A DNA stretch of 64,000 nucleotides from Verrucomicrobiales bacterium. GTDB lineage: Bacteria > Verrucomicrobiota > Verrucomicrobiia > Methylacidiphilales > JAAUTS01. The stretch's first letter is position 1, and every line of letters begins with the position of its first letter. This document shows, one piece after another, positions 1-64,000 of this stretch. The notes beneath the pieces are model-generated. The model was given only the letters and a program-made list of their open reading frames with translations. It made no database searches and had not been told where the DNA came from. The translations under genes and the position numbers were made by a program. The stretch covers positions 6,448 to 70,447 of the forward strand of contig JAISDC010000267.1 in NCBI GenBank assembly GCA_031265105.1, given 5' to 3'.

Positions 1-2
1 AG

Positions 3-1661
3 TCACCGGCAGCGCCGGCGCCCACCCCCACCCACCGGCCGCCGCTCACGCCCGCCAAACCCGCCGATGCGCGACTGGAACCCGCGGCGGAAACGCTGTT
101 GCCGGAAAGCAATCTCGCCCCGGAACAGTTGCTCACGCTGGAGAATGATTTTTTCCGCGTCATCGCCACCACCCACGGCGGCGGCATCAAGCGCGTCGAG
201 TTGAAAAAGCACCGGTTGACCGGCGACCAGCCGGTGGTGCTCAACCGCGCCGCGCCGCTGCCGGTGTTCAACATCGCGGGCTGGACGGCCAACGCCAACC
301 TGATCGGCTACCAGGTCGCCGACCATGACGCCGTCAGCGTGACCTTCACCCGCGAGTTGCAGCCGGGCATCACGCTGACGCGCAAGTTCACCATCAGCGA
401 CGACTACAGCCTGGCCCTGGAGCAAACCGTCACCAACGCCACGGCGGAAATCAAGGTGTTGCCGCCGTACCGGCTTAGCCTCGGCACGGTCACCGCGTTG
501 CGCCCGGAGAACGGCACGGCGGAAGATCGCTACGTCACGCTGTCCTGGTACACCACCGCCGGCAGTTACGGCGGCGGGCAGCTCGGGCAATTCAGCGACT
601 TCGCGCCGCTGGGCTTCAAACTGTGGTCGGGCAAACAGTTGATAGACAGCGGCGATGCCGCGATTCGCTGGGCAACGATGAAGTCGCAGTTCTTCGCCAT
701 GATTGTTGACTGCCACGGGTTCGACGCCCGGCAGGTGACCGGCGCGCGCCAGTACTTCCCCGAACTCCGCGCCGAACCCAACACCGCCGTGCCGACGGGC
801 ATTGTCGGCGACCTCGCCATCAGCGGCCTGACCGTCAATCCCAACACCAGCGTGGCGCAACAATTCTCGCTGTACGCCGGCCCGAAGGAAAACTCCCGCC
901 TGCAACTGCTGCCGGACGACCAGGCCCGCGTCATGGAATTCGGCTGGTTCGGCATCATCAGCCGCGCGCTGCTGTGGCTGATGAATTGCATCCACGATTT
1001 TGTGCCCAACTACGGCGTGGCGATTGTCTGCGTGACCATCATCCTGCGCGCGATTCTGTGGTGGCCGCAGTCCGCCGCCAACCGCTCCATGAAACGGATG
1101 CAGGCGGTCGCGCCGCTGATGAAGGAAATGCAGGAAAAATTCAAGGGCCAGCCGGAAAAACTCAACCCGGAGATGTTGAAAATTTACAAGGAATACGGCG
1201 TCAACCCGGTCGGCGGCTGCCTGCCAATGCTGATTCAGTTCCCGATTTTCATCGGCTTCTACGGGATGCTGCAAAGCTCCATCGAACTGCGGCACGAGCA
1301 TTTCCTATGGATCAAAGACCTGTCGCAGCCGGACACCGTGTTCCGCCTCGCGCTGGGCGGCGCCTTCTCGCTGCCGCTGAACCCGATGCCGCTGATCATG
1401 ACCGCGACGATGTATCTCTCCATGCGCATCACCCCGCAGCCGCAGGGCGTGGACAATCCGATGGTGAAAATGATGCGCTTCATGCCGCTGTTTTTCCTGT
1501 TGTTCTGCTACAATTTCAGCTCGGCCTTGTCTCTGTACTGGACGGCGCAAAATATTCTCTCCATTATCCAGATGCGTTACAATTTGAAACAGGTCGCGCC
1601 CACGCTGGAAGCCATGAAAGCCCAGGCCCAGGCGCGCAAAAAGCGGCTGCACAAGCGCTGA
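3..1661 (+). CDS. yidC: Membrane protein insertase YidC (5' partial; the frame is open back to nt 3, so the true start is probably upstream of the window)
   Basis: ORF 99..1661 has a periplasmic N-domain followed by a YidC/Oxa1 core (RAILWWP, MQAVAPLMKEMQEKFKG, GVNPVGGCLPMLIQFPIFIGFY, WIKDLSQPD). It is followed by jag, the conserved pairing. Confidence 0.9.
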   Translation, partial: SPAAPAPTPTHRPPLTPAKPADARLEPAAETLLPESNLAPEQLLTLENDFFRVIATTHGGGIKRVELKKHRLTGDQPVVLNRAAPLPVFNIAGWTANANLIGYQVADHDAVSVTFTRELQPGITLTRKFTISDDYSLALEQTVTNATAEIKVLPPYRLSLGTVTALRPENGTAEDRYVTLSWYTTAGSYGGGQLGQFSDFAPLGFKLWSGKQLIDSGDAAIRWATMKSQFFAMIVDCHGFDARQVTGARQYFPELRAEPNTAVPTGIVGDLAISGLTVNPNTSVAQQFSLYAGPKENSRLQLLPDDQARVMEFGWFGIISRALLWLMNCIHDFVPNYGVAIVCVTIILRAILWWPQSAANRSMKRMQAVAPLMKEMQEKFKGQPEKLNPEMLKIYKEYGVNPVGGCLPMLIQFPIFIGFYGMLQSSIELRHEHFLWIKDLSQPDTVFRLALGGAFSLPLNPMPLIMTATMYLSMRITPQPQGVDNPMVKMMRFMPLFFLLFCYNFSSALSLYWTAQNILSIIQMRYNLKQVAPTLEAMKAQAQARKKRLHKR

Positions 1662-1680
1662 CGGTGACAGGCATTGAGTT

Positions 1681-2139
1681 ATGGCATCGGGTTATTCGCC
1701 AAAGGAAACGCTGGAACTGATTCTGGGGCATCTCGGCTTTGTGTTTGAGGTGCGCGAGGAACAGCACCCGACCGGCCTGACCCTGCACATCTTCACCGGC
1801 GAACCCGGTCGCCTGATCGGCAAGAACGGTCGGACGCTGGACGATTTGCAATACCTGCTGAACCGCATCCTGGCCAACGAGGAAGACGAGCCGCAGCGGG
1901 TGACCGTGGACGTCGAGCATTACCGCGAGTGTCAGCAGGCCGATTTGCTGAAAAAAATCACCGCGCTCGCGGCGCAAGTCCTGGCCACCGGCGAGGCGGT
2001 GACGCTGCCGCCGATGAATTCCTTTGACCGCCGCACCGTGCATCACCATTTCGCCAACGACCCGCTGATCATGAGCGTCAGCGAGACCACCGACGCCCGG
2101 CTGAAAAGCATCACGCTCCAGCGCCGACCAGCGGCTTAA
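1681..2139 (+). CDS. jag: Jag/KhpB-like RNA-binding protein (KH + R3H domains)
   Basis: 152-aa ORF 20 nt after yidC. It has a KH-like segment (GRLIGKNGRTLDDLQYLLNRI) and an R3H-like segment (MNSFDRRTVHHHF). Confidence 0.8.
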   Translation: MASGYSPKETLELILGHLGFVFEVREEQHPTGLTLHIFTGEPGRLIGKNGRTLDDLQYLLNRILANEEDEPQRVTVDVEHYRECQQADLLKKITALAAQVLATGEAVTLPPMNSFDRRTVHHHFANDPLIMSVSETTDARLKSITLQRRPAA

Positions 2140-2154
2140 CGCCAAGGGTTAGGA

Positions 2155-2222
2155 TTTTTTACCGGGAGATCATGGAGAGCGTTTTTTGGATTAGCTCTCC
2201 ATGAACTCCATGGTCTCTCTGT
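2155..2222. repeat. REP-like hairpin, family F (GGAGATCATGGAGAGC / GCTCTCCATGAACTCC)
   Basis: Imperfect inverted repeat between the convergent jag and autotransporter genes. A related copy in opposite orientation lies at 35567..35622. Confidence 0.7.
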
Positions 2223-2227
2223 AACAA

Positions 2228-4699
2228 TTAGAACTGGTGCCGGTAGCCCGCTGACAGTCCCCAAGGTTTGTCATACTTGTCGCCGAAGGAGGCTTCGTAG
2301 TCGAGGTGGAGTTGATTGTCAGCGTCGAGTTGCCAGATGATACCGCCACCGAGTTCGGCTCTGGCACCGTCAGTGTTGGCGCGGGTGGATTGATAACCGT
2401 TTCTGATGACGCCGCCGCTGCTGATGGTTTCGACGCCGCTGATCTTGATATAGGGTTGTAACGCGCCGCTGTTGGTGAGGTTGATGGTTCTGCCGAATAT
2501 GCTACCGAGGCGGAGTTGCAGGGCGTCGAGGTCTTGGGCGCTGATGCTCATCGGGCCGGCGGTGTAGTTCTCGGCGAGGATGCGGAGGTAGTTGACTTGG
2601 AACTGAGGTTCCACAAACCAACCATCGGTGAAGGTAAACTTATTACCGATTTCGAGGCTGCCGCCGAGGTTCACGTCGCTGTAGCTGGCTTTGAGTTGAG
2701 TGTTGCCGTAGGGGGCTTTTAGGTCGTTATCGACACTGGCAGCTTTGAAGGTGGCATCGATGTAGAAGCCGCTGGAGTGGAGCCAGGTGGCGTAGAGGCC
2801 GCCGTAGTAGGAGTTGAGTTCACCGTCAGCACCGGGAGTGCGGTAGTCTATATCACTGCGACCATAGCCGGCATAGACGCCCAAGTATAGGTCACTGTCA
2901 GCACTGATGGTGAACTTGTGATCCGTGCCGAGATCGACGCCGTAGATGAGTTGTTCGTAGGCTTTGCCTGCTACTTGGCTGCCGACGTTTAGCTGTTGGC
3001 CGTAGCTTCTTATCCAGATGTTGTCGATGAGGTTATGGAGCGCGGGCGTCCCGCCCGCTGGCGGGCGAGACGCCCGCGCTCCATAGCGCAACTCACCCAT
3101 GCGCTTGAGCAAACTGTTTTGCTGCGCGAACCACATGGCTTGTTGGATCGCTGCGCTGCTGTTCAATACCGCGCCGGCGGGGCTGGTGCCGTTCTTGATG
3201 AAGTGGTCACCGTCTTTGATAAGTTGGTCAATGCCCCAGTCAATCGGATCCCACTGCCAATTTTCCGTGCCGTCGCCGCTGACGATGCCGGGGAGGATTT
3301 TATTCGGGTCGGCCTTGCCATCGCCGGTGGTGTCGAGGTGAACTATGCCGTCACCGTCAGCGGTGCCGGTGATGGTGATGGAACCGCCTTCGCCGGTGTC
3401 GCTGTTGACATTGATGTTGACGGTGCCGCTGTGGGTCATGTTGTCGAAGATGACTTCATAATCGCCGATGTTCCACACGCCATTGTTCTCACCGTAGTTA
3501 CCGTGGCTGTTTTTGTCGAAAGTCCACACGCTATCGCCGCCGGTGATGAGGTTGCCGCCGGTGTAGCCGCCTTGGCCGGTGGCGCCAGTGTCGAGGATGA
3601 CGGTGACGGCAGCTTCATCGTTCTGCGCGATGTCGCCGAGCAGGGTGCTGTCGCTGCCACTGAGGGTGACCTGCAGGGTGGATGAATCGCTGCCGATGAC
3701 GTTGCCGGTCAGGTCGCTGTGGTACAAGTTTACCGTCGTATCGCCGGCATTGGCAGTCGTGATGTCGCCGGTCAAATCGGTGTTGATGAGGATTGCCGTG
3801 TGGACCCCGGAGTCGCTAGCTTTTACCGCCTCATGGGTTTGTGCAATGGTCACATCCTGCAAGATGGCAGTGCTACTTCCGGAGCCTTGAAACCGTATCC
3901 CGGTTGCATCCTCGCCGGTGGCCGTCAAGATCATGTCCGTCAAATAGACCGCGTTATCGCCGTCACCGCCTACCGCCACAAGATTAGCCGCTGACCCGCT
4001 GGTGGTGATGGAGCCGTGTCGGATGGTGATACCGCCTTCCCCCGCACTCCATGACGCCACTCCGTACGCTAACCCACCGCTGGTGTGAATCTCTATATCG
4101 GTAAAATCCGCCAGGCCGCTGCCGCCGATGCCAAAGGCTCGCGATCCCTCGGTGATAATCCGCACATTGGAACCGCTGACGGTGCTATTGCGGCTGCCAC
4201 TATTGTACACCTCGGTTAAAATGCCATAAGAATTCACGTCGCCCGTGGTGTGGATGACGGCGTTATCAATGGTAATGAGCGCGCCGGCACGCGCCCAAAC
4301 CCCATAGGAGGTCGTGCCACTCGTGGTGATGCGCACATCGTCCAACACCATGTGCCCCTGATAGGCAATCAGGCCAAACGCGCCATTGCCGGAGGTATTA
4401 ATGCTCACCGCGCTGCCACTCAGGAAAGAAGCGGCACTGTTGCCAGTGTTACTAATGTACAGGCCGTGACTGATGCTGCCGCTGGTGTCGATGGTCCACT
4501 CGTTAATGCCCGCAATCGTCCCGCCGTTACGCACAATGACGCCATAACCCCAAACCTGTGAGGTAGTGATGGTGCTTGGATTGATCGGCACCCGGTTGGT
4601 GCCGTCAACGGTCACCGTTTGCGCCAGCGCGCCGGTTGCCAGCCAGGGCCAGAGGCCGAGCAAAACGGCCCAGTTGATTAGTGTTAGTTTGGGGTTCAT
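2228..4699 (-). CDS. Autotransporter outer-membrane protein (beta-helix passenger + C-terminal beta-barrel), paralog 1
   Basis: ORF 2228..4849. The start was moved to M51 (4699), where a signal peptide begins (MNPKLTLINWAVLLGLWPWLATGALA). The passenger is G/T/S/N-rich and repetitive. The last ~280 aa form a classical autotransporter barrel ending GYRHQF. Confidence 0.85.
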   Translation of the reverse strand: MNPKLTLINWAVLLGLWPWLATGALAQTVTVDGTNRVPINPSTITTSQVWGYGVIVRNGGTIAGINEWTIDTSGSISHGLYISNTGNSAASFLSGSAVSINTSGNGAFGLIAYQGHMVLDDVRITTSGTTSYGVWARAGALITIDNAVIHTTGDVNSYGILTEVYNSGSRNSTVSGSNVRIITEGSRAFGIGGSGLADFTDIEIHTSGGLAYGVASWSAGEGGITIRHGSITTSGSAANLVAVGGDGDNAVYLTDMILTATGEDATGIRFQGSGSSTAILQDVTIAQTHEAVKASDSGVHTAILINTDLTGDITTANAGDTTVNLYHSDLTGNVIGSDSSTLQVTLSGSDSTLLGDIAQNDEAAVTVILDTGATGQGGYTGGNLITGGDSVWTFDKNSHGNYGENNGVWNIGDYEVIFDNMTHSGTVNINVNSDTGEGGSITITGTADGDGIVHLDTTGDGKADPNKILPGIVSGDGTENWQWDPIDWGIDQLIKDGDHFIKNGTSPAGAVLNSSAAIQQAMWFAQQNSLLKRMGELRYGARASRPPAGGTPALHNLIDNIWIRSYGQQLNVGSQVAGKAYEQLIYGVDLGTDHKFTISADSDLYLGVYAGYGRSDIDYRTPGADGELNSYYGGLYATWLHSSGFYIDATFKAASVDNDLKAPYGNTQLKASYSDVNLGGSLEIGNKFTFTDGWFVEPQFQVNYLRILAENYTAGPMSISAQDLDALQLRLGSIFGRTINLTNSGALQPYIKISGVETISSGGVIRNGYQSTRANTDGARAELGGGIIWQLDADNQLHLDYEASFGDKYDKPWGLSAGYRHQF
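3035..3084. repeat. REP-like palindrome, family C, inserted in frame in autotransporter 1
   Basis: ATGGAGCGCGGGCGTCCCGCCCGCTGGCGGGCGAGACGCCCGCGCTCCAT, with 14-bp perfect outer arms. Related copies lie at 39876..39925 (paralog 2) and 59420..59465 (intergenic). Confidence 0.8.
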
Positions 4700-4936
4700 G
4701 TTGGTTCTTTCGGTTGGTTGTTTGTGGTTGGTTAAAATAAAGGATTGACGCCTGGTCGCTCCCTGAGCGGAGGCGAATGGGCGGGTTGGCTCGGCAATGG
4801 GGCGAGCCGATCCTTCGGCTCTGCTCAGGATGACGGCGAGGCGGGGCACGGTCAGCGGACGGTGTCCTGCCGCATGGGGAATGAAGCGAACAAAACTCGG
4901 CGGGGAAATTAGAGAGTCGGGGCAGGCGTCGTGCTC

Positions 4937-5024
4937 TGAGCGCGTGAGCGCGTGAGCGCGTGAGCGCGTGAGCGCGTGAGCGCGTGAGCGCGTGAGCGCG
5001 TGAGCGCGTGAGCGCGTGAGCGCG
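4937..5024. repeat. Perfect 8-bp tandem repeat (TGAGCGCG)x11, which reads (CGCGCTCA)x11 on the minus strand
   Basis: Eleven contiguous identical units counted directly, about 238 nt upstream of the autotransporter 1 start codon. Confidence 0.95.
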
Positions 5025-5180
5025 ATGCTTTGATTCTATGGCCTATCTCTATCATCTTCAGCGGGTTACCGGGTTCTCGCTTTGATTTAACCACCGTGTT
5101 TTTTTAGTGGCCTGTGTCAGCGGGTACCGATAACAAGGTGAAACGGTATAGAATCAGCCTAACATGTGCAAGGATTTTTT
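4937..5180 (-). repeat. Element E copy 1: ~156-bp conserved module plus the 8-bp tandem tract
   Basis: The reverse complement of 5025..5180 aligns at roughly 75-80 % (by eye) with 59921..60083. Both end in the same octamer repeat. Conserved blocks include CCTGTTATCGG, GGCCAC.AAAAAAACA, GGTGGTTAA, CGCTGAAGATGA and CCATAGAATC. Confidence 0.75.
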
Positions 5181-5285
5181 TAACCACGGGTGAACACGGG
5201 AAAATTCCAAGCTCAAAACCATGACTCGTTATCTAGTTAACTCATCTTTGTGATCCGAGGAATCGGCGGGAAATCATGTTAGAAG

Positions 5286-6422
5286 TCAAAGCCGATCCAG
5301 CAGGCGGGCGACCACTTTCTTCGCGTCAAAAAATTCCTCGGCAATCCGGCGCGCGGCGCGGCGGTGGCGGGCTTCGTCGGCCAGCACGGCGTCCAGCGCC
5401 CGCGCGGCGCTGGCGATGTCGGTGAACGGCAGCAGCCCCTCGCCCGCGGGCAACACTTCACTCCAGCCGGTTTCCTGCACAATCACCGGGCAGCCGAGCG
5501 CCAGGCAGCAGGGACTGCGGTCGCCGAACCAGCCGCAGCGGGAACGGACGTAGCCGTGCTTGGCGGGGCTGAACTCACCTTTGCTGCTGGCGAGAAAATC
5601 ACGGTAAGTCCGCCACGCGCCGCTGACGGTGGCGGCGGCGGACAAGCGCCAGCCTTTGTCAGTGTAACGCCGGTAATCCTCGTGCTCCGGCGGCAAATCG
5701 CCGGCGATTTCCAGCCGGGCGCGGGTGCGCGCGGGCAAGTCAATCAGTCGCTCAAACTCGACGGCCTTGTTATCGTACCACTCGCCCTGGTATTCGACGG
5801 AACCGTAAGCGTACCAGTGCGTGACGGTGGCGAAGGCGTCACCGTCAGCGACGGGATGGAACGGCCAATATTCCAGGTTGACCGGCCACAGCGTCGGCCG
5901 CCATTCGATGCCGAGGCGCGGCGCGCGACAGCGTGGCGACGGCAGTTGCAGGCCGACGGTGAAAAACACGTCATGCCCGGCGAGTCCCATATCAACATGA
6001 TAGACTTCCTGCCAGATTTGCGTGAACGCGGGATCCAGGTCGGCATAAATTCGCCGCCTGGGCCGCCGCAAAATTTCCCGGTCGCGCAACAGGCCGGACA
6101 AATTCAACAACAAGTCACTGCCAGCGGCGAAATCCAGCAATTTTTCCCTGTCAGGCGATTGACCGTCCACCAGCAGCGTCTGGCATTCGGCAAACCCGAA
6201 CTCGCGCATCGTGCGCTGCCAGTGGGCGAGGTTGGCGGATTGCGCCAGGGCGGCGGGCTGACCAGCGGCGTCCCGGAGTTTTTCCGCCGCCAGATTTTCC
6301 ACCAGCCACACGTCCCAGCCGCCGGCGCGGAACGCCAGCGCCCAGTTGAGAAACGCCCAGGTGTTGCCCGCCGAATGCACGGGATAGTTAGCGATGCCAA
6401 CGCCGATGACAATCTTTGGCAT
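5286..6422 (-). CDS. Glycosyltransferase-like protein (CgeB/GT1_2-like C-terminal domain)
   Basis: 378-aa ORF. The C-terminal part (LALGCPVIVQETGW..GEGLLPF..ASAARALDAVLADEARHRRAARRIAEEFF) resembles GT1-type C-terminal domains. The exact family is not certain. Confidence 0.5.
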   Translation of the reverse strand: MPKIVIGVGIANYPVHSAGNTWAFLNWALAFRAGGWDVWLVENLAAEKLRDAAGQPAALAQSANLAHWQRTMREFGFAECQTLLVDGQSPDREKLLDFAAGSDLLLNLSGLLRDREILRRPRRRIYADLDPAFTQIWQEVYHVDMGLAGHDVFFTVGLQLPSPRCRAPRLGIEWRPTLWPVNLEYWPFHPVADGDAFATVTHWYAYGSVEYQGEWYDNKAVEFERLIDLPARTRARLEIAGDLPPEHEDYRRYTDKGWRLSAAATVSGAWRTYRDFLASSKGEFSPAKHGYVRSRCGWFGDRSPCCLALGCPVIVQETGWSEVLPAGEGLLPFTDIASAARALDAVLADEARHRRAARRIAEEFFDAKKVVARLLDRL

Positions 6423-6458
6423 AATAAACCGCCGCCGGCGGCGGAGTCACCGTCAGCG

Positions 6459-6788
6459 TCAGGCCGCCAGGCCGAGTTTTTGTTCAAGGTTGGCCTTGGA
6501 GATCATGCCGACAATCTGGTCCTTGATTTTGCCGTCCTCGAAAATCAACAGGGTCGGAATCGCCCGCACATTGTACTGCGCGGCAATTTCCTGACCCTTG
6601 TCCACATCGACCTTGCCGATGGTCACCTTGCCGACATGGGCGTCCGCGATCTGGTCCAGCAACGGCGCGAGCATCTTGCACGGCCCGCACCACTCCGCCC
6701 AAAAATCCACCAGGACGGTGCCCTTCGTCTGCAAAACTTTCGCGGCAAAATTCCCCGCGTCCAATGTGATTACGTTTTCGCTGGCCAT
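6459..6788 (-). CDS. trxA: Thioredoxin
   Basis: WCGPC active site (DFWAEWCGPCKMLAP). The start was moved to MASENVITLD (6788), giving a typical ~109-aa length. Confidence 0.9.
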   Translation of the reverse strand: MASENVITLDAGNFAAKVLQTKGTVLVDFWAEWCGPCKMLAPLLDQIADAHVGKVTIGKVDVDKGQEIAAQYNVRAIPTLLIFEDGKIKDQIVGMISKANLEQKLGLAA

Positions 6789-6917
6789 AGTCCACGCATG
6801 ATGGACGTTGCCGGTGAAAATGCAAGTTTTGCCAATCAAAAAATTCTATAGCAATTCACTTTGAACTAGCGACGGCCAGGCTCCTCTCGTAGGGCAACTG
6901 TGCATAGCGGTTAAATT

Positions 6918-7862
6918 TTAGCGCTCAAGCTCCGCCGCCTCGCCGTCGGTTAGCGCCAAATCCATCGTGCTCATCACTCCGTCCACCTGCGCCGCGTTGC
7001 GCGCGCCGACGATGGCGCCGGTGACCGCCGGGTTCCGCAACGTCCACGCAATCGCCGCCTGCCCCGCCGACCAGCCGTGCCGCGCCCCGATTTCTTTCAA
7101 CCGGTCCGCGATACGCAAGTTCACCGTCAGCGCCGGCTCGCGAAACGCCGGACTGCGCGCGCGCCAGTCGTCGGCGGGCAACTTCGCAATCCGCTCCCGC
7201 GACATCGCCCCCGTCAGCAACCCTGACCCCATCGGCGAATACACAATCACGCCGATATCGTGCCGCTGACAGTGCGGCAAAATCTCCCGCTCCACGTCAC
7301 GATTGATGAGCGAGTACGGCGGCTGTAACGATGTCACCGGCCCCACCGTCAGCGCCTCGTTGAGTTCCGCCACGTTGAAGTTCGACACGCCGGCCCAGCG
7401 CACCTTGCCGTCCTGGCGCAGCTTGTTCATCGCCTCCCACGCGCCCGCGATTTCGCCAATATCGTCGCTCGGCCAGTGAATCTGGTACAAATCAATCACG
7501 TCAGCCCGCAACCGCCGCAAGCTCGCCTCGCACTCGCCGATGATGGACTCCGGCTCGATGCAATACCCCACCGACCCGTCCACCTTGCCGAACATCCCGC
7601 ACTTGGTGAAAATGTACGGCCGCTGACCGTGCCACGACCGCAACGCGCGCGCGACCACTTTCTCCGAATGCCCGAATCCGTAAATCGCCGCCGTGTCAAT
7701 CCAGTTCACGCCCAACTCCAGCGCCCGATGAATCGCCGCGATGGACTCGCCGTCATCCTGTTTCCCCCAGCCGAATTCCCAGCCGTTGCCTCCCACCGCC
7801 CAAGCCCCGAACCCAATCGGGGTGATTTGCAAATCCGAACCGCCAAGTTTTTTCAGTTTCAT
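6918..7862 (-). CDS. Aldo/keto reductase family oxidoreductase
   Basis: 314 aa with AKR-type motifs (GFGAWAVGG, IDTAAIYGFGHSE, LQPPYSLINR, GVIVYSPMGSGLLTG). Confidence 0.85.
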   Translation of the reverse strand: MKLKKLGGSDLQITPIGFGAWAVGGNGWEFGWGKQDDGESIAAIHRALELGVNWIDTAAIYGFGHSEKVVARALRSWHGQRPYIFTKCGMFGKVDGSVGYCIEPESIIGECEASLRRLRADVIDLYQIHWPSDDIGEIAGAWEAMNKLRQDGKVRWAGVSNFNVAELNEALTVGPVTSLQPPYSLINRDVEREILPHCQRHDIGVIVYSPMGSGLLTGAMSRERIAKLPADDWRARSPAFREPALTVNLRIADRLKEIGARHGWSAGQAAIAWTLRNPAVTGAIVGARNAAQVDGVMSTMDLALTDGEAAELER

Positions 7863-7890
7863 GTGTTCAGTTAACCACCAATGACTAAAA

Positions 7891-7978
7891 AACTCCAGTC
7901 ACGAAGACCCAAAGACGCAAAGTTTTGATTTTGATAAACTAAAACACTTCGTGCCTTGGCGTCTTCGTGACTGGAGTT
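7891..7978. repeat. REP-like hairpin, family G (AACTCCAGTCACGAAGAC ... GTCTTCGTGACTGGAGTT)
   Basis: 18-bp perfect outer arms plus imperfect inner arms. It belongs to the CACGAAGAC..GGCACGAAG family, with a further copy at 38988..39062 and partial copies near 47400 and 63300. Confidence 0.8.
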
Positions 7979-7988
7979 CTAATTTGCG

Positions 7989-8630
7989 TTACCCAAGCAT
8001 CCACTCCGGCATATTTTTCAAATCCTCCGGCGTGTGAAAATTAAACACCGGCGTCCGTCCCAACTCCTCCAAAATCGCCGGATTCGTCACCGCCGCCGCC
8101 AAGTCGTCAACATCAACAGAATAATGATTCACAATCACTCCCGCCAATTCACACCCCGACGCGCGCACGCTTTCAATCGTCAACAGCGTGTGGTTCAACA
8201 TCCCCAGCGTCGCCGGCGCGACAATCGCCACCGGCAGCGCCAACTCCCGCGCCCAATCGCGCACAAAATAATTCACCGTCAGCGGCACCAGCCAACCGCC
8301 GACGCCCTCGACCAAAAACGGTCCGGGAAATTTTGTCATCACCGCCTCAACGCCGTCACGCAACGCGCAAAAATCAAACGTTTTGCCCGCCACCAAACCC
8401 GCCGCATACGGCGACAACGGCGCGGCGAGGTGCACCGGATTAATTTGGTTCAACGTCAGCGTCCCGTCATTGGCAGCGGCGAATTGCTCCGCGTCCTCAC
8501 GCCCCCCGCAGGAAATCGGCTTCAACGCCAGCGCCAACTTCCCGCGTCGCCGCAACTCCCGCGTCCACGCCGCCGTGACAAAAGTCTTCCCCACGCCAGT
8601 CCCCGTCCCCGTGATAAAAATTCCGCGCAT
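7989..8630 (-). CDS. bioD: ATP-dependent dethiobiotin synthetase
   Basis: 213 aa with an N-terminal P-loop (MRGIFITGTGTGVGKTFV) and BioD-like length and layout. Confidence 0.9.
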   Translation of the reverse strand: MRGIFITGTGTGVGKTFVTAAWTRELRRRGKLALALKPISCGGREDAEQFAAANDGTLTLNQINPVHLAAPLSPYAAGLVAGKTFDFCALRDGVEAVMTKFPGPFLVEGVGGWLVPLTVNYFVRDWARELALPVAIVAPATLGMLNHTLLTIESVRASGCELAGVIVNHYSVDVDDLAAAVTNPAILEELGRTPVFNFHTPEDLKNMPEWMLG

Positions 8631-8717
8631 ATAAATTCCAAATCACCATTTCCAACTACCAACTGCGGCTGTCGGCGCAGGTCGCCGGCTTCCTGCCGGA
8701 AGCAATTACGTCCATCA

Positions 8718-9233
8718 TCAGAAGTCCTCCAGTCTCATGGCAAAATCTATTTCGTGCCGGAGCGGTATCCCGTTCTGCCCGATATACGGTATGTCAGGCT
8801 TAAACGATTCCCGCTCCCGGTCTATCGCGCCCAAGTTCAAGCCGACCATGTCAAATCCGCGCTTTTGATAAAAGCCTATCGCGTTGATGTTGTCGTTCGA
8901 GGTCAACAGGCGCAGGATTGTACAACCGTTGGCAATGGCCGTCTGCTTTATATTATCAAGCAAAGCAGTACCAAGCCCGGTGCGTGGGCGTTCACTGTTG
9001 AGCGAAACAATTTCACAGGCATCACCGCGGATAATATAGGTCGCGAGTCCGATTACGTTTTCGCCGGATTCGTCCAACGCGATGAAGCCGGCGATTACGG
9101 CGCAGTCGATGATTTCGCTGCGAATCATTATTTGGGCGGTCTGCCACTTACGGGTGAGGTAAGTTGTCACAAGCTCGCGGGTCTCGGAGGTAATCGGCCT
9201 TATGCCGTGCGCGTTCGTCATATTGTAATTCAA
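8718..9233 (-). CDS. GNAT family N-acetyltransferase
   Basis: 171 aa with an acetyl-CoA-binding region (RPRTGLGTALLDNIKQTAIANG ... FYQKRGF). Visibly lower GC than the flanks. It lies between two copies of the bioD 5' end. Confidence 0.8.
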   Translation of the reverse strand: MNYNMTNAHGIRPITSETRELVTTYLTRKWQTAQIMIRSEIIDCAVIAGFIALDESGENVIGLATYIIRGDACEIVSLNSERPRTGLGTALLDNIKQTAIANGCTILRLLTSNDNINAIGFYQKRGFDMVGLNLGAIDRERESFKPDIPYIGQNGIPLRHEIDFAMRLEDF

Positions 9234-9449
9234 GCCTTTTCGATTCCCTATTTCAATCCTTGTAAATCCTGTTTCTCCGTGATTCCGGTTTTATCAGGTC
9301 GTGGCGGTACCCGTTCAAAGTCTTTGTCAAATCGTCCGGCGCATAAATCTCAAAATTTAAAATACCCGTCGCTGATGGCGCAGGTCAGCAACAGCGGCAA
9401 ATGGCGGCGCCTTGACAATTCACCGCGAATATATAATTCACACTAACAT

Positions 9450-9572
9450 GAAATCGGCTTCAACGCCCGCGCCGCGTTTCCGCGCCGCCGCAATTCCCGC
9501 ACCCACGCCGCCGTGACAAAGTTTTTCCAACGCCCGTGCCCGTGCCTGTGATGAAATTCCGCGCATATAAAT
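9450..9572 (-). pseudogene. Degenerate duplicate of the bioD 5' end (about codons 1-39 plus ~6 nt upstream)
   Basis: 9450..9572 aligns with 8512..8636 at ~80 % identity (by eye), including CCGCGCATATAAAT around the start codon. It is a direct repeat 938 bp from the functional copy. Confidence 0.8.
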
Positions 9573-9622
9573 CCCCAAAAGCCGTCAGCAACAACACTAT
9601 TCATGTGGCAAATCACACTGAC

Positions 9623-9650
9623 AAAAAACCCGTCGCTAACGACGGGTTTT
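9623..9650. terminator. Bidirectional rho-independent-type hairpin
   Basis: AAAAAA-CCCGTCG-CTAA-CGACGGG-TTTT: a 7-bp GC stem flanked by an A-run and a T-run. Confidence 0.5.
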
Positions 9651-9690
9651 GCGCTATAGCTTGGTTACGTTGCCCCAAAAGGCAAGAGGC

Positions 9691-9720
9691 TTGACCAAGC
9701 ATCACAGTTTTGAATATATT
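9691..9720 (+). promoter_or_regulatory. Candidate sigma70-type promoter for the Abi-like gene
   Basis: TTGACC (9691-9696), a 17-18 nt spacer, then ATATAT/TATATT (9714-9720), about 30 nt upstream of the ATG at 9750. Confidence 0.35.
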
Positions 9721-9749
9721 TCACGCGGCAGAACTGTCAAATATAAACT

Positions 9750-10421
9750 ATGGATTTCAATCAATTCCAAAAATTTTTTTCTGCGATGCGGGTTAATCGT
9801 TATTTGCAAGCCGTTCATGGCGAATCGGACGCCGCCATCAAATTATACCGAAACAATCTGAAAATCGCGCGCGCTTTTCATCCCTTGCTTGGCATTGTGG
9901 AAGTGGCATTACGCAACCGTCTCAATGATTTGCTGACGGTATATTTTCATGACGCGGACTGGATTATTAATCAGAAGAATGGATTCATGTCGGATTCGTC
10001 GTTAACCAACAGCTTTTTACGAGACGAGGTAACGCGAGCGGAAAAAAGATTAAAGCGTATGGGCGTGCCAGTAACGGCGGGAAAAATCATCGCTGAACAA
10101 TCATTCGGTTTTTGGTCGGATTTGTTCGCCAAATATCATTACCGGATTTTGCAAGGACGGGTCATCAAAGCATTTGTCAATCTGCCGCCAAACTGCGGGC
10201 GCAAGGAAGTCTATCGCAAGCTCGGGCAAATCAGAAAATTTCGCAACCGCATCAATCATAACGAACCGGTTTGTTTCAAAGGTGACACGGCGGATTTTAC
10301 TGAGGCACTGAAGGTGCATCAATCCATTGTCTGCATTTTGCAATGGCTGGGACCGGAATTATCTGAATTTGTCACGGGACTGGACGAAGTTCGGTATGAA
10401 ATTTCTAGCGCCGCGTCATAG
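9750..10421 (+). CDS. Abi-like protein (Abi_2 / AbiD-AbiF family)
   Basis: 223 aa. The N-terminal pattern (F..FS..R...YL.....D...A..LY..N..IA.AF...L..VEV.LRN) and C-terminal RNRINH-type helix match my recollection of PF07751 proteins. The surrounding island is low-GC. Confidence 0.7.
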   Translation: MDFNQFQKFFSAMRVNRYLQAVHGESDAAIKLYRNNLKIARAFHPLLGIVEVALRNRLNDLLTVYFHDADWIINQKNGFMSDSSLTNSFLRDEVTRAEKRLKRMGVPVTAGKIIAEQSFGFWSDLFAKYHYRILQGRVIKAFVNLPPNCGRKEVYRKLGQIRKFRNRINHNEPVCFKGDTADFTEALKVHQSIVCILQWLGPELSEFVTGLDEVRYEISSAAS

Positions 10422-10449
10422 CGATAAATAAAATTCAAATTTCAAAAAA

Positions 10450-10476
10450 CGCTGACGGTGAAACTCATCGTCAGCG
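10450..10476 (+). terminator. Hairpin formed by an inverted pair of the abundant motif (CGCTGACG-11 nt-CGTCAGCG)
   Basis: 8-bp stem located 29 nt after the Abi-like stop codon and preceded by an A-run. No strong T-tract follows, so terminator function is tentative. Confidence 0.35.
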
Positions 10477-10526
10477 AAGACTAACATTTTCTTGCTCACC
10501 ATCAGCGGCTGGCTATTCTTTGTTGC

Positions 10527-11180
10527 ATGAGCCGAAAATACAAAATATGGATTGTCGTTGGCGCCTGTCTCGTTGTCTTTTGCTATGGTGCGCTGATGCT
10601 CATGCTCGCTTTTGTCCAAAATGACGAAAAATTATCTTTTACCAACGGAGGCTCATCCGTGTTGCGTGTCCCTCGCTTTTGTAAGGTTAGCAGTCAAAAT
10701 TTCGTTTACGCGAATAATCATGTGACCGTCAGCGGTCAAGCTAACACCACCGCCCGCAATTTTATCCCACAGCTTCAGCCGTTATCTTTGAAATTCAACG
10801 AAATGAGATTGCGCGTGACCGATGCCCCCGCTGACGGTGAAGTGATTATTCGCTCTGATTTAAAACTAAGAAAATTCAACTTAAAGTTAAAAACTCTCGT
10901 GGGTGTGCGTTCTTGGCCGCAGCCATCAGCGACGCGCGACACCAAACTGCTCAGCGTCAGCGTGATCATGACGCCTGACGGCCTCCGATTAAACGACGTG
11001 CCATGCACACAGAATGAATTGCCGTCCAAGTTGAGCGAGCTTGCCGCAAAATATTCCAATTCACTCATGCTTAATTTTACCCTGGCGGGCGAGATTCAAT
11101 ACGGCGATTTTTTCAAGGTCTTGCAACAATGCCAAATCCCGGCGTTCGGCAATTTCAGAGTATCTGAACTTCGCCGCTGA
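10527..11180 (+). CDS. Hypothetical membrane-anchored protein (weak ExbD/TolR-like C-terminal region)
   Basis: 217 aa with one N-terminal TM helix (IWIVVGACLVVFCYGALMLMLAF). The tail (VIMTPDGLRLNDVPCTQNELPSKLSELA...GEIQYGDFFKVLQQC) loosely resembles ExbD periplasmic domains. Confidence 0.5.
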   Translation: MSRKYKIWIVVGACLVVFCYGALMLMLAFVQNDEKLSFTNGGSSVLRVPRFCKVSSQNFVYANNHVTVSGQANTTARNFIPQLQPLSLKFNEMRLRVTDAPADGEVIIRSDLKLRKFNLKLKTLVGVRSWPQPSATRDTKLLSVSVIMTPDGLRLNDVPCTQNELPSKLSELAAKYSNSLMLNFTLAGEIQYGDFFKVLQQCQIPAFGNFRVSELRR

Positions 11181-11296
11181 CAGTCACCGTTTTTGCTTTT
11201 TCGGACAGTCGCCCAATTAATTTCCCCAAGGTTAATCTCCGCCGTCAGCGGTGCCTCGCGATATGTGAATGGCAAATGACTCGACACCACCGGTCG

Positions 11297-11324
11297 TTGA
11301 CAGCATGGTCAGCGACATTATACT
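11297..11324 (+). promoter_or_regulatory. Candidate promoter giving a leaderless or near-leaderless lepB mRNA
   Basis: TTGACA (11297-11302), a 16-nt spacer, then TATACT (11319-11324). The ATG lies at 11331, only 6 nt past the -10 element. Confidence 0.35.
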
Positions 11325-11330
11325 TCGCTC

Positions 11331-11939
11331 ATGACCACGCCGCCGCCGCTGCCCGTCCCGTTCCCGCACCGTTGTTCAACCGAAGCGCTTTGGAAAAAAA
11401 CCGTCATTGGATTATGCCTGTTTTCAGCACTTATCGGCACGACACTTTTATTGTTGCGGCTTACCGGAGGGCTGCGCTGTTTCTTTGTGCCGACCAACAG
11501 TATGGCACCGGCGGTCGCTGCCGGTGACCATATCATCATGGACGGCGTTTCATTTTGGTTTCGCGAGCCTCGGCGCGGCGACATCGCCATTTTCAAGACC
11601 GGCGACATTCCCAGATGGCCGGATAATATTTTCGCCCAACGCATTGCCGGTTTGCCGGGTGATAAAATTAAAATCTCCGATGGCAATTTATTCATCAACG
11701 GCGCGCAAGTCTTTTTGTACAATCGCAACGGCAACATCATTTACACCCTGCCGGACCAACGGTCGGATGCCAGGTACCTTACCGAAACAACCGTGCCGCC
11801 GGACTGCTACTTCATGCTGGGCGACAATTCCGCAAACAGCTTCGACAGCCGTTACCGGGGCGTTGTCCCGCGCCGCGCCATCATGGGACGCGCTCTTTAT
11901 TGTTATTATCCGCTCGCCAGAACCGGCGTGATTCAATAA
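11331..11939 (+). CDS. lepB: Signal peptidase I
   Basis: 202 aa with S26 boxes: SMAPAV (catalytic Ser), GDHIIMD, RRGDIAIF, QRIAGLPGDKI and MLGDNSANSFDSRY. Confidence 0.85.
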   Translation: MTTPPPLPVPFPHRCSTEALWKKTVIGLCLFSALIGTTLLLLRLTGGLRCFFVPTNSMAPAVAAGDHIIMDGVSFWFREPRRGDIAIFKTGDIPRWPDNIFAQRIAGLPGDKIKISDGNLFINGAQVFLYNRNGNIIYTLPDQRSDARYLTETTVPPDCYFMLGDNSANSFDSRYRGVVPRRAIMGRALYCYYPLARTGVIQ

Positions 11940-12043
11940 GCGACGACAGCCACAACGTCATCATGACCGACATTTTATTCATCAATTCCCATCCACAAAT
12001 TAATGCTCGCCAAAAATCCGCGCACATCCGCGTAATCTGCGGA

Positions 12044-13411
12044 TTAATTCACAACCTCTTCGATCCCCTTGCACAACGCGCTGACCATGACGTCAACTTC
12101 AGCGGGCGTCGTCGTGTACGGCGGCATCAACAGCAACACATCACGCCCAGCCGGGCGCGTGAGCAGGCCGTGTTTTTTCGCCGCCTCGCACACGCGCGCG
12201 CCGACGCGCAGCGACGGGTCAAACGGCTCGCGCGTGGAAAAATCCTTCACCAATTCGATTGCCAGAATACAGCCCTCCTGCCGCACGTCGCCGACCGCTG
12301 GCAGTGACCAAAATTTTTCATGCGCCGCTGTCAACGCCGCTGCCAATCGCCGCTGACGGTCGGCGCAATTGTCGCTTTGCAAAATATCCAACGTCGCCAG
12401 CGCCGCCGCGCAACCGAGTTGGTTGCCGGTGTAACTGTGACCGTGGAAAAATGTCCGCGTCGCGTCGCCGCGAAAACCGTCAAAAATTTTCTCTGTCAGC
12501 AACGTCACCGCCAGCGGCAGATAACCACCGGTGAGCGCCTTCGCCAGCGCAACCAAATCCGGCGCGACCTGTTCTTTTTGCCACGCGAATATCGCGCCCG
12601 TGCGTCCGAAGCCGGTCATCACTTCGTCGAGAATCACCAGCGCGCCGTGCCGTTGCGCGATGGCGCAGGTTTCCGCCAGATAATTGTCCGGATGCATGAT
12701 GAAGCCCGCCGCCCCTTGCACGCGCGGCTCGACGACCCACGCCGCCGCGCGCGCACCGTCAGCGGCGAATTTTTTCTCCACCGCTGCGATACACTCGCGC
12801 CCGCACCGCGCGTAAGCGCGCGCGTCAGCGCGTTGCGGCGCGGCTTGGTTGAACGGGCAGCGGTAGCAATACGGCACCGGCACCTCGTCCGACTCGAACA
12901 GCATGTTTCTATAACAATGATGAAACAACTTGCTATGCCCGACGCTCATCGCGCCGACCGTGTCCCCGTGATACCCCGCTGACAGTGACACGAATTTTTT
13001 CCGTTGCGGCTCGCCGTTCTGCGCGAAAAACTGATACGTGATTTTCAACGCCGCCTCAATCGCCGTCGCCCCGTCGTCGGAAAAAAAGCAGCGCGTGAGC
13101 CGGTCATCGTCAGCGAGTTCGACCAGCCGTTTCCCCAACACCGGCGCGAGTTCATTGGTCAGCCCAAGGAACGACGAATGAGCAATCCGGTCAAGCTGCG
13201 CCCTAATCGCCCCGCTGACCGTGGCGTTGCGATGCCCGTGAATATTCGTCCAAATGGAAGAATTGCCGTCGAGATATTTATTCCCCTGGTCGTCGCACAA
13301 CCACGACCCGTCCCCGCTGACAATGACCGTCGGCGCATAATCCGCTGCCAGCCAGGCATCCGTCAGCGTGAACGGATGCCACAAATATTTTTTATCCAGC
13401 GCGGCGGGCAT
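12044..13411 (-). CDS. bioA: Adenosylmethionine-8-amino-7-oxononanoate aminotransferase
   Basis: Class-III PLP aminotransferase (YLWHPFT, GNSSIWTNIHGH, SAGYHGDT, ILDEVMTGFGRTG). The start was moved from 13465 to MPAALDKKYLW (13411) because the first 18 ORF codons are REP-A sequence. Confidence 0.9.
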   Translation of the reverse strand: MPAALDKKYLWHPFTLTDAWLAADYAPTVIVSGDGSWLCDDQGNKYLDGNSSIWTNIHGHRNATVSGAIRAQLDRIAHSSFLGLTNELAPVLGKRLVELADDDRLTRCFFSDDGATAIEAALKITYQFFAQNGEPQRKKFVSLSAGYHGDTVGAMSVGHSKLFHHCYRNMLFESDEVPVPYCYRCPFNQAAPQRADARAYARCGRECIAAVEKKFAADGARAAAWVVEPRVQGAAGFIMHPDNYLAETCAIAQRHGALVILDEVMTGFGRTGAIFAWQKEQVAPDLVALAKALTGGYLPLAVTLLTEKIFDGFRGDATRTFFHGHSYTGNQLGCAAALATLDILQSDNCADRQRRLAAALTAAHEKFWSLPAVGDVRQEGCILAIELVKDFSTREPFDPSLRVGARVCEAAKKHGLLTRPAGRDVLLLMPPYTTTPAEVDVMVSALCKGIEEVVN

Positions 13412-13414
13412 CGG

Positions 13415-13452
13415 AAAATTTAACCACAGATTTACACAGATGGACACCGATA
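13415..13452. repeat. REP-A half element (TTAACCACAGATTTACACAGATGGACACCGAT)
   Basis: Member of the GTGTYCATCCGTGTCCATCCGTGGTTAAAA family seen at eight sites in the window. Confidence 0.75.
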
Positions 13453-13526
13453 GTTTGATTTTCAATATTTACAGATAGGAGCCATATAGTGTGTTATCGT
13501 CAGCGTCAGGGCTAGGGCGGCAGGCG

Positions 13527-14386
13527 TTAAAATATGTGTCCCGTATTTTTTTCAATCAGTTGGTCGTCGCGGTAATCGAAGCCGAATGATTTGTGTCCGT
13601 TCGTGGAAACAAAGACATACGTACCGAAATTTTCCCTCACGCCTATCATGATCGCCCAAGTGTCAAATTCGTCGGTGCCGAGCACGACCGCTGGCAAATC
13701 GGCGAATTTTTGCGTGCCGTCGCTGATGAAACGCTCGCCTAGTCGCAGCGCTTGCCAGTCCGCTTCGCTACGGATGACTTGCCATTTGCCGGATCGTTCT
13801 TTTACTGTCAGCGTGCCATAGACCGCGCGCTGCGCATCCCGCCGGTGCCGAGCGTTTCATAACGCGGCGGTCAAAAATATACAGCCGCTGCGGACCACGG
13901 TCAGCGCTTCGTTTGCCGAGTCGGGTTTCGTCAAGCACATCTTCCAGTGCGGCGCGCGCGGTGTCGTCTTTCAGCGCGTCCAGCCCGTTCCGCGTAATCG
14001 CTCACTTGTGTTGCCCATTTGTCAAACTCATCCGTGCCGGCCACCACGGTCTGCGGGCCGAGTTTTTCCCGCCGTTCGCCGGAGACCAATTCCGCCCATT
14101 GGACTTCTGATTTTATCATTTTCCACTGACCGTCATTTTTACTCGTGGTCAGTGTGCCGCTGATGGTGGCGGTCATGCCGGCGTCGGCGGTTTTCTTCAC
14201 CACGCGACGGTCGAGCACGCTGTCCTTGATGTCGCTGGCTTCGTTCAATAACAAACAGTTTTCCAACAGCCGAGCCTGCAACTGGCGGCGGTCTTGCACC
14301 GTCAGGCGTTCGTAGCGTAACGAAAGGATGTCGTCATTTGGCGGGCGGATTAGCGGCCTGACTTTTCGGCCCGGCGGTGTTACCAT
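13527..14386 (-). pseudogene. Hypothetical two-module protein gene disrupted by two +1 frameshifts
   Basis: Three consecutive frames each carry part of a coherent product. Two similar modules are present (GTLTTSKNDGQWKMIKSEVQWAELVSGERREKLGPQTVVAGTDEFDKWA and GTLTVKERSGKWQVIRSEADWQALRLGERFISDGTQKFADLPAVVLGTDEFDTWA). The last segment has no start codon of its own. Confidence 0.45.
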
Positions 14387-14392
14387 CAGCGC

Positions 14393-15286
14393 GTGAAAAT
14401 CCTGACTCCCGGCGACTGGCCGGATTACGAATTGATTGACAGCGGCGGCGGCGAGAAGCTGGAGCGGTTCGGCGCCCGCGTGTTGCGGCGGCCGGAGCCG
14501 AAGGCGGTGTGGGCGCGGTCGCTGCCGGCGGACGAGTGGCGGCGGCTGGCGGACACGACGTTCACGGCGGGCGTCGGCCTCGGCCAGCCGGGGCGGGAGG
14601 ACCGCGGGACGTGGCGCGCGGACGGCGGGCGGCGCGAGCGGTGGTCGGTGCGCTTCCAGTATCAGCGGCTGGATTTGCGCCTGCGGCTGGGGCTGACCGC
14701 GTTCAAGCACGTCGGCGTGTTTCCCGAACAGGCGCCGAACTGGCGGTGGATTTATGACACGACGCGGTCGCTGCCGGTGACCGCGCCGCGGGTGCTGAAC
14801 TTGTTCGCCTACACGGGCGGCGCGTCACTGGCGGCGCGCGCGGCGGGGGCAGCGGTGACGCATGTGGACTCGGTGCGGCAAGTCGTGACCTGGGCGCGGG
14901 AGAACATGACGGCGTCGGGGCTGACGGACATCCGCTGGATTGTGGACGACGCACTGAAGTTCGCGCAACGCGAGGCGCGGCGCGGCAGTGTGTATCACGG
15001 CATCCTGCTCGACCCGCCCGCCTACGGCCACGGCGTTGACGGTCAGCGGTGGAAGCTGGACGAGAATATTTTGGAGTTGCTGCAAACGTGCCGCGCAATC
15101 CTGGCGCCGCGCGACAGTTTCCTGTTGTTGAACTTGTACTCCAACGGCTTCTCCGCGCTGGTGGCGGACACGCTGACGCAGACGGTCTTTGGTCCCGCCC
15201 GCGAGCGCGAGTGCGGGGAGCTGGCGCTGACTGACCGTTTCAACAAGCGTCTGCCGCTGAGTGTGTTTTCGCGGGTGCGATTATAG
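14393..15286 (+). CDS. Class I SAM-dependent methyltransferase (COG1092 / RlmI-like)
   Basis: 297 aa with a GTG start. Motifs include DYELIDSGGGEKLERFG, the SAM-binding VLNLFAYTGGASLAAA, and LLDPPAYG. Confidence 0.8.
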   Translation: MKILTPGDWPDYELIDSGGGEKLERFGARVLRRPEPKAVWARSLPADEWRRLADTTFTAGVGLGQPGREDRGTWRADGGRRERWSVRFQYQRLDLRLRLGLTAFKHVGVFPEQAPNWRWIYDTTRSLPVTAPRVLNLFAYTGGASLAARAAGAAVTHVDSVRQVVTWARENMTASGLTDIRWIVDDALKFAQREARRGSVYHGILLDPPAYGHGVDGQRWKLDENILELLQTCRAILAPRDSFLLLNLYSNGFSALVADTLTQTVFGPARERECGELALTDRFNKRLPLSVFSRVRL

Positions 15287-15343
15287 ACCATCGGGTTGAT
15301 TTTATCTCGCCGGTAAAATCAACTGGCAAACAGGCTATTGTTT

Positions 15344-15547
15344 TTAGGCAACCGGTTTTCTTTTATTGCGAAAACAAAGAATGGCGATGATGAGTCCAAT
15401 GGCTATGGCGACCAGATGTGCCATATATACGGTAACAGTATAATCTCCCGCGGTTTCACCACTGATTAGCTTGGACAGCAAGGCAATTAGGTGTGCAAGA
15501 GCGAATAACGCGGCAAGTGAGCCGATAACATAACGGAGGATTTTCAT
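15344..15547 (-). CDS. Small hypothetical membrane protein (2 TM helices)
   Basis: 67 aa (GSLAALFALAHLIALL ... LVAIAIGLIIAILCF). It sits in a ~345-bp low-GC insert between duplicated methyltransferase 3' ends. Confidence 0.45.
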   Translation of the reverse strand: MKILRYVIGSLAALFALAHLIALLSKLISGETAGDYTVTVYMAHLVAIAIGLIIAILCFRNKRKPVA

Positions 15548-15625
15548 GCTTCATCATGATTTATGGAGAGATTGAGAATTTGTCAAATTTATTTTAAGGA
15601 ATCACCCTGACCGGGCAATTGGCAC

Positions 15626-15774
15626 TTCAACGGTTTTCCGCACTGGCGGCCGACACGCTGACGCTGACCGTCTTCGGTCCCGCCCGCGAGCGCGAGTGCG
15701 GGGAGTTGGCGCTGACCGACCGTTTCAACAAGCGTCTGCCGCTGAGTGTGTTTTCACGGGTGAAGTTCGCGTAA
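15626..15774 (+). pseudogene. Duplicate of the methyltransferase 3' end (last ~45 codons plus an alternative stop)
   Basis: 15626..15762 aligns with 15140..15277 at ~88 % (by eye). It ends ...SRVKFA-TAA, versus ...SRVRL-TAG in the intact gene. Confidence 0.8.
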
Positions 15775-15806
15775 CCTTGCCCTCCAACCGCAAAGCCGCC
15801 GAGGCG

Positions 15807-15904
15807 CGCAGCGCTTTGGAGTGCGGCAGTCCCCTGCCGATTTCTTCGACAGCATACGGAAAAAACCAAAGCGGCACAGGAGTGCCGCATTCCAAAGCGC
15901 TGCG
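15807..15904. repeat. REP-like hairpin, family D (CGCAGCGCTTTGGAGTGCGGCA ... TGCCGCATTCCAAAGCGCTGCG)
   Basis: 22-bp arms with one mismatch and a ~54-nt loop. Confidence 0.8.
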
Positions 15905-15945
15905 CGCTGACCGTGTCCACCCACCGCATGGCAACTGCCATTGAA

Positions 15946-18015
15946 TTACACGTCACTCTTCGACAACAACGCCCGCGCCGCGCTGACGAAGCCGGCGGTG
16001 CCGAGGCCGTATTTGTCGTACAGCTCATCGGCGGTGTAGGCGGATTGGCCGAAGACGCCGGGGATGCCGAGGCTCCGCCCGCTGATGCTCACGCCCGCGT
16101 TGATGAGCGCGTGGAATAATTGCGCGCCGAAGCCGCTGTTCAACTGGTGGTCCTCGGCGACGACGACGCGGCCCTTGGTCTTGCGCACTGCCGCGCTGAT
16201 GGTGGGCAGGTCAATGCGGTTGACGAAGGGGCTGTTGATGACCGTCGCCGACACTCCGTCAGCGGCCAGTTGGTCGGCGGCGGCGAGGGCTTTGCCGACT
16301 AGCGGGCCGTTGGTGACTAGCGTCACGTCCGTGCCTTCGCGCAAAACTTGCGCCCGGCCCCATTCGTACCGCGCGTTGTCCTGCCAGGCCACCGGATAAT
16401 TTTCGCGGCCGAGGAAGAAGACCACCGATTCGCCGTCGCGCCCGGCCTCACGGTCGGCGGCGATGCGTTGAATCGCTTGATAGAGGTACGCCTCGGCCTC
16501 GCCCGCGCACGAGAGCGCGATGACGATGGTGCGCGGGATGGGGCTGACGGCGGCGAAATACGTGCTGGCTTGGTGCGACGCGCCGTCGGCGGCGTCCTGA
16601 AAGCCGGTGTGCGAGAACAGCGCGATGACCGGCGCCTGTGAGATGGCGGTCATGGTCAGCGGCAGCAGGCCCTTGGTGACGCCGAATTGCGCGAAGGTGT
16701 CCACCAGCGGGATGAGGCCGAGTTTCGCCAGGCCGGTCGCGGTGCTGACCATGTTCGCCTCGGCGATGCCCACGTCGAGCGCGCGGTCGGGGTAGGTTTT
16801 TTGGAACGCGGCGATGCCGGTCGAGCCGGCGAGGTCCGCTGACACTGAGAACACGGGGTAGCCGTCCTGCACGGCGCGAATCGCCGCGCGTGACAGGCCC
16901 TCTTGAATCTTGGTCTTTTTCGGCCCGCTGACGGTGACCGGCGGCGCGGCCTTTTTCGCGGCTTCTTTGTCGAGCCACTGCTGGCGCAACGCCCGCGCCC
17001 ACGTGACAAATTCTTCCGGCGCGGCGCCGCTGTAAATTTCGTTAATCCAGTCGGGCAACTTGTCCGCGTTGCCGAGCGGGAAGCCGTGACCGCCGGCGGC
17101 GTTTTCCTCGGTCGCCTTGATGCCGTAGCCCTTGACCGTCTTCAACCACAGCGCGACCGGCTTGTTAGGATTATTTCGCGCCGCTGACAATGCGTCCTCG
17201 AGCGCGTGATACACGGCGGGCAAGTCGTTGCCGCGCGCTTCCTTGATGACGTGCCAGCCGAGCGTCGTCAGCGCCTCAAACGTCGGCGTCATGCTGAACG
17301 AATCCTTGGTGATGCGGCCGCTGAGCTTGGTGTCGTTGTCGCTGATGATGAGCACGAACGGCGCCAGCAACGCTTTGCCCGCCAAGCCGGGGATGGCCGC
17401 GAGCGCCTCCTTCGCCTCGCCCTCCATCGCCGCGCCGTCGGAGAGGATGCACAACGTCGCGCGGTCGCGCCGCAGCAGACCGTCGGCGAGCGCCAGGCCC
17501 TGCGCCTGCGGCAGGCTGGAGCCGAGCGGGCCGTTGCTCAACAACACGCCCTCGGGGTTGAGGTGTGACTCGCCGTGGCCGGTGAGCTTGCTCTTGAGGC
17601 TGCGGAAGTTTTTCAAATCGTCGAACGTCAGCCCGTCGAAGCCGTAGTTGGCGCGCACGGCGTAGATGCCGTTCTCCGCGTGCCCCGCGTCGTTGACGAA
17701 ATTATAAGCGTCAAACCACTCGCGCCCGCTGACGCTGAACATGAGCGCGTGAATGGCGGCGGACGCCTCCGCCAGCGCCGCCGGCCCGCCCCAATGACAG
17801 GCCGCGCCGCCCATGACCGCGTGCATGTCCATCAGCGCGACCAGCGCCCGCGTGGCGCGCGGGTCGGCGACGGTGACCGGCTGGCCGGCGCGGTCACTGA
17901 CGGTGACCGAGTATTTCGGCGGATTTTTCGGCGTCCCCGCGAGGCGCGGTGTGACCTTCAGCGGCTGCAACGGTTTCGCTTCCAATGTTTCCGCAACGAC
18001 GGTGTGTGCTCCCAT
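15946..18015 (-). CDS. Transketolase-family thiamine-diphosphate enzyme
   Basis: 689 aa. The TPP-binding region includes NGPLGSSLPQAQGLA, ILSDGAAMEGEAKEA and ISDNDTKLSG. Pyrimidine-binding and C-terminal transketolase-like domains follow. Confidence 0.75.
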   Translation of the reverse strand: MGAHTVVAETLEAKPLQPLKVTPRLAGTPKNPPKYSVTVSDRAGQPVTVADPRATRALVALMDMHAVMGGAACHWGGPAALAEASAAIHALMFSVSGREWFDAYNFVNDAGHAENGIYAVRANYGFDGLTFDDLKNFRSLKSKLTGHGESHLNPEGVLLSNGPLGSSLPQAQGLALADGLLRRDRATLCILSDGAAMEGEAKEALAAIPGLAGKALLAPFVLIISDNDTKLSGRITKDSFSMTPTFEALTTLGWHVIKEARGNDLPAVYHALEDALSAARNNPNKPVALWLKTVKGYGIKATEENAAGGHGFPLGNADKLPDWINEIYSGAAPEEFVTWARALRQQWLDKEAAKKAAPPVTVSGPKKTKIQEGLSRAAIRAVQDGYPVFSVSADLAGSTGIAAFQKTYPDRALDVGIAEANMVSTATGLAKLGLIPLVDTFAQFGVTKGLLPLTMTAISQAPVIALFSHTGFQDAADGASHQASTYFAAVSPIPRTIVIALSCAGEAEAYLYQAIQRIAADREAGRDGESVVFFLGRENYPVAWQDNARYEWGRAQVLREGTDVTLVTNGPLVGKALAAADQLAADGVSATVINSPFVNRIDLPTISAAVRKTKGRVVVAEDHQLNSGFGAQLFHALINAGVSISGRSLGIPGVFGQSAYTADELYDKYGLGTAGFVSAARALLSKSDV

Positions 18016-18126
18016 AATAAACTCCAGTGTTTGGTTAATTTAGTTCTGACAAAGGCATGATGTTAGCGAGCCATCCTGCCGAGGCAAGTGGGGAATTGGC
18101 TCGGTGCCGCGGTGGTTTTCCCGGTG

Positions 18127-18188
18127 AACGCTGAACTACCCCGTCTGCTTGCGCGGCCATCCCTTCGCGGAAGGGGTAGTTCAGCGTT
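18127..18188. repeat. REP-B hairpin (AACGCTGAACTACCCC ... GGGGTAGTTCAGCGTT)
   Basis: 16-bp perfect stem enclosing CCATCCCTTCGCGGAAGGGG. It lies between the activase and transketolase-like genes. Confidence 0.8.
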
Positions 18189-18219
18189 AGTTTGGAGTTT
18201 TGATTTTGAGATTTGAGAT

Positions 18220-21200
18220 TTAATTGGCATTTGGAGTTTGGCATTTGGAATTTTCCCCGCCGGGAAGACTCGCCGCCGCCAATTCCTCCCTTGCGCTGTG
18301 GATGAGGAAATGCAGCCGGTTGAAAATATTCACCTCACTCACGCCCGGGTCGAAGTCCAGGCACAGCAAATTCAGGCGCGGATACAAATCGCGCAAACGG
18401 CGCTCAATACCCTTGGCGACCAGTTGATTGGCGATGCAGCCGAAGGGTTGCACGCTGACGGCGTGGTGGATGCCGCGTTCGGCGAGGGCGGACAACTCGG
18501 CGGGGATGAGCCAGCCCTCGCCGTATTGCGCGGCGGGGCTGACGAGGCGCGTCGCGGCGGCGTGACCGTCAGCGAGATTTTCCAGCGGTTGCTGATAACG
18601 AAACCCGGCGGCGGCGCGGGTGAATTTTTCGCGGTACAACTCCAGCACTGTTCGCAGCGCGGGGTCTAGCAAATCGCTGACGGTGAGGCGGGACAGGTGC
18701 TGCTCACGGTTGCTGCGGCGGTTGAAAAATTCCTGCAGGAAAAAATCCGCCAGCGGCGGCACGACCGGCTCCACGCCTTGCGCGATGAGCCACTCGACCA
18801 GGTGCCGGTTGCCGGCGGCGTTGTGCTTGACGTAAATCTCGCCGACCACGCCGACGCGCGGGCGCGGCGCTGACGATGGCGTGACGGCGTTGAACTCGCG
18901 CGCGGCGGCGCGCAGCAAGGCGGGCAACGCGGCGGCGTCCCGTCGCCGCACCCGCGCCACCCCGTCGGCGAGATACCGGTCGCGCACCCGCGCGGCGGCG
19001 CCGGGCGCGGTCTCGCGCGGCGCGGCGGCGTGATACATTGACGCGAGACTGTCAGCGTAAAACAGCGCGGCGACGGCGAGCCGGCGGCGCCCGCGCCAAC
19101 GCAGGCGAAAACCGGGCTGCGCGTTGCGCACCGCGCCGGCGGCGGTGCCGATGGCGACCACCGGCACGTCGGCGAAACCGGCGGCGCTGACGGCGCGGCG
19201 GATGAGCGCGGCGTAAGCGGTGGCGCGGCATTGCCCGCCGGTCTGCGTGATGGCGAGGGCGACCTGGTCGCGCCGGTGGCGGCCCGACTCGAGCGCGCGG
19301 ATGAAATCGCCCGCCACCAGCGTCGCCGGATAACACACCTCATTGTTGGCGAACCGCAAGCCGCGCTCGGCGGACGCGGCGTCGGGCGGCGGCAGCGTGA
19401 CGGCGCGGTGCCCCAGCAACTCCAGCAACGGCGCGATGAACGGCGAGTGGCACGCGGAGAAAAACGGCACCAGCAGCGCGCGGTCACGGTCAGCGGCGGT
19501 GTATAATTCCCCTTCCGTGAAGGGGTGGCGGCGCGCGCCGACGGGGTAGTTCAGCGTTTTGCGCTGCGTCCCCTCTAACGCTGAACTACCCCGTCCGCTG
19601 CGCGGCCACCCCTTCGCGGAAGGGGAATTGCCCAAGCCGCAATCACGCGCGGCTTCCAATGACCTTAGCGGAGCGGAACCATTATTATCCGCCGACGGTG
19701 AGGAAAAATTCACCGCCGCTGACGGTGCCACTCGCCGCGCGAGGCTCTCAATCAGCGAGCGCGCGCGCAACCGCAACGCGCCGGGCGTTTGCATATCGTC
19801 CACCTTCAAAACCGTGTGACTCTTGCCCGCGCGCCGCAACCGGTCGCCGACCGAGTCCGTGAGAAACGCGTCCGGCCCGCAACCGAACGACGTGAGTTGC
19901 ACCAACTGCACCTGCGGCGGCGCGGCGGCCACCCACACGGCGGCCTGGCGCAAGCGGTTGGGATACGACCAGCGACCGGCGGCGGGCGCGCCGCCCCGCG
20001 CGACATCCTCGCTGACCACATCGGCGCCGAGCGCGCACAACAACTCGGCGGCGCGGTGCTGTATCAGCGGGTCGGCGTGATACGGCCGCCCCGCGAGCAC
20101 CAGCAGCGGGCGCGAACCGTCATTGCCGGCGACGATGGCGCGCGCGTGCTCCGCCGTCGCCCTGACAAATTCATCCTGCGCGGCGAGCGCTTGCGCGAAG
20201 GCTCGGGCAAAAATCCTCGCGCTAACGTTGAGCGTGCCGACCAAATACTCGCGGCAGGATTTTCGCAACAACCCGACATCGCCGAACGTCAGCACCGGCG
20301 CGTCCAGCGGCACGCCGTGACGGTCGGCGGGATTGATGGCGCTGCGGATGACGTCGGCGTAGCCGCTGACGATGGGGCAGTTGTACGCGCCGTCCCGCTC
20401 GCGCACGGCGAACGGCATCAGGATGCGGTCCACGTCGCGCGCGAGCAAATCGCGGACGTGCCCGTGCGCGAGCTTGGCGGGGAAACAAATGTTGTCCGCC
20501 ATGACGCTCGCCGCGCCGCTCTCCGCCAGCGCGGGCGTGGAGGGCGCGGAGAGCGTGACGCCGCACCCGCCGGCGGTGAGCAGCGTGTGCCAGAACGGAA
20601 AATTCTCGTAGCAACCGAGCGCGCGCGGGATGCCGATGTTCGGTCGCTGACGGTCACGCTCACCGTCAGCGGCGGCGCGGTCGAACAGCAGTTGCAGTTT
20701 GCGCGGGAAAAAATTCGCGCCGCGCCGCCGCCGCTGGCCGCTGTTGGTGAAAATTTTCTCGCACTTGTTGCCGGAACAAAACGCGCCGCCGCCGGCGAAC
20801 CGGCGCAGCGTCACGCGGCAATGATTGTCGCAACCGGGACACACGCGCTCCCCGGCGGTCGAGTTCACCGGCAGCGTCAGTGCCGCCAGTGGGCGCGGCG
20901 GCGCGGTCACCGTCAGCGCGCGCCACGCCGCGCCGTAAGCGCCCATCAGCTCCGGCAGCGGCGCGATGGCGATGGGTTTCCCTAACAACCGCTCCAGCGC
21001 CCGCGCCACGGCGTGATTCCGCATGACGCCGCCCTGCACGACCACGCGCGGGCCGAGTTCGTCCGCGTGTTTGAGCTTGAGCACTTTGTACAAGCAATTT
21101 TTCGCCACCGCGTAGGCCAGGCCGGCGGCGAGGTCGGCGGGCGCGGCGTTCTCGCGCAACGCCTGCCGCACCCTGGAATTCATGAACACCGTGCAGCGCG

Positions 21201-22689
21201 TGCCGAGGTCGCACGGGCGCGCGGCGCGGCACGCCAACGCCGCGAACTCCGCCGCGCCGAGGTTCAGCGCGCGCGCAAAGCCGTCCATGAACGCGCCGCA
21301 GCCCGCCGAGCACGCCTCGTTCAACTCCAGCCGCGTGACCGCGCCGTGCTCGACGAACACGGCTTTCATGTCCTGCCCGCCGATGTCGAGGATGAACGAC
21401 ACGTCCGGCGCGAGCCGCCGCGCCGCCTCGTAGTGCGCGACGGTCTCGACCAGCCCCGCGCCGAGGTTGAACGCCGCGCGAATCAAGTCCTCGCCGTAGC
21501 CGGTGACGACGCTGCCGGTGACGGACAACTCGCCGCGCCCCGCGCGCGCCGCCGCCGCGTGGAAGCGCGCGAGACCGTCACGCGCGGCGGCCAGCGGGTC
21601 GCCGTGGTTGGGCGCGTAGTGCGTGAACAAAATTTCGCCGCTGTCGGTGAGCGCGACGATTTTCGTGGTGGTCGAGCCGGAGTCGATGCCCAGCGCGCAG
21701 CCGCTGCCGGTGAAGTCCGCGAGGTCGCGCGCCGGCGGCGCGTGGCGTTCCTGCTCGCGCCGCCACTGCTCATACTCGCCGCTGTCGGTGAACAACGGCG
21801 GCAGGTGCGGGGTTGCAAGATTGCGCGCGCACATTTCCCGCCGCGCCAGTTTCCCTAACAAGTCGCCGATGGTCACGACGCGCCGCGCGTGACCGTCAGC
21901 GACCGCGCAACCGAGCGCCGGCGCGAGCGCGGCGTGTTCCGGCAAAATACACTCCACCGCGCCGACGCCCAGGCTCCGCCGGCACGCCGCGCGCAAGCCC
22001 GGCAACCACGCCAGCGGTCCGCCGCACAGCAGCAGCGGGGTGGTCAGGTCGCAACCGCGCGCGAGTGTGGTGACGATTTGTTGCGCGACCGCCCGGAACG
22101 CGGCGGCGGCAATGTCAGCGGGCGCGACGCCGCGACTGAGCAAATTCTGGATGTCGGTCTTCGCGAACACGCCGCAGCGCGAGGCGATGACCTGCTCGTG
22201 CCGCGACTCGCGCGCGAGCGTTTCCAGCGCGGCGGTGTCGCCCCCGAGCAGCGTGGCGACCTGGTCGAGAAACGCGCCCGTACCGCCCGCGCAACTACCG
22301 TTCATGCGGATATCCGGCGCGCGCCCCGGCGCGAACAGCACGAGCTTCGCGTCCTCGCCGCCGATGTCGAGCAGCGCGCGCGTCTGCGGATGAAAGCGGC
22401 GCGCCATCGCGACGGCGGCGACGGTTTCCTGCAAAAACGGCAGCCCGCTCGCCTCCGCCAACCCCAGCCCCGCCGAGCCGGTGACGACGAGACTGAGTTC
22501 ACGGTCAGCGCCGAGTCGCGCCGCCGCCAGCGTCAGCGTCTCGCGCAACGCCGCCGCGAGGTCCGCGCGGTGCCGCTGATAGTGGGAAAAAACCAGCCGC
22601 CGGTCGTCGCCGCTGACGATAGCCAATTTCAGCGTAGTCGAACCAAGGTCCAAACCGGCTAACAGCGGAGTTGACGCGACGACATTCAT
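18220..22689 (-). CDS. CoA-substrate-specific enzyme activase / 2-hydroxyacyl-CoA-dehydratase-like fusion protein
   Basis: 1489 aa with two BcrAD/BadFG ATPase modules (GLDLGSTTLKLAIV; GIDSGSTTTKIVAL), a Cys cluster (CPGCDNHC) and a long dehydratase-component-like C-terminal half. Confidence 0.85.
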   Translation of the reverse strand: MNVVASTPLLAGLDLGSTTLKLAIVSGDDRRLVFSHYQRHRADLAAALRETLTLAAARLGADRELSLVVTGSAGLGLAEASGLPFLQETVAAVAMARRFHPQTRALLDIGGEDAKLVLFAPGRAPDIRMNGSCAGGTGAFLDQVATLLGGDTAALETLARESRHEQVIASRCGVFAKTDIQNLLSRGVAPADIAAAAFRAVAQQIVTTLARGCDLTTPLLLCGGPLAWLPGLRAACRRSLGVGAVECILPEHAALAPALGCAVADGHARRVVTIGDLLGKLARREMCARNLATPHLPPLFTDSGEYEQWRREQERHAPPARDLADFTGSGCALGIDSGSTTTKIVALTDSGEILFTHYAPNHGDPLAAARDGLARFHAAAARAGRGELSVTGSVVTGYGEDLIRAAFNLGAGLVETVAHYEAARRLAPDVSFILDIGGQDMKAVFVEHGAVTRLELNEACSAGCGAFMDGFARALNLGAAEFAALACRAARPCDLGTRCTVFMNSRVRQALRENAAPADLAAGLAYAVAKNCLYKVLKLKHADELGPRVVVQGGVMRNHAVARALERLLGKPIAIAPLPELMGAYGAAWRALTVTAPPRPLAALTLPVNSTAGERVCPGCDNHCRVTLRRFAGGGAFCSGNKCEKIFTNSGQRRRRGANFFPRKLQLLFDRAAADGERDRQRPNIGIPRALGCYENFPFWHTLLTAGGCGVTLSAPSTPALAESGAASVMADNICFPAKLAHGHVRDLLARDVDRILMPFAVRERDGAYNCPIVSGYADVIRSAINPADRHGVPLDAPVLTFGDVGLLRKSCREYLVGTLNVSARIFARAFAQALAAQDEFVRATAEHARAIVAGNDGSRPLLVLAGRPYHADPLIQHRAAELLCALGADVVSEDVARGGAPAAGRWSYPNRLRQAAVWVAAAPPQVQLVQLTSFGCGPDAFLTDSVGDRLRRAGKSHTVLKVDDMQTPGALRLRARSLIESLARRVAPSAAVNFSSPSADNNGSAPLRSLEAARDCGLGNSPSAKGWPRSGRGSSALEGTQRKTLNYPVGARRHPFTEGELYTAADRDRALLVPFFSACHSPFIAPLLELLGHRAVTLPPPDAASAERGLRFANNEVCYPATLVAGDFIRALESGRHRRDQVALAITQTGGQCRATAYAALIRRAVSAAGFADVPVVAIGTAAGAVRNAQPGFRLRWRGRRRLAVAALFYADSLASMYHAAAPRETAPGAAARVRDRYLADGVARVRRRDAAALPALLRAAAREFNAVTPSSAPRPRVGVVGEIYVKHNAAGNRHLVEWLIAQGVEPVVPPLADFFLQEFFNRRSNREQHLSRLTVSDLLDPALRTVLELYREKFTRAAAGFRYQQPLENLADGHAAATRLVSPAAQYGEGWLIPAELSALAERGIHHAVSVQPFGCIANQLVAKGIERRLRDLYPRLNLLCLDFDPGVSEVNIFNRLHFLIHSAREELAAASLPGGENSKCQTPNAN
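19505..19629. repeat. REP-B double unit (~125-bp palindrome) inserted in frame inside the activase CDS
   Basis: AATTCCCCTTCCGTGAAGGGGTGG..CGGGGTAGTTCAGCGTT - loop - AACGCTGAACTACCCCG..CCACCCCTTCGCGGAAGGGGAATT. It is translated as ..NSPSAKGWPRSGRGSSALEGTQRKTLNYPVGARRHPFTEGEL.. Confidence 0.8.
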
Positions 22690-22694
22690 GACAG

Positions 22695-23366
22695 TCAGCG
22701 GCGTTTGGTTTGCCGGCGGATTTTTTGGCGTAGTTGCTTGCGTTTGCGCGATTGTTTGCGCGGCGCCAACAACGCGGCGAGCGCCGTCATCAACAGCGGC
22801 TTGCGTTCATCAAGCACGAACGACCGGAACCGCGCCGGGTCGTGGTCGAACACGAGAATATCCAGCAACGGCTTGGCGAGGAACGGGGCGAACAACAGCG
22901 CGTAAACGATGCAGAAAAACTGCGCCAGCGCGCGTTCCGGCGGGACCGCGGCATTGACCTTCGGCGCCAACTCGCGCCGCAGGAACGCGAACAACGCGTC
23001 CGCGTCCCGCTGCCCGCGCACCATTTCCAACAACCCCTGCGGGTCGCGCTGCGCCTCATGCAAGATGAATTGCGGCAGCAGCGGATTATCGAGCAACACG
23101 CGGTGATAGAGGTCGAGGATTTGCTCCAACTTCACCGTCAGCGGCTCCCGGCGTTTGGCGATGCAGGAAAGTTCCGGGAACAACCGCCCCACCGCGCGAG
23201 CGAGAATAGCGCGGAACAGCGCCTCCTTAGTGCGGTGATAATAATGCAGCGACGGCCGACTGAGGCGCGCCTCCCTGGCAATATCGCCCATGCTGGCGGC
23301 ATCGAGTCCGTTGCGAAGAAACACCGTCTGCGCGGCGTTGAGAATGGCGATTTCGGTATCAGTCAT
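22695..23366 (-). CDS. TetR/AcrR family transcriptional regulator
   Basis: 223 aa with an N-terminal HTH (ILNAAQTVFLRNGLDAASMGDIAREARLSRPSLHYYHRTKEALF). Its stop lies 5 nt before the activase start. Confidence 0.85.
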   Translation of the reverse strand: MTDTEIAILNAAQTVFLRNGLDAASMGDIAREARLSRPSLHYYHRTKEALFRAILARAVGRLFPELSCIAKRREPLTVKLEQILDLYHRVLLDNPLLPQFILHEAQRDPQGLLEMVRGQRDADALFAFLRRELAPKVNAAVPPERALAQFFCIVYALLFAPFLAKPLLDILVFDHDPARFRSFVLDERKPLLMTALAALLAPRKQSRKRKQLRQKIRRQTKRR

Positions 23367-23380
23367 GGGGTTAGACTACC

Positions 23381-23404
23381 CTGTTTGACACAACTGTCAA
23401 ACAG
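23381..23404. promoter_or_regulatory. Candidate TetR operator: perfect palindrome CTGTTTGACA-CAAC-TGTCAAACAG
   Basis: 10-bp perfect inverted arms, 15 nt upstream of the TetR start codon. Confidence 0.5.
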
Positions 23405-23432
23405 AAATGTCAGAAAAATAAACCGGGCCAAG

Positions 23433-23586
23433 AACGCTGAACTACCCCGGCGGCTGGCGCCGCCACCCCTTCACGGAAGGGGAATCGCTGGCGCGGAGAC
23501 CAATCCCGCTGACCCTGACCTATGCGCGAGCAAATTCCCCTTCCGTGAAGGGGTGGCCGCGAATGCGGACGGGGTAGTTCAGCGTT
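23433..23586. repeat. REP-B pair in the opposite arrangement (unit - 47 nt - inverted unit)
   Basis: AACGCTGAACTACCCCGG..CCACCCCTTCACGGAAGGGGAAT ... AATTCCCCTTCCGTGAAGGGGTGG..GGGGTAGTTCAGCGTT. Confidence 0.8.
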
Positions 23587-23857
23587 CGGTGCTACCTGAA
23601 AACGACAGAAAAATCAGGCGCAGCCACAAATTGATGACCAACAGCGTCACGGAGCCGAGCAGCCATAACATCACGGTCTTGTCACCGTCAGCGACCGGAT
23701 GGCCGAGCCAATCAAAGCGGATGGGAATTTGTTGCGGCGCGCGGGAATAAACGTGGAGACCATAAAACAAAACTATCGCAAACACCAACCACGCGCCGAT
23801 GACATTAAACCAATCGCGAGCCGTTACCGGCACTTTAATTTTCGGCGGTTGATTCAT
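23579..23857 (-). CDS. Small membrane protein, DUF1648-like
   Basis: ORF 23579..23905; a start at MNQPPKIKVP (23857) is preferred. It has two TM helices and an IPIRFDWLGHPVADGDK motif. The 3' end runs into REP-B. Confidence 0.4.
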   Translation of the reverse strand: MNQPPKIKVPVTARDWFNVIGAWLVFAIVLFYGLHVYSRAPQQIPIRFDWLGHPVADGDKTVMLWLLGSVTLLVINLWLRLIFLSFSGSTER

Positions 23858-23978
23858 GTTTTGATAATGGAAAACCTTGCGCCGTTGCCAAGCAAAACCT
23901 AGCATTACCCGCTAACCGTGAACCGAGACCACGAAGGCACACGCATGTTGCGCCGTCAGCGTCAGCGCCGGATGTATT

Positions 23979-24010
23979 AGTGTTCATTCGTGTCCATTCG
24001 CGGTTAAAAA
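23979..24010. repeat. REP-A half element
   Basis: AGTGTTCATTCGTGTCCATTCGCGGTTAAAAA, immediately upstream of the ABC-F start. Confidence 0.75.
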
Positions 24011-24011
24011 T

Positions 24012-25856
24012 ATGCTCAGTCTCTCCAACATCAGCAAGGCCTTCGCCGGGCGCGTCCTGTTCGCGGACGTGGCGCTGCAAGTCAACCGCGGCGACCGCGT
24101 GGCGTTGGTGGGCGCGAACGGGGCGGGGAAGACGACGCTGTTCGCCATTATCCGGCGCGAGCTGGCGCCGGACACGGGCGGCGTCACGCTGGAGCGCGGG
24201 ACGACGCTGGGGTATTTGCCGCAGGAGACCGCCGCAGTCGGGGACGAGACGGTGCTCGGCCTCGCCACCGGCGGCGCGGGCGCCGATGGTGACCTGTCGC
24301 GGGCGCCGCGCGCCAAGCGCATCCTCAGCGGGCTGGCCTTCCGCGAGCGCGATTTCGACCGCCCCGCGCGCGCGATGAGCGGCGGCTGGGTGATGCGCGC
24401 GCACTTGGCGCGGCTGTTGGTGGCGGCGCCGGATTTGTTGTTGCTCGACGAGCCGACCAATCATCTCGATTTGGAGTCGCTGGTGTGGTTGCAGAATTAT
24501 TTGAAAAATTATGCCGGCGCGCTGTTGATGATTTCCCACGACCGCGCGTTTTTGAACGCATTGACCGACAGTGTGCTGGAAATCCGCCATCAGCGGCTGC
24601 AGCGTTATCGCGGCAATTACGACGACTATCTCCGGCAGCGCGCCGACCGCGAGGCGCAGCAGCGCGCCGCCTATGACAACCAGCAGCGCGAAATCGCCAC
24701 CCTGCAACGCTTCGCCGACCGCTTCCGCGCCAAGGCCAGCAAGGCCTCGCAGGCCCAGAGCAAGTTGAAGCAAATCGCGCGCCTGGAAAAAATCGCCGCG
24801 CCCGACGCCGCCGACCGGCGCATCCACATCAAGTTCCCGCAACCGCCGCGCGGCGGACAGCGCAGCGTCACCCTCAGCGGCGCGCACTTCGCCTACGGCC
24901 CGCTGACGGTGTATCGCGGCATCGACTTCGCGGCGGAGCGCGGGCAGCGCGTCGTGCTGGTCGGGCCGAACGGCGCGGGCAAATCCACGCTGCTGAAGTT
25001 GCTCGCCGGCGTGCTGGCGCCGTCGGCGGGCGAACGGTTGTTAGGGCACAACATTGTCAGCGGCTATTACGCGCAAAACCGCGTGGAGATGCTCGACGTG
25101 CGGCGCACGGTGCTGGCGGAGGCGCTGGACTTGCCAACGCCGGTGCCGGAGCAGACCGTCCGCACCGTGCTCGGCTCCTTCCTGTTCAGCGGCGACGACG
25201 TGTTCAAGCACGTCGGCATCCTCAGCGGCGGCGAGAAATCGCGGCTGGCGCTGGTCAAATTATTGCTCAATCCGCCGAACTTGCTGTTGATGGACGAGCC
25301 GACCACGCACCTCGACATGGCGAGCATCGACGCGCTGCTCGACGCGCTGGCGCAATACCAGGGCACGCTCATCTTCATCAGCCACGACGTGTATTTCATC
25401 CGCGCGCTGGCGAAGAGCGTGCTGAGAATCAGCGCCGGGCAACTCACCCCCTATGCCGGCGACTACGATTATTATTTGTCAAAAACCCAAACCGCCGACG
25501 CCCGCGCCGGCCTGGTCGCGGGTGAAAAACTGTCCGACCACCGCCCCGGGGAAGCCGCTGACGATGCGGTCAAGGCACAGCCGTCCATCTTCAAAACGCG
25601 CGAGGAAAAGAAACAAGCGGCGCAAGACCGCGAGCAGCGCGCCAAGATAAAACGCGCCGCCGCCGCAGACGTCGCGCGCCTGGAGGCGGAAATATTATCC
25701 CTGGAATCGCGGCAAAAGGAATTGTTGGCGGAATTACAAAACCCGAACACCTTCGACTACCAACGCCATCAGGAATACGAGGCGCTGACCGTGACCTTGG
25801 AAACTACCAACCAACGCTGGCACGAAGCCGTGGAAAAACTGGCGGCGCTGCAGTGA
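24012..25856 (+). CDS. ABC-F family ATPase (two ABC cassettes, no TM domain)
   Basis: 614 aa with Walker A motifs GANGAGKTT and GPNGAGKST and two LSGG signatures. It also has an inter-domain linker and a C-terminal coiled-coil tail. Confidence 0.9.
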   Translation: MLSLSNISKAFAGRVLFADVALQVNRGDRVALVGANGAGKTTLFAIIRRELAPDTGGVTLERGTTLGYLPQETAAVGDETVLGLATGGAGADGDLSRAPRAKRILSGLAFRERDFDRPARAMSGGWVMRAHLARLLVAAPDLLLLDEPTNHLDLESLVWLQNYLKNYAGALLMISHDRAFLNALTDSVLEIRHQRLQRYRGNYDDYLRQRADREAQQRAAYDNQQREIATLQRFADRFRAKASKASQAQSKLKQIARLEKIAAPDAADRRIHIKFPQPPRGGQRSVTLSGAHFAYGPLTVYRGIDFAAERGQRVVLVGPNGAGKSTLLKLLAGVLAPSAGERLLGHNIVSGYYAQNRVEMLDVRRTVLAEALDLPTPVPEQTVRTVLGSFLFSGDDVFKHVGILSGGEKSRLALVKLLLNPPNLLLMDEPTTHLDMASIDALLDALAQYQGTLIFISHDVYFIRALAKSVLRISAGQLTPYAGDYDYYLSKTQTADARAGLVAGEKLSDHRPGEAADDAVKAQPSIFKTREEKKQAAQDREQRAKIKRAAAADVARLEAEILSLESRQKELLAELQNPNTFDYQRHQEYEALTVTLETTNQRWHEAVEKLAALQ

Positions 25857-25878
25857 TGGCGCTGATGGTGTGGTGATT

Positions 25879-26577
25879 TCATTCGGGGAAATTAAAATAT
25901 TTCCGTTGAGAGATAACTTCTCCGGCAGCGTTGAATTTCACTTTAACCCACACCCTGTTGTTAGTCGTGGTAATTCCCCATGACGGCGCATGGTCGGCGG
26001 AGATGGCGGCGGAATCAAACAAATGCTCGTGACGCCTGTCAGCGTGTTCGTCGTATGCGTATATCTCCACTGTTTGCGTATGCGGGTTACGGGCTTCGCG
26101 CAACGCCCATGCCGCCACGTCCTCACGCGACTGTCCGCGAAAATCAGGGATTTTGCAATAGGTATATATTGGTTCGGCGAAGGTGTGGTATATTGCAACG
26201 CTGATGATGAGCGCGCAGACCGCGGCGAGTACCGAGGCCACCACCGTCAGCGCCGGATGCGTCAATTTGCTCGGCGCGCGACCGCGATGTTCGCGGATGG
26301 CACGGGCCAGGTAGGCCGCTGATATTGAAAAAACGAGCACCACCGGCACTTCACAAATAATCATGCTGGCCACAGCCAAATCGAATACCCATCCGACAAC
26401 CATATCGAGACCGGCCAAGCACAAAGCCAACACCACCCACAGCACCGTCAGCGCGCTGGTGATGATGAGCGGATAAAACAACAACGAACGGTATTTGAAT
26501 TTCTTACCCCACCACACCACCGCTAACGCGACCAACAAAACAAACATCACCGGCACAGAAACCAAGCAAGTAATCAT
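25879..26577 (-). CDS. Hypothetical polytopic membrane protein
   Basis: ORF 25879..26640; a start at MITCLVSVPV (26577) is preferred. About 5 TM helices are followed by a soluble tail. Confidence 0.5.
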   Translation of the reverse strand: MITCLVSVPVMFVLLVALAVVWWGKKFKYRSLLFYPLIITSALTVLWVVLALCLAGLDMVVGWVFDLAVASMIICEVPVVLVFSISAAYLARAIREHRGRAPSKLTHPALTVVASVLAAVCALIISVAIYHTFAEPIYTYCKIPDFRGQSREDVAAWALREARNPHTQTVEIYAYDEHADRRHEHLFDSAAISADHAPSWGITTTNNRVWVKVKFNAAGEVISQRKYFNFPE

Positions 26578-26651
26578 GCCCCCCAATCTCGCGCCATCCA
26601 CCCTAACCCGCAAGTGCAAAGCTGCCGCTGACGGTGACACTGGTCGCGAAG

Positions 26652-26750
26652 TTTTTTAACCACCGATGAACACGGATGCACACGGATAGTTCGCGGTACC
26701 GCGTAAATTAACATCATCCGTGTCCATCGGTGTTCATCGGTGGTTAAAAT
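26652..26750. repeat. REP-A full inverted pair
   Basis: TTTTTTAACCACCGATGAACACGGATGCACACGGAT ... CATCCGTGTCCATCGGTGTTCATCGGTGGTTAAAAT. Confidence 0.85.
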
Positions 26751-26792
26751 AAAGTTATCATAACCTTGTCAGGCTATGACACAGTGGCGGCG

Positions 26793-28472
26793 TCAACTCC
26801 GGAACAACTGGCCCATCTTCTGCCCCATCAGCCGGGCGGCCAGGTACAGCGCCGCCGCCAGCAGCAGCAGCGCCAGCACGCCGAGGGCGCAGGCGACGTT
26901 CGGGGCGGTCGGGGTGATGCGGCCCATCAGCGAGTAGATGGCTTTGGTAATCGGGTAAAAGCGGCTCTCCTGCGCCAGCATCAGGCTGTTGCTGACATCC
27001 AGCATGGCGAAGGAGAAGGTGAGGATGCTGCCGGCCACCAGGTTGGCCATGATCAGCGGCAGGCTGACGCGGCGAAAGGTCTGCCACGCGCGGGCGCCGA
27101 GGTTGGTCGAGGCTTCTTCCAGCGCGGTGGAGACTTGCTGGAAGCCGGCGTAGGCGGCGCGGACGATGTACGGCAGGCGGTGCATGGCGTAAGCAATCAC
27201 CAGCAGCGGCAGCGGGTTGCCGCGCGGGTCGAGGAACGCCAGCGGCGAGCCGGGCTTGCTGAAGGTGACGTAGTAGGCGAAGGCCAGCACCAGGCCGGGC
27301 AGCGCCAGCGGCAGCATGGCCGCGGTGTCGAGCAGCGCCTTGCCGCGGAATTTTTCCCGCGTCAGCAGCCAGGCGATGGCCAGGCCCAGCACCAGGTCCA
27401 GCGACATCGAGCAAACCGAGTACAGCAGCGAGTTTTTCACGCTCAGCGCGGTGGCGTCGAGCTGGAACACCTCGCGGTAAAACTGCCCGCTCCATTCGGT
27501 CGGCAACGCGGTCATGAACCAGCGCGCCGAGAACGATTGCAGCACCACGCCGAGGTGCGGGATGACGCTGACGGCGACCAGCCCCAGCACGCCGGCGGTG
27601 GCGAGCAGCGCGGGGAGCCGGCCCAGCCGCACGGTCAGCGCCGGCGCGCCGCCGCGCATGGCCGCGGCGTGACCGCCGCCGCCGAGCCGTTTGCCGAGCA
27701 GGAACAGCAGCGCCACCAGCAGCAGGGTCAGCGCCACCAGCGCGTAGCCCAGCGGGTTGTCAGGCTGTGTCACCAGGTTGAAAATCTGCGACGGCACGGT
27801 GGCCTGGAAACTGAACATCAGCGGCACGCCGAGGTCGGTGAACGCGGCGATGAACACGATGGTGGTGCCGGCGAAAATGCCAGGCAGCGCCAGCGGCAGC
27901 GTCACGGTGCGGAACACCCGCCAGCCGCGCGCGCCGAGATTGGCCGCGGCCTCGCGCAGCGCCGGGTCGAGGTTGGCCATCGCCGCCTGCGCGCTGAGGA
28001 ACAGAATCGGGTACAAGTGCAGCGCCTGCAACAGGATGATGCCGTAAAAGCCGCCGGACGCCAGCCAGTCGGGCGGGTCGGCCAAGTTCACCAGGCCGGT
28101 TTTTTCCAGCAACAGGTTCAGCGTGCCGTAGCGGGTGAAGAATTGCCGCAGGCCGATGGCGCCGACGAACGGCGGCAGGATCAGCGGCAGCAGCAACAGC
28201 GAGTTGAGCAGCGTCTTGGCGGGAAACTCGCAGCGGTTGAACAACCAGGCCAGCGGCAGGGCGACGGCCAGCGCGAGCAAGGTTGACCAGACGGCGATCA
28301 GCGCGCTGTTGAGGAAGCACTGGCTGTAGAACGGGTTGTCGAAAATCAACTGAAAATAGCGCAGGGAAAAACGCCCGCTGTCGGTGAACGCGCCCTTGAG
28401 CAATTCCGCGAGCGGCCACGCGAGGAACACGGCGAAGAACAGCGTCACGGTCAGCGGCAAAAGTTTTTTCAT
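26793..28472 (-). CDS. ABC transporter permease (duplicated BPD-type domain, FbpB/ThiP-like)
   Basis: 559 aa with about 12 TM segments. Last gene of the SBP-ATPase-permease operon. Confidence 0.85.
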   Translation of the reverse strand: MKKLLPLTVTLFFAVFLAWPLAELLKGAFTDSGRFSLRYFQLIFDNPFYSQCFLNSALIAVWSTLLALAVALPLAWLFNRCEFPAKTLLNSLLLLPLILPPFVGAIGLRQFFTRYGTLNLLLEKTGLVNLADPPDWLASGGFYGIILLQALHLYPILFLSAQAAMANLDPALREAAANLGARGWRVFRTVTLPLALPGIFAGTTIVFIAAFTDLGVPLMFSFQATVPSQIFNLVTQPDNPLGYALVALTLLLVALLFLLGKRLGGGGHAAAMRGGAPALTVRLGRLPALLATAGVLGLVAVSVIPHLGVVLQSFSARWFMTALPTEWSGQFYREVFQLDATALSVKNSLLYSVCSMSLDLVLGLAIAWLLTREKFRGKALLDTAAMLPLALPGLVLAFAYYVTFSKPGSPLAFLDPRGNPLPLLVIAYAMHRLPYIVRAAYAGFQQVSTALEEASTNLGARAWQTFRRVSLPLIMANLVAGSILTFSFAMLDVSNSLMLAQESRFYPITKAIYSLMGRITPTAPNVACALGVLALLLLAAALYLAARLMGQKMGQLFRS

Positions 28473-28478
28473 AACTAG

Positions 28479-28563
28479 TTTTCAACCACGGATGGACACG
28501 AATGGACACGGATGATGGACGGACGGATCAAGGGATGCTTGAAATAGCTGTATTTATCCGTGT

Positions 28564-28581
<18 letters not shown>
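28479..28581. repeat. REP-A inverted pair
   Basis: TTTTCAACCACGGATGGACACGAATGGACACGGATG ... ATCCGTGTTCATTCGTGGTTAAAAAA. The right arm supplies the last codons (..FFNHE) of the ATPase gene. Confidence 0.85.
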
Positions 28582-29550
<969 letters not shown>

Positions 29551-29554
29551 AGGA

Positions 29555-30916
29555 CTAATGGGTTCCATAGGACTTATGGTACCTATGGATTTCCTGCTCC
29601 AGGTTTTGATAACGCTGCACGGCCTGCTTCATCCAAGACTCCGCCAGGGCGCGCGCCGCGGCGGGATCTTGCCGCCAGCGGGCCGCTGACGCTGACGCCG
29701 CCGCCTCGCTGATGAACGGCGCGGTGAATTTTTCGATGAACGGCCCGCGCTCGGCGGCGGGGACGCTGAGGATGGCCTGCCAGCAGCGGCGCAGTTGCGG
29801 GTGCACGTCGATGACGGTCTGGCCGATCAGGTCGTTGACAAGGTTCCAGCGCCCGCTGCCGAGTTCCGGCCGGTACGGGATGGAATAATTTTGCGCGAAC
29901 GGGTTGAGCAGGCGCGCGCCGCCGGCACCGTCAGCGGCGTAGAGCGCCGGCAGCACGCCCATGCGGGCGATGTCGAACTTGACCGGCCCGCCGGCGGCGC
30001 CGCGCGGTCGCATCCACAGCGACTGGCCGCGCGGCGACAGCACGAAGTCCACGAACATTTCCGCCACACGCAGGTTAGGCGCGCCCTTGAGAATGGCGAT
30101 GCCGTCCGGGTTGATGACCGACAAATCGCGCGGGATGACCAGGCTGAGGTTGTCCCGGCCCAGGAAATTCCGCTGGGTCAGGCCGTAGCTGTCGATGGTC
30201 GGCGCGCAGACGGCGTTGCCCAGGGCAACCTCCTTGGCCGGGCCGCTGGCGTTGTCGAGGAAGGCGGCGACGTTGCCGCTCATGCGGTAAAGCACGCTCC
30301 AGCCGCGCTCCCAGCCGTAGGCTTGCAGGATGATTTCGTAAATCATGTGGAACGCACCGCTTTTGCGCGGGTCGGCGGAGCTGACCCAGCCGCGCAATTC
30401 CGGGCGGCACAAATCCTCCCACGTTTCGGCGCGCGGCTGCATCGTCAGCGCCAGCACGCGGTTGTTTTGCAGGATGCCGAAGGACGCCAGCGCCGCGCCG
30501 TAGAACATGTGGTCGCGGTCAATAATCGGCACCCCGCCGACATTGGCGGGCAGTTGCGACCGGAGGTCGGCGGGCAATTGGTGCGCCAGCAAATGACCGC
30601 GCGCCTTCTGGCTGAGATAGGGGTCCAGCCCGCCGCCGAACAGGATGTCCACCTGCGCCGAGTCGGGGGTGGCCGCGAAGCTGGCGTTGAGCGCTTTTTC
30701 AATCTGCGAGGTGCCGCCGAGGTCGCGCCAGCGGACGCTGACGGTGCGGCCGGTCTGGTCGTGGTAAAATTGTTCAAACGCGCGGCCGAACTCGTAGCGC
30801 ACACCCTCCCAGTGCGGGGAAACGATGATGAGTTCATCGTCAGCGGCGCGGCTCGCCATGGCCGCTGACAGTGACAGCGCGGCCAGCAGGATGACGGTCA
30901 GCGGGCGGGCGGGCAT
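29555..30916 (-). CDS. ABC transporter substrate-binding protein (Fe3+/solute-binding family)
   Basis: 453 aa with a signal peptide (MPARPLTVILLAALSLSAAMASRA). The fold pattern is that of an extracellular solute-binding protein. First gene of the operon. Confidence 0.8.
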   Translation of the reverse strand: MPARPLTVILLAALSLSAAMASRAADDELIIVSPHWEGVRYEFGRAFEQFYHDQTGRTVSVRWRDLGGTSQIEKALNASFAATPDSAQVDILFGGGLDPYLSQKARGHLLAHQLPADLRSQLPANVGGVPIIDRDHMFYGAALASFGILQNNRVLALTMQPRAETWEDLCRPELRGWVSSADPRKSGAFHMIYEIILQAYGWERGWSVLYRMSGNVAAFLDNASGPAKEVALGNAVCAPTIDSYGLTQRNFLGRDNLSLVIPRDLSVINPDGIAILKGAPNLRVAEMFVDFVLSPRGQSLWMRPRGAAGGPVKFDIARMGVLPALYAADGAGGARLLNPFAQNYSIPYRPELGSGRWNLVNDLIGQTVIDVHPQLRRCWQAILSVPAAERGPFIEKFTAPFISEAAASASAARWRQDPAAARALAESWMKQAVQRYQNLEQEIHRYHKSYGTH

Positions 30917-30930
30917 AGCTTTATAAAGGC

Positions 30931-31040
30931 ACCTTCACCGCAGAGGCGCGGAGACGCAGAGGCTTTTTTAACCCGACAGTCTGTTTATTCCATCAAAAAA
31001 CGCGCCTTGCTCCGTGTCTTCGCGTCTCTGCGGTGAAAGT
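30931..31040. repeat. REP-like hairpin (TTCACCGCAGAGGCGCGGAGACGCAGAGG ... TCTTCGCGTCTCTGCGGTGAA)
   Basis: Imperfect long inverted repeat between the ABC operon and the aminotransferase gene. Partial relatives occur near 48955 and 63300. Confidence 0.7.
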
Positions 31041-31049
31041 ATTCCGCGC

Positions 31050-32210
31050 TCAGGAATTCACAAATTTCTTGAGGCGTGCGAGGCCGGTCTCGATTTGGTC
31101 GAGACTGGCGGCGTAGGAAATGCGGACGGTCCGGTCGTCGCCGAACGCGATGCCCGGCACCACCGCCACTTTTTGCTGCTCCAGCAACTTGTCAGCGAAA
31201 CTCACCGAGTCAAGGCCGGTCGCGCTGATGTCGAGCAGCGCGTAGAACGCGCCCCGCGGCTTGACGTATTTGAGGCGGCCGATGTCGTCGAGCAACTCGA
31301 TGACGCGGAGGCGGCGCTTGGCGTACTCGACCACCATTTCGGCGACGCAATCCTGCGGACCTTTGTACGCGGCCAGCGCGCCCTTTTGCGCGAAGGAGGT
31401 GGCGTTGGAAGTGGAATGGCTTTGCAAGGAGTCGATGGCCTTGGCCACGTTCTTCGGCGCGGCGACGTAGCCGAGGCGCCAGCCGGTCATCGCGTAGGGT
31501 TTGCTGAAGCCGTTCACCGTCAGCGTGTGCTCATAGACTTCCTTGCTGAAGCTGGCGATGGAACTGTGCTTCGCCCCGTCGTAAATCAGCTTTTCGTAAA
31601 TCTCGTCGGACAGGATGTAGATGTCGTCGTCGAGGGCCACCTCGGCCAGCGCGGCGAGTTCGTTCTCGGTATAGACGCTGCCGGTGGGGTTGCCGGGGGT
31701 GTTGATGATGACCAGCTTGGTCAGCGGGCTGGTGTATTCGCGGAACAATTCCGGGGTGAGCTTGTAGCCATTGTCAGCGGTCGTGGGGACGATGACCGGC
31801 TCGCCGCCGGCCAGCTTGACCATTTCCGGGTAGCTGACCCAGTACGGGGCGGGAATCAGCACCTCGTCGCCCGGATTGAGGACGGCGAGCAGGGCGTTGA
31901 AGCAGGAATGTTTCGCGCCGCAGTTGACGATGATTTGGGACGGTTCGTAATCGAGGTCATTGTCAGCCTTGAGCTTGTCCGCAATGGCGGCGCGCAATTC
32001 CGGGATGCCGGAGGAAGGCGTGTATTTGGTGAACCCGGCTTCCAGGAATCCCATGGCGGCGGCCTTGATGTGCTCGGGGGTATCGAAGTCAGGTTCACCG
32101 GCGCCGAAGCCGATCACGTCCACTCCCTCGGCCTTCATGGCCTTGGCCTTCGCATCGACGGCGAGCGTCAGGGAAGGCGTCAACTTGCTTGCGCGTTCTG
32201 AAATATCCAT
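31050..32210 (-). CDS. Aspartate/aromatic aminotransferase (class I PLP-dependent)
   Basis: 386 aa with the PLP-lysine motif SFSKPYAMTGWRLGY. NPGNPTG and YPEM-type motifs are also present. Confidence 0.85.
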   Translation of the reverse strand: MDISERASKLTPSLTLAVDAKAKAMKAEGVDVIGFGAGEPDFDTPEHIKAAAMGFLEAGFTKYTPSSGIPELRAAIADKLKADNDLDYEPSQIIVNCGAKHSCFNALLAVLNPGDEVLIPAPYWVSYPEMVKLAGGEPVIVPTTADNGYKLTPELFREYTSPLTKLVIINTPGNPTGSVYTENELAALAEVALDDDIYILSDEIYEKLIYDGAKHSSIASFSKEVYEHTLTVNGFSKPYAMTGWRLGYVAAPKNVAKAIDSLQSHSTSNATSFAQKGALAAYKGPQDCVAEMVVEYAKRRLRVIELLDDIGRLKYVKPRGAFYALLDISATGLDSVSFADKLLEQQKVAVVPGIAFGDDRTVRISYAASLDQIETGLARLKKFVNS

Positions 32211-32423
32211 AGGGGTTGTAGGCTAGACGAGTGCGCGGCGGGACGCCAGTTTTATTTTTATCCGCCGCCGCTGCCGGTGACAGGCCGGGCGGCAGCAAGC
32301 GCCTGACGCATACCGGGCGTCGCCAGAGCAACCAGCGACAAAATCATCGCGCTGACAATGACCCGATTTTTCTGCTAACATGTTAATTAAAACCAACGCT
32401 GACGGTCACGGCCGCCACGATCG

Positions 32424-32633
32424 TCACTTCCGTTCCTTGAGGGTCAGGATATTGGAGCTTCCGTTGATGAATTTCTGCAAGGCATAATTCAGGCTGCGGC
32501 GGATGATATACGTCTTGGGCAAACCGGTCTCGGCGTGGTACTGCTCCAACAGTTCCAACTCTTGGCCAAACAATCGCAAAGGCAGAATAATCGTCTTCTT
32601 TTTCGGCGTGACAGCGGTTTTCATATAACGCAT
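32424..32633 (-). CDS. Small ribbon-helix-helix-like protein
   Basis: 69 aa. A beta-strand plus two helices pattern (KKTIILPLRLFGQELELLEQYHAETGLPKTYIIRRSLNYAL) sits directly downstream of the FecR-like gene. Confidence 0.4.
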   Translation of the reverse strand: MRYMKTAVTPKKKTIILPLRLFGQELELLEQYHAETGLPKTYIIRRSLNYALQKFINGSSNILTLKERK

Positions 32634-32640
32634 TCGAGAT

Positions 32641-33936
32641 TCAAGGCTGGCTCGATGGCCCGGTCGGGGTAATCGGATCCTGCGTCAAGCGCGGTTTAAA
32701 AACTCCCTGCGTCTGATTCAGCAAACTGTCCAAACCTTGTTGCGGTTGGGAACGGGTTGGCCGGCGAATGATTTCCGCCAGCTCCCGGCCCACGGGGGTT
32801 TGGGCATAGGATTGGCTCGGCAGCGCACCGTCAGCGATTTCGCCAGCGGCAGCATCGCGCCCGCGTCGGCGTTCCTCCGCGACGCGAAGCTCCTGACTGG
32901 ACATGGGCGTAAATTCCGGCGGCTGGCCGGTGCTGGCGTACAAACCCTGAACCATGGCATGAATCTTGGTGCCGTCACTGGCTCCGACCACGCCTTCGTA
33001 CACCTGGACAAAGGCGGTGTTCTCCTCCTCGCTGATCGTGACCAGAAAATCGGTGCCAATGGCGGAAAAGATCTGATGCGGGGTTTCGATCTTGTAGTCG
33101 GTCTGGCCGCGGCCCTTGACGTTAAGACTGTTATGCAACTTGCCTTTGGTCAACACACCGGTGAACTTGCGGTCCGGCGCGTCGCCGGGGGTATAGACAT
33201 ACTCGCGAATGAGCAGCACGCTATCCTGATACAGGGTGGCGGTGACATCCGGAAATAATTCCAGCACCGCGGCGCTGTTTTTCTCGGTGCGAATCACCGA
33301 GCCAATCTTGACCACCGAATCGCCGGTCAGCGGTTGCTCACCCTTGCCGTCCGTGTCGATGAACACCCGGCCGGTGACCGGCCCGACCTCAATCGGACCG
33401 CGCGGCACGACCGGCTTGGCGACCACGGCAGGCACGGCAAGTTTGTCAGCGGACGGTTTGGCGGGGGCGGGCGTGTCGGCAACAATCGTGCCGCTGTTGC
33501 TGATGCGCAAAGTCTCCTGCGGCGCCAACTGCTGGCCGCCGACCGTGACCTGACCGAGAATGCCGGATTGCACCAGCGCGCCATTGCCGTCCAGCACGAT
33601 GGTCAGCACGGCTTCCTTGGAAACCGTGAGTTCCTGACTCTGGCAACTGACGGCGAACGGCTGGGGATTCTCCGGATTGGCGTAGAGGATGGCGGTGGCG
33701 CGACCCTGCAAGTCCTTGCCGTAGGAAATCTTGAAGGAGTCCGCGCCGATGCGCACCACTTCGCCGACGCTGCCCATGACCAGGGTCTTGACCGTCTGGC
33801 CGGAAGCATCGGCAACCACCATTTCACCGAGCGGGTTAAGACTGAGCGTGGTGGCGGCAAAGACTTGCCAGCCGGACGCCAGGCCGAGGATGACGCAGCC
33901 CGCGAGCCGGACTGCAATTAGACGCGTTATTTTCAT
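32641..33936 (-). CDS. Secreted FecR-domain protein
   Basis: ORF 32641..33960. A start at MKITRLIAV (33936) gives a clean signal peptide. The central region (GSVIRTEKNSAAVLELFPDVTATLYQDSVLLI) is FecR-like. Confidence 0.55.
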   Translation of the reverse strand: MKITRLIAVRLAGCVILGLASGWQVFAATTLSLNPLGEMVVADASGQTVKTLVMGSVGEVVRIGADSFKISYGKDLQGRATAILYANPENPQPFAVSCQSQELTVSKEAVLTIVLDGNGALVQSGILGQVTVGGQQLAPQETLRISNSGTIVADTPAPAKPSADKLAVPAVVAKPVVPRGPIEVGPVTGRVFIDTDGKGEQPLTGDSVVKIGSVIRTEKNSAAVLELFPDVTATLYQDSVLLIREYVYTPGDAPDRKFTGVLTKGKLHNSLNVKGRGQTDYKIETPHQIFSAIGTDFLVTISEEENTAFVQVYEGVVGASDGTKIHAMVQGLYASTGQPPEFTPMSSQELRVAEERRRGRDAAAGEIADGALPSQSYAQTPVGRELAEIIRRPTRSQPQQGLDSLLNQTQGVFKPRLTQDPITPTGPSSQP

Positions 33937-34171
33937 GTTGTTTCCAATGTTTGGTTTCATTCAAGTTAATATAAAGATAATTGCATTTCAATATTTTTTT
34001 ACATTTTTATGAACCTTATTTTACCCAGCGCATTAGAGTCGCTGGATCAGGTTGCCCAATCGAACGCTGATAATGGGGGTAAGGGCCGCGATAAATTCCC
34101 GCCGCGGCGGGAGTCATTGGCAGCGGCGGATAAGCCGGGCCACACGAGTCTTCGCCTTCGCGCAGGATGAC

Positions 34172-34204
34172 AAAAAACCCCGGAGATTGCTCTCCGGGGT
34201 TTTT
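34172..34204 (-). terminator. Rho-independent terminator after the porin gene
   Basis: AAAAAA-CCCCGGAGA-TTGC-TCTCCGGGG-TTTTT: a 9-bp stem with T-runs on both strands, 22 nt past the porin stop. Confidence 0.7.
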
Positions 34205-34225
34205 GAACCTGTCTTCCAACAGATG

Positions 34226-35428
34226 TTAGAAGGTGTACACGGCCTGCACCGCGGCGGTGTGGGCGATGTCGCCCTCAGTGCTCGTGGTATTGTTGCCAAT
34301 ATCAACACGATATTCCGCGCGAATCACGAGGTTTTCCACCACGTTGAAGCCAGCGGTCAGCGTAAAGCTGGTGTTGTCCTGGGCTAAGAAGTGGCCAGCC
34401 AAAGTGTCCGTGTAGAACACATCCGGGTTGCCAACATGCACATAAGCCACGCGGCCAGCCAAGCTGAACAAATCAGTGAACTGATATTTGGCATAACCAG
34501 CAGCGCTCCACAGTGTTGAAGAAGAGGAACTATCGTTCAGAGTGGTGCCTTCGGCATAACCCAAATCGGCATTAACACCGAGCAAGAGCTTGCCATTGGC
34601 GAACTTAGGCGCCCAATTGAACACCGTGTCATAAATGACCACATTCTCGCTTCCATTGTTAGGGACGCTAGCAATCTCATAAGCCGAGTCCCAGCTATAG
34701 TAAACGCTGTTTTGCCAGTTGGCGTTACCGCCACCGACTTTGTAGTTCACTTTAGCCATAATGCCATAACCATCCCTGTTATCGTCCCAACCGAAGTTAG
34801 TGTCCCTGGCACCATTGCCAATCGCCACACCGACTTCGAGGTTGTTGTTGATCGGATACTCCAGCGAGACACCAGTCATGGTGGCAGGCAGTACCGCGTA
34901 CATCTGGCTGTAGGTAATGTTCAAGTTGGCCGGACGTTCAGTGACTTCATAACCCAGCCAACTGGCGAATTTACCGGCCTTGACGTCAATGCCATTGCCA
35001 TAGGGTGCACGGAAGACCACATAACCTTGTTCCAAGAAAAACTCGGAAGTGGAAGCATGGCCGTTACCGGTGAAGGTCCCGGCATCCTTGCCAAACATAA
35101 GGTCGGTACGGAATCCGGCTTGCCATTCATTTTTATCGGTCAGTGCCTTTTCAATGGTCAATTTAACCATGTTGACGCTGAAGTCACCGGCATTGATGCT
35201 GTCGCTGCCCACACGATTATTTACTTTTGCGTGACCAGTGAAGTTATAGATATAACCCACATCCACATACCCGTTCAGACGAACGCCAGCGACGTCGGTT
35301 TCGACGTAATTGACTTTCTCAACGGCCTTCGACAGGTCTTTCGCGCACGGAGCGGGAGCACCGGCATCGGCAAACGCCGCACCGGACATCAACGCCATGC
35401 CGAACAGACCGGCAATCATTTTTTTCAT
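34226..35428 (-). CDS. Outer-membrane porin / beta-barrel protein
   Basis: The start was moved to MKKMIAGLFGMALMSGAAFA (35428), which is preceded by AAGGAAG. The body has alternating beta-strand character and the protein ends AVQAVYTF. Confidence 0.75.
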   Translation of the reverse strand: MKKMIAGLFGMALMSGAAFADAGAPAPCAKDLSKAVEKVNYVETDVAGVRLNGYVDVGYIYNFTGHAKVNNRVGSDSINAGDFSVNMVKLTIEKALTDKNEWQAGFRTDLMFGKDAGTFTGNGHASTSEFFLEQGYVVFRAPYGNGIDVKAGKFASWLGYEVTERPANLNITYSQMYAVLPATMTGVSLEYPINNNLEVGVAIGNGARDTNFGWDDNRDGYGIMAKVNYKVGGGNANWQNSVYYSWDSAYEIASVPNNGSENVVIYDTVFNWAPKFANGKLLLGVNADLGYAEGTTLNDSSSSSTLWSAAGYAKYQFTDLFSLAGRVAYVHVGNPDVFYTDTLAGHFLAQDNTSFTLTAGFNVVENLVIRAEYRVDIGNNTTSTEGDIAHTAAVQAVYTF

Positions 35429-35566
35429 TTTTATTTCTTCCTTGTATTTTGTTGTTACTGAAGCCGCGGTGTGATCACCGTTAACTTCATTGGGAGCGAA
35501 ATTAGGGAAGATTTGCGCTATTGGCAACATAATTTTTTATCTGTCGCACAAATTTGCGTTTTTTTA

Positions 35567-35622
35567 CAGGGAGATCATGGAGTTCATGAAGGGTTTTCTC
35601 CATGAATTTCCGGTAAAAATGG
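35567..35622. repeat. REP family F copy
   Basis: CAGGGAGATCATGGAGTTCATGAAGGGTTTTCTCCATGAATTTCCGGTAAAAATGG, related to 2155..2222 in inverted orientation. Confidence 0.65.
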
Positions 35623-35691
35623 ACTCATTCAGCCGACGGCCGAGGCGCTGACGGTGACGCGGCCGCTGATGATGCGCTACAACAGCCCGCG

Positions 35692-36786
35692 TCAGGCTGT
35701 GCGCATCGGCATGATGACATACAGGAACGGCTTGTTGTAGCGGATCACGCCCGGGCTGAGTTCGTCGGTAAAATCAAACGAAATTTCCGGGGTGTCGAGG
35801 TTGCGCAACGGGTCGGCCAGATATTCGGGATTGAACGCGGTGGCGAATTCCTTGCCCTTGTAATTGATAGCCAGCGACTCGCGCGCCTCGCCGACATCCG
35901 GGGTGTTGGCGGTAATTTCCAGAATGTTTTTGCCGAAGTTGAGTTTTACCGAATTGGATTTCTCGCTGGAGAGCAGGGCGACTCGCCGCACCGAGTTCAA
36001 AAACAATTCGCGTTCCAAGGTGATGCGCTCCTTGGTTTCGGTGGGAATGACCTGACGGTAATTCGGATAATTTCCCTCGATCAGCTTGGACACCAAAAAG
36101 GTGTCACCAACAGTGAATGAAATTTGGTTGTTAGCGGTGGCAATCACCACTTCCCCCTGGTCGGTCAGAATGTGCTGCAACTCGTTGACCGCTTTGGTCG
36201 GCAGAATCACATCCATCTCGCTGGTTTTCAGCACCTCGATTTCGTGGTCAACCAGCGCCAGCCGGCGTCCGTCCGTCGCCACCAGCGTCAGCTTGTTGTC
36301 CTTGAAACTTAGCAGGGTGCCGTTCAGCACATAACGGCTTTCGTCCGTGGACATCGCGTAGGCGGTTTTTTTCAGCATGTCCCGGAATACCGCCTGCTCA
36401 AGCTTGAACAACTGCGCGCTGTCCGCCTTGGGGAAGGGCGGAAAATCCGTTTCCGCCAGACCCATGATTTTGAAAAAACTGTTGCCGGAACGAATGCTGG
36501 CGTGCAGCTTGGCGTCCACCTCGATGGTGATTTCCGCGGCAGGCAACTCCCTGATGATGCTGAACAAGCGGCGCGCCGGCAGCGTAATCCCGCCGGCTTT
36601 TTCAATGACCGCCTCAACTGTGGTGCGGATGCCGGTGTCAAGGTCAGTGGTGGAAAGCGTCACCGTGCCGTCGCCGGTTTTGATCAGGACGTTGCTTAAT
36701 ACTGGCAGGGTGGTGCGCGTGCTGACCACGCTTTGCACCACTTGCAGCCCCGCAAGGAATTTATCGCGCTGGATGGAGATTTTCAT
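35692..36786 (-). CDS. dnaN: DNA polymerase III beta sliding clamp
   Basis: 364 aa with a three-domain clamp pattern (MKISIQRDKFLAGLQVVQSVV...). It lies downstream of dnaA. Confidence 0.95.
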   Translation of the reverse strand: MKISIQRDKFLAGLQVVQSVVSTRTTLPVLSNVLIKTGDGTVTLSTTDLDTGIRTTVEAVIEKAGGITLPARRLFSIIRELPAAEITIEVDAKLHASIRSGNSFFKIMGLAETDFPPFPKADSAQLFKLEQAVFRDMLKKTAYAMSTDESRYVLNGTLLSFKDNKLTLVATDGRRLALVDHEIEVLKTSEMDVILPTKAVNELQHILTDQGEVVIATANNQISFTVGDTFLVSKLIEGNYPNYRQVIPTETKERITLERELFLNSVRRVALLSSEKSNSVKLNFGKNILEITANTPDVGEARESLAINYKGKEFATAFNPEYLADPLRNLDTPEISFDFTDELSPGVIRYNKPFLYVIMPMRTA

Positions 36787-37029
36787 GTGTGTTGTTTCTA
36801 AGTAGTTCTTTATAGAGAGATAAAAAAAAGTAGCAATAAGCTTGTCAATAAGTCACGAAAAATCCTGCAAGTTTTTTATTATAAGCGGGTTTGCGTGGAA
36901 AACAGGCGGTGAAAAATTCGGGGGCAACGACGGTTAGCGGGGCGAAGTGGCGGGATTACCGGGGTTATTGGCCAGACTTGCATGGGTTATTCGGCACTTG
37001 TTGGTAACGCGGGCGGGCGCTGCCGGTGA
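36787..37029. other. dnaA-dnaN spacer with an unusually AT-rich stretch (36797-36890): candidate oriC/DUE, or simply the dnaN promoter region
   Basis: The AT-rich run TCTAAGTAGTTCTTTATAGAGAGATAAAAAAAAGTAGCAATAAGCTTGTCAATAAG stands out in a GC-rich genome. Only 7/9 DnaA-box-like sites are present (TGTCAATAA, CGTGGAAAA). Confidence 0.3.
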
Positions 37030-38403
37030 CTAGCGGGCGGTTTCCAGTTTTTGCAGCAGGAAGTTGATTTGCTGGCGCAGGTGTTCATTGCGCGCCATGT
37101 CGGCCTCGGTTTTTTTGCAGGCATGCAGGACGGTGCCGTGGTCGCGACCGCCAAAAGCCGCGCCGATTTCCTGCAAGGATTTCTGGGTCAGCCGGCGGCA
37201 CAGGTACATGGCCGCCATGCGCGGGATGGCGATGTTATTCGGGCGGCGCTTGCTGGTCATGTCGGTCATGCGGATATCGAAGGTTTCCGCCACCTTCTGC
37301 TGAATGGTTTCGATGGTCAGCATGTTGCGGGCTTCCTGCTGGATGAAATCTTTCAGCAGTTCCTCGACCTGCGCCTGGGTCAGTTTTTTATCGTTGAGCG
37401 CGGCCCAGGCCGCGACCCGGTTGAGCGCGCCCTCGAGCCGGCGGATGTTGGCCTTGACGCGCTCGGCGATGAACAGCAGCACCCCGTCGCCCAGCCGGAC
37501 TTCCAGCTTGGCGGCCTTGGCCTTCAGGATGGCCAGCCGGGTCTCGATGTCCGGCGGCGCCAACTCGGCCGCCAAGCCCCACTCGAAGCGGGACACCAGG
37601 CGCTGTTCCAGGTTCTTGACCTCGGACGGCGGACTGTCGCAGGTTAGGATGATCTGCTTGCTGCCGTCAAACAGGGCGTTGAAAGTGTGAAAGAATTCCT
37701 CCTGCGAGCGTTCCTTGCCGGCGAAAAACTGGATGTCGTCAATCAGCAGCAGATCCGCCTGGCGAAAGCGTTTGCGAAACTTGACGATTTCGCCGTGCTG
37801 GATGGCGGAGATGAATTCGTTGGTGAATTGCTCGGAAGTGACATAGACCACCTTGGGCGGCTTGCCGCCTTTTTTGGTTTTGACGATTTGGTGGCCGATG
37901 GCGTGCATCAGGTGCGTCTTGCCCAACCCGACCGCGCCATGGATAAACAGCGGGTTGTAAATTCTGGCGGGCGACTTGGCCACCGCTTTGGCGGCCGCGG
38001 TGGCGAATTCGTTATTGGCGCCGACGACAAAGGTTTCAAACACGTAACGCGGAATCAGGTCGCTGACGGTCGTCGCTTTGGCGCTGTGGGGGCGCTCCTC
38101 GGCAGGCGGCTCCTTGGCGGCGGATTCCCTGGCGCCCCGGTTGGCGGCCACCTCAAAGACCACGTCGAGGTACTGCCCGGCGGCCAGCGCCAGCGATTCC
38201 TTGAGCTGCGTGGTGTAGTTTTCCTCAATCCAGAACGGGTAGATGGAATTATCCACGCCCAGCACCAGGCGCCCGGCTTCCAGGGACAGCGGCTTGACGG
38301 GTGCGAACCAGCGGCGAAACGCATCGGGAGAAATCAATTTCTGCAATTCCTGGCAGGTCTTCTGCCAAAGTTCCTGCGGATCGCTGATGAAGGGTGCTTC
38401 CAT
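37030..38403 (-). CDS. dnaA: Chromosomal replication initiator protein DnaA
   Basis: 457 aa with AAA+ motifs (GAVGLGKTHLMHAIG, LLLIDDIQF) and a C-terminal DNA-binding domain (FGGRDHGTVLHACKK). Confidence 0.95.
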   Translation of the reverse strand: MEAPFISDPQELWQKTCQELQKLISPDAFRRWFAPVKPLSLEAGRLVLGVDNSIYPFWIEENYTTQLKESLALAAGQYLDVVFEVAANRGARESAAKEPPAEERPHSAKATTVSDLIPRYVFETFVVGANNEFATAAAKAVAKSPARIYNPLFIHGAVGLGKTHLMHAIGHQIVKTKKGGKPPKVVYVTSEQFTNEFISAIQHGEIVKFRKRFRQADLLLIDDIQFFAGKERSQEEFFHTFNALFDGSKQIILTCDSPPSEVKNLEQRLVSRFEWGLAAELAPPDIETRLAILKAKAAKLEVRLGDGVLLFIAERVKANIRRLEGALNRVAAWAALNDKKLTQAQVEELLKDFIQQEARNMLTIETIQQKVAETFDIRMTDMTSKRRPNNIAIPRMAAMYLCRRLTQKSLQEIGAAFGGRDHGTVLHACKKTEADMARNEHLRQQINFLLQKLETAR

Positions 38404-38528
38404 GTCGAAGGCTATAGATTAGAAACCGCTGAAATCCCGCGGCAAGTACAAAAGCGCAAAATTAACCAAACCCGCGCGCCACACCGTCAGCGGCTGACCG
38501 ACGGGCTGGCGCCCGGCGCGCGAACCGG

Positions 38529-38894
<366 letters not shown>

Positions 38895-38987
38895 TTAAAG
38901 AACGGGCACCATAGGTTAAAAGCGCGGGGTGCGCCAGAAATAATTTGTAAAATTCACCGTTTATTAACCGCCGCGGCGCGAAGAAAA

Positions 38988-39062
38988 TTGAACCACGAAG
39001 ACACAAAGGCACGAAGATTTGTTTAAAAAAACACTTTGTGTCTTGGTGCCTTAGTGGTTCAA
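38988..39062. repeat. REP family G hairpin (TTGAACCACGAAGACACAAAGGCACGAAG ... CTTTGTGTCTTGGTGCCTTAGTGGTTCAA)
   Basis: Long imperfect inverted repeat between glnB and autotransporter 2. Confidence 0.8.
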
Positions 39063-39068
39063 ATTGTT

Positions 39069-41174
39069 TTAGAACTGGTGACGGTAGCCCGCGGTCAGGC
39101 CCCAGGGTTTGTCGTACTTGTTGCCGAAGGAGGCTTCGTAGTCCAAGTGCAACTGATTGTTGGTGTCGAGTTGCCAGATGAGGCCGGCGCCGAGTTCGGC
39201 TCTGGCACCGTCAGTGTTAGCGCGGGTGGATTGATAGCCGTTTCTGATGGCGCCACCGCTGCTGATGGTTTCGACGCCGCTGATCTTGATATAGGGTTGT
39301 AACGCGCCGCTGTTGGTGAGTTTAATGGTTCTGCCAAACAAGCTACCGATGCGGAGTTGCAGGGCGTCGAGGTCTTGGGCGCTGATGGTCAAGGGAGCGG
39401 CGCTGTAATTCTCGGCGAGGATGTGGAGGTAGTTTACTTGGAGTTGTGGCTCGATGAACCAGTCATCGGTGAAGGTGAATTTGTTGCCAATCTCAATGCT
39501 GCCACCGATATTCACGTCGCTGTAGTTGGCTTTGAGTTGGGTGGTGCCGTAAGGGGCTTTCAGGTTGTTGTTGACACTGGCAGCCTTGAAAGTGGCATCT
39601 ATATAGAAGCCGCTGGAGTGGAGCCAAGTGGCGTAGAGGCCGCCGTAGTAGCTGTTGAGTTCACCGTCAGTGCCGGGGGTGCGGTAGTCGAGGTCGCTGC
39701 GACCATAGCCGGCATACACTCCAAGATACAAGTCACTGTCAGCGCTGATGGTGAACTTGTGATCCGTGCCGAGATCGACGCCGTAGATGAGTTGTTCGTA
39801 GGCTTTGCCTGCTACTTGGCTGCCGACGTTTAATTGTTGGCCGTAGCTTCTGAGCCAGAGGTTGTCGATGAGGTTATGGAACGCGGGCGTCTCGCCCGCC
39901 AGCGGGCGGGACGCCCGCGCTCCATAGCGCAGTTCACCCATGCGTTTGAGCAAACTGTTTTGCTGCGCGAACCACATGGCTTGTTGGATGGCCACGCTGC
40001 TGTTGAGGACGGCGCCGGCGGGGCTGGTACCGTTTTTCACGAAGTAGTCGCCGTCTTTGATGACGGTGTCGATGCCCCAGTCGATGGGATCCCACTGCCA
40101 GTGCTCCGTGCCCTCGCCGCTGACGATGCCGGGCAGTACGTCGTTGGGATTGAGTTGGCCGTTGCCGGTGGTGTCGCTGTGGACTTTGCCTTCACCGTCA
40201 GCGGTATCGGTTATGTGGATGGAGCCACCCTCGCCGGTGTCGCTGTTGACGTTGATGTTGATGGTGCCGGTGTGGGTCAGGTTGTCGAAGATGACTTCGT
40301 AGTCGCCGATGTTCCACACGCCGTGGTTCTCGCCGTAGTTGCCGTGGCTGTTTTTGTTGAAGGTCCACGCGCTGTCCTCGCCGGTGATGAGGTTGCCGCC
40401 GGCGAAGCCGCCGCTGCCGATGGCGCCGGTGTCAAGGATGACGGTGATGGTGCTGTCGTCGTGTTGCGCGATGTCGCCGGTGAAGCTGCTGCCGGGGCCG
40501 CTGACGGTGACATCGATGGTGGCGGTGCCGCTGGCGGTGAGGTCACCGATGATGCCGCTATTTTTGCCATTGATGGTTAGGGAACCATCGTTGGTGTTAG
40601 CGCTGTTACCGGTCAGATTGGTGTCGTCCAAATTAATGGTAATATTTCCGTGACCGTTATTAACCACATCGCCGATGATGCCGCTGCCGTTGTTGACATT
40701 GACGGTCATGTCGCCTTGCGCGCCACTGCCAGCGGTGAGACCGCCAGCTTGCGTGGCGTCCGCGTGGTCCAGTGTCAGCGTGACGGTGCCGCCGGTGGTG
40801 ACTTCATCATTAATCAGGCCGTTGGTTATTAATCTGGCGCCATCACTGACGGTCACGTGCATCGTGTTGGCGCTGCCGTTGCCGTTGGTTGAGGTGTTAA
40901 TCAGCGGCGTATTGGGCGCGTCAATCGTGCCGCCGATGATTTCCACAGTTTTGACGCCATTGCGACCGACCACGGTGAAAATACCGGCCGCCGTGTCGGT
41001 TTCTATCGTGGGATTTTCCAAATGCAGCAACGCATTGCCACCGTCAGCGAAACGTACCGCATAGTCGGTGCCGCGATAGATGATACGTGTGTTGCTGCCC
41101 GTCACGGTTCCGCCCGCACCGGTATAACCAATCACCCGTAACCTCGATGAATCAATCGTGGCGCCGGTACCCAA
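39069..41174 (-). CDS. Autotransporter paralog 2, C-terminal 701 aa (passenger repeats + beta-barrel); lacks its own signal peptide
   Basis: The last ~470 aa are ~90 % identical (by eye) to paralog 1. The ORF begins at a TTG inside a 7-nt tandem duplication and continues the upstream ORF 41152..41946 if one repeat unit is removed. Confidence 0.8.
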   Translation of the reverse strand: MGTGATIDSSRLRVIGYTGAGGTVTGSNTRIIYRGTDYAVRFADGGNALLHLENPTIETDTAAGIFTVVGRNGVKTVEIIGGTIDAPNTPLINTSTNGNGSANTMHVTVSDGARLITNGLINDEVTTGGTVTLTLDHADATQAGGLTAGSGAQGDMTVNVNNGSGIIGDVVNNGHGNITINLDDTNLTGNSANTNDGSLTINGKNSGIIGDLTASGTATIDVTVSGPGSSFTGDIAQHDDSTITVILDTGAIGSGGFAGGNLITGEDSAWTFNKNSHGNYGENHGVWNIGDYEVIFDNLTHTGTININVNSDTGEGGSIHITDTADGEGKVHSDTTGNGQLNPNDVLPGIVSGEGTEHWQWDPIDWGIDTVIKDGDYFVKNGTSPAGAVLNSSVAIQQAMWFAQQNSLLKRMGELRYGARASRPLAGETPAFHNLIDNLWLRSYGQQLNVGSQVAGKAYEQLIYGVDLGTDHKFTISADSDLYLGVYAGYGRSDLDYRTPGTDGELNSYYGGLYATWLHSSGFYIDATFKAASVNNNLKAPYGTTQLKANYSDVNIGGSIEIGNKFTFTDDWFIEPQLQVNYLHILAENYSAAPLTISAQDLDALQLRIGSLFGRTIKLTNSGALQPYIKISGVETISSGGAIRNGYQSTRANTDGARAELGAGLIWQLDTNNQLHLDYEASFGNKYDKPWGLTAGYRHQF
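39876..39925. repeat. REP-C palindrome in frame in autotransporter 2
   Basis: ATGGAACGCGGGCGTCTCGCCCGCCAGCGGGCGGGACGCCCGCGCTCCAT. Confidence 0.8.
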
Positions 41175-41946
41175 CTCCCAACTCCAAAGCGCCGCCTTCG
41201 ATGTTAATAGTATGACTACTGCCGCCGTTCATGTGGGTCAGTTGCAGGTTGTTGCCAAAGGTCAGGCGGGCGGCGCGCGCCACGGTTATAGCTAGTTTAT
41301 AGGTGAGGATTTCCGCCTCATTGCCAACGGTCACTTGACTATTATTCAGGACGTTAAGCATGGCATAGGGACCAGTATGAGAACCGCTGATTTGGAATCG
41401 GTCGCCGATTGTGACGACGGCATTGGTGGCGCTCAAAGCTGCGCCTGCGCCAGTGTTAGCGACGACATTGGAGTTAGTGTTGATAATCCGCACATCGTCG
41501 CCAAGGGAGGCGTAGCTGTCACGGATGTTAATTCTCGTCGCATCCTTGGAAGCGACATTGATCGTCAGCCCGCCGGTCACCGTCAGCGTGCCGCCATTGG
41601 TCACGAGCATACCGGTGGTATTTTGCGTGTAGGAATTTATCGTGCCACCCGCCTGAATACGCAAAAACGCCGCATCCACGGACACCACCGGCCCCCAACG
41701 GTCGCCGGTTTGCGCGGAATTAAAGACGCTGGCGGTATCCACCGTGTATTTGGTATCCGCGTTAACGACTTCCAAGGCGATGTCAGATGCGCCCGTCTTT
41801 GCGGTCAGGTTCAATGCCCCGTCGCTGACGGTGGTGCCGGAGGTGATGCTGGAGGTTGCCGCTGCCATTGCACTCAACGGCAACACCGCCATGCCGCTGA
41901 CAGTCAGCAACAATGCGGTCCAGTTTGATATGATATTGTTATTCAT
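41152..41946 (-). CDS. Autotransporter paralog 2, N-terminal fragment (signal peptide + passenger start)
   Basis: A start at MNNNIISNWTALLLTVSGMAVLPLSAMA (41946) is preferred. The ORF ends 8 codons after the 7-nt duplication. Confidence 0.7.
   Translation of the reverse strand: MNNNIISNWTALLLTVSGMAVLPLSAMAAATSSITSGTTVSDGALNLTAKTGASDIALEVVNADTKYTVDTASVFNSAQTGDRWGPVVSVDAAFLRIQAGGTINSYTQNTTGMLVTNGGTLTVTGGLTINVASKDATRINIRDSYASLGDDVRIINTNSNVVANTGAGAALSATNAVVTIGDRFQISGSHTGPYAMLNVLNNSQVTVGNEAEILTYKLAITVARAARLTFGNNLQLTHMNGGSSHTINIEGGALELGVGYRRHD
41171..41185. repeat. 7-nt tandem duplication (coding sense GGAGTTG GGAGTTG) that frameshifts autotransporter 2
   Basis: The plus strand reads CCAACTC CCAACTC. 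Deleting one unit fuses ..INIEGGALEL to GTGATIDSSRLRVIGYTG.. in frame. Confidence 0.85.
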
Positions 41947-42085
41947 TTTGATTTTTTGGTTATCTATCACCACACTATTACGAGCATGGAGCTCGTATTT
42001 ATAAACGGCCCCGCGTTAAGGGGCAAGATTTTTTTGCGAGCCTGGTGCTCGTAATTAATCGCCGGTCTGTTGGCATCCTAGAAAT

Positions 42086-42298
42086 GTGCTGCCTCATTAC
42101 CAAATTCTGGGAAACAATATCAGACGATTGCGTGTCGGCATGAAGTTGACACAGGAACGGCTGGCTGAGGATGCCGATTTGGCGTTGCGTTATATTCAGG
42201 AAATTGAGGCTGGTGAAAAAGGCCCCAGTCTGGCGGCTTTGCTGCGTATCCGAAAGGTACTGCGCTGCCGGTGGGATAATTTGCTGGCGAAATTGTAA
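42086..42298 (+). CDS. XRE-family helix-turn-helix regulator
   Basis: 70 aa with a GTG start and an HTH segment (MKLTQERLAEDADLALRYIQEIEAGEK). It is a paralog of 42985..43200. Confidence 0.6.
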   Translation: MLPHYQILGNNIRRLRVGMKLTQERLAEDADLALRYIQEIEAGEKGPSLAALLRIRKVLRCRWDNLLAKL

Positions 42299-42338
42299 AC
42301 CGCCCGCTGCCGGTGCCTCTAAAACTCTTAGAGCCTGT

Positions 42339-42593
42339 TCATAATCTTTTGAGGAGCAAGGCAAGTAGGGCGAGGACGGCGAATTGGAGTGAGGAGTTGA
42401 GGAGCCGTTCGCAGTTTTTCCAGCGGCGGCGATGTTTTTCCAACCAGGCAAAGGTGCATTCAACGATCCAGCGTTTGGGCAGCACCACGAAGGCGGCTGG
42501 TTCCGCACGCTTGACGATTTGCACCTTGGCGCGCGGCAAGCAGTGGTTGACCTCCTGGGCAAAGGTGGCGCCACTGTAGCCGTGGTCGGCGCC
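42339..42593 (-). mobile_element. IS5/IS4-superfamily transposase 3' remnant (no intact IS)
   Basis: The conserved C-terminal block PKRWIVE.TFAWL...RR..K..ER is present. No N-terminal transposase part or terminal inverted repeats were recognised. Confidence 0.55.
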
Positions 42594-42821
42594 AGTGCCG
42601 GTGAGGGTGAGGTTGCTGCCGGTGAAATTCCAGGTGCTACTGTTGGTGAGGGCAGCTTGGCTGGCACTGTTTTCATAATGAGTGCCGCTGACGGTGGTGT
42701 TGGAGGTGACGACGAAGTTCTGCGCGAACACGTTCAACGCAGTGACGCTGAGGGTGCAGAGGAGGGTTAAGATCAGGGTTAGTTTTTTCATCTTGGGGGT
42801 TTTCATAAGTTTGGGGTTCAT
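42339..42821 (-). pseudogene. Chimeric ORF: signal peptide and passenger-like N-terminus fused to an IS5-family transposase C-terminal remnant
   Basis: The N-terminus (MNPKLMKTPKMKKLTLILTLLCTLSVTALNVFA ... SNLTLTGTG) switches at about aa 78 to DHGYSG...VQIVKR...VLPKRWIVECTFAWLEKHRRRWKNCERL. Confidence 0.6.
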
Positions 42822-42984
42822 AAAAATTTGGGGTTAACACCCGGTTTCCGTGCCAACGTCATCCCTTGGTTTGTTATTTCCAAAATCATCGGTTGAAAGA
42901 TTTATCGGAAAATAGATTAATGTAAAGCAAAAAGCGTAGTATGCTTCGCTTTCAGATTTTCGCTGCCGTGCATTCTTTGGACTG

Positions 42985-43200
42985 GTGAAAACAACCAGTA
43001 GCAAAGCCTTTGGTAAAAATATTTGCAAATTCCGTACCAGTGCCGGCGTCACCCAGGAGCAACTTGCGGAACAGGCGGATATCAGCCGCCGATATGTCCA
43101 GCTTATCGAGGCTGGAACCTACACGCCCACCGTGACGGTGGCCGCCCGCTTGCGCCGCGCCCTGGGTATCACTTGGCACGACCTCATGCGCGGTGTTTGA
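42985..43200 (+). CDS. XRE-family helix-turn-helix regulator
   Basis: 71 aa with a GTG start and an HTH segment (GVTQEQLAEQADISRRYVQLIEAGTYTP). Confidence 0.6.
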   Translation: MKTTSSKAFGKNICKFRTSAGVTQEQLAEQADISRRYVQLIEAGTYTPTVTVAARLRRALGITWHDLMRGV

Positions 43201-43267
43201 ACTGCGCGCTGACGATGAGTCGGTTTCGCGATTCTTCGGTGATTATGCCGGTTGAATTACCAATCTT

Positions 43268-43367
43268 ATTTTGTGACTCATCTATGCGATGCAACGATAT
43301 TTGTGACTCAAAAAATCGTATCTATGAGACACAAGGTAGCTTGTATCGCACAGATGAGTCACAAAAT
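43268..43367. repeat. 100-bp unit bounded by 16-bp perfect inverted repeats (ATTTTGTGACTCATCT / AGATGAGTCACAAAAT) with a third TTTGTGACTCA copy inside
   Basis: Arms at 43268-43283 and 43352-43367, with an internal copy at 43310-43320. The right arm overlaps the Fic stop codon. Confidence 0.8.
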
Positions 43368-44486
43368 AAATTCTTTTCCTTCGGCTATGTTCAAAAGCTC
43401 CTTAAATGCGTAAATACCTGACTGTCTGCCTCTTCCTTCGCGAACAGTGGCCAGGATTTGCTTTCCACGCATCAAATTAAGTATGCGGGTCGCGGTTGGT
43501 TTGGGTATTCCTGAGTGTTTAGGATTAGTAAAATGTGAAGCCGAAAAAATAGGTGTCTTAAAAATAAAATCAACCGCACGGATGGCATGTTGTGAGTGGG
43601 TAAAATCAGGAGATTCCGCTTTTAGCCGGTGGTAAAGGGATAAAATGGTTCGTGCCTTACGTTCATTTTCCTCAGCCTGTTGGATGATGCCTTGCAGAAA
43701 AAAGGCACACCAGCCAGTCCAGTCGTTATCGCGGGAAACCGCTCGTAACCGTTCTTGATATTCTTCACGATTAGCTTCCAAGTAGCCGCTCATATAAAAA
43801 TCCGGGCTGGAAAGCAGTTTGTGTTGCAGTAAAAACAATGGGAGTAACATCCTGCCCAAGCGCCCGTTGCCGTCCTGAAACGGATGTAAAGCCTCAAACT
43901 CCACATGCAAAACGGCAAGCTGAATGAGTTTGTCCGGTTCTTTCTCGCTACCGAAATATTTTTCCCATAAATCCATTCCCGATTGCAGATGAGCAAGGTC
44001 AATGGGCATAAAACTTGCCGCTTGGATGGAACAACCGCGAGGACCAATCCAATTTTGGTCGGCACGATATTGTCCCGGGGTTTTGTCCTGTCCTCTCACA
44101 CCGCGCATCAGCAAAGCGTGGGCCGAGCGCAGAATCTGCTGTGAAAAAGGGCGTTGTTTCAGTTCACCCGCGCAAGCTTGCATGGCTTTGCGGTAATTCA
44201 ATACCTCCTCGACATCATCACGCTTGGCTTGGGAAAACAACTCGGGTTGCCCACCGGCTTCCACTTCCAACACTTCGCTCATGGTGACATGTGTGTCCTC
44301 GATTTTGGAAGACAAAACGGCTTCCTGCGTGGTCATGGGGGCCAACAAAACATGGGCATTGGGAATTGCCGAGAGCAAGCCTTCGTAACGCGCCAGCCCC
44401 GCGTTCGCCGGTCCAATCAGCGGGATGAGTTTGTCCCAATCCAGACTGGGAGGTGGAAACTTTCCTTGGTGGTATTGAACTGGCAT
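43359..44486 (-). CDS. Fic family protein (AMPylase-type, Fic_N + Fic + C-terminal wHTH)
   Basis: 375 aa with the catalytic motif HPFQDGNGRLGR. The N-terminal SSKIED corresponds to the autoinhibitory (S/T)xxxE(G/N) helix with D in place of G/N. Confidence 0.9.
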   Translation of the reverse strand: MPVQYHQGKFPPPSLDWDKLIPLIGPANAGLARYEGLLSAIPNAHVLLAPMTTQEAVLSSKIEDTHVTMSEVLEVEAGGQPELFSQAKRDDVEEVLNYRKAMQACAGELKQRPFSQQILRSAHALLMRGVRGQDKTPGQYRADQNWIGPRGCSIQAASFMPIDLAHLQSGMDLWEKYFGSEKEPDKLIQLAVLHVEFEALHPFQDGNGRLGRMLLPLFLLQHKLLSSPDFYMSGYLEANREEYQERLRAVSRDNDWTGWCAFFLQGIIQQAEENERKARTILSLYHRLKAESPDFTHSQHAIRAVDFIFKTPIFSASHFTNPKHSGIPKPTATRILNLMRGKQILATVREGRGRQSGIYAFKELLNIAEGKEFIL

Positions 44487-44649
44487 AACTTGAAATTGTA
44501 ACAGGGGTTTGCAAAAAAGTCTAACCAGTAGGTCTTGCTCAGCGATTCCCGTTGAAGACCGCCCCCTGTTTCCATTGTCAGCGGCAGCGAAGGCTCAACC
44601 CGTTGACGCGCGGGGCTTCACCTCACCGGCTCCAGCACCAACGAAGTAT

Positions 44650-44904
44650 TCATATCCGGCGGCCGGCGTTAATCAAATCCTTGGTAGTTTCGCCTTTGGG
44701 CAGTGGTTTGATAGTTGCGCGTAACGCAAACAACCGTTCCATTACTTCGTGGATGCCCATCTTTTCTTCGGGCTGCGGGATGGGCGTGACTTTGGCGAAA
44801 GGTTTGCTGCGGCGGGAGATGATGACTTCCCGGCCTTTGGCGACTTGCCGCGACAACGCCGACCAACGCGCCTCGCTGACACTGACTGTTTTCAATGCGG
44901 CCAT
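44650..44904 (-). CDS. Phd/YefM-family type II antitoxin (no intact partner toxin)
   Basis: MAALKTVSVSEARWSALSRQVAKGREVIISRRSKPFAKVTPI. The ATG at 44904 is preferred over the GTG at 44907. Confidence 0.65.
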   Translation of the reverse strand: MAALKTVSVSEARWSALSRQVAKGREVIISRRSKPFAKVTPIPQPEEKMGIHEVMERLFALRATIKPLPKGETTKDLINAGRRI

Positions 44905-44989
44905 CACTATAAGCTACGTAATTCACGCTGACGGTCAAATGTTGTCGAAAAACAAACCTCCACGAACTCCATGTTCTCCCTGTAAAAAT

Positions 44990-46525
44990 TCAAAATGGAA
45001 ACTCATCGGCGGCGGCTTTGACTTTTTCCTGTTTGAGGACCTGGGCGGTCTCGTGGGTGCGCAGGCCGCTGATGGTGATGGCTTTTTTCGGCAACGCGGG
45101 GCAGGCGTATTGGCAGGCGCCGCAGCCGATGCAGTATTGCTCGTCAACCACCGGCAGCGGGTCGCGGAATTTGTCCGTCTTTCTGATTTGCAGCGCCGCC
45201 GTCGGGCAGTGCTCGGCGCAGGCACCGCAGGCGGTGCCGTCGCGGTAGATGATGCACTCTTGGTGGTCGAAGACGGCGAGGCCGATGCGGGCGGTTTGTT
45301 TTTGCGCCACGGTCAGCGGCAACAAGGCGCCGTCGGGGCAGACTTCGCCGCAGGTGACGCAGTTGATGTTGCAGAAGCTGTGGTTGAAATTCAGTCGCGG
45401 TTTCATGAAGCCGCTGACGCTGGCGTATTCGAGGAAGGACGGCTCCAACACGTGGCTGGGGCAGGCGCTGACGCACAACTGGCAGGCGGTGCAGCGGACG
45501 AGGAAGCGGTCGCGGTTTTGCGCGCCGGGCGGCATGACGGCGTGGCCGAATTTACCGCCGTCGGCGTTGCGCGTGCCAACGGCCACGGTGCCGCTGACGG
45601 TGGCGACGAGGAAGTGGCGACGGTCAAGGTTCACGTCACCGTCAGCGGGAGTTTGGCGCGCGCGAAAATATTTCAGCGGATTTTGGAAACGGTACTTGAT
45701 GCCGTGTTCGTCACAGACGGCAACGCAGTTGTAACACGCGACGCAGCGTGAGAAATCAATCTCCCCCGCCCGCAAATTGATGCACTGCGCTTTGCACGCG
45801 CGGAGGCAGTCGCCGCATTTTTTACAAGCGGCTTGGTCAATGGTGAGTTTCCACAACGAAAATTTCGCGACGAGGCCGAGCAGCGCGCCGACCGGGCAAA
45901 TGGTGTTGCAATACAAGCGTCCGCGCCACACGGCCAGCGCCACGACCGCGGCGGTCACCATCAGCGTCGCCGCCAGTACGGCGGGCGGCACCCAGTGGAC
46001 GGTCACGCGCGGCACGGCGTCGGTGCCGAGCGCCCGCAGCGCCTCGCTCGCGAGATTGTTGCCGCTGACGATGAGCGGGCGCAGCACATTGCCGGCGAGG
46101 CGGCCGAAATTGCTATACGGGTCGAGCCACGCCAGCACCGCGCCGCCCGCGCCCGCCGCGACGCTGACGCTGACGCTGACGGCGGCGAGGATGCTATAGC
46201 GCAATTTATTGGCCGGCTTTTTATAACCGAGGAATTTTTTCTTACGCCGGAACAAATTCGCCGCGCGCATGACAATGTCCTGCAAAATCCCCAGCGGGCA
46301 AACGACCGAGCAATACACGCGCCCGACCAGCGCGCTGACGATGAGGATGGCCAGCGCTGCACCGCTGACGGCGAGGGCGGCGGGGACGAATTGCATCATC
46401 GTCAGCGCGTGCTTGAACGCCGCCGACAGCCAGTCGCGGTAGTCGAGAAACGCGAGGCTGACGCCGACCATGACCAGCGCGGCAAGGATGATTCTGACGC
46501 GGCGGAGAATATTACGGTGTTTCAT
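44990..46525 (-). CDS. Membrane-bound polyferredoxin (4Fe-4S binding protein, NapH/YccM-like)
   Basis: 511 aa with N-terminal TM helices carrying CxxCP (YCSVVCPLG; YCNTICPVG). Several CxxCxxCxxxCP clusters lie in the C-terminal half. Confidence 0.75.
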   Translation of the reverse strand: MKHRNILRRVRIILAALVMVGVSLAFLDYRDWLSAAFKHALTMMQFVPAALAVSGAALAILIVSALVGRVYCSVVCPLGILQDIVMRAANLFRRKKKFLGYKKPANKLRYSILAAVSVSVSVAAGAGGAVLAWLDPYSNFGRLAGNVLRPLIVSGNNLASEALRALGTDAVPRVTVHWVPPAVLAATLMVTAAVVALAVWRGRLYCNTICPVGALLGLVAKFSLWKLTIDQAACKKCGDCLRACKAQCINLRAGEIDFSRCVACYNCVAVCDEHGIKYRFQNPLKYFRARQTPADGDVNLDRRHFLVATVSGTVAVGTRNADGGKFGHAVMPPGAQNRDRFLVRCTACQLCVSACPSHVLEPSFLEYASVSGFMKPRLNFNHSFCNINCVTCGEVCPDGALLPLTVAQKQTARIGLAVFDHQECIIYRDGTACGACAEHCPTAALQIRKTDKFRDPLPVVDEQYCIGCGACQYACPALPKKAITISGLRTHETAQVLKQEKVKAAADEFPF

Positions 46526-46578
46526 AAGCAGGTCACTAATTCTCTCACCAGCGGTGAGAGTTTTTATGCTTATCTAGC

Positions 46579-47064
46579 TTAATTTTGATTTTTTTCAGCG
46601 TCGGAATTGGACAAAGCAGGCGGACGAAAACCGTACACCGCCGACGCCACCAGCCATGCCACCCCGATTAGCGCCCACAACCAGCCGGAAATCGGCTTGT
46701 CATTCAACAACAGTAGCGTGCCGCACAAAATCGCGGCAATGGACAGCAAGGCACCCAGCAGCATGGAAATAATCTTTCCCACCCGTTGTCCTTTCCAATC
46801 CTCGGCCCGCATGGACTGCTCTTTGGCAATCCAGCCGTGCCGCGCCTGTTGCTCCGTTCTGGCGCCTTCTAGTAAAAACGCGCGTACATCCGGCGAGTAT
46901 TTGTTAAACTCTTCGGCAGGCGGCAGGCTGACCTCGGGCGGTAAGTTGATTTGAAAATTATTCTGTGTATTGCTGGACAAATGAATACTAGGGCTTTTGC
47001 CATGGCTATGCGGCAGATTTAACTCCTTTTGCCCGTCGGTCGGGGGACTAGGATTATTTTCCAT
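46579..47064 (-). CDS. DUF2335-like membrane protein
   Basis: 161 aa with LPPAEEFNKYSPDVRAFLLEGARTEQQARH followed by two TM helices. Confidence 0.5.
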   Translation of the reverse strand: MENNPSPPTDGQKELNLPHSHGKSPSIHLSSNTQNNFQINLPPEVSLPPAEEFNKYSPDVRAFLLEGARTEQQARHGWIAKEQSMRAEDWKGQRVGKIISMLLGALLSIAAILCGTLLLLNDKPISGWLWALIGVAWLVASAVYGFRPPALSNSDAEKNQN

Positions 47065-47284
47065 GCAACGTCAACTCCATTTGTTCCGAGCGATTTCGGC
47101 GCGCGGTGACGCTGGTTTGCAAATCACCGGCCGCACGATAAATATCACCTGCCATCTCCCGATTGCCAAACAACAAATGTTCCCGTGTTGCCAAATGGTC
47201 AATGGGACGATAACCGAGCAACACCTCATGTGTGCCACGCAACAAGTTTAGAACGAACCGTGCCATGAAAATAATTTGCGGCAA
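47054..47284 (-). CDS. Hypothetical small protein
   Basis: 76-aa ORF overlapping the DUF2335 gene start by 11 nt, suggesting possible coupling. No recognisable motif. Confidence 0.3.
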   Translation of the reverse strand: MPQIIFMARFVLNLLRGTHEVLLGYRPIDHLATREHLLFGNREMAGDIYRAAGDLQTSVTARRNRSEQMELTLHGK

Positions 47285-47478
47285 GCCCTTGTTTCTGTCA
47301 ATCAGTTTACCGGCTGTGGCGCGGTTGCAAGGAACAGATAAACAAAATGGCGACCAACGCGAATGACAAGCATTACACCGTCAGCGCCGCAGTTTCGTGT
47401 TTGCGCTTAAACACGAAGAATATTTTTATCAAAACTTTGTGCCTGCAGGTTTTCATGACCGGAGTTTTCCAAATAAAT

Positions 47479-48426
47479 TTACGAAATCTTGATGCGCTCG
47501 ATTTGCAGGTTATCCAAATCGCAGCGGCCTAGGTTCGCGGAGGCGGCGAGTTTCACGTAGCCGATGCCGTCGTTGGCGTGGCCGAGCAGTTTGCTGCCGG
47601 CGGCGTCAATCGCCACTTGGTCGCGCGACGCCAGCAGCGTCTTCACGTTCGGGATGAGGTCGTCCACGCTCTTGCCGCGCGGGCCGTTGCGCATCATCGG
47701 GGTGTAGGCGTCGGTGATGTTCAAGTCGGGCGCGCGACGGTGGCGGATGAAGTCGGCGATGCACTGGTGCAGGTCGTTCTTGTGCCAGAAGCCGCGGTCC
47801 CAGATGATGCCCATGTGGTTTTTCATCGCGGCGGTCATGGTCGCGCCGCCGTGGTGTTTGAGCACGGGGACGTTGAACCACACGTCGCTGTCGAGCACCA
47901 ACTGGTGCACCTTCAGCGCGTGCAATTTTTCGCCGCCGCTGACGGTGACTTCGCGGTAATAGGTCTCGTCGTTGCCGGGCACCATTTTGCCGCCGGCTTT
48001 TTCCACCGCGGCCTTGATGCCGCTGTTGGTGTAGGCTTTTTCCCAGGCGTCGCAGGTGTGGTCGAAGACGCTGACGCTGGCGGCGCCGGCGGCCAGGCAC
48101 AGCTCGGTGAGGCGGCCGACGAGGTCCGGGTGGGTGTTGGCGGCGCGTTCGGGCGAGCAGTCCCAGCCGATGTTCGGCTTGATGAGCACGGTCTGGCCCT
48201 TCTTGACAAACGCGCCGATGCCGCCGAGCGCCTCGATGGCGCGGTCGAGCATGGTCACGCGGTCGCCGTCACGCACAGCGACGAGATAGGGTTTGCCGTC
48301 GGGGTCGGCGAGTAATTCACTGTCAGCGGCCCGTGTTTCGCGCGTGAAGAAGCCGCTCAAATCCGCCAATGAAAACGCCGCGCCAATGGCGAAGCCCTTT
48401 TTGATGAAGTCGCGTCTGGTGTGCAT
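47479..48426 (-). CDS. DUF362 domain protein with Tat-type signal
   Basis: The start was moved to MHTRRDFIKKGFAIGAAF (48426) because the upstream ORF codons are REP-A. The DUF362 core includes VLIKPNIGW and PVLKHHGGATMTAAMKNHMG. Confidence 0.8.
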   Translation of the reverse strand: MHTRRDFIKKGFAIGAAFSLADLSGFFTRETRAADSELLADPDGKPYLVAVRDGDRVTMLDRAIEALGGIGAFVKKGQTVLIKPNIGWDCSPERAANTHPDLVGRLTELCLAAGAASVSVFDHTCDAWEKAYTNSGIKAAVEKAGGKMVPGNDETYYREVTVSGGEKLHALKVHQLVLDSDVWFNVPVLKHHGGATMTAAMKNHMGIIWDRGFWHKNDLHQCIADFIRHRRAPDLNITDAYTPMMRNGPRGKSVDDLIPNVKTLLASRDQVAIDAAGSKLLGHANDGIGYVKLAASANLGRCDLDNLQIERIKIS

Positions 48427-48453
48427 GTCGAGGTCCTTTGTTGTTTTTAAAAT

Positions 48454-48545
48454 TTTTTTCAACCACGGATGGACGCTAATGAACACGGATGACCGTCAGC
48501 GTTGGCAAATTATCTGTGTTCATTAGCGTCCATCCGTGGTTGAAA
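48454..48545. repeat. REP-A inverted pair with the abundant motif (GACCGTCAGCG) in its loop
   Basis: TTTTTTCAACCACGGATGGACGCTAATGAACACGGAT ... ATCTGTGTTCATTAGCGTCCATCCGTGGTTGAAA. Confidence 0.85.
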
Positions 48546-48950
48546 GTTTTCTGCAATTCGCCAAGGCATACGGAAACAGTCTTCGTTGAACAACGCATAG
48601 TCGGCGCTGCCGTTGATGGCGAATGTCTTGATTGCACGCGCGGCGCTGAGCAGGTGCCTGGCAAAGGCGATGGTGGTGCCGGTCTTGACGCGGTCGTCGG
48701 CGAGCAGGACGCGCTTGCCGGCACAGTCGAAGCCAAGCGGGCGCAGCAGCACCGGCTGCGGGCCGCGCGGCGCATGGTCAGCGTCGCGGAAATTGATGTG
48801 CAATAAATCGAAGGGCAGCCGCAGGCGTTCGTTCAGCAAGGCGCCGGGGATGATGCCGCCGCTGGCGATGGCGACTAACAAATCGAAGGATTCCGGGATG
48901 TCAATTTCCCGGAGCCGGCGGTGAATGTCCTCGAACGATTTGGCGGCCAT
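48510..48950 (-). CDS. Phosphoribosyltransferase family protein
   Basis: PRPP-binding motif VLLADDRVKTGTT. A start at MAAKSFEDIH (48950) is preferred. The last 13 codons (ENFQPRMDANEHR) are REP-A sequence. Confidence 0.7.
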   Translation of the reverse strand: MAAKSFEDIHRRLREIDIPESFDLLVAIASGGIIPGALLNERLRLPFDLLHINFRDADHAPRGPQPVLLRPLGFDCAGKRVLLADDRVKTGTTIAFARHLLSAARAIKTFAINGSADYALFNEDCFRMPWRIAENFQPRMDANEHR

Positions 48951-48988
48951 AAGAGTTTCAACGCGGAGACGCGGAGCGCGCGGAGTTT

Positions 48989-49510
48989 TTATTGGGATTG
49001 TTTGCGCCACAATTTCAACACCAGCCAGCTGCCGAACAGTTGTACCAACAGGCCGGGCCAGCCGAGCCGGAAGTCAGCGAACGCGGCGGCGGGCGCGACG
49101 GTCAGCGCCTCAAGCACGCTTCCTAACAGTTGATAACTAATCACGGTCAGCGCCAGCGCCGGCAGCAGGGCGAATTTTCTCACCAGCAGCGGCGCGAGGC
49201 CGGCGATGAGCAATGATTTCACGAGAATCACCGGCAGCGCCGCGGTCGGCGGCATGGCGAACAGCGCGTGATTGAGCAGCGGCGAGAGCAGCGCCGTCAA
49301 CGTCCCGACCTGCCAGCCGTAGCGGGCGGCGGCGAGCAGCGTGCAAAAGTAAATCGGCAGCCAGACCGGCCCGCCCAGCGCGGCGAGGTGGCAGAGTTGA
49401 GGCAGCGCGAGGTTGCCGAGAATGAACACGGCGCTCCACAGGTAAAATTCTTTGTCGCGCAGGCCGAGTGGCGCGACCGGACGGTTGGCAATGGCGGTTG
49501 GATTGTTCAT
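48989..49510 (-). CDS. Polytopic membrane protein (ECF-transporter S-component-like)
   Basis: 173 aa with 5-6 TM helices. The function is inferred only from topology and the PRTase neighbour. Confidence 0.45.
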   Translation of the reverse strand: MNNPTAIANRPVAPLGLRDKEFYLWSAVFILGNLALPQLCHLAALGGPVWLPIYFCTLLAAARYGWQVGTLTALLSPLLNHALFAMPPTAALPVILVKSLLIAGLAPLLVRKFALLPALALTVISYQLLGSVLEALTVAPAAAFADFRLGWPGLLVQLFGSWLVLKLWRKQSQ

Positions 49511-49640
49511 GGCGGGATTGATGGTTATGATTAAATTACCAACATCGGAACTTATTGTAAAACTTAAATTGATGCGCTGACAGTATTTCGGCTCGCCATA
49601 AATGGCCCGCTGGTTATATTCACCATCAGCGACTTTGGCG

Positions 49641-49720
49641 TTTTTTTAACCACGGATGGACACCGATGAACACGGATTTGATTTTTATCTGTGTGAATCT
49701 GTGTCCATCCGTGGTTAAAA
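49641..49720. repeat. REP-A inverted pair in the divergent spacer before mnmG
   Basis: TTTTTTTAACCACGGATGGACACCGATGAACACGGAT ... ATCTGTGTGAATCTGTGTCCATCCGTGGTTAAAA. Confidence 0.85.
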
Positions 49721-49749
49721 CTTTATAAGTAATTTATACTAAACAAGTT

Positions 49750-51609
49750 ATGTTCATTTATCCAACGGTGTACGATGTCGCGGTAGTGGGCGCCGGTCAC
49801 GCTGGCTGTGAAGCGGCATTGGCAGCGGCGCGGATGGGTTGCCGGACGCTGCTGCTGACCATGAACCTGGATACGGTGGCGCAGATGAGCTGCAATCCGG
49901 CCATCGGCGGGCTGGCCAAGGGGCATATCGTGCGGGAAATTGACGCGCTCGGCGGGGCGATGGCGCTGAACACGGACGCCACCGGCATCCAGTTCCGCAT
50001 GTTGAACACCAAAAAGGGGCCGAGTGTGCGGGCGCCGCGGGCGCAATGCGACAAGAAGGCTTACCAGTTTCGCATGAAAGCGCTGCTGGAGCGCGCCGCC
50101 AATCTCGACCTGCAACAAGGTACTATCGCGGATGTCGAAGTGGCCGCTGACCGTGTGACGGCGCTAACCACCACGATGGGTGTGCGCTACCGCACGCGGG
50201 CGCTGATTGTGACCACCGGCACCTTTTTAAAAGGGTTGATGCACGTCGGCTTACAAAATGCCGTCGGCGGGCGCATGGGCGACGCTGCCAGTGACTTTTC
50301 CGACTGCCTGCGGCGGCTCGGCTTCAGCGTCGAGCGACTCAAAACCGGCACACCTCCGCGCCTCAATGGCAGAACCATTAACTTTGCCAAGTGTCAGCGG
50401 CAGGACGGCGACGTGCCACCACCAGCGTTTAGTTACATGGCCGACATCGTCAGCGCCGCTGACAATGAAATTTTCACCCTCAATAGCTGGAAACCGGGCA
50501 TGTTCCACGTGGAACAAATCCCCTGTTGGATTACGCACACGAACGCCAAAACCGCTGAAATCATCCGCGCTAATCTTGACAAATCGCCGCTTTATTGCGG
50601 AATTATCCAAGGCGTCGGGCCGCGTTATTGTCCATCACTTGAGGATAAAATTGTGCGTTTTGCCCACAAGGAGTCGCACCAGATTTTTCTTGAGCCGGAA
50701 GGCCGGCACACGGACGAGTATTATGTCAACGGTTGTTCCACTTCCCTGCCATTCGAGGCGCAAGTCGCTTTCATTCGCAGCATCAGCGGCCTGGAAAACG
50801 CCGAGATTATGCGCGCCGGCTACGCGGTGGAATATGATTTTTGCCCTCCTACCCAGCTTGATTCGACGCTGATGACGAAGCGCGTCGAAGGATTGTTTTT
50901 CGCCGGGCAAATCAACGGCACTTCCGGCTATGAGGAAGCCGCTGCGCAGGGATTGCTGGCCGGCGCAAATGCGGCGCTGTGGTTGGCGCAAAAACCGCCG
51001 CTGATGTTGGGGCGTCACGAAGCCTATGTCGGCGTGCTGGTGGATGATTTGGTGACAAAAGGCACGAAAGAGCCTTACCGCATGTTCACGTCACGCGCCG
51101 AATACCGGCTGCTGCTGCGGCAGGACAATGCCGATTTGCGCCTGACCAAACGCGCTGCTGACGTTGGCTTGGTGTCCGCTGACCGTGTGGCGCGGGTGGA
51201 GGAAAAATTACGGCAAATCGAGGCGCTGACCATGCGATTGAGTCAGGCGCGATCAGGCGGTCTGACGCTGGCCGAGCTGTTGAAACGTCCCGACATAACT
51301 TGGGCCGACCTGCCGGAGGAATTTGCCAACGCTGACTGTGAGGTCACCGCGCAAGTCGAGACCGACATCAAATACGCCGGTTACATCGCCCGCGAACTGG
51401 CGCACATCGACCGCGCCCGCGCCCAGGAAGAAGCCTGCATTCCTGACTGGGTGGATTATCACACCGTCAGCGGCCTGAAAACCGAGGCCCGGCAAAAGCT
51501 GGACGCCGTGCGCCCGCGAACCTTCGGCCAGGCCGCCAGAGTCAGCGGCATCACTCCGTCCGATGTGGCCATCCTCAGCGTATGGGTGCGGCGCGGTAAC
51601 AAATCCTGA
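49750..51609 (+). CDS. mnmG: tRNA uridine-5-carboxymethylaminomethyl modification enzyme MnmG (GidA)
   Basis: 619 aa with the FAD-binding motif YDVAVVGAGHAGCEAALAAARMG and full-length GidA similarity. Confidence 0.95.
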   Translation: MFIYPTVYDVAVVGAGHAGCEAALAAARMGCRTLLLTMNLDTVAQMSCNPAIGGLAKGHIVREIDALGGAMALNTDATGIQFRMLNTKKGPSVRAPRAQCDKKAYQFRMKALLERAANLDLQQGTIADVEVAADRVTALTTTMGVRYRTRALIVTTGTFLKGLMHVGLQNAVGGRMGDAASDFSDCLRRLGFSVERLKTGTPPRLNGRTINFAKCQRQDGDVPPPAFSYMADIVSAADNEIFTLNSWKPGMFHVEQIPCWITHTNAKTAEIIRANLDKSPLYCGIIQGVGPRYCPSLEDKIVRFAHKESHQIFLEPEGRHTDEYYVNGCSTSLPFEAQVAFIRSISGLENAEIMRAGYAVEYDFCPPTQLDSTLMTKRVEGLFFAGQINGTSGYEEAAAQGLLAGANAALWLAQKPPLMLGRHEAYVGVLVDDLVTKGTKEPYRMFTSRAEYRLLLRQDNADLRLTKRAADVGLVSADRVARVEEKLRQIEALTMRLSQARSGGLTLAELLKRPDITWADLPEEFANADCEVTAQVETDIKYAGYIARELAHIDRARAQEEACIPDWVDYHTVSGLKTEARQKLDAVRPRTFGQAARVSGITPSDVAILSVWVRRGNKS

Positions 51610-51816
51610 TTATATACAAAATATAACAAATATATTTAAAAACCACATGAAAAGTCAAACTATGGAGAAATTGGAGGCGGGCCTTTGGTTGCATCAAACC
51701 TTGGCTTAATTAACAAGGGGTTTGCCTGGTTCAGCGGGGTTTGATTGTTTGCAAACGCATACAAAAGAGCCTTTGTCTCGCTGATGGTGAGTGGCATTAT
51801 CAGCGGGATAAAAATT

Positions 51817-52662
51817 ATGGCACCGGAAACCGCAATCAAGTTGTTTGAAACGAAAAAAGTCCGCACCGTGTGGGACGAGGAACGGGAAAAATGGTTTTTT
51901 TCCGTCGTGGATGTCATCGAGGCGCTGACGGCGAGCGGGCGTCCCCGTAAATATTGGGACGACTTGAAACGCAAGCTGCAAGCCGAAGGAAGTGAGTTGT
52001 CCGAAAAAATCGGACAACTGAAAATGCCCGCTGCCGATGACAAATTTTACAAAACTGATGTCGCTGACGTTGAGCAAGTGTTCCGGTTGATTCAATCCAT
52101 CCCGTCACCAAAAGCGGAGCCGTTCAAGCTGTGGCTGGCGCAAGTGGCGAAGGAGCGGCTCGACCAGTTGCAAGACCCGGAGTTATCCATCGAGCAAGCC
52201 ATGACCGATTACCGGCGACTGGGTTATTCCGAAAGCTGGATCAATCAACGCCTCAAAAGCATCGAAATCCGCAAGGAGTTGACCGATGAATGGAAGCGCC
52301 ACGGCTTGCAGGAAGGCGGGCCATTCGCCTCGCTGACCGACATCATCTACCAAACTTGGGCGGGCAAAACCGCGAAGGAATACAAGCAATTCAAAGGCTT
52401 GAAAAAGGAAAGTTTGCGCGACAATATGACCAACAAGGAATTGGTAATCAATATGTTGGCGGAATTATCCACCAAGGAAATCTCCGCCGTCTCCACGCCC
52501 GCGACGATGGCTGAACATGAAAACATCGCCCGGCGCGGCGGCAACGTCGCCCGTGAAGCGCGGTTGAAACTTGAAGCCGAGACTGGCAAAAAAGTGGTCA
52601 CACCGCTGAATGCGAAACATTTGTTGGGCGTTAAAAATGAATCACGCAAATTAACCCGCTGA
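51817..52662 (+). CDS. BRO-N domain protein (DinD/antirepressor-like)
   Basis: A start at MAPETAIKLFE is preferred. The Bro-N pattern is FETKKVRTVWDEEREKWFFSVVDVIEAL. The stop TGA lies inside a motif variant. Confidence 0.65.
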   Translation: MAPETAIKLFETKKVRTVWDEEREKWFFSVVDVIEALTASGRPRKYWDDLKRKLQAEGSELSEKIGQLKMPAADDKFYKTDVADVEQVFRLIQSIPSPKAEPFKLWLAQVAKERLDQLQDPELSIEQAMTDYRRLGYSESWINQRLKSIEIRKELTDEWKRHGLQEGGPFASLTDIIYQTWAGKTAKEYKQFKGLKKESLRDNMTNKELVINMLAELSTKEISAVSTPATMAEHENIARRGGNVAREARLKLEAETGKKVVTPLNAKHLLGVKNESRKLTR

Positions 52663-52683
52663 CCGTGACGGTCACCATCAGCG
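52657..52683 (+). terminator. Imperfect hairpin built from two motif variants (CGCTGACCGTGAC / GTCACCATCAGCG)
   Basis: It overlaps the BRO-N gene stop codon. The stem is 6+5 bp with an internal mismatch. Function is uncertain. Confidence 0.3.
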
Positions 52684-52726
52684 ATAACATTTTGACATCA
52701 CTACGAAGTGATGTTATTTTTACAGC

Positions 52727-53023
52727 ATGGTCAGAACACAAATCCAATTGCCGGAAGAAATGTATGCAGAATTGAAAGCCCTGGCGAAGGAACGCGAAAT
52801 TTCCATTGCCGAACTCATCCGGCGCGGCGCGGAGTATATGCTGGATATTTTGCCGCGATTAAAAAATAAAAAGCCGCGTGCAATCCCAGTATTTGACTTG
52901 GGTCCGTGGCGTGGTTTGAGTCATGCCGAACTCAAAGAAATCGCCCAAAAAACCGCTACCGAAGAACGGTTGATGGAAGAAATGCAAAGACCACCACAAA
53001 AAGCAGTCGCTGAAAAAATTTAA
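52727..53023 (+). CDS. vapB: Ribbon-helix-helix antitoxin (VapB/CopG-like)
   Basis: 98 aa (MVRTQIQLPEEMYAELKALAKEREISIAELIRRG), located 14 nt upstream of the PIN gene. Confidence 0.7.
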   Translation: MVRTQIQLPEEMYAELKALAKEREISIAELIRRGAEYMLDILPRLKNKKPRAIPVFDLGPWRGLSHAELKEIAQKTATEERLMEEMQRPPQKAVAEKI

Positions 53024-53036
53024 CCCGCGAGTTGTT

Positions 53037-53483
53037 ATGCTGTCCATTGACACTAACATTTTGTTTTATGCCAGTTATGAGTCATCCCCTTTCTACGCCG
53101 CTGCCCGTGACTGGTTACAGTCCATCAGCAGCAGCGACGATGTGATAATTTCCGAGTTCGCGCTGACGGAGTTGTACGGACTGTTCCGCAATCGTGCTTC
53201 CACCGCCAAACCACTGACAGCGGGCAATGCGGTACATGCTATCAACTATTACCGCACTCACCCGCGCTGGCGCTTGGTCGGGTTTACCGCTGACAGCCGC
53301 AAATTACACGACAAACTTTGGTCACTGTCAGCGACGGAAAATTTCCCCTACCGCAAAATCTACGACGCGCGCCTGGCGCTGACGTTGCAACACCACGGCG
53401 TCACCCGTTTCGCCACTGTCAACGAAAAAGATTTCGCCGGTCTCGGCTTCGCCAGAGTTTGGAACCCGCTCGTCCTCCGCTGA
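53037..53483 (+). CDS. vapC: PIN-domain ribonuclease toxin VapC
   Basis: 148 aa. The N-terminal sequence is SIDTNIL. Later acidic residues (SEFALTE, DARLA) fit a PIN fold. Confidence 0.8.
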   Translation: MLSIDTNILFYASYESSPFYAAARDWLQSISSSDDVIISEFALTELYGLFRNRASTAKPLTAGNAVHAINYYRTHPRWRLVGFTADSRKLHDKLWSLSATENFPYRKIYDARLALTLQHHGVTRFATVNEKDFAGLGFARVWNPLVLR

Positions 53484-53537
53484 CACTGACAACTTTCTGC
53501 TTCCAACTTTCCGCTTTCCCTTTTATAACGGTTTACT

Positions 53538-55034
53538 ATGAACACCAAATGTCTGGTCGCCCTCGCCACCGCCGTCACCGTCAGCGGCGCGCTCGGGGCG
53601 GAAAATGACGACGACACCCGCGCCGCCGCCTTGCAAAACCTCGCCATCGAAAACGGCACCATCCTCAGCGTCACGCGCGACGCCTCGCCCACGTTCACCT
53701 TCCCCGATGGCAAAACCCGCGACAATGTGCCCCCGCGCACCATCGTCAAACTCGCCCTCCGCCCCGGCCCCGGCTCCGACATCCGCGTCGAGGTCTGCCT
53801 CCCCGACGCCGCGCGGTGGAACGGCAAATTCCTCGGCCTCGGCAACGGCGGTGCCGCCGGCAGCATCGGCGCGGGCTTCTTCCTCGGCCCGCTGACACAG
53901 GGTTACGCAGTCGCCTGCACCGACCTCGGCACCACGCGTGGCGGCACCGTCAGCGCCGACCGCAGCGGCATTGACCACCCCGACGTGTGGCGCGACTTCG
54001 GCTTCCGCGCCACGCATCTAATGACCGTCAGTGGCAAGCTGTTAGTGGAAAAATTCTACGGCCGCCCACCCGCGTTCTCGTATTTCAACGGCTCCTCCAC
54101 CGGCGGCCAGCAGGCGCTCGCGCTCGCCCAGCGCCACCCCGCTGACTATGACGGCATCCTCGCCGGCATCCCCGCGCACTGCCGCGCGCCGCTGCACGCC
54201 TACTTCGTCTGGAACGAGCAAATCCTCGCCAAATGCCCGTTCACCAAGGAGCAAATGGAAACGGTCGCCGCCGCCGGGGTCGAGCATTTCGGCAAACATG
54301 AACCGCCCGCCCTCGCCGGCAAAATCATCACCGCGCCCGGCTGGACGGACGCTGACATTGACGCCGTCATCGCCCTCGCGCGCGCGAAAGACCCGACGCT
54401 GACCGTCACGCACGCCGACGCGCTGCGGCAGTTGTTCAACGGCCCGCGCACCCCCGCCGGCGAGCGCGTGTTCAACGGCATCCCGCCCGGCGCGCTGCTC
54501 GACGGCGCGCGCGGCGGCGGTTTCTACTACCTGTTCCGCTGGGTGTTCGGCGAAAAATTCGACCCGCTGAAATTCGACTTCGGCGCCGACCTTGACACCT
54601 ACACCGCCGCGCTCGCCCCGTTCCTCAACGCTGAGCATGATGACCTGCGCGAGTTCAAGCAACGCGGCGGCAAGCTGCTAATGTTCAGCGGCGCCGCCGA
54701 CGCCATCGTCCCGTGGCACGCGACCGCCGATTACTACGACCGCGCCGTCGAGCGCAACGGCGGCCTCGCGGCCACGCGGGAATTTTTCCGCTACTACATC
54801 TTGCCCGGCTGGCAGCACGGCTGGAGTCCCGTCATCAACCGCATCACGCCTGACTTCTTCCGCGCGCTGGTCGCCTGGCGCGAACAAGGCGAGACCCCCG
54901 GCGCCTTTCACTGTCAGCGGGTGATTGATAACAAAGTCGAGCTGGACGCTGTCGTTGACCCCTACGCCCCCGACCCCGCGCGCGCCGGCAAAGAGCGCGT
55001 CGCCGACCGTCTGCGCCCGCCGGCGCGGGAATAA
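53538..55034 (+). CDS. Tannase/feruloyl esterase family alpha/beta hydrolase (secreted)
   Basis: 498 aa with a signal peptide. The nucleophile elbow is FNGSSTGGQQALALAQRHPADYDGILAGIPA. Confidence 0.75.
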   Translation: MNTKCLVALATAVTVSGALGAENDDDTRAAALQNLAIENGTILSVTRDASPTFTFPDGKTRDNVPPRTIVKLALRPGPGSDIRVEVCLPDAARWNGKFLGLGNGGAAGSIGAGFFLGPLTQGYAVACTDLGTTRGGTVSADRSGIDHPDVWRDFGFRATHLMTVSGKLLVEKFYGRPPAFSYFNGSSTGGQQALALAQRHPADYDGILAGIPAHCRAPLHAYFVWNEQILAKCPFTKEQMETVAAAGVEHFGKHEPPALAGKIITAPGWTDADIDAVIALARAKDPTLTVTHADALRQLFNGPRTPAGERVFNGIPPGALLDGARGGGFYYLFRWVFGEKFDPLKFDFGADLDTYTAALAPFLNAEHDDLREFKQRGGKLLMFSGAADAIVPWHATADYYDRAVERNGGLAATREFFRYYILPGWQHGWSPVINRITPDFFRALVAWREQGETPGAFHCQRVIDNKVELDAVVDPYAPDPARAGKERVADRLRPPARE

Positions 55035-55087
55035 CGCGGGAAAATCCTTGCCCTCGCCGCTGACTGTGAGACAATCAGCGCCACCTT

Positions 55088-55720
55088 ATGAACAAACCCA
55101 GCGTCCTGTTAATCAACGGCAGCCCGCACCGCAATGGCTGCACTTACACCGCGCTGACCGAGGTCGCCGGACCACTCCACGCGCAAAGAATTAACACCCG
55201 CATTTTTCAACTCGGCAAAAAACCCGTGCGTGGTTGCACCGCGTGCCGCTATTGCAAAACGCACGGGCATTGCGCGTTCAACGACGACACCGTGAATGAA
55301 GTCATCGCGCTCATCACCGCCGCTGACGGGCTGGTCATCGGCTCGCCCGTGCATTACGCCTCGCCGAACGGGGCGTTGCTGGCATTGCTCGACCGCGTGT
55401 TCTACGCCGGCGGCGGTCACTTCGCCTACAAACCCGCCGCCGCCGTGGTCAGTTGCCGGCGCGGGGGCGGCACCGCGTCGTTCGATGTGTTGAACAAATA
55501 CTTCACCATCTCGCAAATGCCCGTCGTCTCCTCGCAATACTGGAACATCGTCCACGGCAACACGCCCGACGAAGTGCGCCAGGACGCCGAGGGCTTGCAA
55601 ATCATGCGGACGCTGGGTCGCAACATGGCCTGGCTCATCAAATCCCTCGCCGCCGCGCGTGACACCGTCCCGCTGCCGGTGACCGAACCGGTCGCCCAAC
55701 GCACCAATTTCATCCGCTGA
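55088..55720 (+). CDS. Flavodoxin-like FMN reductase (iron-sulfur flavoprotein type)
   Basis: 210 aa with LLINGSPHRNGCT, a Cys cluster (CTACRYCKTHGHC) and GSPVHYASPNG. Confidence 0.8.
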   Translation: MNKPSVLLINGSPHRNGCTYTALTEVAGPLHAQRINTRIFQLGKKPVRGCTACRYCKTHGHCAFNDDTVNEVIALITAADGLVIGSPVHYASPNGALLALLDRVFYAGGGHFAYKPAAAVVSCRRGGGTASFDVLNKYFTISQMPVVSSQYWNIVHGNTPDEVRQDAEGLQIMRTLGRNMAWLIKSLAAARDTVPLPVTEPVAQRTNFIR

Positions 55721-55785
55721 CGGTGACGGAATTTTTTATTGAAAATTGATCATTGCGGTAATCCGACGTATATATTTCACGGCAT

Positions 55786-56772
55786 ATGTTTCACCGACAG
55801 CGAGTGTTCGCGGGATTGATAATAGTGTTTATTTATGGCGTGTTGGGCACGGTCAGCGTGCCTGCCCGGGCCGCCGGGGACGACCCGGATAAACTGGCGC
55901 AAACAATTGTCAGGGAATTGCGCGGCCAATTCAGTAATTTGACTGGCTATGAATTGTCCGCGACCCGAGCCATTTGGCAGAATCCGGAATTAATCAAGCC
56001 GCTGCTGGCGCCGCCACTGGCAGGCAAATTATCGCTCGCGCTCTCGGGTACCAGGTTCTATTTGCATGATCAACTGGCTTTTGGCCCGGCAGGGGAAAAA
56101 AATTTCCGGATGGCCGCCTATGACGGGGAATATTATCAAGTCCTGACCACGCATACCGGTTATCTTTACCTTAAAAAAACCGCTCAACCGCCGCGGGAAT
56201 ATTTCCGCAGGTATCTTGACGAATACCTAAGGCCGTTGGAATTTTTTTCCGAGCTAACCAAGGACGATGACAGTCAGTTCACGATATTGGCTGACTTGCA
56301 ACAGGCGGCGAATTGGGAGTTGTTTGCCAAAAGAATCAGCAATGCCGGGTATGTGGAGGTGGCCGGCAAAAAAATGGCGCGCTTTGAAGTGAAATCCGGG
56401 ATTGAATATACCACCGCCCAAAAATCCCATTATGTGGTGCTGGCGGATCCCGACCGCGCGTTTTTTCCCGTCCAATGGGAAAGAATCGCGGATGAGACGG
56501 CCAAACCGATTTACGTTTATCGGATCACGGAAGTTGGCTGTCAGCAACTGGCAAATCAAAAAATTTATTACCCGGCGCGCGCGGAACTTGATTTTCACGG
56601 GGGCGTCGGGAAAAAGGCCGCTTATTCCAATACCCCGAGAAGCAAGCTCACCATAAACATAAAGCTGCTGTTCAATCCTTCGTTGGAGGACGAGCAATTT
56701 ACCCTCGACCCTTCCATGGCCAGACATATCTGGGATGCGGATGGTCAGGCGCTGATCGCCGTGCCTCACTAG
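55786..56772 (+). CDS. Hypothetical secreted protein
   Basis: 328 aa with an N-terminal signal/anchor (VFAGLIIVFIYGVLGTVSVPARA). No family was recognised. Confidence 0.5.
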   Translation: MFHRQRVFAGLIIVFIYGVLGTVSVPARAAGDDPDKLAQTIVRELRGQFSNLTGYELSATRAIWQNPELIKPLLAPPLAGKLSLALSGTRFYLHDQLAFGPAGEKNFRMAAYDGEYYQVLTTHTGYLYLKKTAQPPREYFRRYLDEYLRPLEFFSELTKDDDSQFTILADLQQAANWELFAKRISNAGYVEVAGKKMARFEVKSGIEYTTAQKSHYVVLADPDRAFFPVQWERIADETAKPIYVYRITEVGCQQLANQKIYYPARAELDFHGGVGKKAAYSNTPRSKLTINIKLLFNPSLEDEQFTLDPSMARHIWDADGQALIAVPH

Positions 56773-56834
56773 GCTGATGAAACGGCCGGCCGGGGCCGAC
56801 GCTGACGGTGAGTTGGATGTGAGGCCGGATAAGC

Positions 56835-58067
56835 TTACCACGCCCGCACCAGTTCCATCGCGATTTGCTCCCAGCGGACGAGATTTTCCAGGCGGTAGGA
56901 GGCGCTGCTGATGTCCTTCAGCACGATGTCGCAATTGGCGTGGTTCCGCCGCGCCGCGTCAAGAATTCGGCCCAGTTCCTTCCGCAGACCGTCCTCGTCC
57001 AGCGAGCCGACGGCGACCGAGGCGGGGTTGGGCTTCACGGCCATCACGTATTTGTCGCCCATAAACTCGGCCATCACGTCCAGGTCGGCCCACGGGGTGA
57101 CGCCGATTTTGCGCAGATGCGGCATTTTCACCAAGGCGTCCAGTTTCTGATGCAACGGCTCGCAACAGCCGTAGTACACCAAGCCGAACGGCGCGAACAA
57201 TTTTTGCGTGTACTGGAATTCAAATTCTTCCTGCATCTCCTTCGACACCGAGCCGAGGATTTGCGCGGCGCCCCGGCACCAGATATTTTTGCGTTGCGCG
57301 CCGGCGGCGGGGTCGGGCGCGGGGAGGTCGTCGGTCAGCGCGCTGACGCAGTGGATGGTCTCGGGACCGTATTCGTACAGGCCGAGTTTTTCGTACTGCT
57401 CGGTGACGCTGATGCGGATGTCGTACAGGCGCTTGACCAGCGCGTGCATGAATTCCTCGCGGTCAATCAAGTCGATCAACAGGCTCGACACGCCGCGGTA
57501 GGATGAAATTTCGTCCCAAATCATGCTGTAGATGTATTGCACGCCGCCGATTTTCACCGGGATGATATCGCCCACCTGGTCGGCGACCAGTTGATAGCGG
57601 CGCATGGTCTCCGCGTGGTCGTAGCTGATCACCGGCTCTCTGAGCTTCTGCAAATCCTCGTCGCGCGCGAACTGGTCAACGTACCCGTGCGAGGAAATAT
57701 GATTGGCGGCGTCCAAGTTGATAGTTTCCTCTTCGACCGTGATGCCGATGCCGGTTGAGTTGATGACTTTGCCGACGCGCAGGTGCGGCGGGACAATCAT
57801 GTCGGCGGGGAAGTGGCGCCATTTGAAGATGGTTTTTCGCAAGTAATCCTCGACGCCGCGCAGGAACGGGTCGGCGCAGCGCAGTGTCAGCGAGCCGTCC
57901 ACGTTTAATTCATGGAACGGAATCTCGTCCAGCAGGACGACGGGGCGGATTTGGCGCAAATCATTGACCGCGCGGTACAACGCGGCGTTCTCGGCGTTGC
58001 GCGGGTGGCGGCTGTATTCGGCGTAAATGTGGGCGAGTTCCCGCAGGATTTGACGGTCTGGATTCAT
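56835..58067 (-). CDS. Conserved hypothetical protein (possible URO-D-like TIM-barrel)
   Basis: A start at MNPDRQILRE (58067) is preferred. The ORF is long and codon-consistent. The family assignment is a weak impression only. Confidence 0.5.
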   Translation of the reverse strand: MNPDRQILRELAHIYAEYSRHPRNAENAALYRAVNDLRQIRPVVLLDEIPFHELNVDGSLTLRCADPFLRGVEDYLRKTIFKWRHFPADMIVPPHLRVGKVINSTGIGITVEEETINLDAANHISSHGYVDQFARDEDLQKLREPVISYDHAETMRRYQLVADQVGDIIPVKIGGVQYIYSMIWDEISSYRGVSSLLIDLIDREEFMHALVKRLYDIRISVTEQYEKLGLYEYGPETIHCVSALTDDLPAPDPAAGAQRKNIWCRGAAQILGSVSKEMQEEFEFQYTQKLFAPFGLVYYGCCEPLHQKLDALVKMPHLRKIGVTPWADLDVMAEFMGDKYVMAVKPNPASVAVGSLDEDGLRKELGRILDAARRNHANCDIVLKDISSASYRLENLVRWEQIAMELVRAW

Positions 58068-58201
58068 AATCGGTGTGGCTGATATAATCAGAATTTCGCA
58101 AGCTATGACAAGGCGGAATGAAGTCAATCAAATAACCCCCGGCCAGCAACGCGGACGGGCGGATAAAAAAGCGTGTTTTCCACCGCCGGCGCAATGGTAG
58201 C

Positions 58202-59335
58202 ATGGCGGCCATGTCTTCCCTCGAACACGAGTTGCGCGCGCGGCTGGCCGCTGATGCCGAAGCGCGGCTGGAACGCGCGCTGACGGTGACGCCGGAGTCA
58301 CTGGTGTCGTTCGCGGACAACGACTATCTCGGTTTGGCGCGGCATCCGCTGCTAGTGGACGCCGCCGTCAGCGCCCTGCGCGAAGGTCGCGTCGGCGGCG
58401 GGGCGGCGCGGCTCATCAGCGGGAATTTTTCCCACCATCAGCGGCTGGAGGAGCGGCTCGCGGTATTCAAGAACAGTGCGGCGGCGCTGGTGTTCCCGAC
58501 GGGTTACGCGGTGCCGTGCGGCGTCATTCCGGCGCTGATGATGAAGCCGGATTTTGTCGTGCTCGACAAACTCTGCCACGCCGCGCTGTTCGACGGCGCG
58601 AAATTATCCGGCGCGCGCCGCGTGATTTTTCAACACAACGACGCCAATCACCTCGCGGAAATTCTGACGGAAATTCGCTCGCGCAGCGCGGCGGCGAAAA
58701 TCCTTGTCGTGGTCGAGTCGGTGTACTCAATGGACGGCGACCTCGCGCCGCTGACGGTGATTTGCGATTTGAAGGATAAATTCGGCGCGTGGCTGATGGT
58801 GGACGAGGCGCACGCGACCGGCGTGTTCGGCGCTGACGGTCAGGGCTTGTGCGCGCAACGCGGCGTCGCGTCGCGCGTGGAAATCCAAATGGGCACGCTC
58901 GGCAAGGCGCTCGGTGTCAGCGGCGGCTACGTCGCGTGCGCGCTGACGGTGAGACAATATCTCCTGCAACACGCCCGTTCCTTCATTTTCACCACCGCGC
59001 CGCCGCCGTGCCTCGCCGCCGCGTTGACCGTGGCGCTGGACATCGTCAGCGGCGCCGAGGGAAAATGCCTGCGGCAAAAGTTGTGGGATAATATCGCCTT
59101 GCTCAACACGCTGACATTGAACCGTACCAACCCCGCTAGCCCTATCATCCCGCTGATACTCGGCGCGGCGGACGCGGCGCTGTCAGCGTCAGCGCGCCTG
59201 CGCGCCGCCGGTTTGTTTGTCCCCGCCGTGCGTTACCCCACCGTCCCCCGTCACGCCGCCCGCCTGCGCGTCACCCTCAGCGCAAGACATACGCGGGAGC
59301 AGATAGAGTTGCTGGCAAAAAACCTGCTGATATAG
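58202..59335 (+). CDS. bioF: 8-amino-7-oxononanoate synthase
   Basis: 377 aa alpha-oxoamine synthase with FADNDYLGL, VESVYSMDGD, DEAHATGVFG and the PLP lysine in GTLGKALG. Confidence 0.9.
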   Translation: MAAMSSLEHELRARLAADAEARLERALTVTPESLVSFADNDYLGLARHPLLVDAAVSALREGRVGGGAARLISGNFSHHQRLEERLAVFKNSAAALVFPTGYAVPCGVIPALMMKPDFVVLDKLCHAALFDGAKLSGARRVIFQHNDANHLAEILTEIRSRSAAAKILVVVESVYSMDGDLAPLTVICDLKDKFGAWLMVDEAHATGVFGADGQGLCAQRGVASRVEIQMGTLGKALGVSGGYVACALTVRQYLLQHARSFIFTTAPPPCLAAALTVALDIVSGAEGKCLRQKLWDNIALLNTLTLNRTNPASPIIPLILGAADAALSASARLRAAGLFVPAVRYPTVPRHAARLRVTLSARHTREQIELLAKNLLI

Positions 59336-59419
59336 AATATTTCACCTTGAGATAGCGACAAATTCTTCTTCATGGAAAGGGAATTACTGTCGCCAAGTCA
59401 AAACGAAACACTACGGCAT

Positions 59420-59465
59420 ATGGAGCGCGGACTGTCCGCTGGCGGACGAGACGTCCGCGCTCCAT
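59420..59465. repeat. REP-C palindrome, intergenic copy
   Basis: ATGGAGCGCGGACTGTCCGCTGGCGGACGAGACGTCCGCGCTCCAT. Confidence 0.8.
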
Positions 59466-59538
59466 ACGCTGAAAATCACGTCCTTAACGCTAACGGTGAG
59501 TAAACTGGCTTGCGGGCGATGATAACACCGCGTTAATG

Positions 59539-59805
59539 CTACCGACGCGCGGCGGTCTTTTTGGGCGTCGCGTCGCTTGCTTCAAGTTCGGCAAGGCGTT
59601 TCCGCAACGCGGACAACTCCCGTTGCGGTATCAACGTGAAGGGCATGGTAATCTGCCCGTGTTCCTCGACGTAGTCGATGATTAGTTTGGTGGCGAGCCG
59701 CAGAATGTTGGTGAACGTGATATTGGTTTTACCTTCCACCCAAACCGCCTTTTCCTTCATGGTCTCGCTGACCTTGAAACTGATAGTCTGGTTCTTTTTG
59801 TCCAT
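59539..59805 (-). CDS. Small ribbon-helix-helix-like protein
   Basis: A start at MDKKNQTISFKVSETMKEKA (59805) is preferred. It has a beta-strand plus helices pattern and a basic tail. Confidence 0.4.
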   Translation of the reverse strand: MDKKNQTISFKVSETMKEKAVWVEGKTNITFTNILRLATKLIIDYVEEHGQITMPFTLIPQRELSALRKRLAELEASDATPKKTAARR

Positions 59806-59920
59806 GCTAATATTTAAGCGCGAAATGTTGCCGGCGTAAATACTCTCTATGTTCAGGTGTAGCGTCACCCGTTATGACCAGCTCATCGAGGTATATATGA
59901 AATTTGTGGACGAGGCCTAA

Positions 59921-60134
59921 AAAAATCAAAAGAACTTGCGTAAGTTAGGCGGATAAGATACCATCTCATCCTGTTATCGGCGCAAGCTGGCACTGGCCAC
60001 CAAAAAAACATGGGTGGTTAAGCAAAGGCAAAAAACTGGTAACTCGCTGAAGATGACCGAGATAGCCCATAGAATCGAATCATCGCGCTCACGCGCTCAC
60101 GCGCTCACGCGCTCACGCGCTCACGCGCTCACGC
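59921..60134 (+). repeat. Element E copy 2: ~163-bp conserved module plus (CGCGCTCA)x6.4
   Basis: Inverted homolog of 4937..5180. It lies 371 nt upstream of the low-GC operon starting at 60506. Confidence 0.75.
60084..60134. repeat. 8-bp tandem repeat (CGCGCTCA), 6 full units plus CGC
   Basis: Counted directly. The unit is the same as at 4937..5024 but the copy number differs. Confidence 0.95.
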
Positions 60135-60505
60135 CTGAGCCGGATAGTTTTTGCCAAAAATATTCCTGATACGGTTCAACCGCGTCACTGGACTCCCAAG
60201 TCAGCCTGTTTTGCCCCGATGTCACATGGCATTGGGTTAATACCGCCTGTCGTAAAATCAGCGCCCGACCCAATGGAACATCAGCGTCAGCCTGTTCCAG
60301 GAGCTGTGAACACAAACGAGAACACCAGCATAGTACCGGCAATTCCACTGATAATGGGACAGGAGCTAATAAAGTAACCAAGCCTTGCCCAAGTAACTTT
60401 AGATTTTTTTGAGCATGAAAATTTCAAAGAATGTCACTATCAGCGATGAGTTGTCGCCCTTGGTGATGATTCCTTGGAAAAACAAATAATATAGAAAGGT
60501 AAATT

Positions 60506-61024
60506 ATGAAAGAATCACTAAATAAAATATATGAATCAGAACTCAAGGTTTTTATTATAACACTTATCCAGAGTTCACAACTATTTAGGTCACTTGGAGC
60601 AAAGAGAAAAAAATTATCTGAATTGGCTAAAAAAGAACTGAAAAGAAAATTACTAGATTTCAGTATTGAATTAATAAAAGAAGCTGATAGTGGAACATTG
60701 AAAAATAGTAAAATTCACAAAAAAATAGAAGAGCTGACTAAAATTAACAAATTGATTTCCTTTGGTCGAGCGCAAAAGGCATTGAATATTGTTTTGAAAT
60801 CTTATTGCATCATTACCCGGAAAAAACAGGGAATTTTGCGAGAATTGGATTGCCCTCTTGATAGCAGAACAATGAAACACTGTGGGATTCCTGAAAATAG
60901 ATTACTTGATGTCGAAAAAAATGATTATTTGTGCTATCAGAAAAAATTTGAAGAAGAGGAATTGAGAATATTTGAAGACTATAAAGCTTATAATGAGAAC
61001 AGAATCAATAAATTTATAAAATGA
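60506..61024 (+). CDS. Hypothetical Lys/Glu-rich protein (low GC)
   Basis: 172 aa preceded by AAAGG 8 nt upstream. It contains an FGRAQKALNIVLKSY ... LDCPLDS block that I cannot assign to a named family. Confidence 0.5.
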   Translation: MKESLNKIYESELKVFIITLIQSSQLFRSLGAKRKKLSELAKKELKRKLLDFSIELIKEADSGTLKNSKIHKKIEELTKINKLISFGRAQKALNIVLKSYCIITRKKQGILRELDCPLDSRTMKHCGIPENRLLDVEKNDYLCYQKKFEEEELRIFEDYKAYNENRINKFIK

Positions 61025-61752
61025 TAAAAAATCAAAATTTGTTGCTAACAATGATAGTCATTGTCAGCTGTAAGTCAATATTTATGAAGGCAATATTACT
61101 AATAACCTTACTGGCGGTAACAACTTCATTTGCGGTCGTTCAAACCAAAAACAATGAAATTAAAAAACCTGTCTTGGACAAGAACAAGATATCTACATGG
61201 AGACAAGTGACGCTTGCGGATGGAACGGTTGAGAAGTGGGACACGATTTACTCCATCAAACCATACGGTATCGGTGTTGGTGGGACAAATGGTGTCAAAA
61301 CCATCTATTTCAAGAGCTTACCAGAAAAGCTCCAAAAGGAAATAGGATACAATTCAGCTATTGTGGCCCCTACAATCCCTGACGTCGATATTAAGCCAAT
61401 CAAGTCTTACGATAATGATATTACGCGGCTTGCTGATATTGAAAAGAAGTTAGAGGCGTTGCGGGAAACAAATACCTTGATAGGAATCCGACTTCTGGAA
61501 CTTGGTTCAGGCCGCACCTCTATTGGGGACTCGTATGGCACAACGAGTAATGGGGAGTCGTACGTCATAACGAGTCGTCGTCGCCGTGGTTCTTCCCAGC
61601 CCTTGATGGAGCGTATTGAGGCTCTTGAGAAAGACAAAGAGACGCATGAACTTTTGAATGCTAAAAGGGCGAATGATGAGACTGCAAGGCTATTGTGGTT
61701 TGAGAAAAACAATATCCTAAAACGGAAAGCCAAGCTCGCAGATAACCCCTAA
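61021..61752 (+). CDS. Hypothetical secreted/coiled-coil protein (low GC)
   Basis: 243 aa with an ATGA overlap with the previous gene. The signal-like segment is MKAILLITLLAVTTSFA (alternative start 61084). The C-terminal half is coiled-coil-like. Confidence 0.5.
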   Translation: MIKNQNLLLTMIVIVSCKSIFMKAILLITLLAVTTSFAVVQTKNNEIKKPVLDKNKISTWRQVTLADGTVEKWDTIYSIKPYGIGVGGTNGVKTIYFKSLPEKLQKEIGYNSAIVAPTIPDVDIKPIKSYDNDITRLADIEKKLEALRETNTLIGIRLLELGSGRTSIGDSYGTTSNGESYVITSRRRRGSSQPLMERIEALEKDKETHELLNAKRANDETARLLWFEKNNILKRKAKLADNP

Positions 61753-61873
61753 ACAATGCCAGTATCGGTATCGCTCTTGTTGAGATTTTCTATAAGAGCT
61801 TTGGTAAGAGTAACTTTTACACACGTCAAAGTTTCCAACGAAACCCCACTGCTGGTTGGTCAGTTTATCAAAC

Positions 61874-61972
61874 CATCAGTGTCCATCTGTGTTAATCCGT
61901 GGTTAAAATTTTCAATGCCTTCTGCGCTGGATAAAACACATTCACGCCGACGGATGTCTGGCTGTCAGCGGT
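61874..61972 (+). pseudogene. bioA 5' fragment 1: REP-A half element plus the first ~57 nt of bioA with an ~11-nt deletion
   Basis: It aligns with the reverse complement of 13340..13452. Homology stops at GGCTGTCAGCGG, which also contains the MNT gene stop codon. Confidence 0.75.
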
Positions 61973-62267
61973 GGAAAAAATCCATGCTTTTTTCGTCAAT
62001 GTGTTGGCGCAGATTTTGATTGGTGATTTGGTTGTAAACGACCAAGTCCACTGCCATTGGCAGCGCGTGTTCTTCCAGCGCCACGCGCAGTTTCGCCAGG
62101 TCGCTGATGGTGAGCTGCTCGCCGAACAGGGCGAGGTCAATGTCCGAGGCGGGTTGAAACACGCCCAGAGCGCGCGAGCCGAACAGCACGGCGCGGGTGA
62201 CTCGCGGGTGCGCCGACAACACGCTGACGATGGCGGCGCGCTGGCGTTCTGACAGGCCGTCATTCAT
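61965..62267 (-). CDS. Nucleotidyltransferase-domain protein (MNT-type antitoxin)
   Basis: 100 aa with the motifs LFGSRALG and ASDIDLALFG. It overlaps the HEPN gene by 4 nt. Confidence 0.8.
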   Translation of the reverse strand: MNDGLSERQRAAIVSVLSAHPRVTRAVLFGSRALGVFQPASDIDLALFGEQLTISDLAKLRVALEEHALPMAVDLVVYNQITNQNLRQHIDEKSMDFFHR

Positions 62268-62665
62268 GCCGCCGTCAATGCGTTAAGCCGGTCAACGCAT
62301 CCGTCAAGCAGCGGCGCGTACTTATTCTTAATCAAATTTAGCGCTTGCCGACTGATGGCGTCATCGTAAGTGTGCGTAAATAAATTACGGCTCTCCAGCG
62401 CTTCCAGCCATGTCTCGCCGTCAGTGACCATGCCCGCCTGAAACGCTTGCCGAATGGTCTCGCGTGGGCTGTTGACCTGATAACCGTCGAAGAGCAATTT
62501 GTCGCGTAGCGTCTTCCAACATAGCTCAAACGTGAATTCGTAAGTTTGCACCAGCCCGGCGATTTCCAACTCGCTGTAATTGGTTTGCGCGCAAGCCGCC
62601 ACCAGACGCGCGCGGGCTTTGTTCAAGTTTTCGAGGCGCTGCCGCCAGCGGTCGGGATTTTGCAT
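62264..62665 (-). CDS. HEPN-domain protein, HI0074 family (nucleotidyltransferase substrate-binding protein; toxin of HEPN-MNT pair)
   Basis: The Rx4H motif is ESRNLFTHTYD. The ATG at 62665 is preferred because GGAGA lies 8 nt upstream. The ORF track starts at the GTG at 62680. Confidence 0.8.
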   Translation of the reverse strand: MQNPDRWRQRLENLNKARARLVAACAQTNYSELEIAGLVQTYEFTFELCWKTLRDKLLFDGYQVNSPRETIRQAFQAGMVTDGETWLEALESRNLFTHTYDDAISRQALNLIKNKYAPLLDGCVDRLNALTAA

Positions 62666-62750
62666 GGCATAATTCTCCACATTTCACCGTCAGCGTCAAC
62701 GGCGTGTTTTTCAGATGTTCATGATAGTTGGTTGCGGCTAGATTTTTTGC

Positions 62751-62973
62751 ATGTTTGCCGCGCTGGACAAAAAATATTTGTGGCATCCGTTCACGCCGAC
62801 AGATGCTTGGCTGGCGGCGGATTATGCGCCGACGGTCATTGTCAGCGGGGACGGGTCGTGGTTGTGCGACGACAAGGGGAATAAATATCTCGACGGGAAT
62901 TCTTCCATTTGGACGAATATTCACGGGCATCGCAATGCCACTGTCAGCGGGGTATCACGGGGACACGGTCAGC
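62751..62973 (+). pseudogene. bioA 5' fragment 2: nt 1-~188 of bioA (~94 % identity) joined to 18 nt from bioA codons ~146-151
   Basis: MFAALDKKYLWHPFTPTDAWLAADYAPTVIVSGDGSWLCDDKGNKYLDGNSSIWTNIHGHRNATVSG, followed in another frame by SAGYHGDTV. It is inverted relative to the intact bioA at 12044..13411. Confidence 0.85.
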
Positions 62974-63198
62974 TTTAACGCGCTGATGGAATTGCGGGAA
63001 GATTTGTACAGCTACGCCGGTGTGCTGGAAAGTTTCGAGCGCGCCGGGCGACTGTTCCCGATGGCGGCTCACTAATCCGCCCGCGCGGGTGACCGGCTGC
63101 CGTCACTCGACGAAAGCTGTTCGTCACCCCGTTTTTATCAACTTAAACCCAATATAAAACCTCAACCAAAAGGAACCCCGATGTCCATGCGGCTTATT

Positions 63199-63225
63199 AA
63201 ATTCCCCTTCATGGAAGGGGAATTT
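63199..63225. repeat. REP-B core hairpin (AAATTCCCCTTCATGGAAGGGGAATTT)
   Basis: Perfect palindrome matching the inner part of REP-B units. Confidence 0.7.
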
Positions 63226-63363
63226 GCTCACGCCGGAGAATTAGTCATGAGTGAAGAATTAAAATCTACCGCTAATCGCGGGCTTGGTCTTTACTCCGCC
63301 TCGCAGCGTCTCCGCGCGAACATAAAAACGCTTCGCGCCTTCGCGTCTTCGTGGCCGGAGTTT

Positions 63364-64000
63364 TCAGAGCAACTCCCGCGCCACCGCCGCCGAGTACTTG
63401 CTGGCGATGCCTGCCACGAAGGCGGGGAAATCCACCGGCGACTGCTCATCGGCCGCGTCGCTGATGGTGCGGATGACGGTGCACGGGACGCCGTGCTCGT
63501 GGCACACTTGCGCGACCGCCGCGCCCTCCATCTCCACGCACAACACCGACGGCAACGCCAGCGTCAGCGCCACCTTGTCGGCGTGGCGGGAGAAAAATTG
63601 GTCGCCGCTGGCGATGTCGCCGACGTGCAGGCGCGGTTTGGTGATGCCGAACTTTCGCAACTCACCATCAGCGGCCAGCCGCCCGCTGCCGATGAGTTTC
63701 TCAACCGCGTCAATCGCGCGCCGCAACCGCGCGGGCGGGGTCTCCAGCCAGGTCCGGCCCAGTAACGGGATTTCGTAGCGCGGGACGAGCGGGCGCGCGT
63801 CGAGGTCGTGTTGCACCAGGCGCCGCGCCAGCACGATGTCGCCGATGGCCAGCGCGTCGCTGACCGCGCCCGCGACACCGGTGAAAATGATTTCCGTCAC
63901 GCCGAACTCCAGCAGCAGCGTCGCGGCGGTGGCGGCGGCGGCCACCTTGCCCCAGCGCGAAAACACCACCACGACGCGCCGCCCGCCGACGCTGCCGGTG
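63364..64000 (-). CDS. mtnN: 5'-methylthioadenosine/S-adenosylhomocysteine nucleosidase (5' end beyond window)
   Basis: FTGVAGA, GDIASGDQF and CVEMEGAAVAQVC motifs. The reading frame remains open to the window edge. Confidence 0.85.
   Translation of the reverse strand, partial: TGSVGGRRVVVVFSRWGKVAAAATAATLLLEFGVTEIIFTGVAGAVSDALAIGDIVLARRLVQHDLDARPLVPRYEIPLLGRTWLETPPARLRRAIDAVEKLIGSGRLAADGELRKFGITKPRLHVGDIASGDQFFSRHADKVALTLALPSVLCVEMEGAAVAQVCHEHGVPCTVIRTISDAADEQSPVDFPAFVAGIASKYSAAVARELL

Follow-up and report, generated by a model that had tools for sequence, protein, structure and literature searches.

Homology-facilitated illegitimate recombination (HFIR) and single-crossover integration have been seen in transformation and conjugation experiments in Acinetobacter, S. 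pneumoniae, P. stutzeri and E. coli (PMC3240628 and the references in PMC5361080). In E. coli, both kinds of event leave duplications of the anchor locus, 109-950 bp long, flanking the insert (PMC3240628), and authors have put forward HFIR and displacement models to account for T6SS and Rhs arrays (PMC5361080, PMC2935791). Related outcomes are described for the C-terminal displacement arrays of Rhs, CDI/TpsA, MafB and T6SS effector-immunity modules, for which the mechanism suggested is HFIR or a circular intermediate (PMC2935791, PMC5361080, PMC3848433). A further parallel is the e14 prophage in E. coli icd: according to PMC13626634, which cites Hill et al. 1989, the element gives icd a substitute 3' end and the gene stays functional. 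The same paper describes icdC as the resident icd 3' end, left as a pseudogene on the far side, with copies that differ mainly conservatively and that can recombine to restore a chimeric gene (PMC13626634).

We analyzed a 64-kb origin-proximal stretch of DNA (64,000 nucleotides, hereafter the window) from an uncultured termite-gut Verrucomicrobiales bacterium. It contains three or four scars in which a gene end, foreign-looking DNA and a second, displaced gene end follow one another: at the 5' end of bioD, twice at the 5' end of bioA, and at the 3' end of a methyltransferase gene, on which we concentrate here. The cargos of these scars are a small membrane protein, a GNAT acetyltransferase, an MNT/HEPN toxin-antitoxin pair and a degenerate small-gene array. 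We read the methyltransferase locus as the scar of a one-ended homologous recombination whose second joint was illegitimate, an HFIR-like event, and give this reading an even chance.

So read, the locus would share with HFIR a single homologous anchor in a conserved gene, a non-homologous joint, trapped foreign DNA and no need for a recombinase; unlike laboratory HFIR with selected markers, it is natural, fixed in wild strains, leaves the target gene intact, recurs at several gene termini and is stacked in layers. As in the toxin arrays, an incoming part of a conserved gene together with new low-GC DNA would have displaced the resident 3' end, the old end persisting downstream, silent and decaying, and serial events would build arrays (here at bioA). 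In the toxin arrays, however, the C-terminus is itself the variable toxic payload with its immunity gene, whereas here that end is conserved, as SRVRL, in either state, the targets are housekeeping enzymes affected at both 5' and 3' termini, and the cargo gene is unrelated. A variable toxic C-terminal domain with a cognate immunity gene on the same strand is not seen at this locus: the two copies code for one conserved enzyme end, and the cargo gene, on the opposite strand, codes for a conserved two-helix membrane protein. As in e14/icd, a substitute 3' end would keep the gene functional and leave the resident end as a pseudogene, but e14 is 15 kb long, with its own site-specific recombination and SOS-induced excision, whereas the insert here is 0.34 kb and no recombinase was found among 37 scanned window ORFs.

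The methyltransferase gene end and its second copy

The features of the locus, in window coordinates, are as follows.

14393-15286, plus strand: intact class I SAM-dependent methyltransferase gene, RlmI/RlmK-like, 297 aa (PF10672, PF03602)
15134-15277, plus strand: repeat copy A, formed by the final ~48 codons of the methyltransferase gene
15278-15313, plus strand: tail of copy A, codons R-L-stop and ~25 nt of 3' UTR, duplicated in the sister-strain contig L095
15294-15324, no strand assigned: hairpin (13-bp stem) where the methyltransferase gene and the small gene converge
15344-15547, minus strand: cargo gene, the one ORF in the insert, for a 67-aa membrane protein with two hydrophobic helices
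15591-15618, minus strand: promoter-like site TTGCCC-16-TAAAAT at the insert's right edge, upstream of the cargo gene
15618-15619, no strand assigned: putative illegitimate joint between insert and copy B, GGGCAAT/TGGCACTTCAACGG, the same in the window and in L095/L096
15619-15762, plus strand: repeat copy B, a displaced, non-functional methyltransferase 3' fragment
15763-15774, plus strand: pseudo-tail KFA-TAA, a secondary rearrangement junction
15804-15907, no strand assigned: palindromic element of 104 nt, lying between copy B and transketolase, that has terminator-like hairpins on each strand
15946-18015, minus strand: transketolase gene, convergent

The methyltransferase (gene GC3 0.88) has 8000+ homologues, the closest beyond the clade being 78-80% identical and ending in SRV/IRL; NCBIfam gives weak rRNA methyltransferase matches and nothing stronger. 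The gene's own 3' end is copy A, terminating SRVRL-TAG, and its tail codons CGA TTA recur in an orthologue that is 82% identical (L015), so the intact copy retains the ancestral tail. The two copies align without gaps at 92% identity over 15149-15277 and 15634-15762; the BLAST match (15138-15277 with 15624-15762) is 91.4% identical with E = 4e-50, and the full span (15134-15277 with 15619-15762) has 130/145 matches (89.7%). The first-pass annotation had recognized the direct repeat, although its estimate of ~88% was slightly low (126/138, or 91.3%, on its own boundaries). It had also described the DNA between the copies correctly, as a low-GC insert with one small two-helix ORF on the opposite strand: 15278-15618 is 341 nt long, with 42.5% GC against 65% in both copies, and the 67-aa ORF lies on the minus strand. 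The duplicated length is ~144-176 nt.

Differences between the copies are unevenly spread (6/34 in the ungapped stretch at 15151-15184 versus 2/93 beyond, Fisher P = 0.005). The ~50-65 nt of copy B nearest the insert are strongly diverged from A, with indels at the extreme edge: a 1-nt insertion at the 5' edge is also present in L095, and copy B in the window has a 1-nt deletion that is absent in L095. Copy B also has a V->A change where all inspected orthologues keep the residue. The 5' part of copy A has no differences from the sister strains L014 and L095, and the repeat includes exact A/B blocks of 30 and 38 nt, the latter being the longest. Copy B thus has a mosaic make-up, much diverged next to the insert but almost identical to A distally, which requires an extra assumption, either A/B gene conversion or long hitch-hiking of inner B. 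The core differences are 8 synonymous and 2 non-synonymous (pS 0.22, pN 0.022), and 6:2 when polarized with L095/L014 (P = 0.008-0.019 versus neutral decay, in tests that rest on 8-12 substitutions); with this synonymous bias, the copies look like alleles from different lineages.

The insert and its joint with copy B are also present in a sister strain, on JGI contig L095 and Logan contig L096 (independent assemblies), and because the joint is identical there, one founding event is indicated. In metagenome_contigs, an exact 30-mer of the cargo gave 0 matches. A degenerate repeat probe, ERECGELALTDRFNK, likewise gave 0 matches in metagenome_contigs and genome_contigs, so the lineage is absent from those collections at that stringency.

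In L095, copy B ends in the normal SRVRL-stop tail followed by ~21 further duplicated nt (a self-repeat of 46 nt, 1573-1618 versus 1980-2025, 93.5% identical), and tail plus 21 nt differ between the copies at 2 positions only, indicating that the original repeat unit extended beyond the stop codon. The sequence continues CGG TTA TAG and GTCGTCGGGATGTTTTATCC into a downstream region that differs from the window's (a 201-aa ORF and a CDP-alcohol phosphatidyltransferase gene). Given this normal tail, the window's SRVKFA-TAA is a later junction (15762/15763) and no alternative gene end; we rejected SRVKFA as a genuine alternative C-terminus on the evidence of L095, and the earlier statement that each copy has its own ending is misleading. 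Copy B of L095 has an internal deletion of ~83 nt. Between window and L095, the cargo and inner B are 2.3% diverged versus 8/97 in the adjoining gene end (P = 0.012), and the most diverged segment is the cargo-proximal part of A. From the low cargo divergence one might argue that the cargo postdates the split of the hosts, a conclusion on which we do not rely because ordinary mosaic recombination among strains can produce the same pattern.

Insert and second copy are specific to this lineage, as the comparison of orthologous loci that the first-pass annotation had suggested makes clear: among the window and 84 more distant orthologous loci, a second gene-end copy occurs in the window alone, and the insert is also absent from those 84. 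The closest outgroup loci (L001-L004, proteins P0002-P0005, 73-80% aa identity) have neither insert nor second copy, and synteny is not kept there. We found no relative in which the methyltransferase site is empty; in a search for a relative's 3' end by way of transketolase, the sole close contig (L094, bin192) stops within that gene, at window position 16190. We considered, and rejected, an insertion polymorphism at the ends of contigs L014 (15216) and L024 (15042), since the overlap between L014 and L095 is exactly k = 119. None of the databases searched yielded the donor arrangement, in which the cargo would come directly after the methyltransferase gene and copy B would be missing.

Displaced termini at bioD and bioA

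A sister contig, L097, has empty sites for the bioD and bioA cases. The displaced remnants at both genes have the same native flank as L097 and agree with it in most character states. Over 122 nt of bioD, changes specific to the gene-attached copy number 10 (seven of them synonymous) versus 2 specific to L097 (P = 0.001). Divergence between window and L097 is 0-3 per 100 nt in native tracts; beginning at the cargo, it is 7-15 per 100 for ~400 nt at bioD and 4-9 per 100 for ~1.85 kb across bioA and lepB. The donor tract is 6-10% divergent and extends 0.4-1.9 kb into the gene from the insert; a tract longer than the duplicated segment agrees with a linear fragment whose homologous crossover lay some distance away. 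The intact bioA of the window starts as MPAAL with a REP upstream, matching the oldest remnant, whereas the displaced bioA' starts as MFAAL, matching the intact bioA of L097, so the bioA copies are different alleles and not in-situ duplicates. The comparison with L097 shows the displaced fragment at bioD and bioA to be the resident allele and the gene-attached copy the incoming one. The order at bioA is remnant, toxin-antitoxin pair, remnant, second cargo, gene.

The kinship of the methyltransferase locus with bioD, proposed in the first-pass annotation, holds: both consist of a gene end, a foreign low-GC insert and a displaced gene end. Its further suggestion that the downstream copy is the original gene end stands in so far as copy B would be the displaced resident end, by analogy with L097 at bioD and bioA, but copy B is pristine only distally, at most. 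By the same analogy, we infer a like route, and the direction of transfer, for the methyltransferase event.

Ordinary strain-to-strain recombination mosaicism could imitate part of the donor-tract signal. Two other readings of the inverted bioA repeats, as the cause of the large inversion or as a product of duplication with inversion, were rejected: the breakpoints lie ~0.1-0.9 kb off the repeats, and the copies are of different allele types. GC skew gave no informative signal as an origin locator.

Routes to the duplicated gene end

In the HFIR-like reading, DNA of a related strain would have entered the cell, carrying its own methyltransferase gene end and a neighbor that the recipient lacked, a low-GC cassette of promoter, small membrane-protein gene and terminator arm. 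One end of the fragment would have recombined homologously within the conserved methyltransferase gene, and the other, having no homologue, would have been joined illegitimately to the resident gene ~50 codons ahead of its stop (15618/15619). The outcome would be an intact gene whose 3' end (A) is the incoming one, followed by the cargo and, beyond it, by the displaced resident 3' end (B), no longer translated and decaying. In the window lineage only, a later rearrangement may have removed B's own tail at 15762 and created the fortuitous KFA-TAA.

What HFIR leads one to expect can be compared with the scars. The joint at 15618/15619 is sharp, without extended homology, and identical in L095. 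On the homology side, donor tracts occur at bioD (~0.4 kb) and bioA (~1.85 kb); at the methyltransferase locus, where no empty-site relative was found, the corresponding observation is the synonymous-biased A/B divergence alone. No recombinase, terminal inverted repeats or short target duplication was found (37 scanned window ORFs, L095/L097 Pfam). In detail, Pfam detected no integrase or transposase in the 37 window ORFs, low-GC ones included, about a dozen longer ORFs lying outside that scan; precomputed Pfam hits of L095 and L097 include no integrase, excisionase or phage genes; no tRNA or Rfam match was found; and no inverted repeat connects the two insert ends. The locus does not resemble a transposon or MITE, the duplication being ~144-176 nt rather than 2-15 bp and terminal inverted repeats being absent.

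Among the alternatives, we consider a Campbell-type single crossover unlikely. A circle with one gene end and the cargo, arising for example by A x B recombination in the donor or by self-ligation of a fragment, would integrate inside the repeat, and could pop out and re-integrate in any relative possessing the gene. This topology gives precisely gene end, cargo, gene end, with experimental precedent in the 109-950 bp duplications (PMC3240628) and a proposal for Rhs tip displacement (PMC2935791). The crossover could correspond to the breakpoint in A/B divergence near 15185-15221, and the joint is identical in two lineages. The divergence of only 2.3% in cargo and inner B, against 8/97 in the adjoining gene end, also agrees, but ordinary inter-strain recombination can yield low cargo divergence as well, and cargo-proximal A is the most diverged part of the window versus L095, which is unexpected if it moved with the cargo. 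A crossover confined to the repeat, moreover, cannot give the donor-like tract that runs 0.4-1.9 kb past the duplicated segment at bioD and bioA.

An in-situ event seems to us equally improbable: the cargo would have been captured at a break with long staggered ends or at a tandem-duplication junction, duplicating ~176 nt of resident sequence, after which copy B decayed and its distal part was re-homogenized by gene conversion from A. One event would be enough, no donor allele is required, and plain duplication would also give the RL-stop tail and 21 nt that both L095 copies carry. Insert-proximal B shows decay (indels, V->A at a residue constant in inspected orthologues), and distal B, 98% identical to A, shares window-specific states with A, as gene conversion gives. 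Against this stand the synonymous bias of the substitutions (P ~0.01-0.02) and the gene-attached copy at bioD and bioA, demonstrably a different allele (P-type versus F-type bioA starts, branch excess at bioD). It also counts against an in-situ event that we know of no bacterial mechanism that yields ~150-200-nt target duplications around a complete foreign gene.

It is similarly doubtful that the units of gene end, cargo and gene end are self-perpetuating, recombinase-free mobile cassettes, in which the two copies of a conserved housekeeping-gene terminus serve as universal homology arms and let host RecA by itself excise the unit as a circle or move it into any relative possessing the gene; if they were, one terminus used again and again would give layered displacement arrays in housekeeping genes like that at bioA.

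We think it very unlikely that the locus is an island remnant of the e14/icd type, an integrase element that integrated with a replacement 3' end and was then mostly deleted, integrase included. The architecture agrees with that of e14, where icd extends into the prophage and icdC lies as a C-terminal pseudogene at the far end (PMC13626634), and the exact 30- and 38-nt repeat blocks could hold an att core. However, the tract exchanged at bioD and bioA far exceeds the repeat, and donor tracts past the repeat do not suit a fixed att crossover; the 37 scanned window ORFs and the L095/L097 Pfam hits are free of integrase, excisionase and phage genes; in each of the two lineages the cargo is a neat cassette of 0.3 kb with a single gene; and three different genes would require three or four separate decayed elements. 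Nor does the small protein match anything in phage, plasmid and viral collections, on which ground a phage or plasmid origin of the cargo was rejected.

An assembly artefact, with two strain alleles of the gene end concatenated in the metagenome-assembled contig, is scarcely credible: the source community of the MAG does have several strains 94-97% identical, and relatives' contigs break close to the locus, but the same insert-to-B joint occurs in three independent assemblies (NCBI MAG, JGI 3300042643, Logan SRR14710922), the frameshifted, truncated 5' edge of B is impossible in a functional allele, the longest exact A/B block (38 nt) is far under k = 119, and the L014/L095 contig ends, overlapping by exactly 119 nt, are ordinary unitig boundaries (a chance repeat or assembly chimera was rejected on the BLAST E value and the joint common to three assemblies).

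An HFIR-like event is of a known kind, here documented with unusual clarity and layered at bioA. Most bacterial accessory genes adjoin conserved genes without visible mobile-element machinery, and their route of arrival is usually inferred statistically only. The scars described here would be direct footprints, the displaced gene end pointing to the illegitimate joint, the divergent tract to the homologous crossover and the sister strain to the empty site; if the HFIR-like reading is true, they record accessory-gene gain without a recombinase. They suggest that one-ended recombination among co-resident strains is a routine gene-gain route in the termite-gut community, and that the 'terminal displacement' of polymorphic toxin loci also acts on both the 5' and the 3' ends of ordinary housekeeping genes. 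Short displaced gene-terminus fragments, searched for across genomes, would provide a simple count of one-ended recombination events.

The cargo gene and its protein family

On its composition and its absence from the 84 orthologous loci, we judge the trapped DNA to be foreign to the recipient. The cargo gene has a GC3 of 0.44 versus 0.8-0.9 for core genes, and the hydrophobic segments of its product are residues ~7-28 and ~40-60. A scan for promoter-like sites found 1 versus 0.2 expected. The hairpin, whose left arm is the gene's 3' UTR and whose right arm is insert, is likely a bidirectional terminator as predicted by folding (the stem is present in both MFE and centroid structures, with an overall z-score of only -1.3); its left arm is a 12/27 divergent patch versus L095, where the stem is imperfect.

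The family of the 67-aa protein comprises 33 full-length homologues (62-101 aa, 34-50% identity) with the consensus MKxxKxxIGxLAxLFAxxH...GIxIGxxIAxxCFR, and a 96%-identical copy, P0283, lies on L095/L096. Searches of Rfam, PADLOC and NCBIfam for a type I toxin-antitoxin candidate gave no match. Homologues in Phycisphaerae occupy conserved syntenic chromosomal sites (in L005 and L012, between a metallophosphatase gene and uvrC), and this synteny without flanking repeats argues for an ordinary resident gene; we rejected an association of the small protein with gene-end repeats at other loci, since the homologues in L005-L013 have no flanking repeats. The homologue genes in L005-L013 are likewise convergent with the 3' ends of housekeeping genes.

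The repeated methyltransferase end and its insert

The window derives from a 72-kb contig of the termite-gut MAG 'Verrucomicrobiales bacterium' (locus tags LBK71_) and includes an origin region (yidC, dnaN, dnaA and mnmG). The last ~48 codons of an intact methyltransferase gene (copy A) recur 485 nt downstream (copy B). The features of this locus are as follows.

14393-15286, plus strand: intact gene for a class I SAM-dependent methyltransferase, 297 aa (PF10672 and PF03602 matches; rRNA methyltransferase matches in NCBIfam are weak only)
15294-15324: hairpin with a 13-bp stem, within the insert region
15344-15547, minus strand: sole ORF between the copies, 67 aa, two hydrophobic segments
15618-15591, minus strand: promoter-like site, upstream of the ORF and at the insert's right edge

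The direct repeat described in the first-pass annotation is present, with 126 of 138 positions identical (91.3%) between 15140-15277 and 15626-15762. Identity is 92%, gap-free, between 15149-15277 and 15634-15762, 91.4% by BLAST (15138-15277 versus 15624-15762; E = 4e-50), and 89.7% (130/145) when the decayed edge is included (15134-15277 versus 15619-15762). The small two-TM ORF on the opposite strand of a low-GC insert was likewise found: the 341 nt between the copies have a GC content of 42.5%, against 65% in either copy. No tRNA or Rfam family match occurs anywhere in the window.

An exhaustive profile-free search returned 33 relatives of the 67-aa protein, mostly 62-101 aa long and alignable over the full length at 34-50% identity, with G9, G51 and C58 conserved; PADLOC, NCBIfam, and plasmid, phage and viral-contig collections gave no match. 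The homologues with readable context are chromosomal genes in Phycisphaerae and relatives, none with flanking repeats, and two of these loci (L005 and L012) show synteny, the gene lying between uvrC and a metallophosphatase gene. The cargo is a genuine but unremarkable gene; its GC3 is 0.44, as opposed to 0.8-0.9 for core genes of the window genome, and it is therefore compositionally foreign.

Outside the clade, the nearest methyltransferase orthologues reach 73-80% identity and terminate in SRV/IRL; their loci (L001-L004) lack the insert and differ in synteny. Among 84 orthologous loci (tblastn with the C-terminal 54 residues) the second copy is confined to the window; conservation of the structure in distant relatives, which the first-pass annotation had named as evidence against its reading, was therefore not found.

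A shared joint in a sister strain

Other copies of the insert, which that annotation had proposed to look for, do exist. The small protein's 90%-identity cluster has a second member, the 70-aa protein P0283, encoded in the same structure in a sister strain (JGI contig L095, 2191 bp, and the identical Logan contig L096). L095 is 95% identical to window 15098-15667 and holds copy A, its tail, the hairpin region, the small gene, the promoter region and then the cargo-to-B joint, GGGCAAT followed by TGGCACTTCAACGG, which is identical in L095 and the window. These alignments indicate that the structure arose in a single founding event and now occurs in two lineages or more. Contig L014 (a related contig with a methyltransferase orthologue) has an end at window 15216 and L095 one at window 15098. 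Their overlap, exactly 119 nt, equals the assembler k; we rejected these ends as evidence on the insert because they are unitig boundaries.

Copy B of L095 retains its first ~49 nt, followed by an ~83-nt deletion between two GCTGA motifs and then by ...GTTTTCGCGGGTG CGG TTA TAG GTCGTCGGGATGTTTTATCC, an RL-stop tail plus 21 nt that matches the strain's own A-side tail (46-nt self-repeat, 93.5% identity). The original repeat unit therefore passed the stop codon, extending from ~codon 248 to ~21 nt beyond the stop (roughly 176 nt). In the window, copy A ends ...SRVRL-TAG and copy B ...SRVKFA-TAA, and each copy had been read as having its own ending; the L095 tail overturns this and rules out KFA-TAA as an alternative gene end. 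The window tail at 15763 is a later junction, made in the window lineage only. Downstream of copy B, L095 carries a region unlike the window's (a 201-aa ORF and a CDP-alcohol phosphatidyltransferase gene). Copy B is decaying through indels, and its extreme 5' edge has several; a 1-nt insertion at the edge is common to both lineages and an extra 1-nt deletion is found in the window only.

In the ungapped 129-nt core the two copies differ at 10 positions, of which 8 are synonymous and 2 non-synonymous (pS 0.22, pN 0.022). Two are specific to the window's copy A, L095 A agreeing there with B; the other eight, 6 of them synonymous and 2 not, depart from neutral decay (P = 0.008-0.019). The 5' part of copy A is identical to L014 and L095, and copy A shares its tail codons, CGA TTA, with L015, an orthologue of 82% identity; copy A therefore continues a normal gene. 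Copy B is a mosaic; differences fall at 6 of 34 positions at 15151-15184 versus 2 of 93 beyond (Fisher P = 0.005), one of the six (V to A) altering a residue invariant in every orthologue inspected, and distal copy B has window-specific states in common with A.

Further differences separate the strains. The small-protein genes of the window and P0283 differ at three sites, all nonsynonymous and none synonymous (I47M, N61K and GAA->TAA), the stop costing the window protein 3 residues relative to P0283. Directly 3' of the methyltransferase stop, 12 positions differ in a 27-nt patch (15287-15313 versus L095 1985-2012) with flanks 95-98% identical; the window version perfects the hairpin stem, and the patch looks like a quasi-palindrome correction or compensatory change.

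Displaced gene ends at bioD and bioA

The first-pass annotation had likened this architecture to that at bioD; gene-end repeats of the window occur there and at bioA.

8509-8659 and 9447-9595: bioD 5'-end duplicate, flanking a GNAT acetyltransferase gene (8718-9233, minus strand)
8660-9446: bioD-site cargo, between the repeat copies
13210-13411 (minus strand) and 62751-62952 (plus strand): bioA 5'-end duplicate
61867-61971, 61965-62680, 62751-62973 and 13210-13465: bioA array

The bioA copies are separated by a rearrangement. Three related contigs (L014, L024 and L016) have, upstream of the methyltransferase, the reverse-orientation counterpart of window 63091-63362 and of the nucleosidase-like gene at 63364-63972; relative to these sister strains the window genome is therefore inverted over ~49 kb, the breakpoints lying near 14340 and 63090. 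In L003, too, a PNP_UDP_1 gene lies directly upstream. The midpoint, 38.7 kb, is in the dnaA upstream region (dnaA 37030-38403), which makes the inversion symmetric around the probable origin. With the inversion undone, the bioA copies are direct repeats ~1.1 kb apart, an architecture as at bioD, with ~1 kb of cargo between the second bioA remnant and intact bioA.

Sister contig L097, from the same metagenome as L095 (order MNT-HEPN-bioA-lepB-217aa-Abi_2-bioD), lacks the GNAT insert, and its bioA is not split; it therefore provides the empty site for both. In three-way alignments the displaced fragments agree with L097 in the native flank upstream and at most character states, and the gene-attached copy is the divergent one. 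Over 122 nt of bioD, 10 changes are specific to the intact copy (7 synonymous) versus 2 to L097 (P = 0.001); the remnant, which has two frameshifts and non-synonymous changes, is the resident allele. At bioA the layers run from an old mini-remnant with an 'MPAAL + REP-like upstream' start (window 61867-61971; L097 2747-2864) through an MNT/HEPN toxin-antitoxin pair, an 'MFAAL' start and a window-only second cargo to the intact MPAAL-type gene. The 'MFAAL' start belongs to the intact gene in L097, which has the first layer only, and to the displaced remnant in the window, where this second remnant has an internal deletion. These layers form a stacked displacement array at the 5' end, and its copies are distinct alleles as opposed to in-situ duplicates.

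Window and L097 differ at 0-3 positions per 100 nt in native tracts, at 7-15 over ~400 nt of bioD from the GNAT cargo onward (a tract ~10% diverged, headed by the intact copy), and at 4-9 over ~1.85 kb of bioA and lepB from the second bioA cargo onward. Donor-type sequence thus appears to start at the cargo and extend well past the duplicated segment, although ordinary mosaic exchange among strains may exaggerate these tracts.

Two observations concern neighbouring DNA. Cargo upstream of bioA (13527-14340, minus strand) holds a small gene in two degenerate copies arranged in tandem, with a common motif (...VV(A/L)GTDEFD(K/T)WA...), frameshifts and no Pfam or NCBIfam match. An Abi_2-family ORF adjoining the bioD remnant (9750-10421), also in L097, matches PADLOC model PD-T4-5 (E = 3e-12) and is probably an anti-phage gene.

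Origin of the arrangement

In the mechanism that the data support best, DNA of a co-resident relative ~6-10% diverged would bring in its own gene end with a lineage-specific neighbour; one end would be resolved by homologous recombination and the second joint would be illegitimate, as in homology-facilitated illegitimate recombination (HFIR), and the displaced resident end would then decay. Donor-type tracts past the repeat are what one would expect if a linear fragment crossed over by homology at a distant site and was joined illegitimately at its opposite end. Neither an empty site nor a donor arrangement was found among relatives at the methyltransferase locus, so the mechanism is extended there by analogy, with support from the substitution pattern, and we give it about an even chance. 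All comparisons draw on short contigs of uncultured strains and on small substitution counts.

Integration of a Campbell-type circle would confine the crossover to the repeat and fails to predict the donor tracts at bioD and bioA; we consider it unlikely. In-situ long duplication with later gene conversion is equally improbable, being at odds with the different alleles at bioA. A decayed e14-like island, with its att-site crossover confined to the repeat, meets the same difficulty as the circle and is less likely still. Assembly artefact is very improbable.

Laboratory work has established both HFIR and single-crossover integration, with anchor-locus duplications in 56/60 E. coli recombinants (109-950 bp in the 14 sequenced) [PMC3240628]. 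The same reasoning underlies proposals for Rhs C-terminal displacement, with circular intermediates [PMC2935791], and for arrays of T6SS effector-immunity modules [PMC5361080]; the classical example driven by a recombinase, with a substitute 3' end and a displaced pseudogene, is e14 in icd [PMC13626634]. The present case resembles these in how it works, but it is not itself a polymorphic-toxin locus, unlike the Rhs and T6SS systems, and it has no recombinase, unlike e14: 37 Pfam-scanned window ORFs, low-GC stretches included and about a dozen longer ORFs lying outside the scan, yielded no integrase or transposase. The case stands out for its density of events (three to four in 64 kb), for targeting housekeeping genes at their 5' as well as 3' termini, for the layered stacking at bioA and for the natural empty-site control.

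Other features of the window include low-GC accessory genes (Fic, 43359-44486; Bro-N, 51745-52662) and two autotransporter genes (873 and 701 aa; 2228-3718 and 39069-40559) with a 1.5-kb C-terminal beta-domain region in common, 86% identical, in direct orientation and 36.8 kb apart. A tandem array of about 11-13 copies of the octamer TGAGCGCG (4921-5040) is conserved in L097 (670-760), and a related 217-nt stretch recurs, inverted, at 59918-60134. Several families of palindromic intergenic elements of 80-160 nt occur (15804-15907, 19505-19629, 23432-23587, 26654-26749, 43266-43369, 48457-48545, 49644-49720 and others); one, ..AACCACGGATGGACAC.., is translated as the peptide 'ICVNLWL' ahead of bioA's real ATG (13411) in the first-start ORF 12044-13465.

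Follow-up and report, generated by a model that had tools for sequence, protein, structure and literature searches.

Near 62 kb of the 64-kb window, by which we mean the whole stretch of DNA analysed here, a small HEPN-MNT gene pair lies between two fragments of the 5' end of bioA, the first of which we call f1 and the second f2, while the intact bioA is found at 12-13 kb. The features of the two regions are as follows.

12044-13411, minus strand: intact bioA with the ancestral-type start ATGCCC (455 aa; PF00202, 1.6e-89)
13420-13459, minus strand: REP element of the intact bioA
14341-14404, plus strand: leader and first codons of the rRNA methyltransferase gene, partner of 62975-63084
58202-59335, plus strand: bioF (Aminotran_1_2), the ancestral upstream neighbour of bioA
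61867-61972, plus strand: f1, a REP element and the decayed original bioA 5' end, by its match to the bioA upstream region and start
61965-62267, minus strand: MNT, an MntA-like nucleotidyltransferase antitoxin of 100 aa (PF18765, 53.5 bits; PF01909)
62264-62665, minus strand: HEPN, a HepT-like toxin of the HI0074 family, 133 aa counted from the ATG (PF08780, TIGR01987)
62666-62750, no strand: divergent intergenic region; promoter-like site of HEPN, and REP', a REP-like leader in degenerate form, before the F-type bioA start
62751-62973, plus strand: f2, an F-type bioA start (ATGTTT...), with nt 1-202 fused to nt 427-460 and then truncated
62975-63084, minus strand: methyltransferase leader and first codons in a second, inverted copy that has partly diverged, marking one inversion junction
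63364-64000, minus strand: Pfs-like nucleosidase gene (PNP_UDP_1), which runs off the window end

The MNT product exceeds the cutoffs of both PF18765 and PF01909 and retains an intact GSX10DXD motif (GSRALGVFQPASDID). The HEPN product matches PF08780 (8.8e-33) and TIGR01987 (86.7 bits against a cutoff of 55.8), and its RX4HXY motif reads RNLFTHTY, with R93, H98 and Y100 invariant across 29 homologues. The two genes overlap by 4 nt (62264-62267), and the pairing is kept in 77 of 80 homologous loci. By these family and motif matches the pair is a HepT/MntA type VII toxin-antitoxin system. It resembles the known systems (Shewanella SO_3165/3166; HI0073/HI0074) in its RX4HXY HEPN, its GSX10DXD MNT and its small, overlapping genes, but differs from them in that the order here is HEPN then MNT, and in that the MntA equivalog model (NF047752) gives 44.3 bits for the MNT, under the cutoff of 60. 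Published work describes MntA as adenylylating HepT, with the RNase activity of HepT blocked as a result (PMC7641770), and by analogy the MNT protein of this pair would act on its partner in the same way. A promoter-like site of HEPN is predicted at 62699-62672. The intergenic region in which it lies (62666-62750) falls inside a 95.6% alignment to a sister strain, L002, where the same region precedes an intact bioA. As toxin-antitoxin genes these two are unremarkable, one more addition to the most abundant family of their kind; what makes the locus interesting is how the pair is packaged.

A preliminary description of this DNA had placed the HEPN-MNT genes between two bioA-start fragments arranged as direct repeats, with the REP of the real bioA also present in one of them and the functional gene 49 kb away on the other strand, and our alignments bear out each of these points. 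The first fragment contains a REP at 61873-61912, a member of a family with at least 12 copies within the window (repeat families D8 and D9), followed by an ATG at 61915. The alignment of its positions 61867-61971 to the bioA upstream region and start (13459-13342) spans 118 columns, is 76% identical and contains a single gap of 13 nt. With the REP removed, f1 (61913-61972) scores 32.5 against bioA nt 1-112, a value that none of 19,487 random window segments reached (mean 8.1, SD 1.5, maximum 16). Relative to a 98-nt copy of the bioA start in L002, f1 lacks 13 nt and probably another 28 nt, and it ends in TCAGCGG, 7 nt that extend over the MNT stop codon. The second fragment matches bioA much more closely (62757-62952 against 13405-13210 at 95.4%, and 62936-62973 against 12990-12953 at 94.7%). 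It contains an internal deletion, overlooked in the preliminary description, by which bioA nt 1-202 joins nt 427-460 at a GTCAGCGGGG microhomology; in the source MAG annotation f2 appears as a hypothetical protein of 75 aa. Since f1 covers bioA coordinates of about -48 to +70 (to +98 in L002) and f2 those of about -7 to +202, the two overlap and are direct repeats, not a single fragment split by a simple insertion, an origin that the preliminary description had itself considered.

The fragments had been described as a displaced bioA 5' end, but it is the intact gene that appears to have moved. Relatives L004 and L007 have the order bioF-bioA-bioD, and L010 has the order ThiD-Pfs-methyltransferase; as far as gene order tells, Pfs was ancestrally directly upstream of the methyltransferase gene. 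In the window, bioF is followed by f1, the cassette, f2 and a reversed Pfs, and the methyltransferase gene adjoins the intact bioA. Because bioF lies just upstream, and because relatives keep bioF-bioA-bioD and Pfs-methyltransferase adjacent, we take the locus at 59-63 kb to be the ancestral bioA site. Synteny shows that a 49-kb inversion carried the intact bioA-bioD block away from the cassette.

The state of the locus prior to this inversion can be seen in L002, which is about 95% identical to the window strain and is represented by 8.5 kb of sequence ending short of bioF and Pfs. Its bioD-Abi-217aa-S26-bioA segment is colinear with window positions 7549-13405 at 95-96% identity, and its bioA start leads directly into HEPN-MNT (95.6% to window 62952-61965), with the f2-type start still joined to a full-length bioA. 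After HEPN-MNT comes a second bioA start of 98 nt with a REP, and the direct repeats of L002 (4838-4929 and 5715-5806) are 88% identical. The junction between MNT and f1 (...TCAGCGG|TGGAAAAAATC) is identical in L002 and the window, and a separate assembly, L003, reproduces the cassette region of L002. As the same cassette and the same junction are present in L002, the insertion is old and inherited. The identity of the cassette to L002 (95.6%) is about the genome-wide level, by which measure its inheritance is vertical, and the movement event that had been placed in this genome is thereby set aside. Neither a circular form of the cassette nor a strain of this species with an empty bioA site was found among the sequences compared, and a conserved bioA-start 25-mer gave 0 matches in a metagenome contig collection, which holds no relevant samples.

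The claim that both fragments come from a common, non-resident allele was built on one diagnostic site, at which f1 and f2 read CACGCCGAC and the intact window bioA reads CACGCTGAC. The reading of the site was accurate, but the conclusion drawn from it does not hold. The same C occurs in the bioA of L002, in the f1 of L002 and in L004 and L007, the outgroups for this site (a third outgroup, L006, is without the segment), and the T is private to the intact bioA of the window. Judged by these outgroups, C is the ancestral state and marks no shared foreign allele. The fragments also differ from each other: f1 has the ancestral ATGCC-type (P-type) start with a REP and a divergence of 15-22% plus deletions, and f2 has a start of the derived ATGTTT type, a REP that is degenerate, only 4 private substitutions in 202 nt, and derived states in common with the bioA of L002 (TTT at codon 2, T at nt 186). 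On these characters f1 and f2 are different alleles of very different ages. No donor allele for the bioA-start patches was found among the sequences compared, all of which are metagenome assemblies. Sliding divergence between the bioA genes of the window and L002 revealed no clear recombination breakpoint, the first 200 nt differing at 8 sites per 100 nt, compared with 6% overall.

One breakpoint of the inversion falls in the 5' part of bioA and the other in the rRNA methyltransferase leader, and inverted duplications occur at both. On the bioA side, the inverted-repeat arms at 13210-13418 (left, at the intact bioA) and 62744-62952 are 93% identical. On the methyltransferase side, the 12-mer CCATCAGCGCGT lies at 62978 and the 13-mer GCGGGCGGATTAG at 63072, both on the minus strand, with plus-strand counterparts at 14383 and 14341, respectively; each is unique in the window, occurring once per strand. 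Longer homology beyond the 13-mer and 12-mer at this breakpoint was marginal, as scores at least as high as the observed one arose in 79 of 2000 shuffles in one test and in 34 of 2000 in another. Homology to sibling strains starts at about 14340, and in the sibling L092 (methyltransferase 96% identical) the reverse complement of window 63244-63091 is found about 80 nt upstream of the equivalent of window 14340, which represents the uninverted junction. It is most likely through this inversion that f2 became a truncated remnant. At one of the junctions there are 880 nt of unrelated DNA (13460-14339), with no match in any locus compared, and this counts against the explanation that we prefer. 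Moreover, the intact window bioA has an ancestral P-type start and an intact REP, unlike f2 and the bioA of L002. A simple duplicative inversion predicts identical copies, yet the start types differ, so that an extra step is needed; the 5' end of the intact bioA could afterwards have been replaced by another allele or altered by gene conversion, or a donor fragment could have come in. Other orders of events, in which a third bioA fragment already existed between Pfs and the methyltransferase gene, or in which the whole f1-TA-f2 module was imported between these two genes and then recombined, are conceivable, but an inversion with duplication of both breakpoints needs fewer steps.

We consider it probable, though well short of certain, that the locus reflects an old insertion-duplication of HEPN-MNT in the 5' end of bioA at its native site, followed by the 49-kb inversion, with no fresh transposition. 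The cassette would have entered the bioA 5' end downstream of bioF in the common ancestor of the window strain and L002. The insertion would have duplicated the REP and bioA nt 1-98, the duplication being visible in the structure itself and its mechanism deduced. The outer copy, f1, would be the old start, severed from its gene and decaying, and the inner copy would have remained joined to bioA, keeping the gene functional, as in L002. The later inversion would then have left f2, with its F-type start and its truncation at nt 460, beside the cassette. The succession of gene end, cargo and gene end most likely arose by homologous recombination. By one route, a small circle consisting of the cassette and a bioA-start patch would have integrated through a single (Campbell-type) crossover, the circle having been closed at the 7-nt microhomology TCAGCGG, a sequence that, in L002 as in the window, is found both in the MNT stop region and at bioA nt 92-98. 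By another route, an already duplicated module would have been imported, with its two gene-end copies as homology arms. The two bioA-start copies of L002 are 14% diverged, which could be plain decay of f1 and is not necessarily the mark of a foreign patch.

The overlap of f1 and f2 in bioA coordinates, their position on either side of the cargo and their shared C at the diagnostic site would also be expected if, as the preliminary description had it, the cassette arrived with two patches captured from a single foreign allele of bioA and without involvement of the resident gene. The derived states of f2 also match the bioA of L002 and not the resident gene, and on this account an import of f1-TA-f2 from an L002-like donor is conceivable. 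The model of two foreign patches is nevertheless quite improbable in our judgement, because bioA ancestrally occupied this very site after bioF, the diagnostic C is ancestral, a heavily decayed P-type f1 with a REP and a nearly intact F-type f2 are not copies of one allele, the cassette is no more similar to L002 than the genome as a whole, and the end of f2 abuts the inverted copy of the methyltransferase leader, as expected of an inversion breakpoint. Homology-facilitated illegitimate recombination, in which a linear donor is anchored in bioA at one end and joined at TCAGCGG in the recipient bioA start at the other, is an unlikely origin, although the junctions speak for it: one is a 7-nt GC-rich microhomology (TCAGCGG) and the other is seamless homology, and the combination of a homologous joint with a microhomology of 3-10 bp is typical of the process (PMC3240628). 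Its reported usual outcome, however, is the deletion of recipient DNA of roughly the size of the insert (PMC3240628), and here recipient sequence is duplicated, not deleted. The presence of three cases in one window, each with a duplication of 98-140 nt, likewise favours a process that depends on homology length.

A chimeric MAG contig, joined at the bioA-start repeats of co-occurring strains, has to be considered as well, since the contig comes from a binned metagenome, sister samples contain co-occurring strains that are about 95% identical, and Logan contigs break within the repeats. We regard such an artefact as highly improbable. The three bioA-start copies all differ in sequence, both junctions, though separate, are accounted for by a single coherent inversion whose inverted duplications match, and the microhomologies at the junctions (3-14 nt) are below the k-mer sizes typically used by assemblers. 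In addition, the Logan contig L001 (SRR14710921) reproduces 61789-62846 at 100% identity.

No Pfam match to a recombinase or transposase was obtained for the larger ORFs of 51.7-59.3 kb or for four more ORFs at 59.4-64 kb, no terminal inverted repeats at the cassette ends were present among the 25 longest inverted repeats listed, and the cassette locus contains no array of repeated units. The flanking duplication, at no less than 98 nt, is unlike a short target-site duplication. Three small cargos in the window (HEPN-MNT, one at bioD and one at the rRNA methyltransferase gene, the latter two comprising a GNAT and a 68-aa cargo) are bracketed by gene-end duplications of 98-140 nt. Duplicated gene ends also surround approximately 10% of the related HEPN-MNT pairs in other phyla; Akkermansia, Omnitrophota and Myxococcota are among the groups that show this packaging. 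Between two Akkermansia species, identity is much higher across the cassette region than in its flanks; this gradient of identity points to spread by homologous recombination, and looks like a recent cross-species import through the duplicated gene, which is sufS-like. The notion of a recurrent, recombinase-less movement of small cargos thus keeps its architectural basis, at bioD, at the methyltransferase gene and in other phyla, together with the lack of a recombinase in the scanned ORFs, but loses the movement in this genome. At bioD, identity to an empty-site strain is 90.3% for the gene-proximal copy, 90.3% for the displaced one and 94.3% for the gene body; this excess divergence of the copies is not significant, so capture from another strain is at most a possibility. 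The next relatives of the cassette after L002, L093 (71%) and L094 (67%), have no flanking repeats, so the packaging is not constant within the family.

Tentatively, and with more doubt than confidence, we suggest that doubled gene ends may be portable homology arms, with which a cassette could enter any genome that has the cognate gene by RecA recombination, with no dedicated recombinase. Entry might take place by double crossover, or by excision to a circle and re-entry through a single crossover, whatever lies past the gene. With a toxin-antitoxin cargo, addiction would counter-select deletion between the repeats. As a side effect, the extra gene-end copies would provide ectopic homology and could seed rearrangements such as the 49-kb inversion. 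If this route were general, it would explain how tiny defence or addiction modules spread between strains without mobility genes, it would predict that transfer is RecA- and patch-dependent with insertion solely at the cognate gene, and it would link such cassettes to chromosomal inversions. For the HEPN-MNT locus the main value of the analysis is corrective, in that an apparent displaced cargo is better read as an insertion made in place long ago, from which the host gene was afterwards separated.

On the natural mechanism by which gene-end-bracketed cassettes spread, the literature searched yields experimental and analogous systems only. Campbell-type insertion-duplication places cargo between direct repeats of a target-gene end without a recombinase gene, and the window locus has the same layout, with no recombinase among the scanned ORFs; the inner repeat is continuous with the intact bioA in L002, and in the window it is truncated at nt 460, as the inversion would have left it. 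In E. coli, single crossovers of circles with a gene-end fragment gave duplications of 109-950 bp, compared with about 98-146 nt in the window (PMC3240628). The process is known mainly from engineered plasmids, and the window case would be a natural route for chromosomal cassettes of about 1 kb. Polymorphic toxin loci (tpsA/tpsC, CdiA-CT, Rhs orphan modules) also show a gene body, a new end, a small cargo and a displaced old end with a short homology patch, and their ends are exchanged by homologous recombination or single crossover, possibly with circular intermediates (PMC3848433). These loci swap alternative toxin tips of one gene, whereas here the end of a housekeeping gene is duplicated and the cargo is unrelated to it. 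Integrative elements that target gene ends, such as e14 and phage 21 in icd and the islands that target tRNA genes, leave their target gene intact by supplying a near-identical gene end with the incoming DNA, the old end staying behind as a direct repeat; they are kilobases long and encode or borrow a tyrosine or serine integrase. The cargo of the window differs from them in its size of about 0.8 kb and in having no recombinase among the ORFs scanned at 51.7-64 kb. Integron cassettes with their attC sites, including those of Vibrionaceae superintegrons, are likewise small, promoter-poor cargos, often toxin-antitoxin genes, with repeats of about 60-130 nt, but the flanking repeats of the window are copies of bioA and not attC, they form no array, and no integrase match was found among the scanned ORFs. 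Four related HEPN-MNT loci, in Vibrionaceae and Thalassotalea, are accompanied by repeat arrays, which by their spacing and taxonomy are putative integron attC arrays.

In the reading that we favour, and hold with moderate confidence, the HEPN-MNT locus arose as an insertion-duplication at the native bioA site, was inherited, and was later split by an inversion. The genes concerned are as follows.

Genes of the window referred to in the text
8718-9233, minus strand: GNAT acetyltransferase gene, cargo between two bioD copies
12044-13411, minus strand: intact bioA, with a REP element ahead of the gene at 13420-13459
14393-15286, plus strand: rRNA methyltransferase (MTase) gene, adjoining the 5' end of the intact bioA (minus strand)
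about 15344-15547, minus strand: predicted membrane-protein ORF, 67 aa, AT-rich, between the methyltransferase repeats
58202-59335, plus strand: bioF
61965-62267, minus strand: MNT nucleotidyltransferase, 100 aa (PF18765, PF01909)
62264-62665, minus strand: HEPN protein, 133 aa (PF08780, 8.8e-33; TIGR01987, 86.7 bits, cutoff 55.8)

By sequence, the two overlapping minus-strand genes encode a HepT/MntA-type toxin-antitoxin pair: the RX4HXY motif of the HEPN protein is RNLFTHTY, with R93, H98 and Y100 invariant across 29 homologues, and the GSX10DXD motif of the MNT protein is GSRALGVFQPASDID. The placement of this pair between f1 and f2, both of them fragments of the bioA start, was confirmed and extended. 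Fragment f1 (61867-61971) matches the REP and the bioA start at 76% with one 13-nt gap, and its non-REP part scores 32.5 against bioA, compared with a maximum of 16 among 19,487 random window segments. Fragment f2 matches bioA nt 7-202 (62757-62952, 95.4%), jumps from nt 202 at a GTCAGCGGGG microhomology to nt 427-460 (62936-62973, 94.7%), and then passes into unrelated sequence. The bioA coordinates covered by f1 and f2 overlap, so that they are not one split fragment, and L001, a contig from a separate Logan assembly, is 100% identical to window 61789-62846.

The closest HEPN relative, 95% identical and the only close one among 5.8 billion proteins, lies on L002, an 8.5-kb JGI contig of a sister strain that aligns colinearly, at 95-96%, with 7549-8642 and 9452-13405 of the window (bioD, an Abi_2-like gene, a 217-aa gene, an S26 peptidase and bioA). 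There the full-length bioA is followed, after the same 85-nt leader, directly by HEPN-MNT (95.6% to window 62952-61965), and 3' of the MNT stop by a second bioA start of 98 nt with its own REP (91% to window 13314-13427); past this outer copy come two strain-specific AT-rich genes and a match to window 60506-59972, and the contig stops short of both bioF and Pfs. L002 and the window have identical sequence where MNT meets the outer bioA copy, ...TCAGCGG/TGGAAAAAATC, with the 7-nt TCAGCGG belonging both to the MNT stop region and to bioA nt 92-98. A Logan contig from another run, L003, exactly matches the L002 cassette region. The same cassette and junction in both strains indicate that the cassette and outer repeat predate the strain split and were present in the common ancestor, and the inner repeat in L002 is the start of a working bioA. 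The cargo, which the preliminary description had taken to have moved here, is thus better explained as an inherited insertion-duplication.

A common non-resident allele as the source of both fragments is not supported. The P-type start, ATGCC(C/T) (MP...), occurs in the intact bioA of the window, the L002 outer copy, f1 and the relatives L004 and L006, and the bioA of the more distant L007 starts with ATGACT (MT...); the F-type start, ATGTTT (MF...), occurs in f2 and in the intact bioA of L002, which also have in common a derived T at nt 186. Fragment f1 has decayed by 15-22% divergence, a 13-nt deletion and probably also a 28-nt deletion, and f2 carries only four private substitutions in its 202 nt. 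By start type and degree of decay, f1 and f2 are different alleles of different ages, with f1 dating, on our reading, from the cassette insertion. The diagnostic site cited for a shared foreign allele does differ as described, but it argues for the opposite: every other copy reads CACGCCGAC, as do the outgroups L004 and L007 (the segment is absent from L006), and only the intact bioA of the window has the T of CACGCTGAC.

Nor do the fragments appear to be displaced patches. In L004 and L007 the order is bioF-bioA-bioD in one direction, and in the more distant relative L010 it is ThiD-Pfs-MTase. In the window some 2.5 kb of variable DNA separates bioF from f1, beyond which lie the cassette, f2 and Pfs (63364 onward, opposite strand), and the methyltransferase gene adjoins the intact bioA; this order is exactly the product of a single 49-kb inversion of about 13460-62973. 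From these comparisons we conclude that the 59-63 kb locus, after bioF, is the original bioA site and that the intact gene moved by inversion. In L092, a sibling MAG contig whose methyltransferase region has 96% nucleotide identity to the window, the reverse complement of window 63244-63091 sits about 80 nt upstream of sequence beginning at window 14340; this is the uninverted junction. Inverted duplications mark both breakpoints (window 13460-14404 and 62975-63084): the bioA 5' region on one side (13210-13418 against 62744-62952, 93%) and a stretch of the methyltransferase leader on the other, where the 13-mer GCGGGCGGATTAG (14341, plus; 63072, minus) and the 12-mer CCATCAGCGCGT (14383, plus; 62978, minus) each have a single copy per strand across the window. 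Their order fits L-a-rc(b)-rc(M)-rc(a)-b-R, as expected of an inversion that duplicates both breakpoint regions, and a GAC microhomology lies where f2 joins the inverted leader copy. Most likely, the inversion took the working bioA away and left f2 as a truncated remnant. A simple duplicative inversion would be expected to yield two identical bioA starts; against this, the intact gene has a P-type start and an intact REP, and f2 an F-type start and a degenerate REP. Either a later replacement or conversion of the intact bioA 5' end, or donor DNA in the inversion event, may account for the difference. The 880 nt between the REP and the methyltransferase leader (13460-14339) had no match in any fetched locus.

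Within this unmatched junction DNA a small ORF fragment (...GTDEFD.WA... motif) is present twice, the copies having diverged. Three sibling strains have MTase genes that are 96-97% identical, each with a different upstream neighbour: the window has bioA there, L091 an ECF sigma factor cluster and L092 a 4HBT thioesterase gene. The MAG contigs L091 and L092 terminate within the methyltransferase gene. This spot (window 13460-14392) is a rearrangement hotspot.

The cargo stands between the old gene end, which follows the original upstream sequence, and a new gene end that is continuous with the gene. Exactly this product would result if a circle with the cargo and a gene-end patch were integrated by a single crossover, and the TCAGCGG microhomology may be the closing point of such a circle or of a first illegitimate join. 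Single-crossover integration of such circles in E. coli gives duplications of 109-950 bp, and homology-facilitated illegitimate recombination typically removes recipient DNA (PMC3240628). A scan of the larger ORFs between 51.7 and 59.3 kb and of four more in 59.4-64 kb turned up no recombinase gene.

Similar arrangements occur at bioD and the methyltransferase gene. The bioD 5' end is duplicated over 134 nt (8509-8642 against 9447-9578, 83.6%) around a 0.8-kb insert with the GNAT gene; L002 has the empty site at 962-1095. Two 1-nt frameshifts interrupt the outer copy, which borders on native upstream sequence; both copies are equidistant from L002 (90.3%), so that the comparison does not demonstrate a foreign source for the patch. 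At the methyltransferase gene, the final 140 nt recur 347 nt downstream (15138-15277 against 15624-15762, 91.4%).

A search of GTDB species representatives by means of an aligned set of HEPN homologues gave 80 loci, and direct repeats flank the pair in 12 of the 71 testable loci, against 2 of 53 shifted control windows; the architecture recurs in other phyla. Four of the 12 (Vibrionaceae, Thalassotalea) have repeat arrays that look like integron attC arrays. Without these four, a short-range direct repeat of 60-400 nt is found in 10/76 loci, and 7 of the 10 bracket the toxin-antitoxin pair. In two Akkermansia species representatives, a 403-aa gene, taken by eye for a SufS-like cysteine desulfurase, has a further copy of 186-216 nt of its 3' end beyond the pair, 98-99% identical.

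HEPN-MNT loci of Akkermansia
L025, 5780-7052
L027, 5780-7082

The two loci are 63-89% identical over most of the flank. From the 3' half of the gene through the cassette and the second repeat the figure is 96-99%, and immediately past that repeat identity is gone. This profile suggests that homologous recombination recently brought the cassette in, the duplicated gene end having acted as its far homology arm. In L054, where HEPN-MNT sits between an apparent hsdM and hsdS, the last ~60 nt of hsdM, so named by eye from its C-terminal motif (...KLEKAI.NLKG.GY), are repeated after the pair (5815-5878 and 6716-6779), diverged and seen only by manual alignment. L035 (Omnitrophota) has a 79-nt repeat (85%; 5882-5960 and 6776-6854) on both sides of the pair, encoding a peptide similar to that of L054, with no intact hsdM adjoining it, and in a Myxococcota locus the repeated sequence is the 3' end of a neighbouring gene. 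Flanking repeats are absent from the next-closest cassette relatives (71% and 67%), so that gene-end packaging of HEPN-MNT is frequent and not universal. The proposal that small cargos travel on duplicated gene ends without a recombinase thus stands as a pattern, with one suggestive case of transfer, although its mechanism is one that we only infer; such packaging is a variant of known recombination-driven cassette behaviour.

Between bioA and bioD, which are adjacent in L004 and L007, the Abi_2-like, 217-aa and S26 signal peptidase genes (9750-11939) lie in opposite orientation at lower GC, and the bio operon of the window lineage is an insertion hotspot. The AT-rich island between bioF and f1 (60135-61866; 38-42% GC against about 60%) has two genes without Pfam matches, and its L002 counterpart (5830-7430) holds different genes with only remote protein-level similarity. 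A tandem array of an octamer, (TGAGCGCG)n, bordered on one side by ~100 nt of conserved sequence, lies in inverted orientation at 4921-5110 and 59972-60134 (86%) and also at L002 7818-7992 (90%); in an uninverted genome the window copies would be direct repeats around the whole bio region. A phage-associated BRO-N domain ORF lies at 51745-52662, about 6 kb upstream of bioF. A 1.5-kb direct repeat (2228-3718 and 39069-40559, 85.7%, 35 kb apart) is probably a paralogous pair of large surface or repeat-protein genes.

Follow-up and report, generated by a model that had tools for sequence, protein, structure and literature searches.

The window, by which we mean the whole 64,000-nt stretch of DNA that was analysed, contains a bioF-like gene of the 8-amino-7-oxononanoate synthase family, followed by a low-GC island, a remnant of the 5' end of bioA (f1), two small genes on the opposite strand and a second, shortened bioA 5' end (f2, made up of f2a and f2b), and the intact resident bioA is found together with its downstream genes in inverted orientation some 49 kb from the small genes (Table 1). 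These encode an MNT protein, which matches PF18765 and PF01909 and has homologues of 100 aa in the related contigs L116 (97% identity) and L120 (78%), and a HEPN protein whose start agrees with the L001 gene call. The two genes overlap by 4 nt, and as adjacent and overlapping genes for a HEPN-fold protein and a minimal nucleotidyltransferase they have the make-up of a HEPN-MNT toxin-antitoxin module. The ORFs of the low-GC island have no match in Pfam or NCBIfam; the left part of the island (59972-60506) matches L116 (83%) and the remainder is not alignable, and the island is missing from L120 and thus varies among strains. The tail peptide 62974-63075 belongs to no family and has the contig's own 29-aa gene call as its sole protein match, and scanning the entire window against Rfam at gathering thresholds gave no match.

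Table 1. Features of the bioF-bioA locus, the resident bioA and the GNAT control event (window coordinates)
Feature	Position	Strand	Basis
GNAT control event: acetyltransferase cassette (8643-9451) flanked by a 129-nt bioD 5' duplication	8514-9578	-	
Intact resident bioA	12044-13465	-	Pfam Aminotran_3
bioA motif site 4	12987-12974 (reverse complement)		
bioA motif site 3	13223-13210 (reverse complement)		
bioA motif site 2	13327-13312 (reverse complement)		
bioA motif site 1 (GGCAGCG here)	13353-13342 (reverse complement)		
bioF-like gene	58202-59335	+	Pfam Aminotran_1_2, E = 1.6e-46
Low-GC island (~40% GC), two ORFs, between bioF and f1	59972-61752	+	Composition
f1: REP-like leader and remnant of the first ~50 bioA codons	61867-61971	+	
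Motif copy at the f1::MNT junction, read as ancient junction J2 with superimposed 28-nt deletion E2	61964-61970	+	
MNT antitoxin-type nucleotidyltransferase, 100 aa	61965-62267	-	Pfam Polbeta and NTP_transf_2
HEPN protein, NTase_sub_bind type, 133 aa, ATG at 62665	62264-62665	-	PF08780, E = 7.9e-33
Motif site 0, read as right-hand boundary J3 of the ancient insertion	62689-62695	+	Motif-anchored alignments
Native bioA leader (62696-62750, orthologous to the L117 spacer), then f2a, first 202 nt of bioA, ATG 62751	62696-62952	+	
236-nt deletion junction E4, single hybrid copy CAC[G/T]GTCAGCGGGG, motif 62943-62949	62936-62952	+	
f2b, last 21 nt of bioA homology, ending GGTC|AGCTTT (junction E5), no motif	62953-62973	+	
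Tail between the shortened bioA and a convergent phosphorylase (PNP_UDP_1) gene	62974-63363	+	No family match

The initial annotation described this arrangement as a bioA' mosaic with four breakpoints, all of them on copies of the motif GTCAGCG. Comparison with related sequences, all of them metagenome contigs, indicates that it is best read as a native bioF-bioA locus and not as an assembly of captured bioA pieces. The bioF-like gene, which matches L120 (615-1442) at 80.8%, is the native upstream neighbour of bioA, the gene order being bioF-bioA-bioD in L117, L121 and L122. The HEPN-MNT cassette, which is flanked by the 5' fragment f1 and by bioA, is common to L116 (~95% nucleotide identity) and L119/L120 (83%) and absent from the empty-site relatives L117 and L118, a distribution that marks it as an old insertion. 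L116 has the order f1-like - MNT - HEPN - intact bioA - S26 peptidase ... bioD and is collinear with window positions 61965-62952 and 13405-7549: its positions 2854-3841 align with 61965-62952 over 988 nt at 95.6% and without gaps, the cassette and f2a being contiguous with an intact bioA, and its positions 3646-7608 match 13405-9452. Furthermore, L120 carries bioF followed by f1-like::MNT, and L119 carries HEPN, site 0 and bioA, so in relatives the cassette is linked to the genes that are found 49 kb away from it in the window.

Both ends of the cassette lie on same-orientation copies of the motif in three genomes. At one end, f1-like fragments are joined to the 3' end of MNT in L116 (2747-2860) and L120 (401-498), with a junction sequence of GTCAGCGG|TGGAAAAAATC in the window, ATCAGCGG|TGG in L116 and GTCAGCGG|CGG in L120, where GTCAGCGG is likewise the sequence of site 2 in the intact bioA of the window, L116, L117 and L119. 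At the other end, the site 0 motif is already present in the empty-site bioF-bioA spacer, L117 and L118 having CGCC[GTCAGCG]CCTGTTTTTC, and homology of the window to these two contigs extends rightwards only from site 0. The breakpoint that had been placed here can therefore be regarded as a true boundary of the ancient insertion, since the ancestral spacer homology in L117 begins exactly at the motif and just 2 nt match to its left, although it does not mark the start of similarity to the resident bioA, which lies at ~62714-62733. A reading in which contiguity with L116 meant that there is no breakpoint at this position was dropped after the empty sites of L117 and L118 had been aligned. The first two of the four breakpoints would then be the two ends of one ancient insertion, common to relatives differing by up to ~17% in nucleotide sequence, and not separate edges of a mosaic, and relatives with and without the cassette together make a firm case for this event and for both of its junctions. 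Genomes that carry the cassette also have a 7-nt TCAACGG immediately behind site 0, which the proposed insertion does not account for.

About 200 nt, comprising the leader and the first ~150 nt of bioA, are duplicated on both sides of the cassette, and since f1 and f2 overlap in bioA coordinates, a simple insertion of the cassette into one bioA' copy is rejected. The leaders of f1 and f2 are only ~60% alike, so that the duplicated segment may stem from the cassette and not from the recipient. Microhomology at J2 would have been up to 7-8 nt if CCGCTGAC natively lay 3' of the MNT stop codon; the MNT C-termini at more distant loci (HEPN 63-65% identical) speak neither for nor against a native stop at ...HR*.

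The bioA pieces beside the cassette have also lost sequence. In formal alignment f1 (61867-61971) matches bioA (13459-13342) at 76% with a 13-nt gap, and against the f1-like copy of L116 it shows a 13-nt deletion at 61938/61939, in which no motif is involved, and a 28-nt deletion (E2) at a GGCTG|TCAGCGG junction. The parental sites of E2 are sites 1 and 2, both of which are TGTCAGCGG in the intact L116 allele, the resident bioA having GGCAGCG at the site aligned with the f1 end, and in relatives the original f1 junction lies 28 nt deeper into bioA, at its GTCAGCGG (13321-13314). That f1 ends at 61971 on GTCAGCG, overlapping the MNT stop codon (61965-61967), as the initial annotation had it, is borne out, but this breakpoint is a composite of the old f1::MNT junction and the later motif-to-motif deletion. 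The coordinates given for the four breakpoints were likewise accurate, save that the first string, GGCTGTCAGCGG, is found at 61960-61971 (7-mer 61964-61970) and had been placed one position off.

On the other side of the cassette, f2a (62733/62757-62952) matches 13428/13405-13210 at 92-95% in formal alignment, and over coding nt 7-202 the alignment shows 9 differences from the resident bioA, 7 of them synonymous. f2 is the native bioA 5' end and not a captured fragment. The third breakpoint, a 236-nt deletion between two CAC[G/T]GTCAGCGGGG repeats (E4), is a textbook case. Its parental repeats (reverse complements of 13210-13223 and 12974-12987) are exact over 10 nt and agree at 13/14 positions overall, both repeat sites are also present in L116 and L117, and exactly one copy is kept at 62939-62952, where f2a and f2b overlap by 17 nt. 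Both larger deletions, of 28 nt and 236 nt, thus run from motif copy to motif copy, with both endpoints in parental direct repeats. The fourth breakpoint is not on the motif: f2b, which in formal alignment (62936-62973 against 12990-12953) is 95% identical to bioA, ends on no more than the 6-mer GTCAGC. The next letter there is T, which makes it a rare variant (6 copies in all 64,000 nt), and the window bioA and five relatives have GTCGGC, GTTGGC or GTCGGG at this site. Formal alignment hence places the first three of the four junctions on the motif, the second by way of L117, and leaves out the last. Four direct repeats of at least 10 nt (10-11 nt), the longest present, lie within the first 575 nt of bioA, and the motif is contained in three of them, so that repeat-mediated deletion in this region is expected to make use of it; the E4 pair is one of the four. 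The deletion used pair 3-4 (10 nt exact) and not the slightly longer pair 2-4 (11 nt).

GTCAGCG/CGCTGAC is the most frequent 7-mer in the window, with 207 copies (one per 309 bp) or ~17 times the expectation from base composition, and it is part of an extended consensus of ~12 nt, tCAccGTCAGCGgc; a 14-nt repeat form is CACTGTCAGCGGGG. Coding DNA has a copy every 300 bp as against every 350 bp elsewhere, the motif occupies 5 of 6 reading phases, and it is especially dense in bioA (9 copies/1.4 kb), while no copy is found between 59766 and 61964. Copies are evenly divided between the strands (102 on the plus and 105 on the minus strand), their orientation follows no local pattern, and no preference for inverted pairs was found in the window. 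Furthermore, the motif is non-palindromic, its consensus is asymmetric, and no inverted arms were found around the copies in the window. The enrichment is restricted to the lineage and recent, since relatives with a BioA of 75-77% identity lack it. Neither the best HEPN matches in a search of genome contigs (63-65% identical, from Akkermansia and Verrucomicrobiae MAGs) nor the best BioA N-terminus match in a search of metagenome contigs (65%) came from motif-rich sequence; an exact look-up of the window BioA protein returned no record. At orthologous sites the motif has been gained by substitution, also where this entails a Gly-to-Ser change, and 7/28 copies differ between the window and L116, a turnover at about the neutral rate. 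A literature search covering the motif strings as well as Verrucomicrobia DNA uptake sequences returned primer matches or irrelevant papers only, no publication being found that gives GTCAGCG as a motif. The motif appears to be both undescribed and evolutionarily young.

We consider the best explanation, with a probability of roughly 0.68, to be that a native operon received an old cassette insertion and that the motif served as an ordinary short-repeat substrate and not as a special signal. In an ancestor, as the relatives with and without it show, the HEPN-MNT cassette entered the bioF-bioA spacer, and the bioA leader was duplicated along with the first ~150 nt; one junction joins site 2 of bioA, GTCAGCGG, to the stop codon of MNT and the other lies at the pre-existing GTCAGCG of the spacer (site 0). 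Later, in the window lineage, the intact bioA block ended up 49 kb away and inverted, likely by inversion through inverted bioA 5' copies, and the pieces left beside the cassette decayed, f1 by losing 13 nt without the motif and 28 nt between TGTCAGCGG-type repeats, and f2 by losing 236 nt between the CAC[G/T]GTCAGCGGGG repeats and by truncation at a non-motif junction. The motif would be a preferred substrate for replication slippage, RecA-independent deletion and microhomology-mediated joining or template switching, the latter two presumably acting at the insertion step, and a motif-specific enzyme would be unnecessary. Such a preference is understandable, since the motif occurs once per ~300 bp and its 10-14-nt form provides the longest direct repeats. 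The sequence comparisons thus fit and support a supply of microhomology by the motif, which was one half of what had been suggested earlier; a dedicated hotspot, acting beyond the effect of repeat length, is not demonstrated. The original observation and its interpretation are on the whole partly confirmed.

It should be considered whether so dense a motif could simply coincide with junctions in whose formation it had no part. Positions within 5 nt of a copy make up 5.4% of the window, 6.3% of the local sequence and 10.8% of bioA, and rearrangements do take place without the motif: it is absent from both junctions of the GNAT cassette, which is missing from L116, from the 13-nt deletion and from the left edge of f1 and the island edges, and the ends of the duplications 2228-3718/39069-40559, 4974-5182/59918-60134, 8509-8642/9447-9578 and 15138-15277/15624-15762 are at least 21 nt from any copy. 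The claim that all breakpoints fall on the motif does not hold, one of its own four junctions failing and at least four to seven nearby junctions being without a copy. The proposed chance calculation nonetheless gives P = 0.0006-0.005 for three of four junctions, and when events in and around the locus are counted, 4 of 8-14 are motif junctions where 5-11% are expected (P = 0.0005-0.056, i.e. up to about 0.06), although these P values are post hoc and pertain to a small sample picked after the pattern had been seen. Motif junctions exceed the expectation for random positions; only with 14 events and the bioA-local density does P reach 0.056, less conservative counts giving 0.0005-0.004. In addition, both larger deletions have the motif in register at both parental endpoints with one copy kept, which is the signature of repeat-mediated deletion and not of a random breakpoint, and the cassette ends are on same-orientation copies in three genomes. 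Coincidence is on these grounds improbable, yet of the alternatives it fares best.

Somewhat less probable still is an active sequence-specific process, be it a recombinase, a nicking enzyme or uptake-linked integration, which spreads the motif and drives gain of the cassette and deletion. The notion draws on the two same-orientation copies bounding the cassette, one of which pre-existed in the empty site, on the ~17-fold, lineage-restricted and recent enrichment, on gain by substitution even with a Gly-to-Ser change, and on the cyanobacterial motif HIP1 having been linked to site-specific recombination and higher transformation efficiency (PMC4390886). It is made doubtful by the facts that ~200 nt of the target are duplicated, where a simple one-site site-specific insertion gives no duplication, that the motif lacks both palindromic symmetry and flanking inverted arms, that a scan of the ORFs at 60.5-64 kb and 7.9-15.3 kb recognised no integrase or recombinase family, that the GNAT cassette is built in the same way with no motif at its junctions, and that turnover of the motif is about neutral. 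We would likewise give little credence to the bolder notion that tCAccGTCAGCGgc is a recently evolved signal in active use for DNA uptake, strand exchange or nicking and at the same time a preferred crossover for capture and loss of cassettes; if true, one motif would drive both its own spread and the plasticity of gene content in a Verrucomicrobiales lineage. A chimeric contig, in which co-occurring strains were joined at shared bioA sequence and the junctions are not biological, is very hard to credit, for although the contig derives from a metagenome with related strains in sister samples and has an unusual arrangement of three bioA 5' copies with nested inverted repeats, identity at the junctions of the deletion and the tail extends over just 17 and 38 nt, which we judge too short for mis-joins at usual assembler k-mer sizes, positions 61789-62846, with the f1::MNT junction and site 0, are found unchanged in an independent Logan assembly of SRR14710921, and the old junctions recur in L116, L119 and L120.

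The supposed mosaic is a native biotin operon broken by an old insertion and later rearrangement. If the motif acted as a short-repeat substrate in the way proposed, the locus offers a natural and phylogenetically ordered case of a hyper-abundant short motif shaping structural change, for which an uncultured Verrucomicrobiales-like lineage provides empty, occupied and decayed sites alike. The motif bounds a toxin-antitoxin insertion and would mediate later deletions in DNA free of selection, in parallel to experiments on HIP1 in cyanobacteria, and the junction pattern is a concrete prediction testable at genome-wide scale. The motif itself is probably a more interesting object than the locus.

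Among known systems, site-specific recombination sites of the att, attC or dif kind agree poorly with what is found, there being no recombinase family among the neighbouring ORFs scanned, no inverted arms and a long (~200 nt) target duplication. A Chi-like recombination hotspot would be marked by strong orientation bias of the motif along the replichore, for or against which the strand counts in the window (102 and 105) do not speak. Integron gene cassettes are similar in that a small and apparently promoterless TA cassette lies upstream of a resident gene and is bounded by a short repeat, but the bounding repeat here occurs 207 times in 64 kb and ~200 nt of the target are duplicated, and an integron cassette was rejected as an explanation since the scanned neighbours include no integrase and no attC-like structure was recognised. 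The order 5' gene fragment - cassette - intact gene is that of insertions with flanking target duplication, whether these arise when a circle with a short homologous segment undergoes Campbell-type integration or through microhomology-mediated template switching, and is found twice in the window on sequence evidence, as the TA cassette at bioA and the GNAT cassette at bioD; both TA junctions are at the motif and neither GNAT junction is. DNA uptake sequences (Neisseria DUS, Pasteurellaceae USS) resemble the motif in being lineage-specific words of ~10-12 nt that are frequent on both strands and, within genes, fall in several frames, but GTCAGCG shows no preference for inverted pairs and is 3-4 times denser than DUS or USS. 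HIP1 (GCGATCGC) is similar in being at least 15-fold over-represented, a level which GTCAGCG reaches in coding and non-coding DNA alike, in occurring about once per gene or more densely, and in its spread by point substitution, and excision or illegitimate recombination between its copies is reported to be promoted independently of the host (PMC5861425; PMC4390886). Unlike HIP1-like oligomers, palindromes that orphan methyltransferases target, GTCAGCG is no palindrome, forms a 7-nt core in a ~12-nt consensus and belongs to a Verrucomicrobiales-like lineage. The closest likeness is to deletion between short direct repeats, reportedly seen by Albertini et al. in 1982 in the classical lacI deletion spectrum and said to be RecA-independent in the work of Bzymek & Lovett from 2001, since the endpoints are here too in direct repeats of 9-14 nt, among the longest available, with one copy kept; the difference is that these repeats are not chance ones but copies of one word that is hyper-abundant throughout the genome, so that the same sequence recurs at independent events.

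The two bioA fragments (f1 and f2) that the initial annotation had seen around the HEPN-MNT toxin-antitoxin cassette were defined by formal alignment, as it had proposed, which gave coordinates for f1, f2a and f2b (see the table), and the family assignments of the cassette proteins (HEPN, PF08780; MNT, PF18765 and PF01909) are sound. Part of the bioA sequence is present in both f1 and f2, which rules out simple insertion of the cassette into a single bioA copy. No close relatives were found among the matches listed in scans of two contig collections; a BioA protein search gave relatives at 94, 85, 84, 77 and 75% identity, and their contigs were retrieved. L116, of about 95.6% nucleotide identity to the window, has in order a low-GC island, an f1-like bioA 5' fragment, MNT, HEPN, intact bioA and S26 peptidase through to bioD; its positions 2854-3841 correspond to window 61965-62952 in a gapless alignment, and 3646-8574 align with window 13405-7549. 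In L120 (MNT 78% identical, about 83% at the nucleotide level), bioF is followed by a REP-like leader and then by an f1-like fragment that is fused with MNT, and L119, from the same sample, has HEPN, the spacer and intact bioA. L117 and L118 (BioA 85%; Verrucomicrobiales according to one source) are empty sites, with 72 nt between bioF and bioA and no cassette. These gene orders, together with the position of bioF in the window, show that what had been described as a bioA' mosaic lies at the native bioF-bioA locus, in which the cassette insertion is old and f2, leader included, is the original 5' part of bioA. In the intact bioA of L119 (333-1676), 27 nt, or 9 codons, are missing close to the 5' end, at a junction off the motif, and these nucleotides are still present in the f1-like fragment of L120, presumably of the same genome.

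Positions of bioA-derived fragments, cassettes and repeats
Feature	Window positions	bioA positions	Remarks
bioF	58202-59335
f1	61867-61971	13459-13342	76% identity, 13-nt gap
f2a	62757-62952 (from 62733 under looser scoring)	13405-13210	95% identity
f2b	62936-62973	12990-12953	95% identity
GNAT acetyltransferase cassette	8643-9451 (within 8514-9578)		ORF 8721-9290, - strand
Outer inverted-repeat pair	4937-5182 / 59918-60134		about 217 nt, 81% identical
REP-like repeats	5176-5211, 13416-13459, 23974-24013, 26652-26753, 28478-28583, 48455-48549, 49642-49724, 61873-61912
Direct duplication	15138-15277 / 15624-15762		140 nt, 91% identical, about 346 nt between copies
Repeat family of about 50 nt	18126-18181, 19505-19631, 23432-23587		direct and inverted copies
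Hairpin	63203-63227		AATTCCCCTTCATGGAAGGGGAATT
Paralogous stretch	2228-3718 / 39069-40559		1.5 kb, 86% identical, in two large genes
Near-perfect palindrome	3034-3085, 39875-39926		52 nt, within the paralogous stretch
Overlapping tandem motif arrays	46162-46180, 23955-23967, 59182-59194, 15656-15668, 29684-29696		period 6

Whereas the cassette adjoins intact bioA in L116 and in L119/L120, in the window intact bioA and the genes from S26 peptidase through bioD are inverted and lie about 49 kb away from it (7549-13465 versus 58202-62973), and f2 and the 5' end of intact bioA form inverted repeats at both ends of the 49-kb segment. The leader of intact bioA is of the f1 type and that of f2 of the spacer type, and the variable sites of f2, the window's intact bioA and L116 bioA form a patchwork. 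Seven of the nine differences between f2a and resident bioA over coding nucleotides 7-202 (a 196-nt alignment) are synonymous, so the two copies diverged under selection and are not a fresh duplicate. The most economical explanation, and a likely one, is that the segment was inverted when the oppositely oriented copies of the bioA 5' end recombined. The bioA 5' end is present three times in the window. The outer inverted-repeat pair holds an 8-nt microsatellite, (TGAGCGCG)n, whose copy at 60088 has five units fewer than L116.

All four breakpoints had been placed on GTCAGCG, and alignment together with the relatives corrects the anatomy and leaves three of them there. At the f1-MNT junction (J2), the f1-like fragment of L116 and L120 reaches the second motif site of bioA (...GTCATTGTCAGCGG), followed by the MNT stop codon; the MNT side is unchanged in the window, whereas f1 has lost the 28 nt between this site and the first, which reads GGCTGTCAGCGG in the intact bioA allele of L116. 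The loss is a second deletion between motif copies (E2). The ...R-stop end of MNT is probably native, given homologues that are exactly 100 aa long, and the C-terminal end varies among more distant homologues. At the right cassette edge (J3), the empty-site spacer of L117/L118 holds the same motif copy, CGCC[GTCAGCG]CCTGTTTTTC, and aligns to the window rightward of it only, with 2 nt matching leftward; since the alignment begins at the motif, 62689-62695 is the true right-hand boundary of the insertion, although similarity to resident bioA starts elsewhere. The third breakpoint (E4) is confirmed as a direct-repeat deletion by repeat analysis and allele comparison, the 17-nt overlap of f2a with f2b marking loss of 236 nt between CACGGTCAGCGGGG and CACTGTCAGCGGGG. 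The fourth (E5), at the end of f2b, is no demonstrable motif junction: bioA homology stops between GGTC and AGCTTT, the sequence at this place is GTCGGC, GTTGGC or GTCGGG in the window's bioA and in five relatives, GTCAGCT is a rare variant of the motif, and no homologue of the tail beyond is detectable. Motif-free junctions that the initial annotation had not included are furthermore found at a 13-nt deletion in f1, at the f1 left edge and bioF side, at the edges of the low-GC island, at both edges of the GNAT cassette and at the ends of other duplications in the window. Directly after the spacer motif, all cassette-bearing genomes have the 7-nt TCAACGG (window 62696-62702; at the same place in L116 and L119), which is absent from L117 and could be a scar that the insertion left behind.

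Positions within 5 nt of a motif copy make up 5.4% of the window, 6.3% locally and 10.8% inside bioA, so that three of the four proposed junctions on the motif have P = 0.0006-0.005, and the four motif junctions J2, J3, E2 and E4 among 8-14 events P = 0.0005-0.056. The excess is real but modest, in a region that was picked after the pattern had been seen. More telling is the repeat census: within the 575 nt at the start of bioA, direct repeats of at least 10 nt form four pairs in all, three of which contain the motif, as do 7 of the 11 repeats of at least 13 nt (at most one mismatch) in the whole gene, and repeat-mediated deletion in bioA is therefore expected to use it. The deletions furthermore bear the textbook signature of short-direct-repeat deletion. 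The motif had been suggested to act as a hotspot of recombination or microhomology; the microhomology part of this is supported, but a special hotspot is not shown.

The cassette is flanked by motif copies in the same orientation, one of them already in the empty site, and its insertion duplicated about 200 nt of the target. The insertion may have taken place at motif copies through microhomology-mediated joining or template switching, or else a circle that had closed at a motif may have integrated, and the later decay would reflect slippage between copies. A dedicated site-specific system acting at the motif is unlikely in view of the long target duplication, the asymmetry of the motif, scans of nearby genes that found no recombinase, a motif turnover between the window and L116 that is about neutral (21 copies shared and 7 private over 6.6 kb at 95.5% identity), and the GNAT cassette, which is built in the same way but has no GTCAGCG at either junction. 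This cassette, missing from the 95%-identical L116, lies between two directly repeated copies of 129 nt from the bioD 5' end and mirrors the bioA layout of 5' gene fragment, cassette and intact gene, which hints that a mechanism of insertion with duplication recurs in the lineage.

Other repeats are found in the window as well. A REP-like intergenic family, AACCACGGATGGACACnGATG, frequently in inverted pairs, provides the leaders of bioA and f1 and yields spurious ORFs of the "ICVHLWL" type. The 140-nt duplication is of the 3' end of a SAM-methyltransferase gene (14393-15286), and the hairpin is related to the family of about 50 nt (GAACGCTGAACTACCCCG...CCCCTTCGCGGAAGGGG).

The motif itself merits separate study. 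No other 7-mer of the 64-kb window is as frequent as GTCAGCG and its complement CGCTGAC, with 102 and 105 copies, or one per 309 bp in all, where about 12 are predicted from base composition (about 17-fold enrichment), and information content reaches out to tCAccGTCAGCGgc. By crude gene calls, five of the six reading phases are used, the sixth being one that would hold an in-frame TGA, and density is similar within genes (1/300 bp) and outside (1/350 bp); as neighbouring copies also show no preferred relative orientation, the motif is a DNA-level feature. Some copies form the tandem arrays (GTCAGCGTCAGCG, and CGCTGACGCTGACGCTGAC). No Rfam family matches the window, and literature searches found no papers treating the sequence as a motif. 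The window and L116-L120 carry one copy per 127-309 bp, L121 and L122 (BioA 77% and 75% identical) one per 4401 and 1093 bp; the enrichment is lineage-specific and appears recent. The orthologous position of the second bioA site reads GTTAGCG or GTTGGCG in L121 and L122, so that copies arise by substitution, one such gain entailing a Gly-to-Ser change.

The original observation is partly confirmed. Classical deletion between short direct repeats is the closest mechanistic match. For the behaviour of the motif the closest match is HIP1 of cyanobacteria, which has lately been linked to transformation efficiency. HIP1 is hyper-abundant and spreads by substitution (PMC5861425; PMC4390886), and the excision that it promotes is reported to be about as frequent in E. 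coli as in the native host (PMC5861425; PMC4390886 citing Robinson et al. 1997). Unlike HIP1, the motif described here is non-palindromic, has a longer consensus, belongs to another phylum and also appears to be young.
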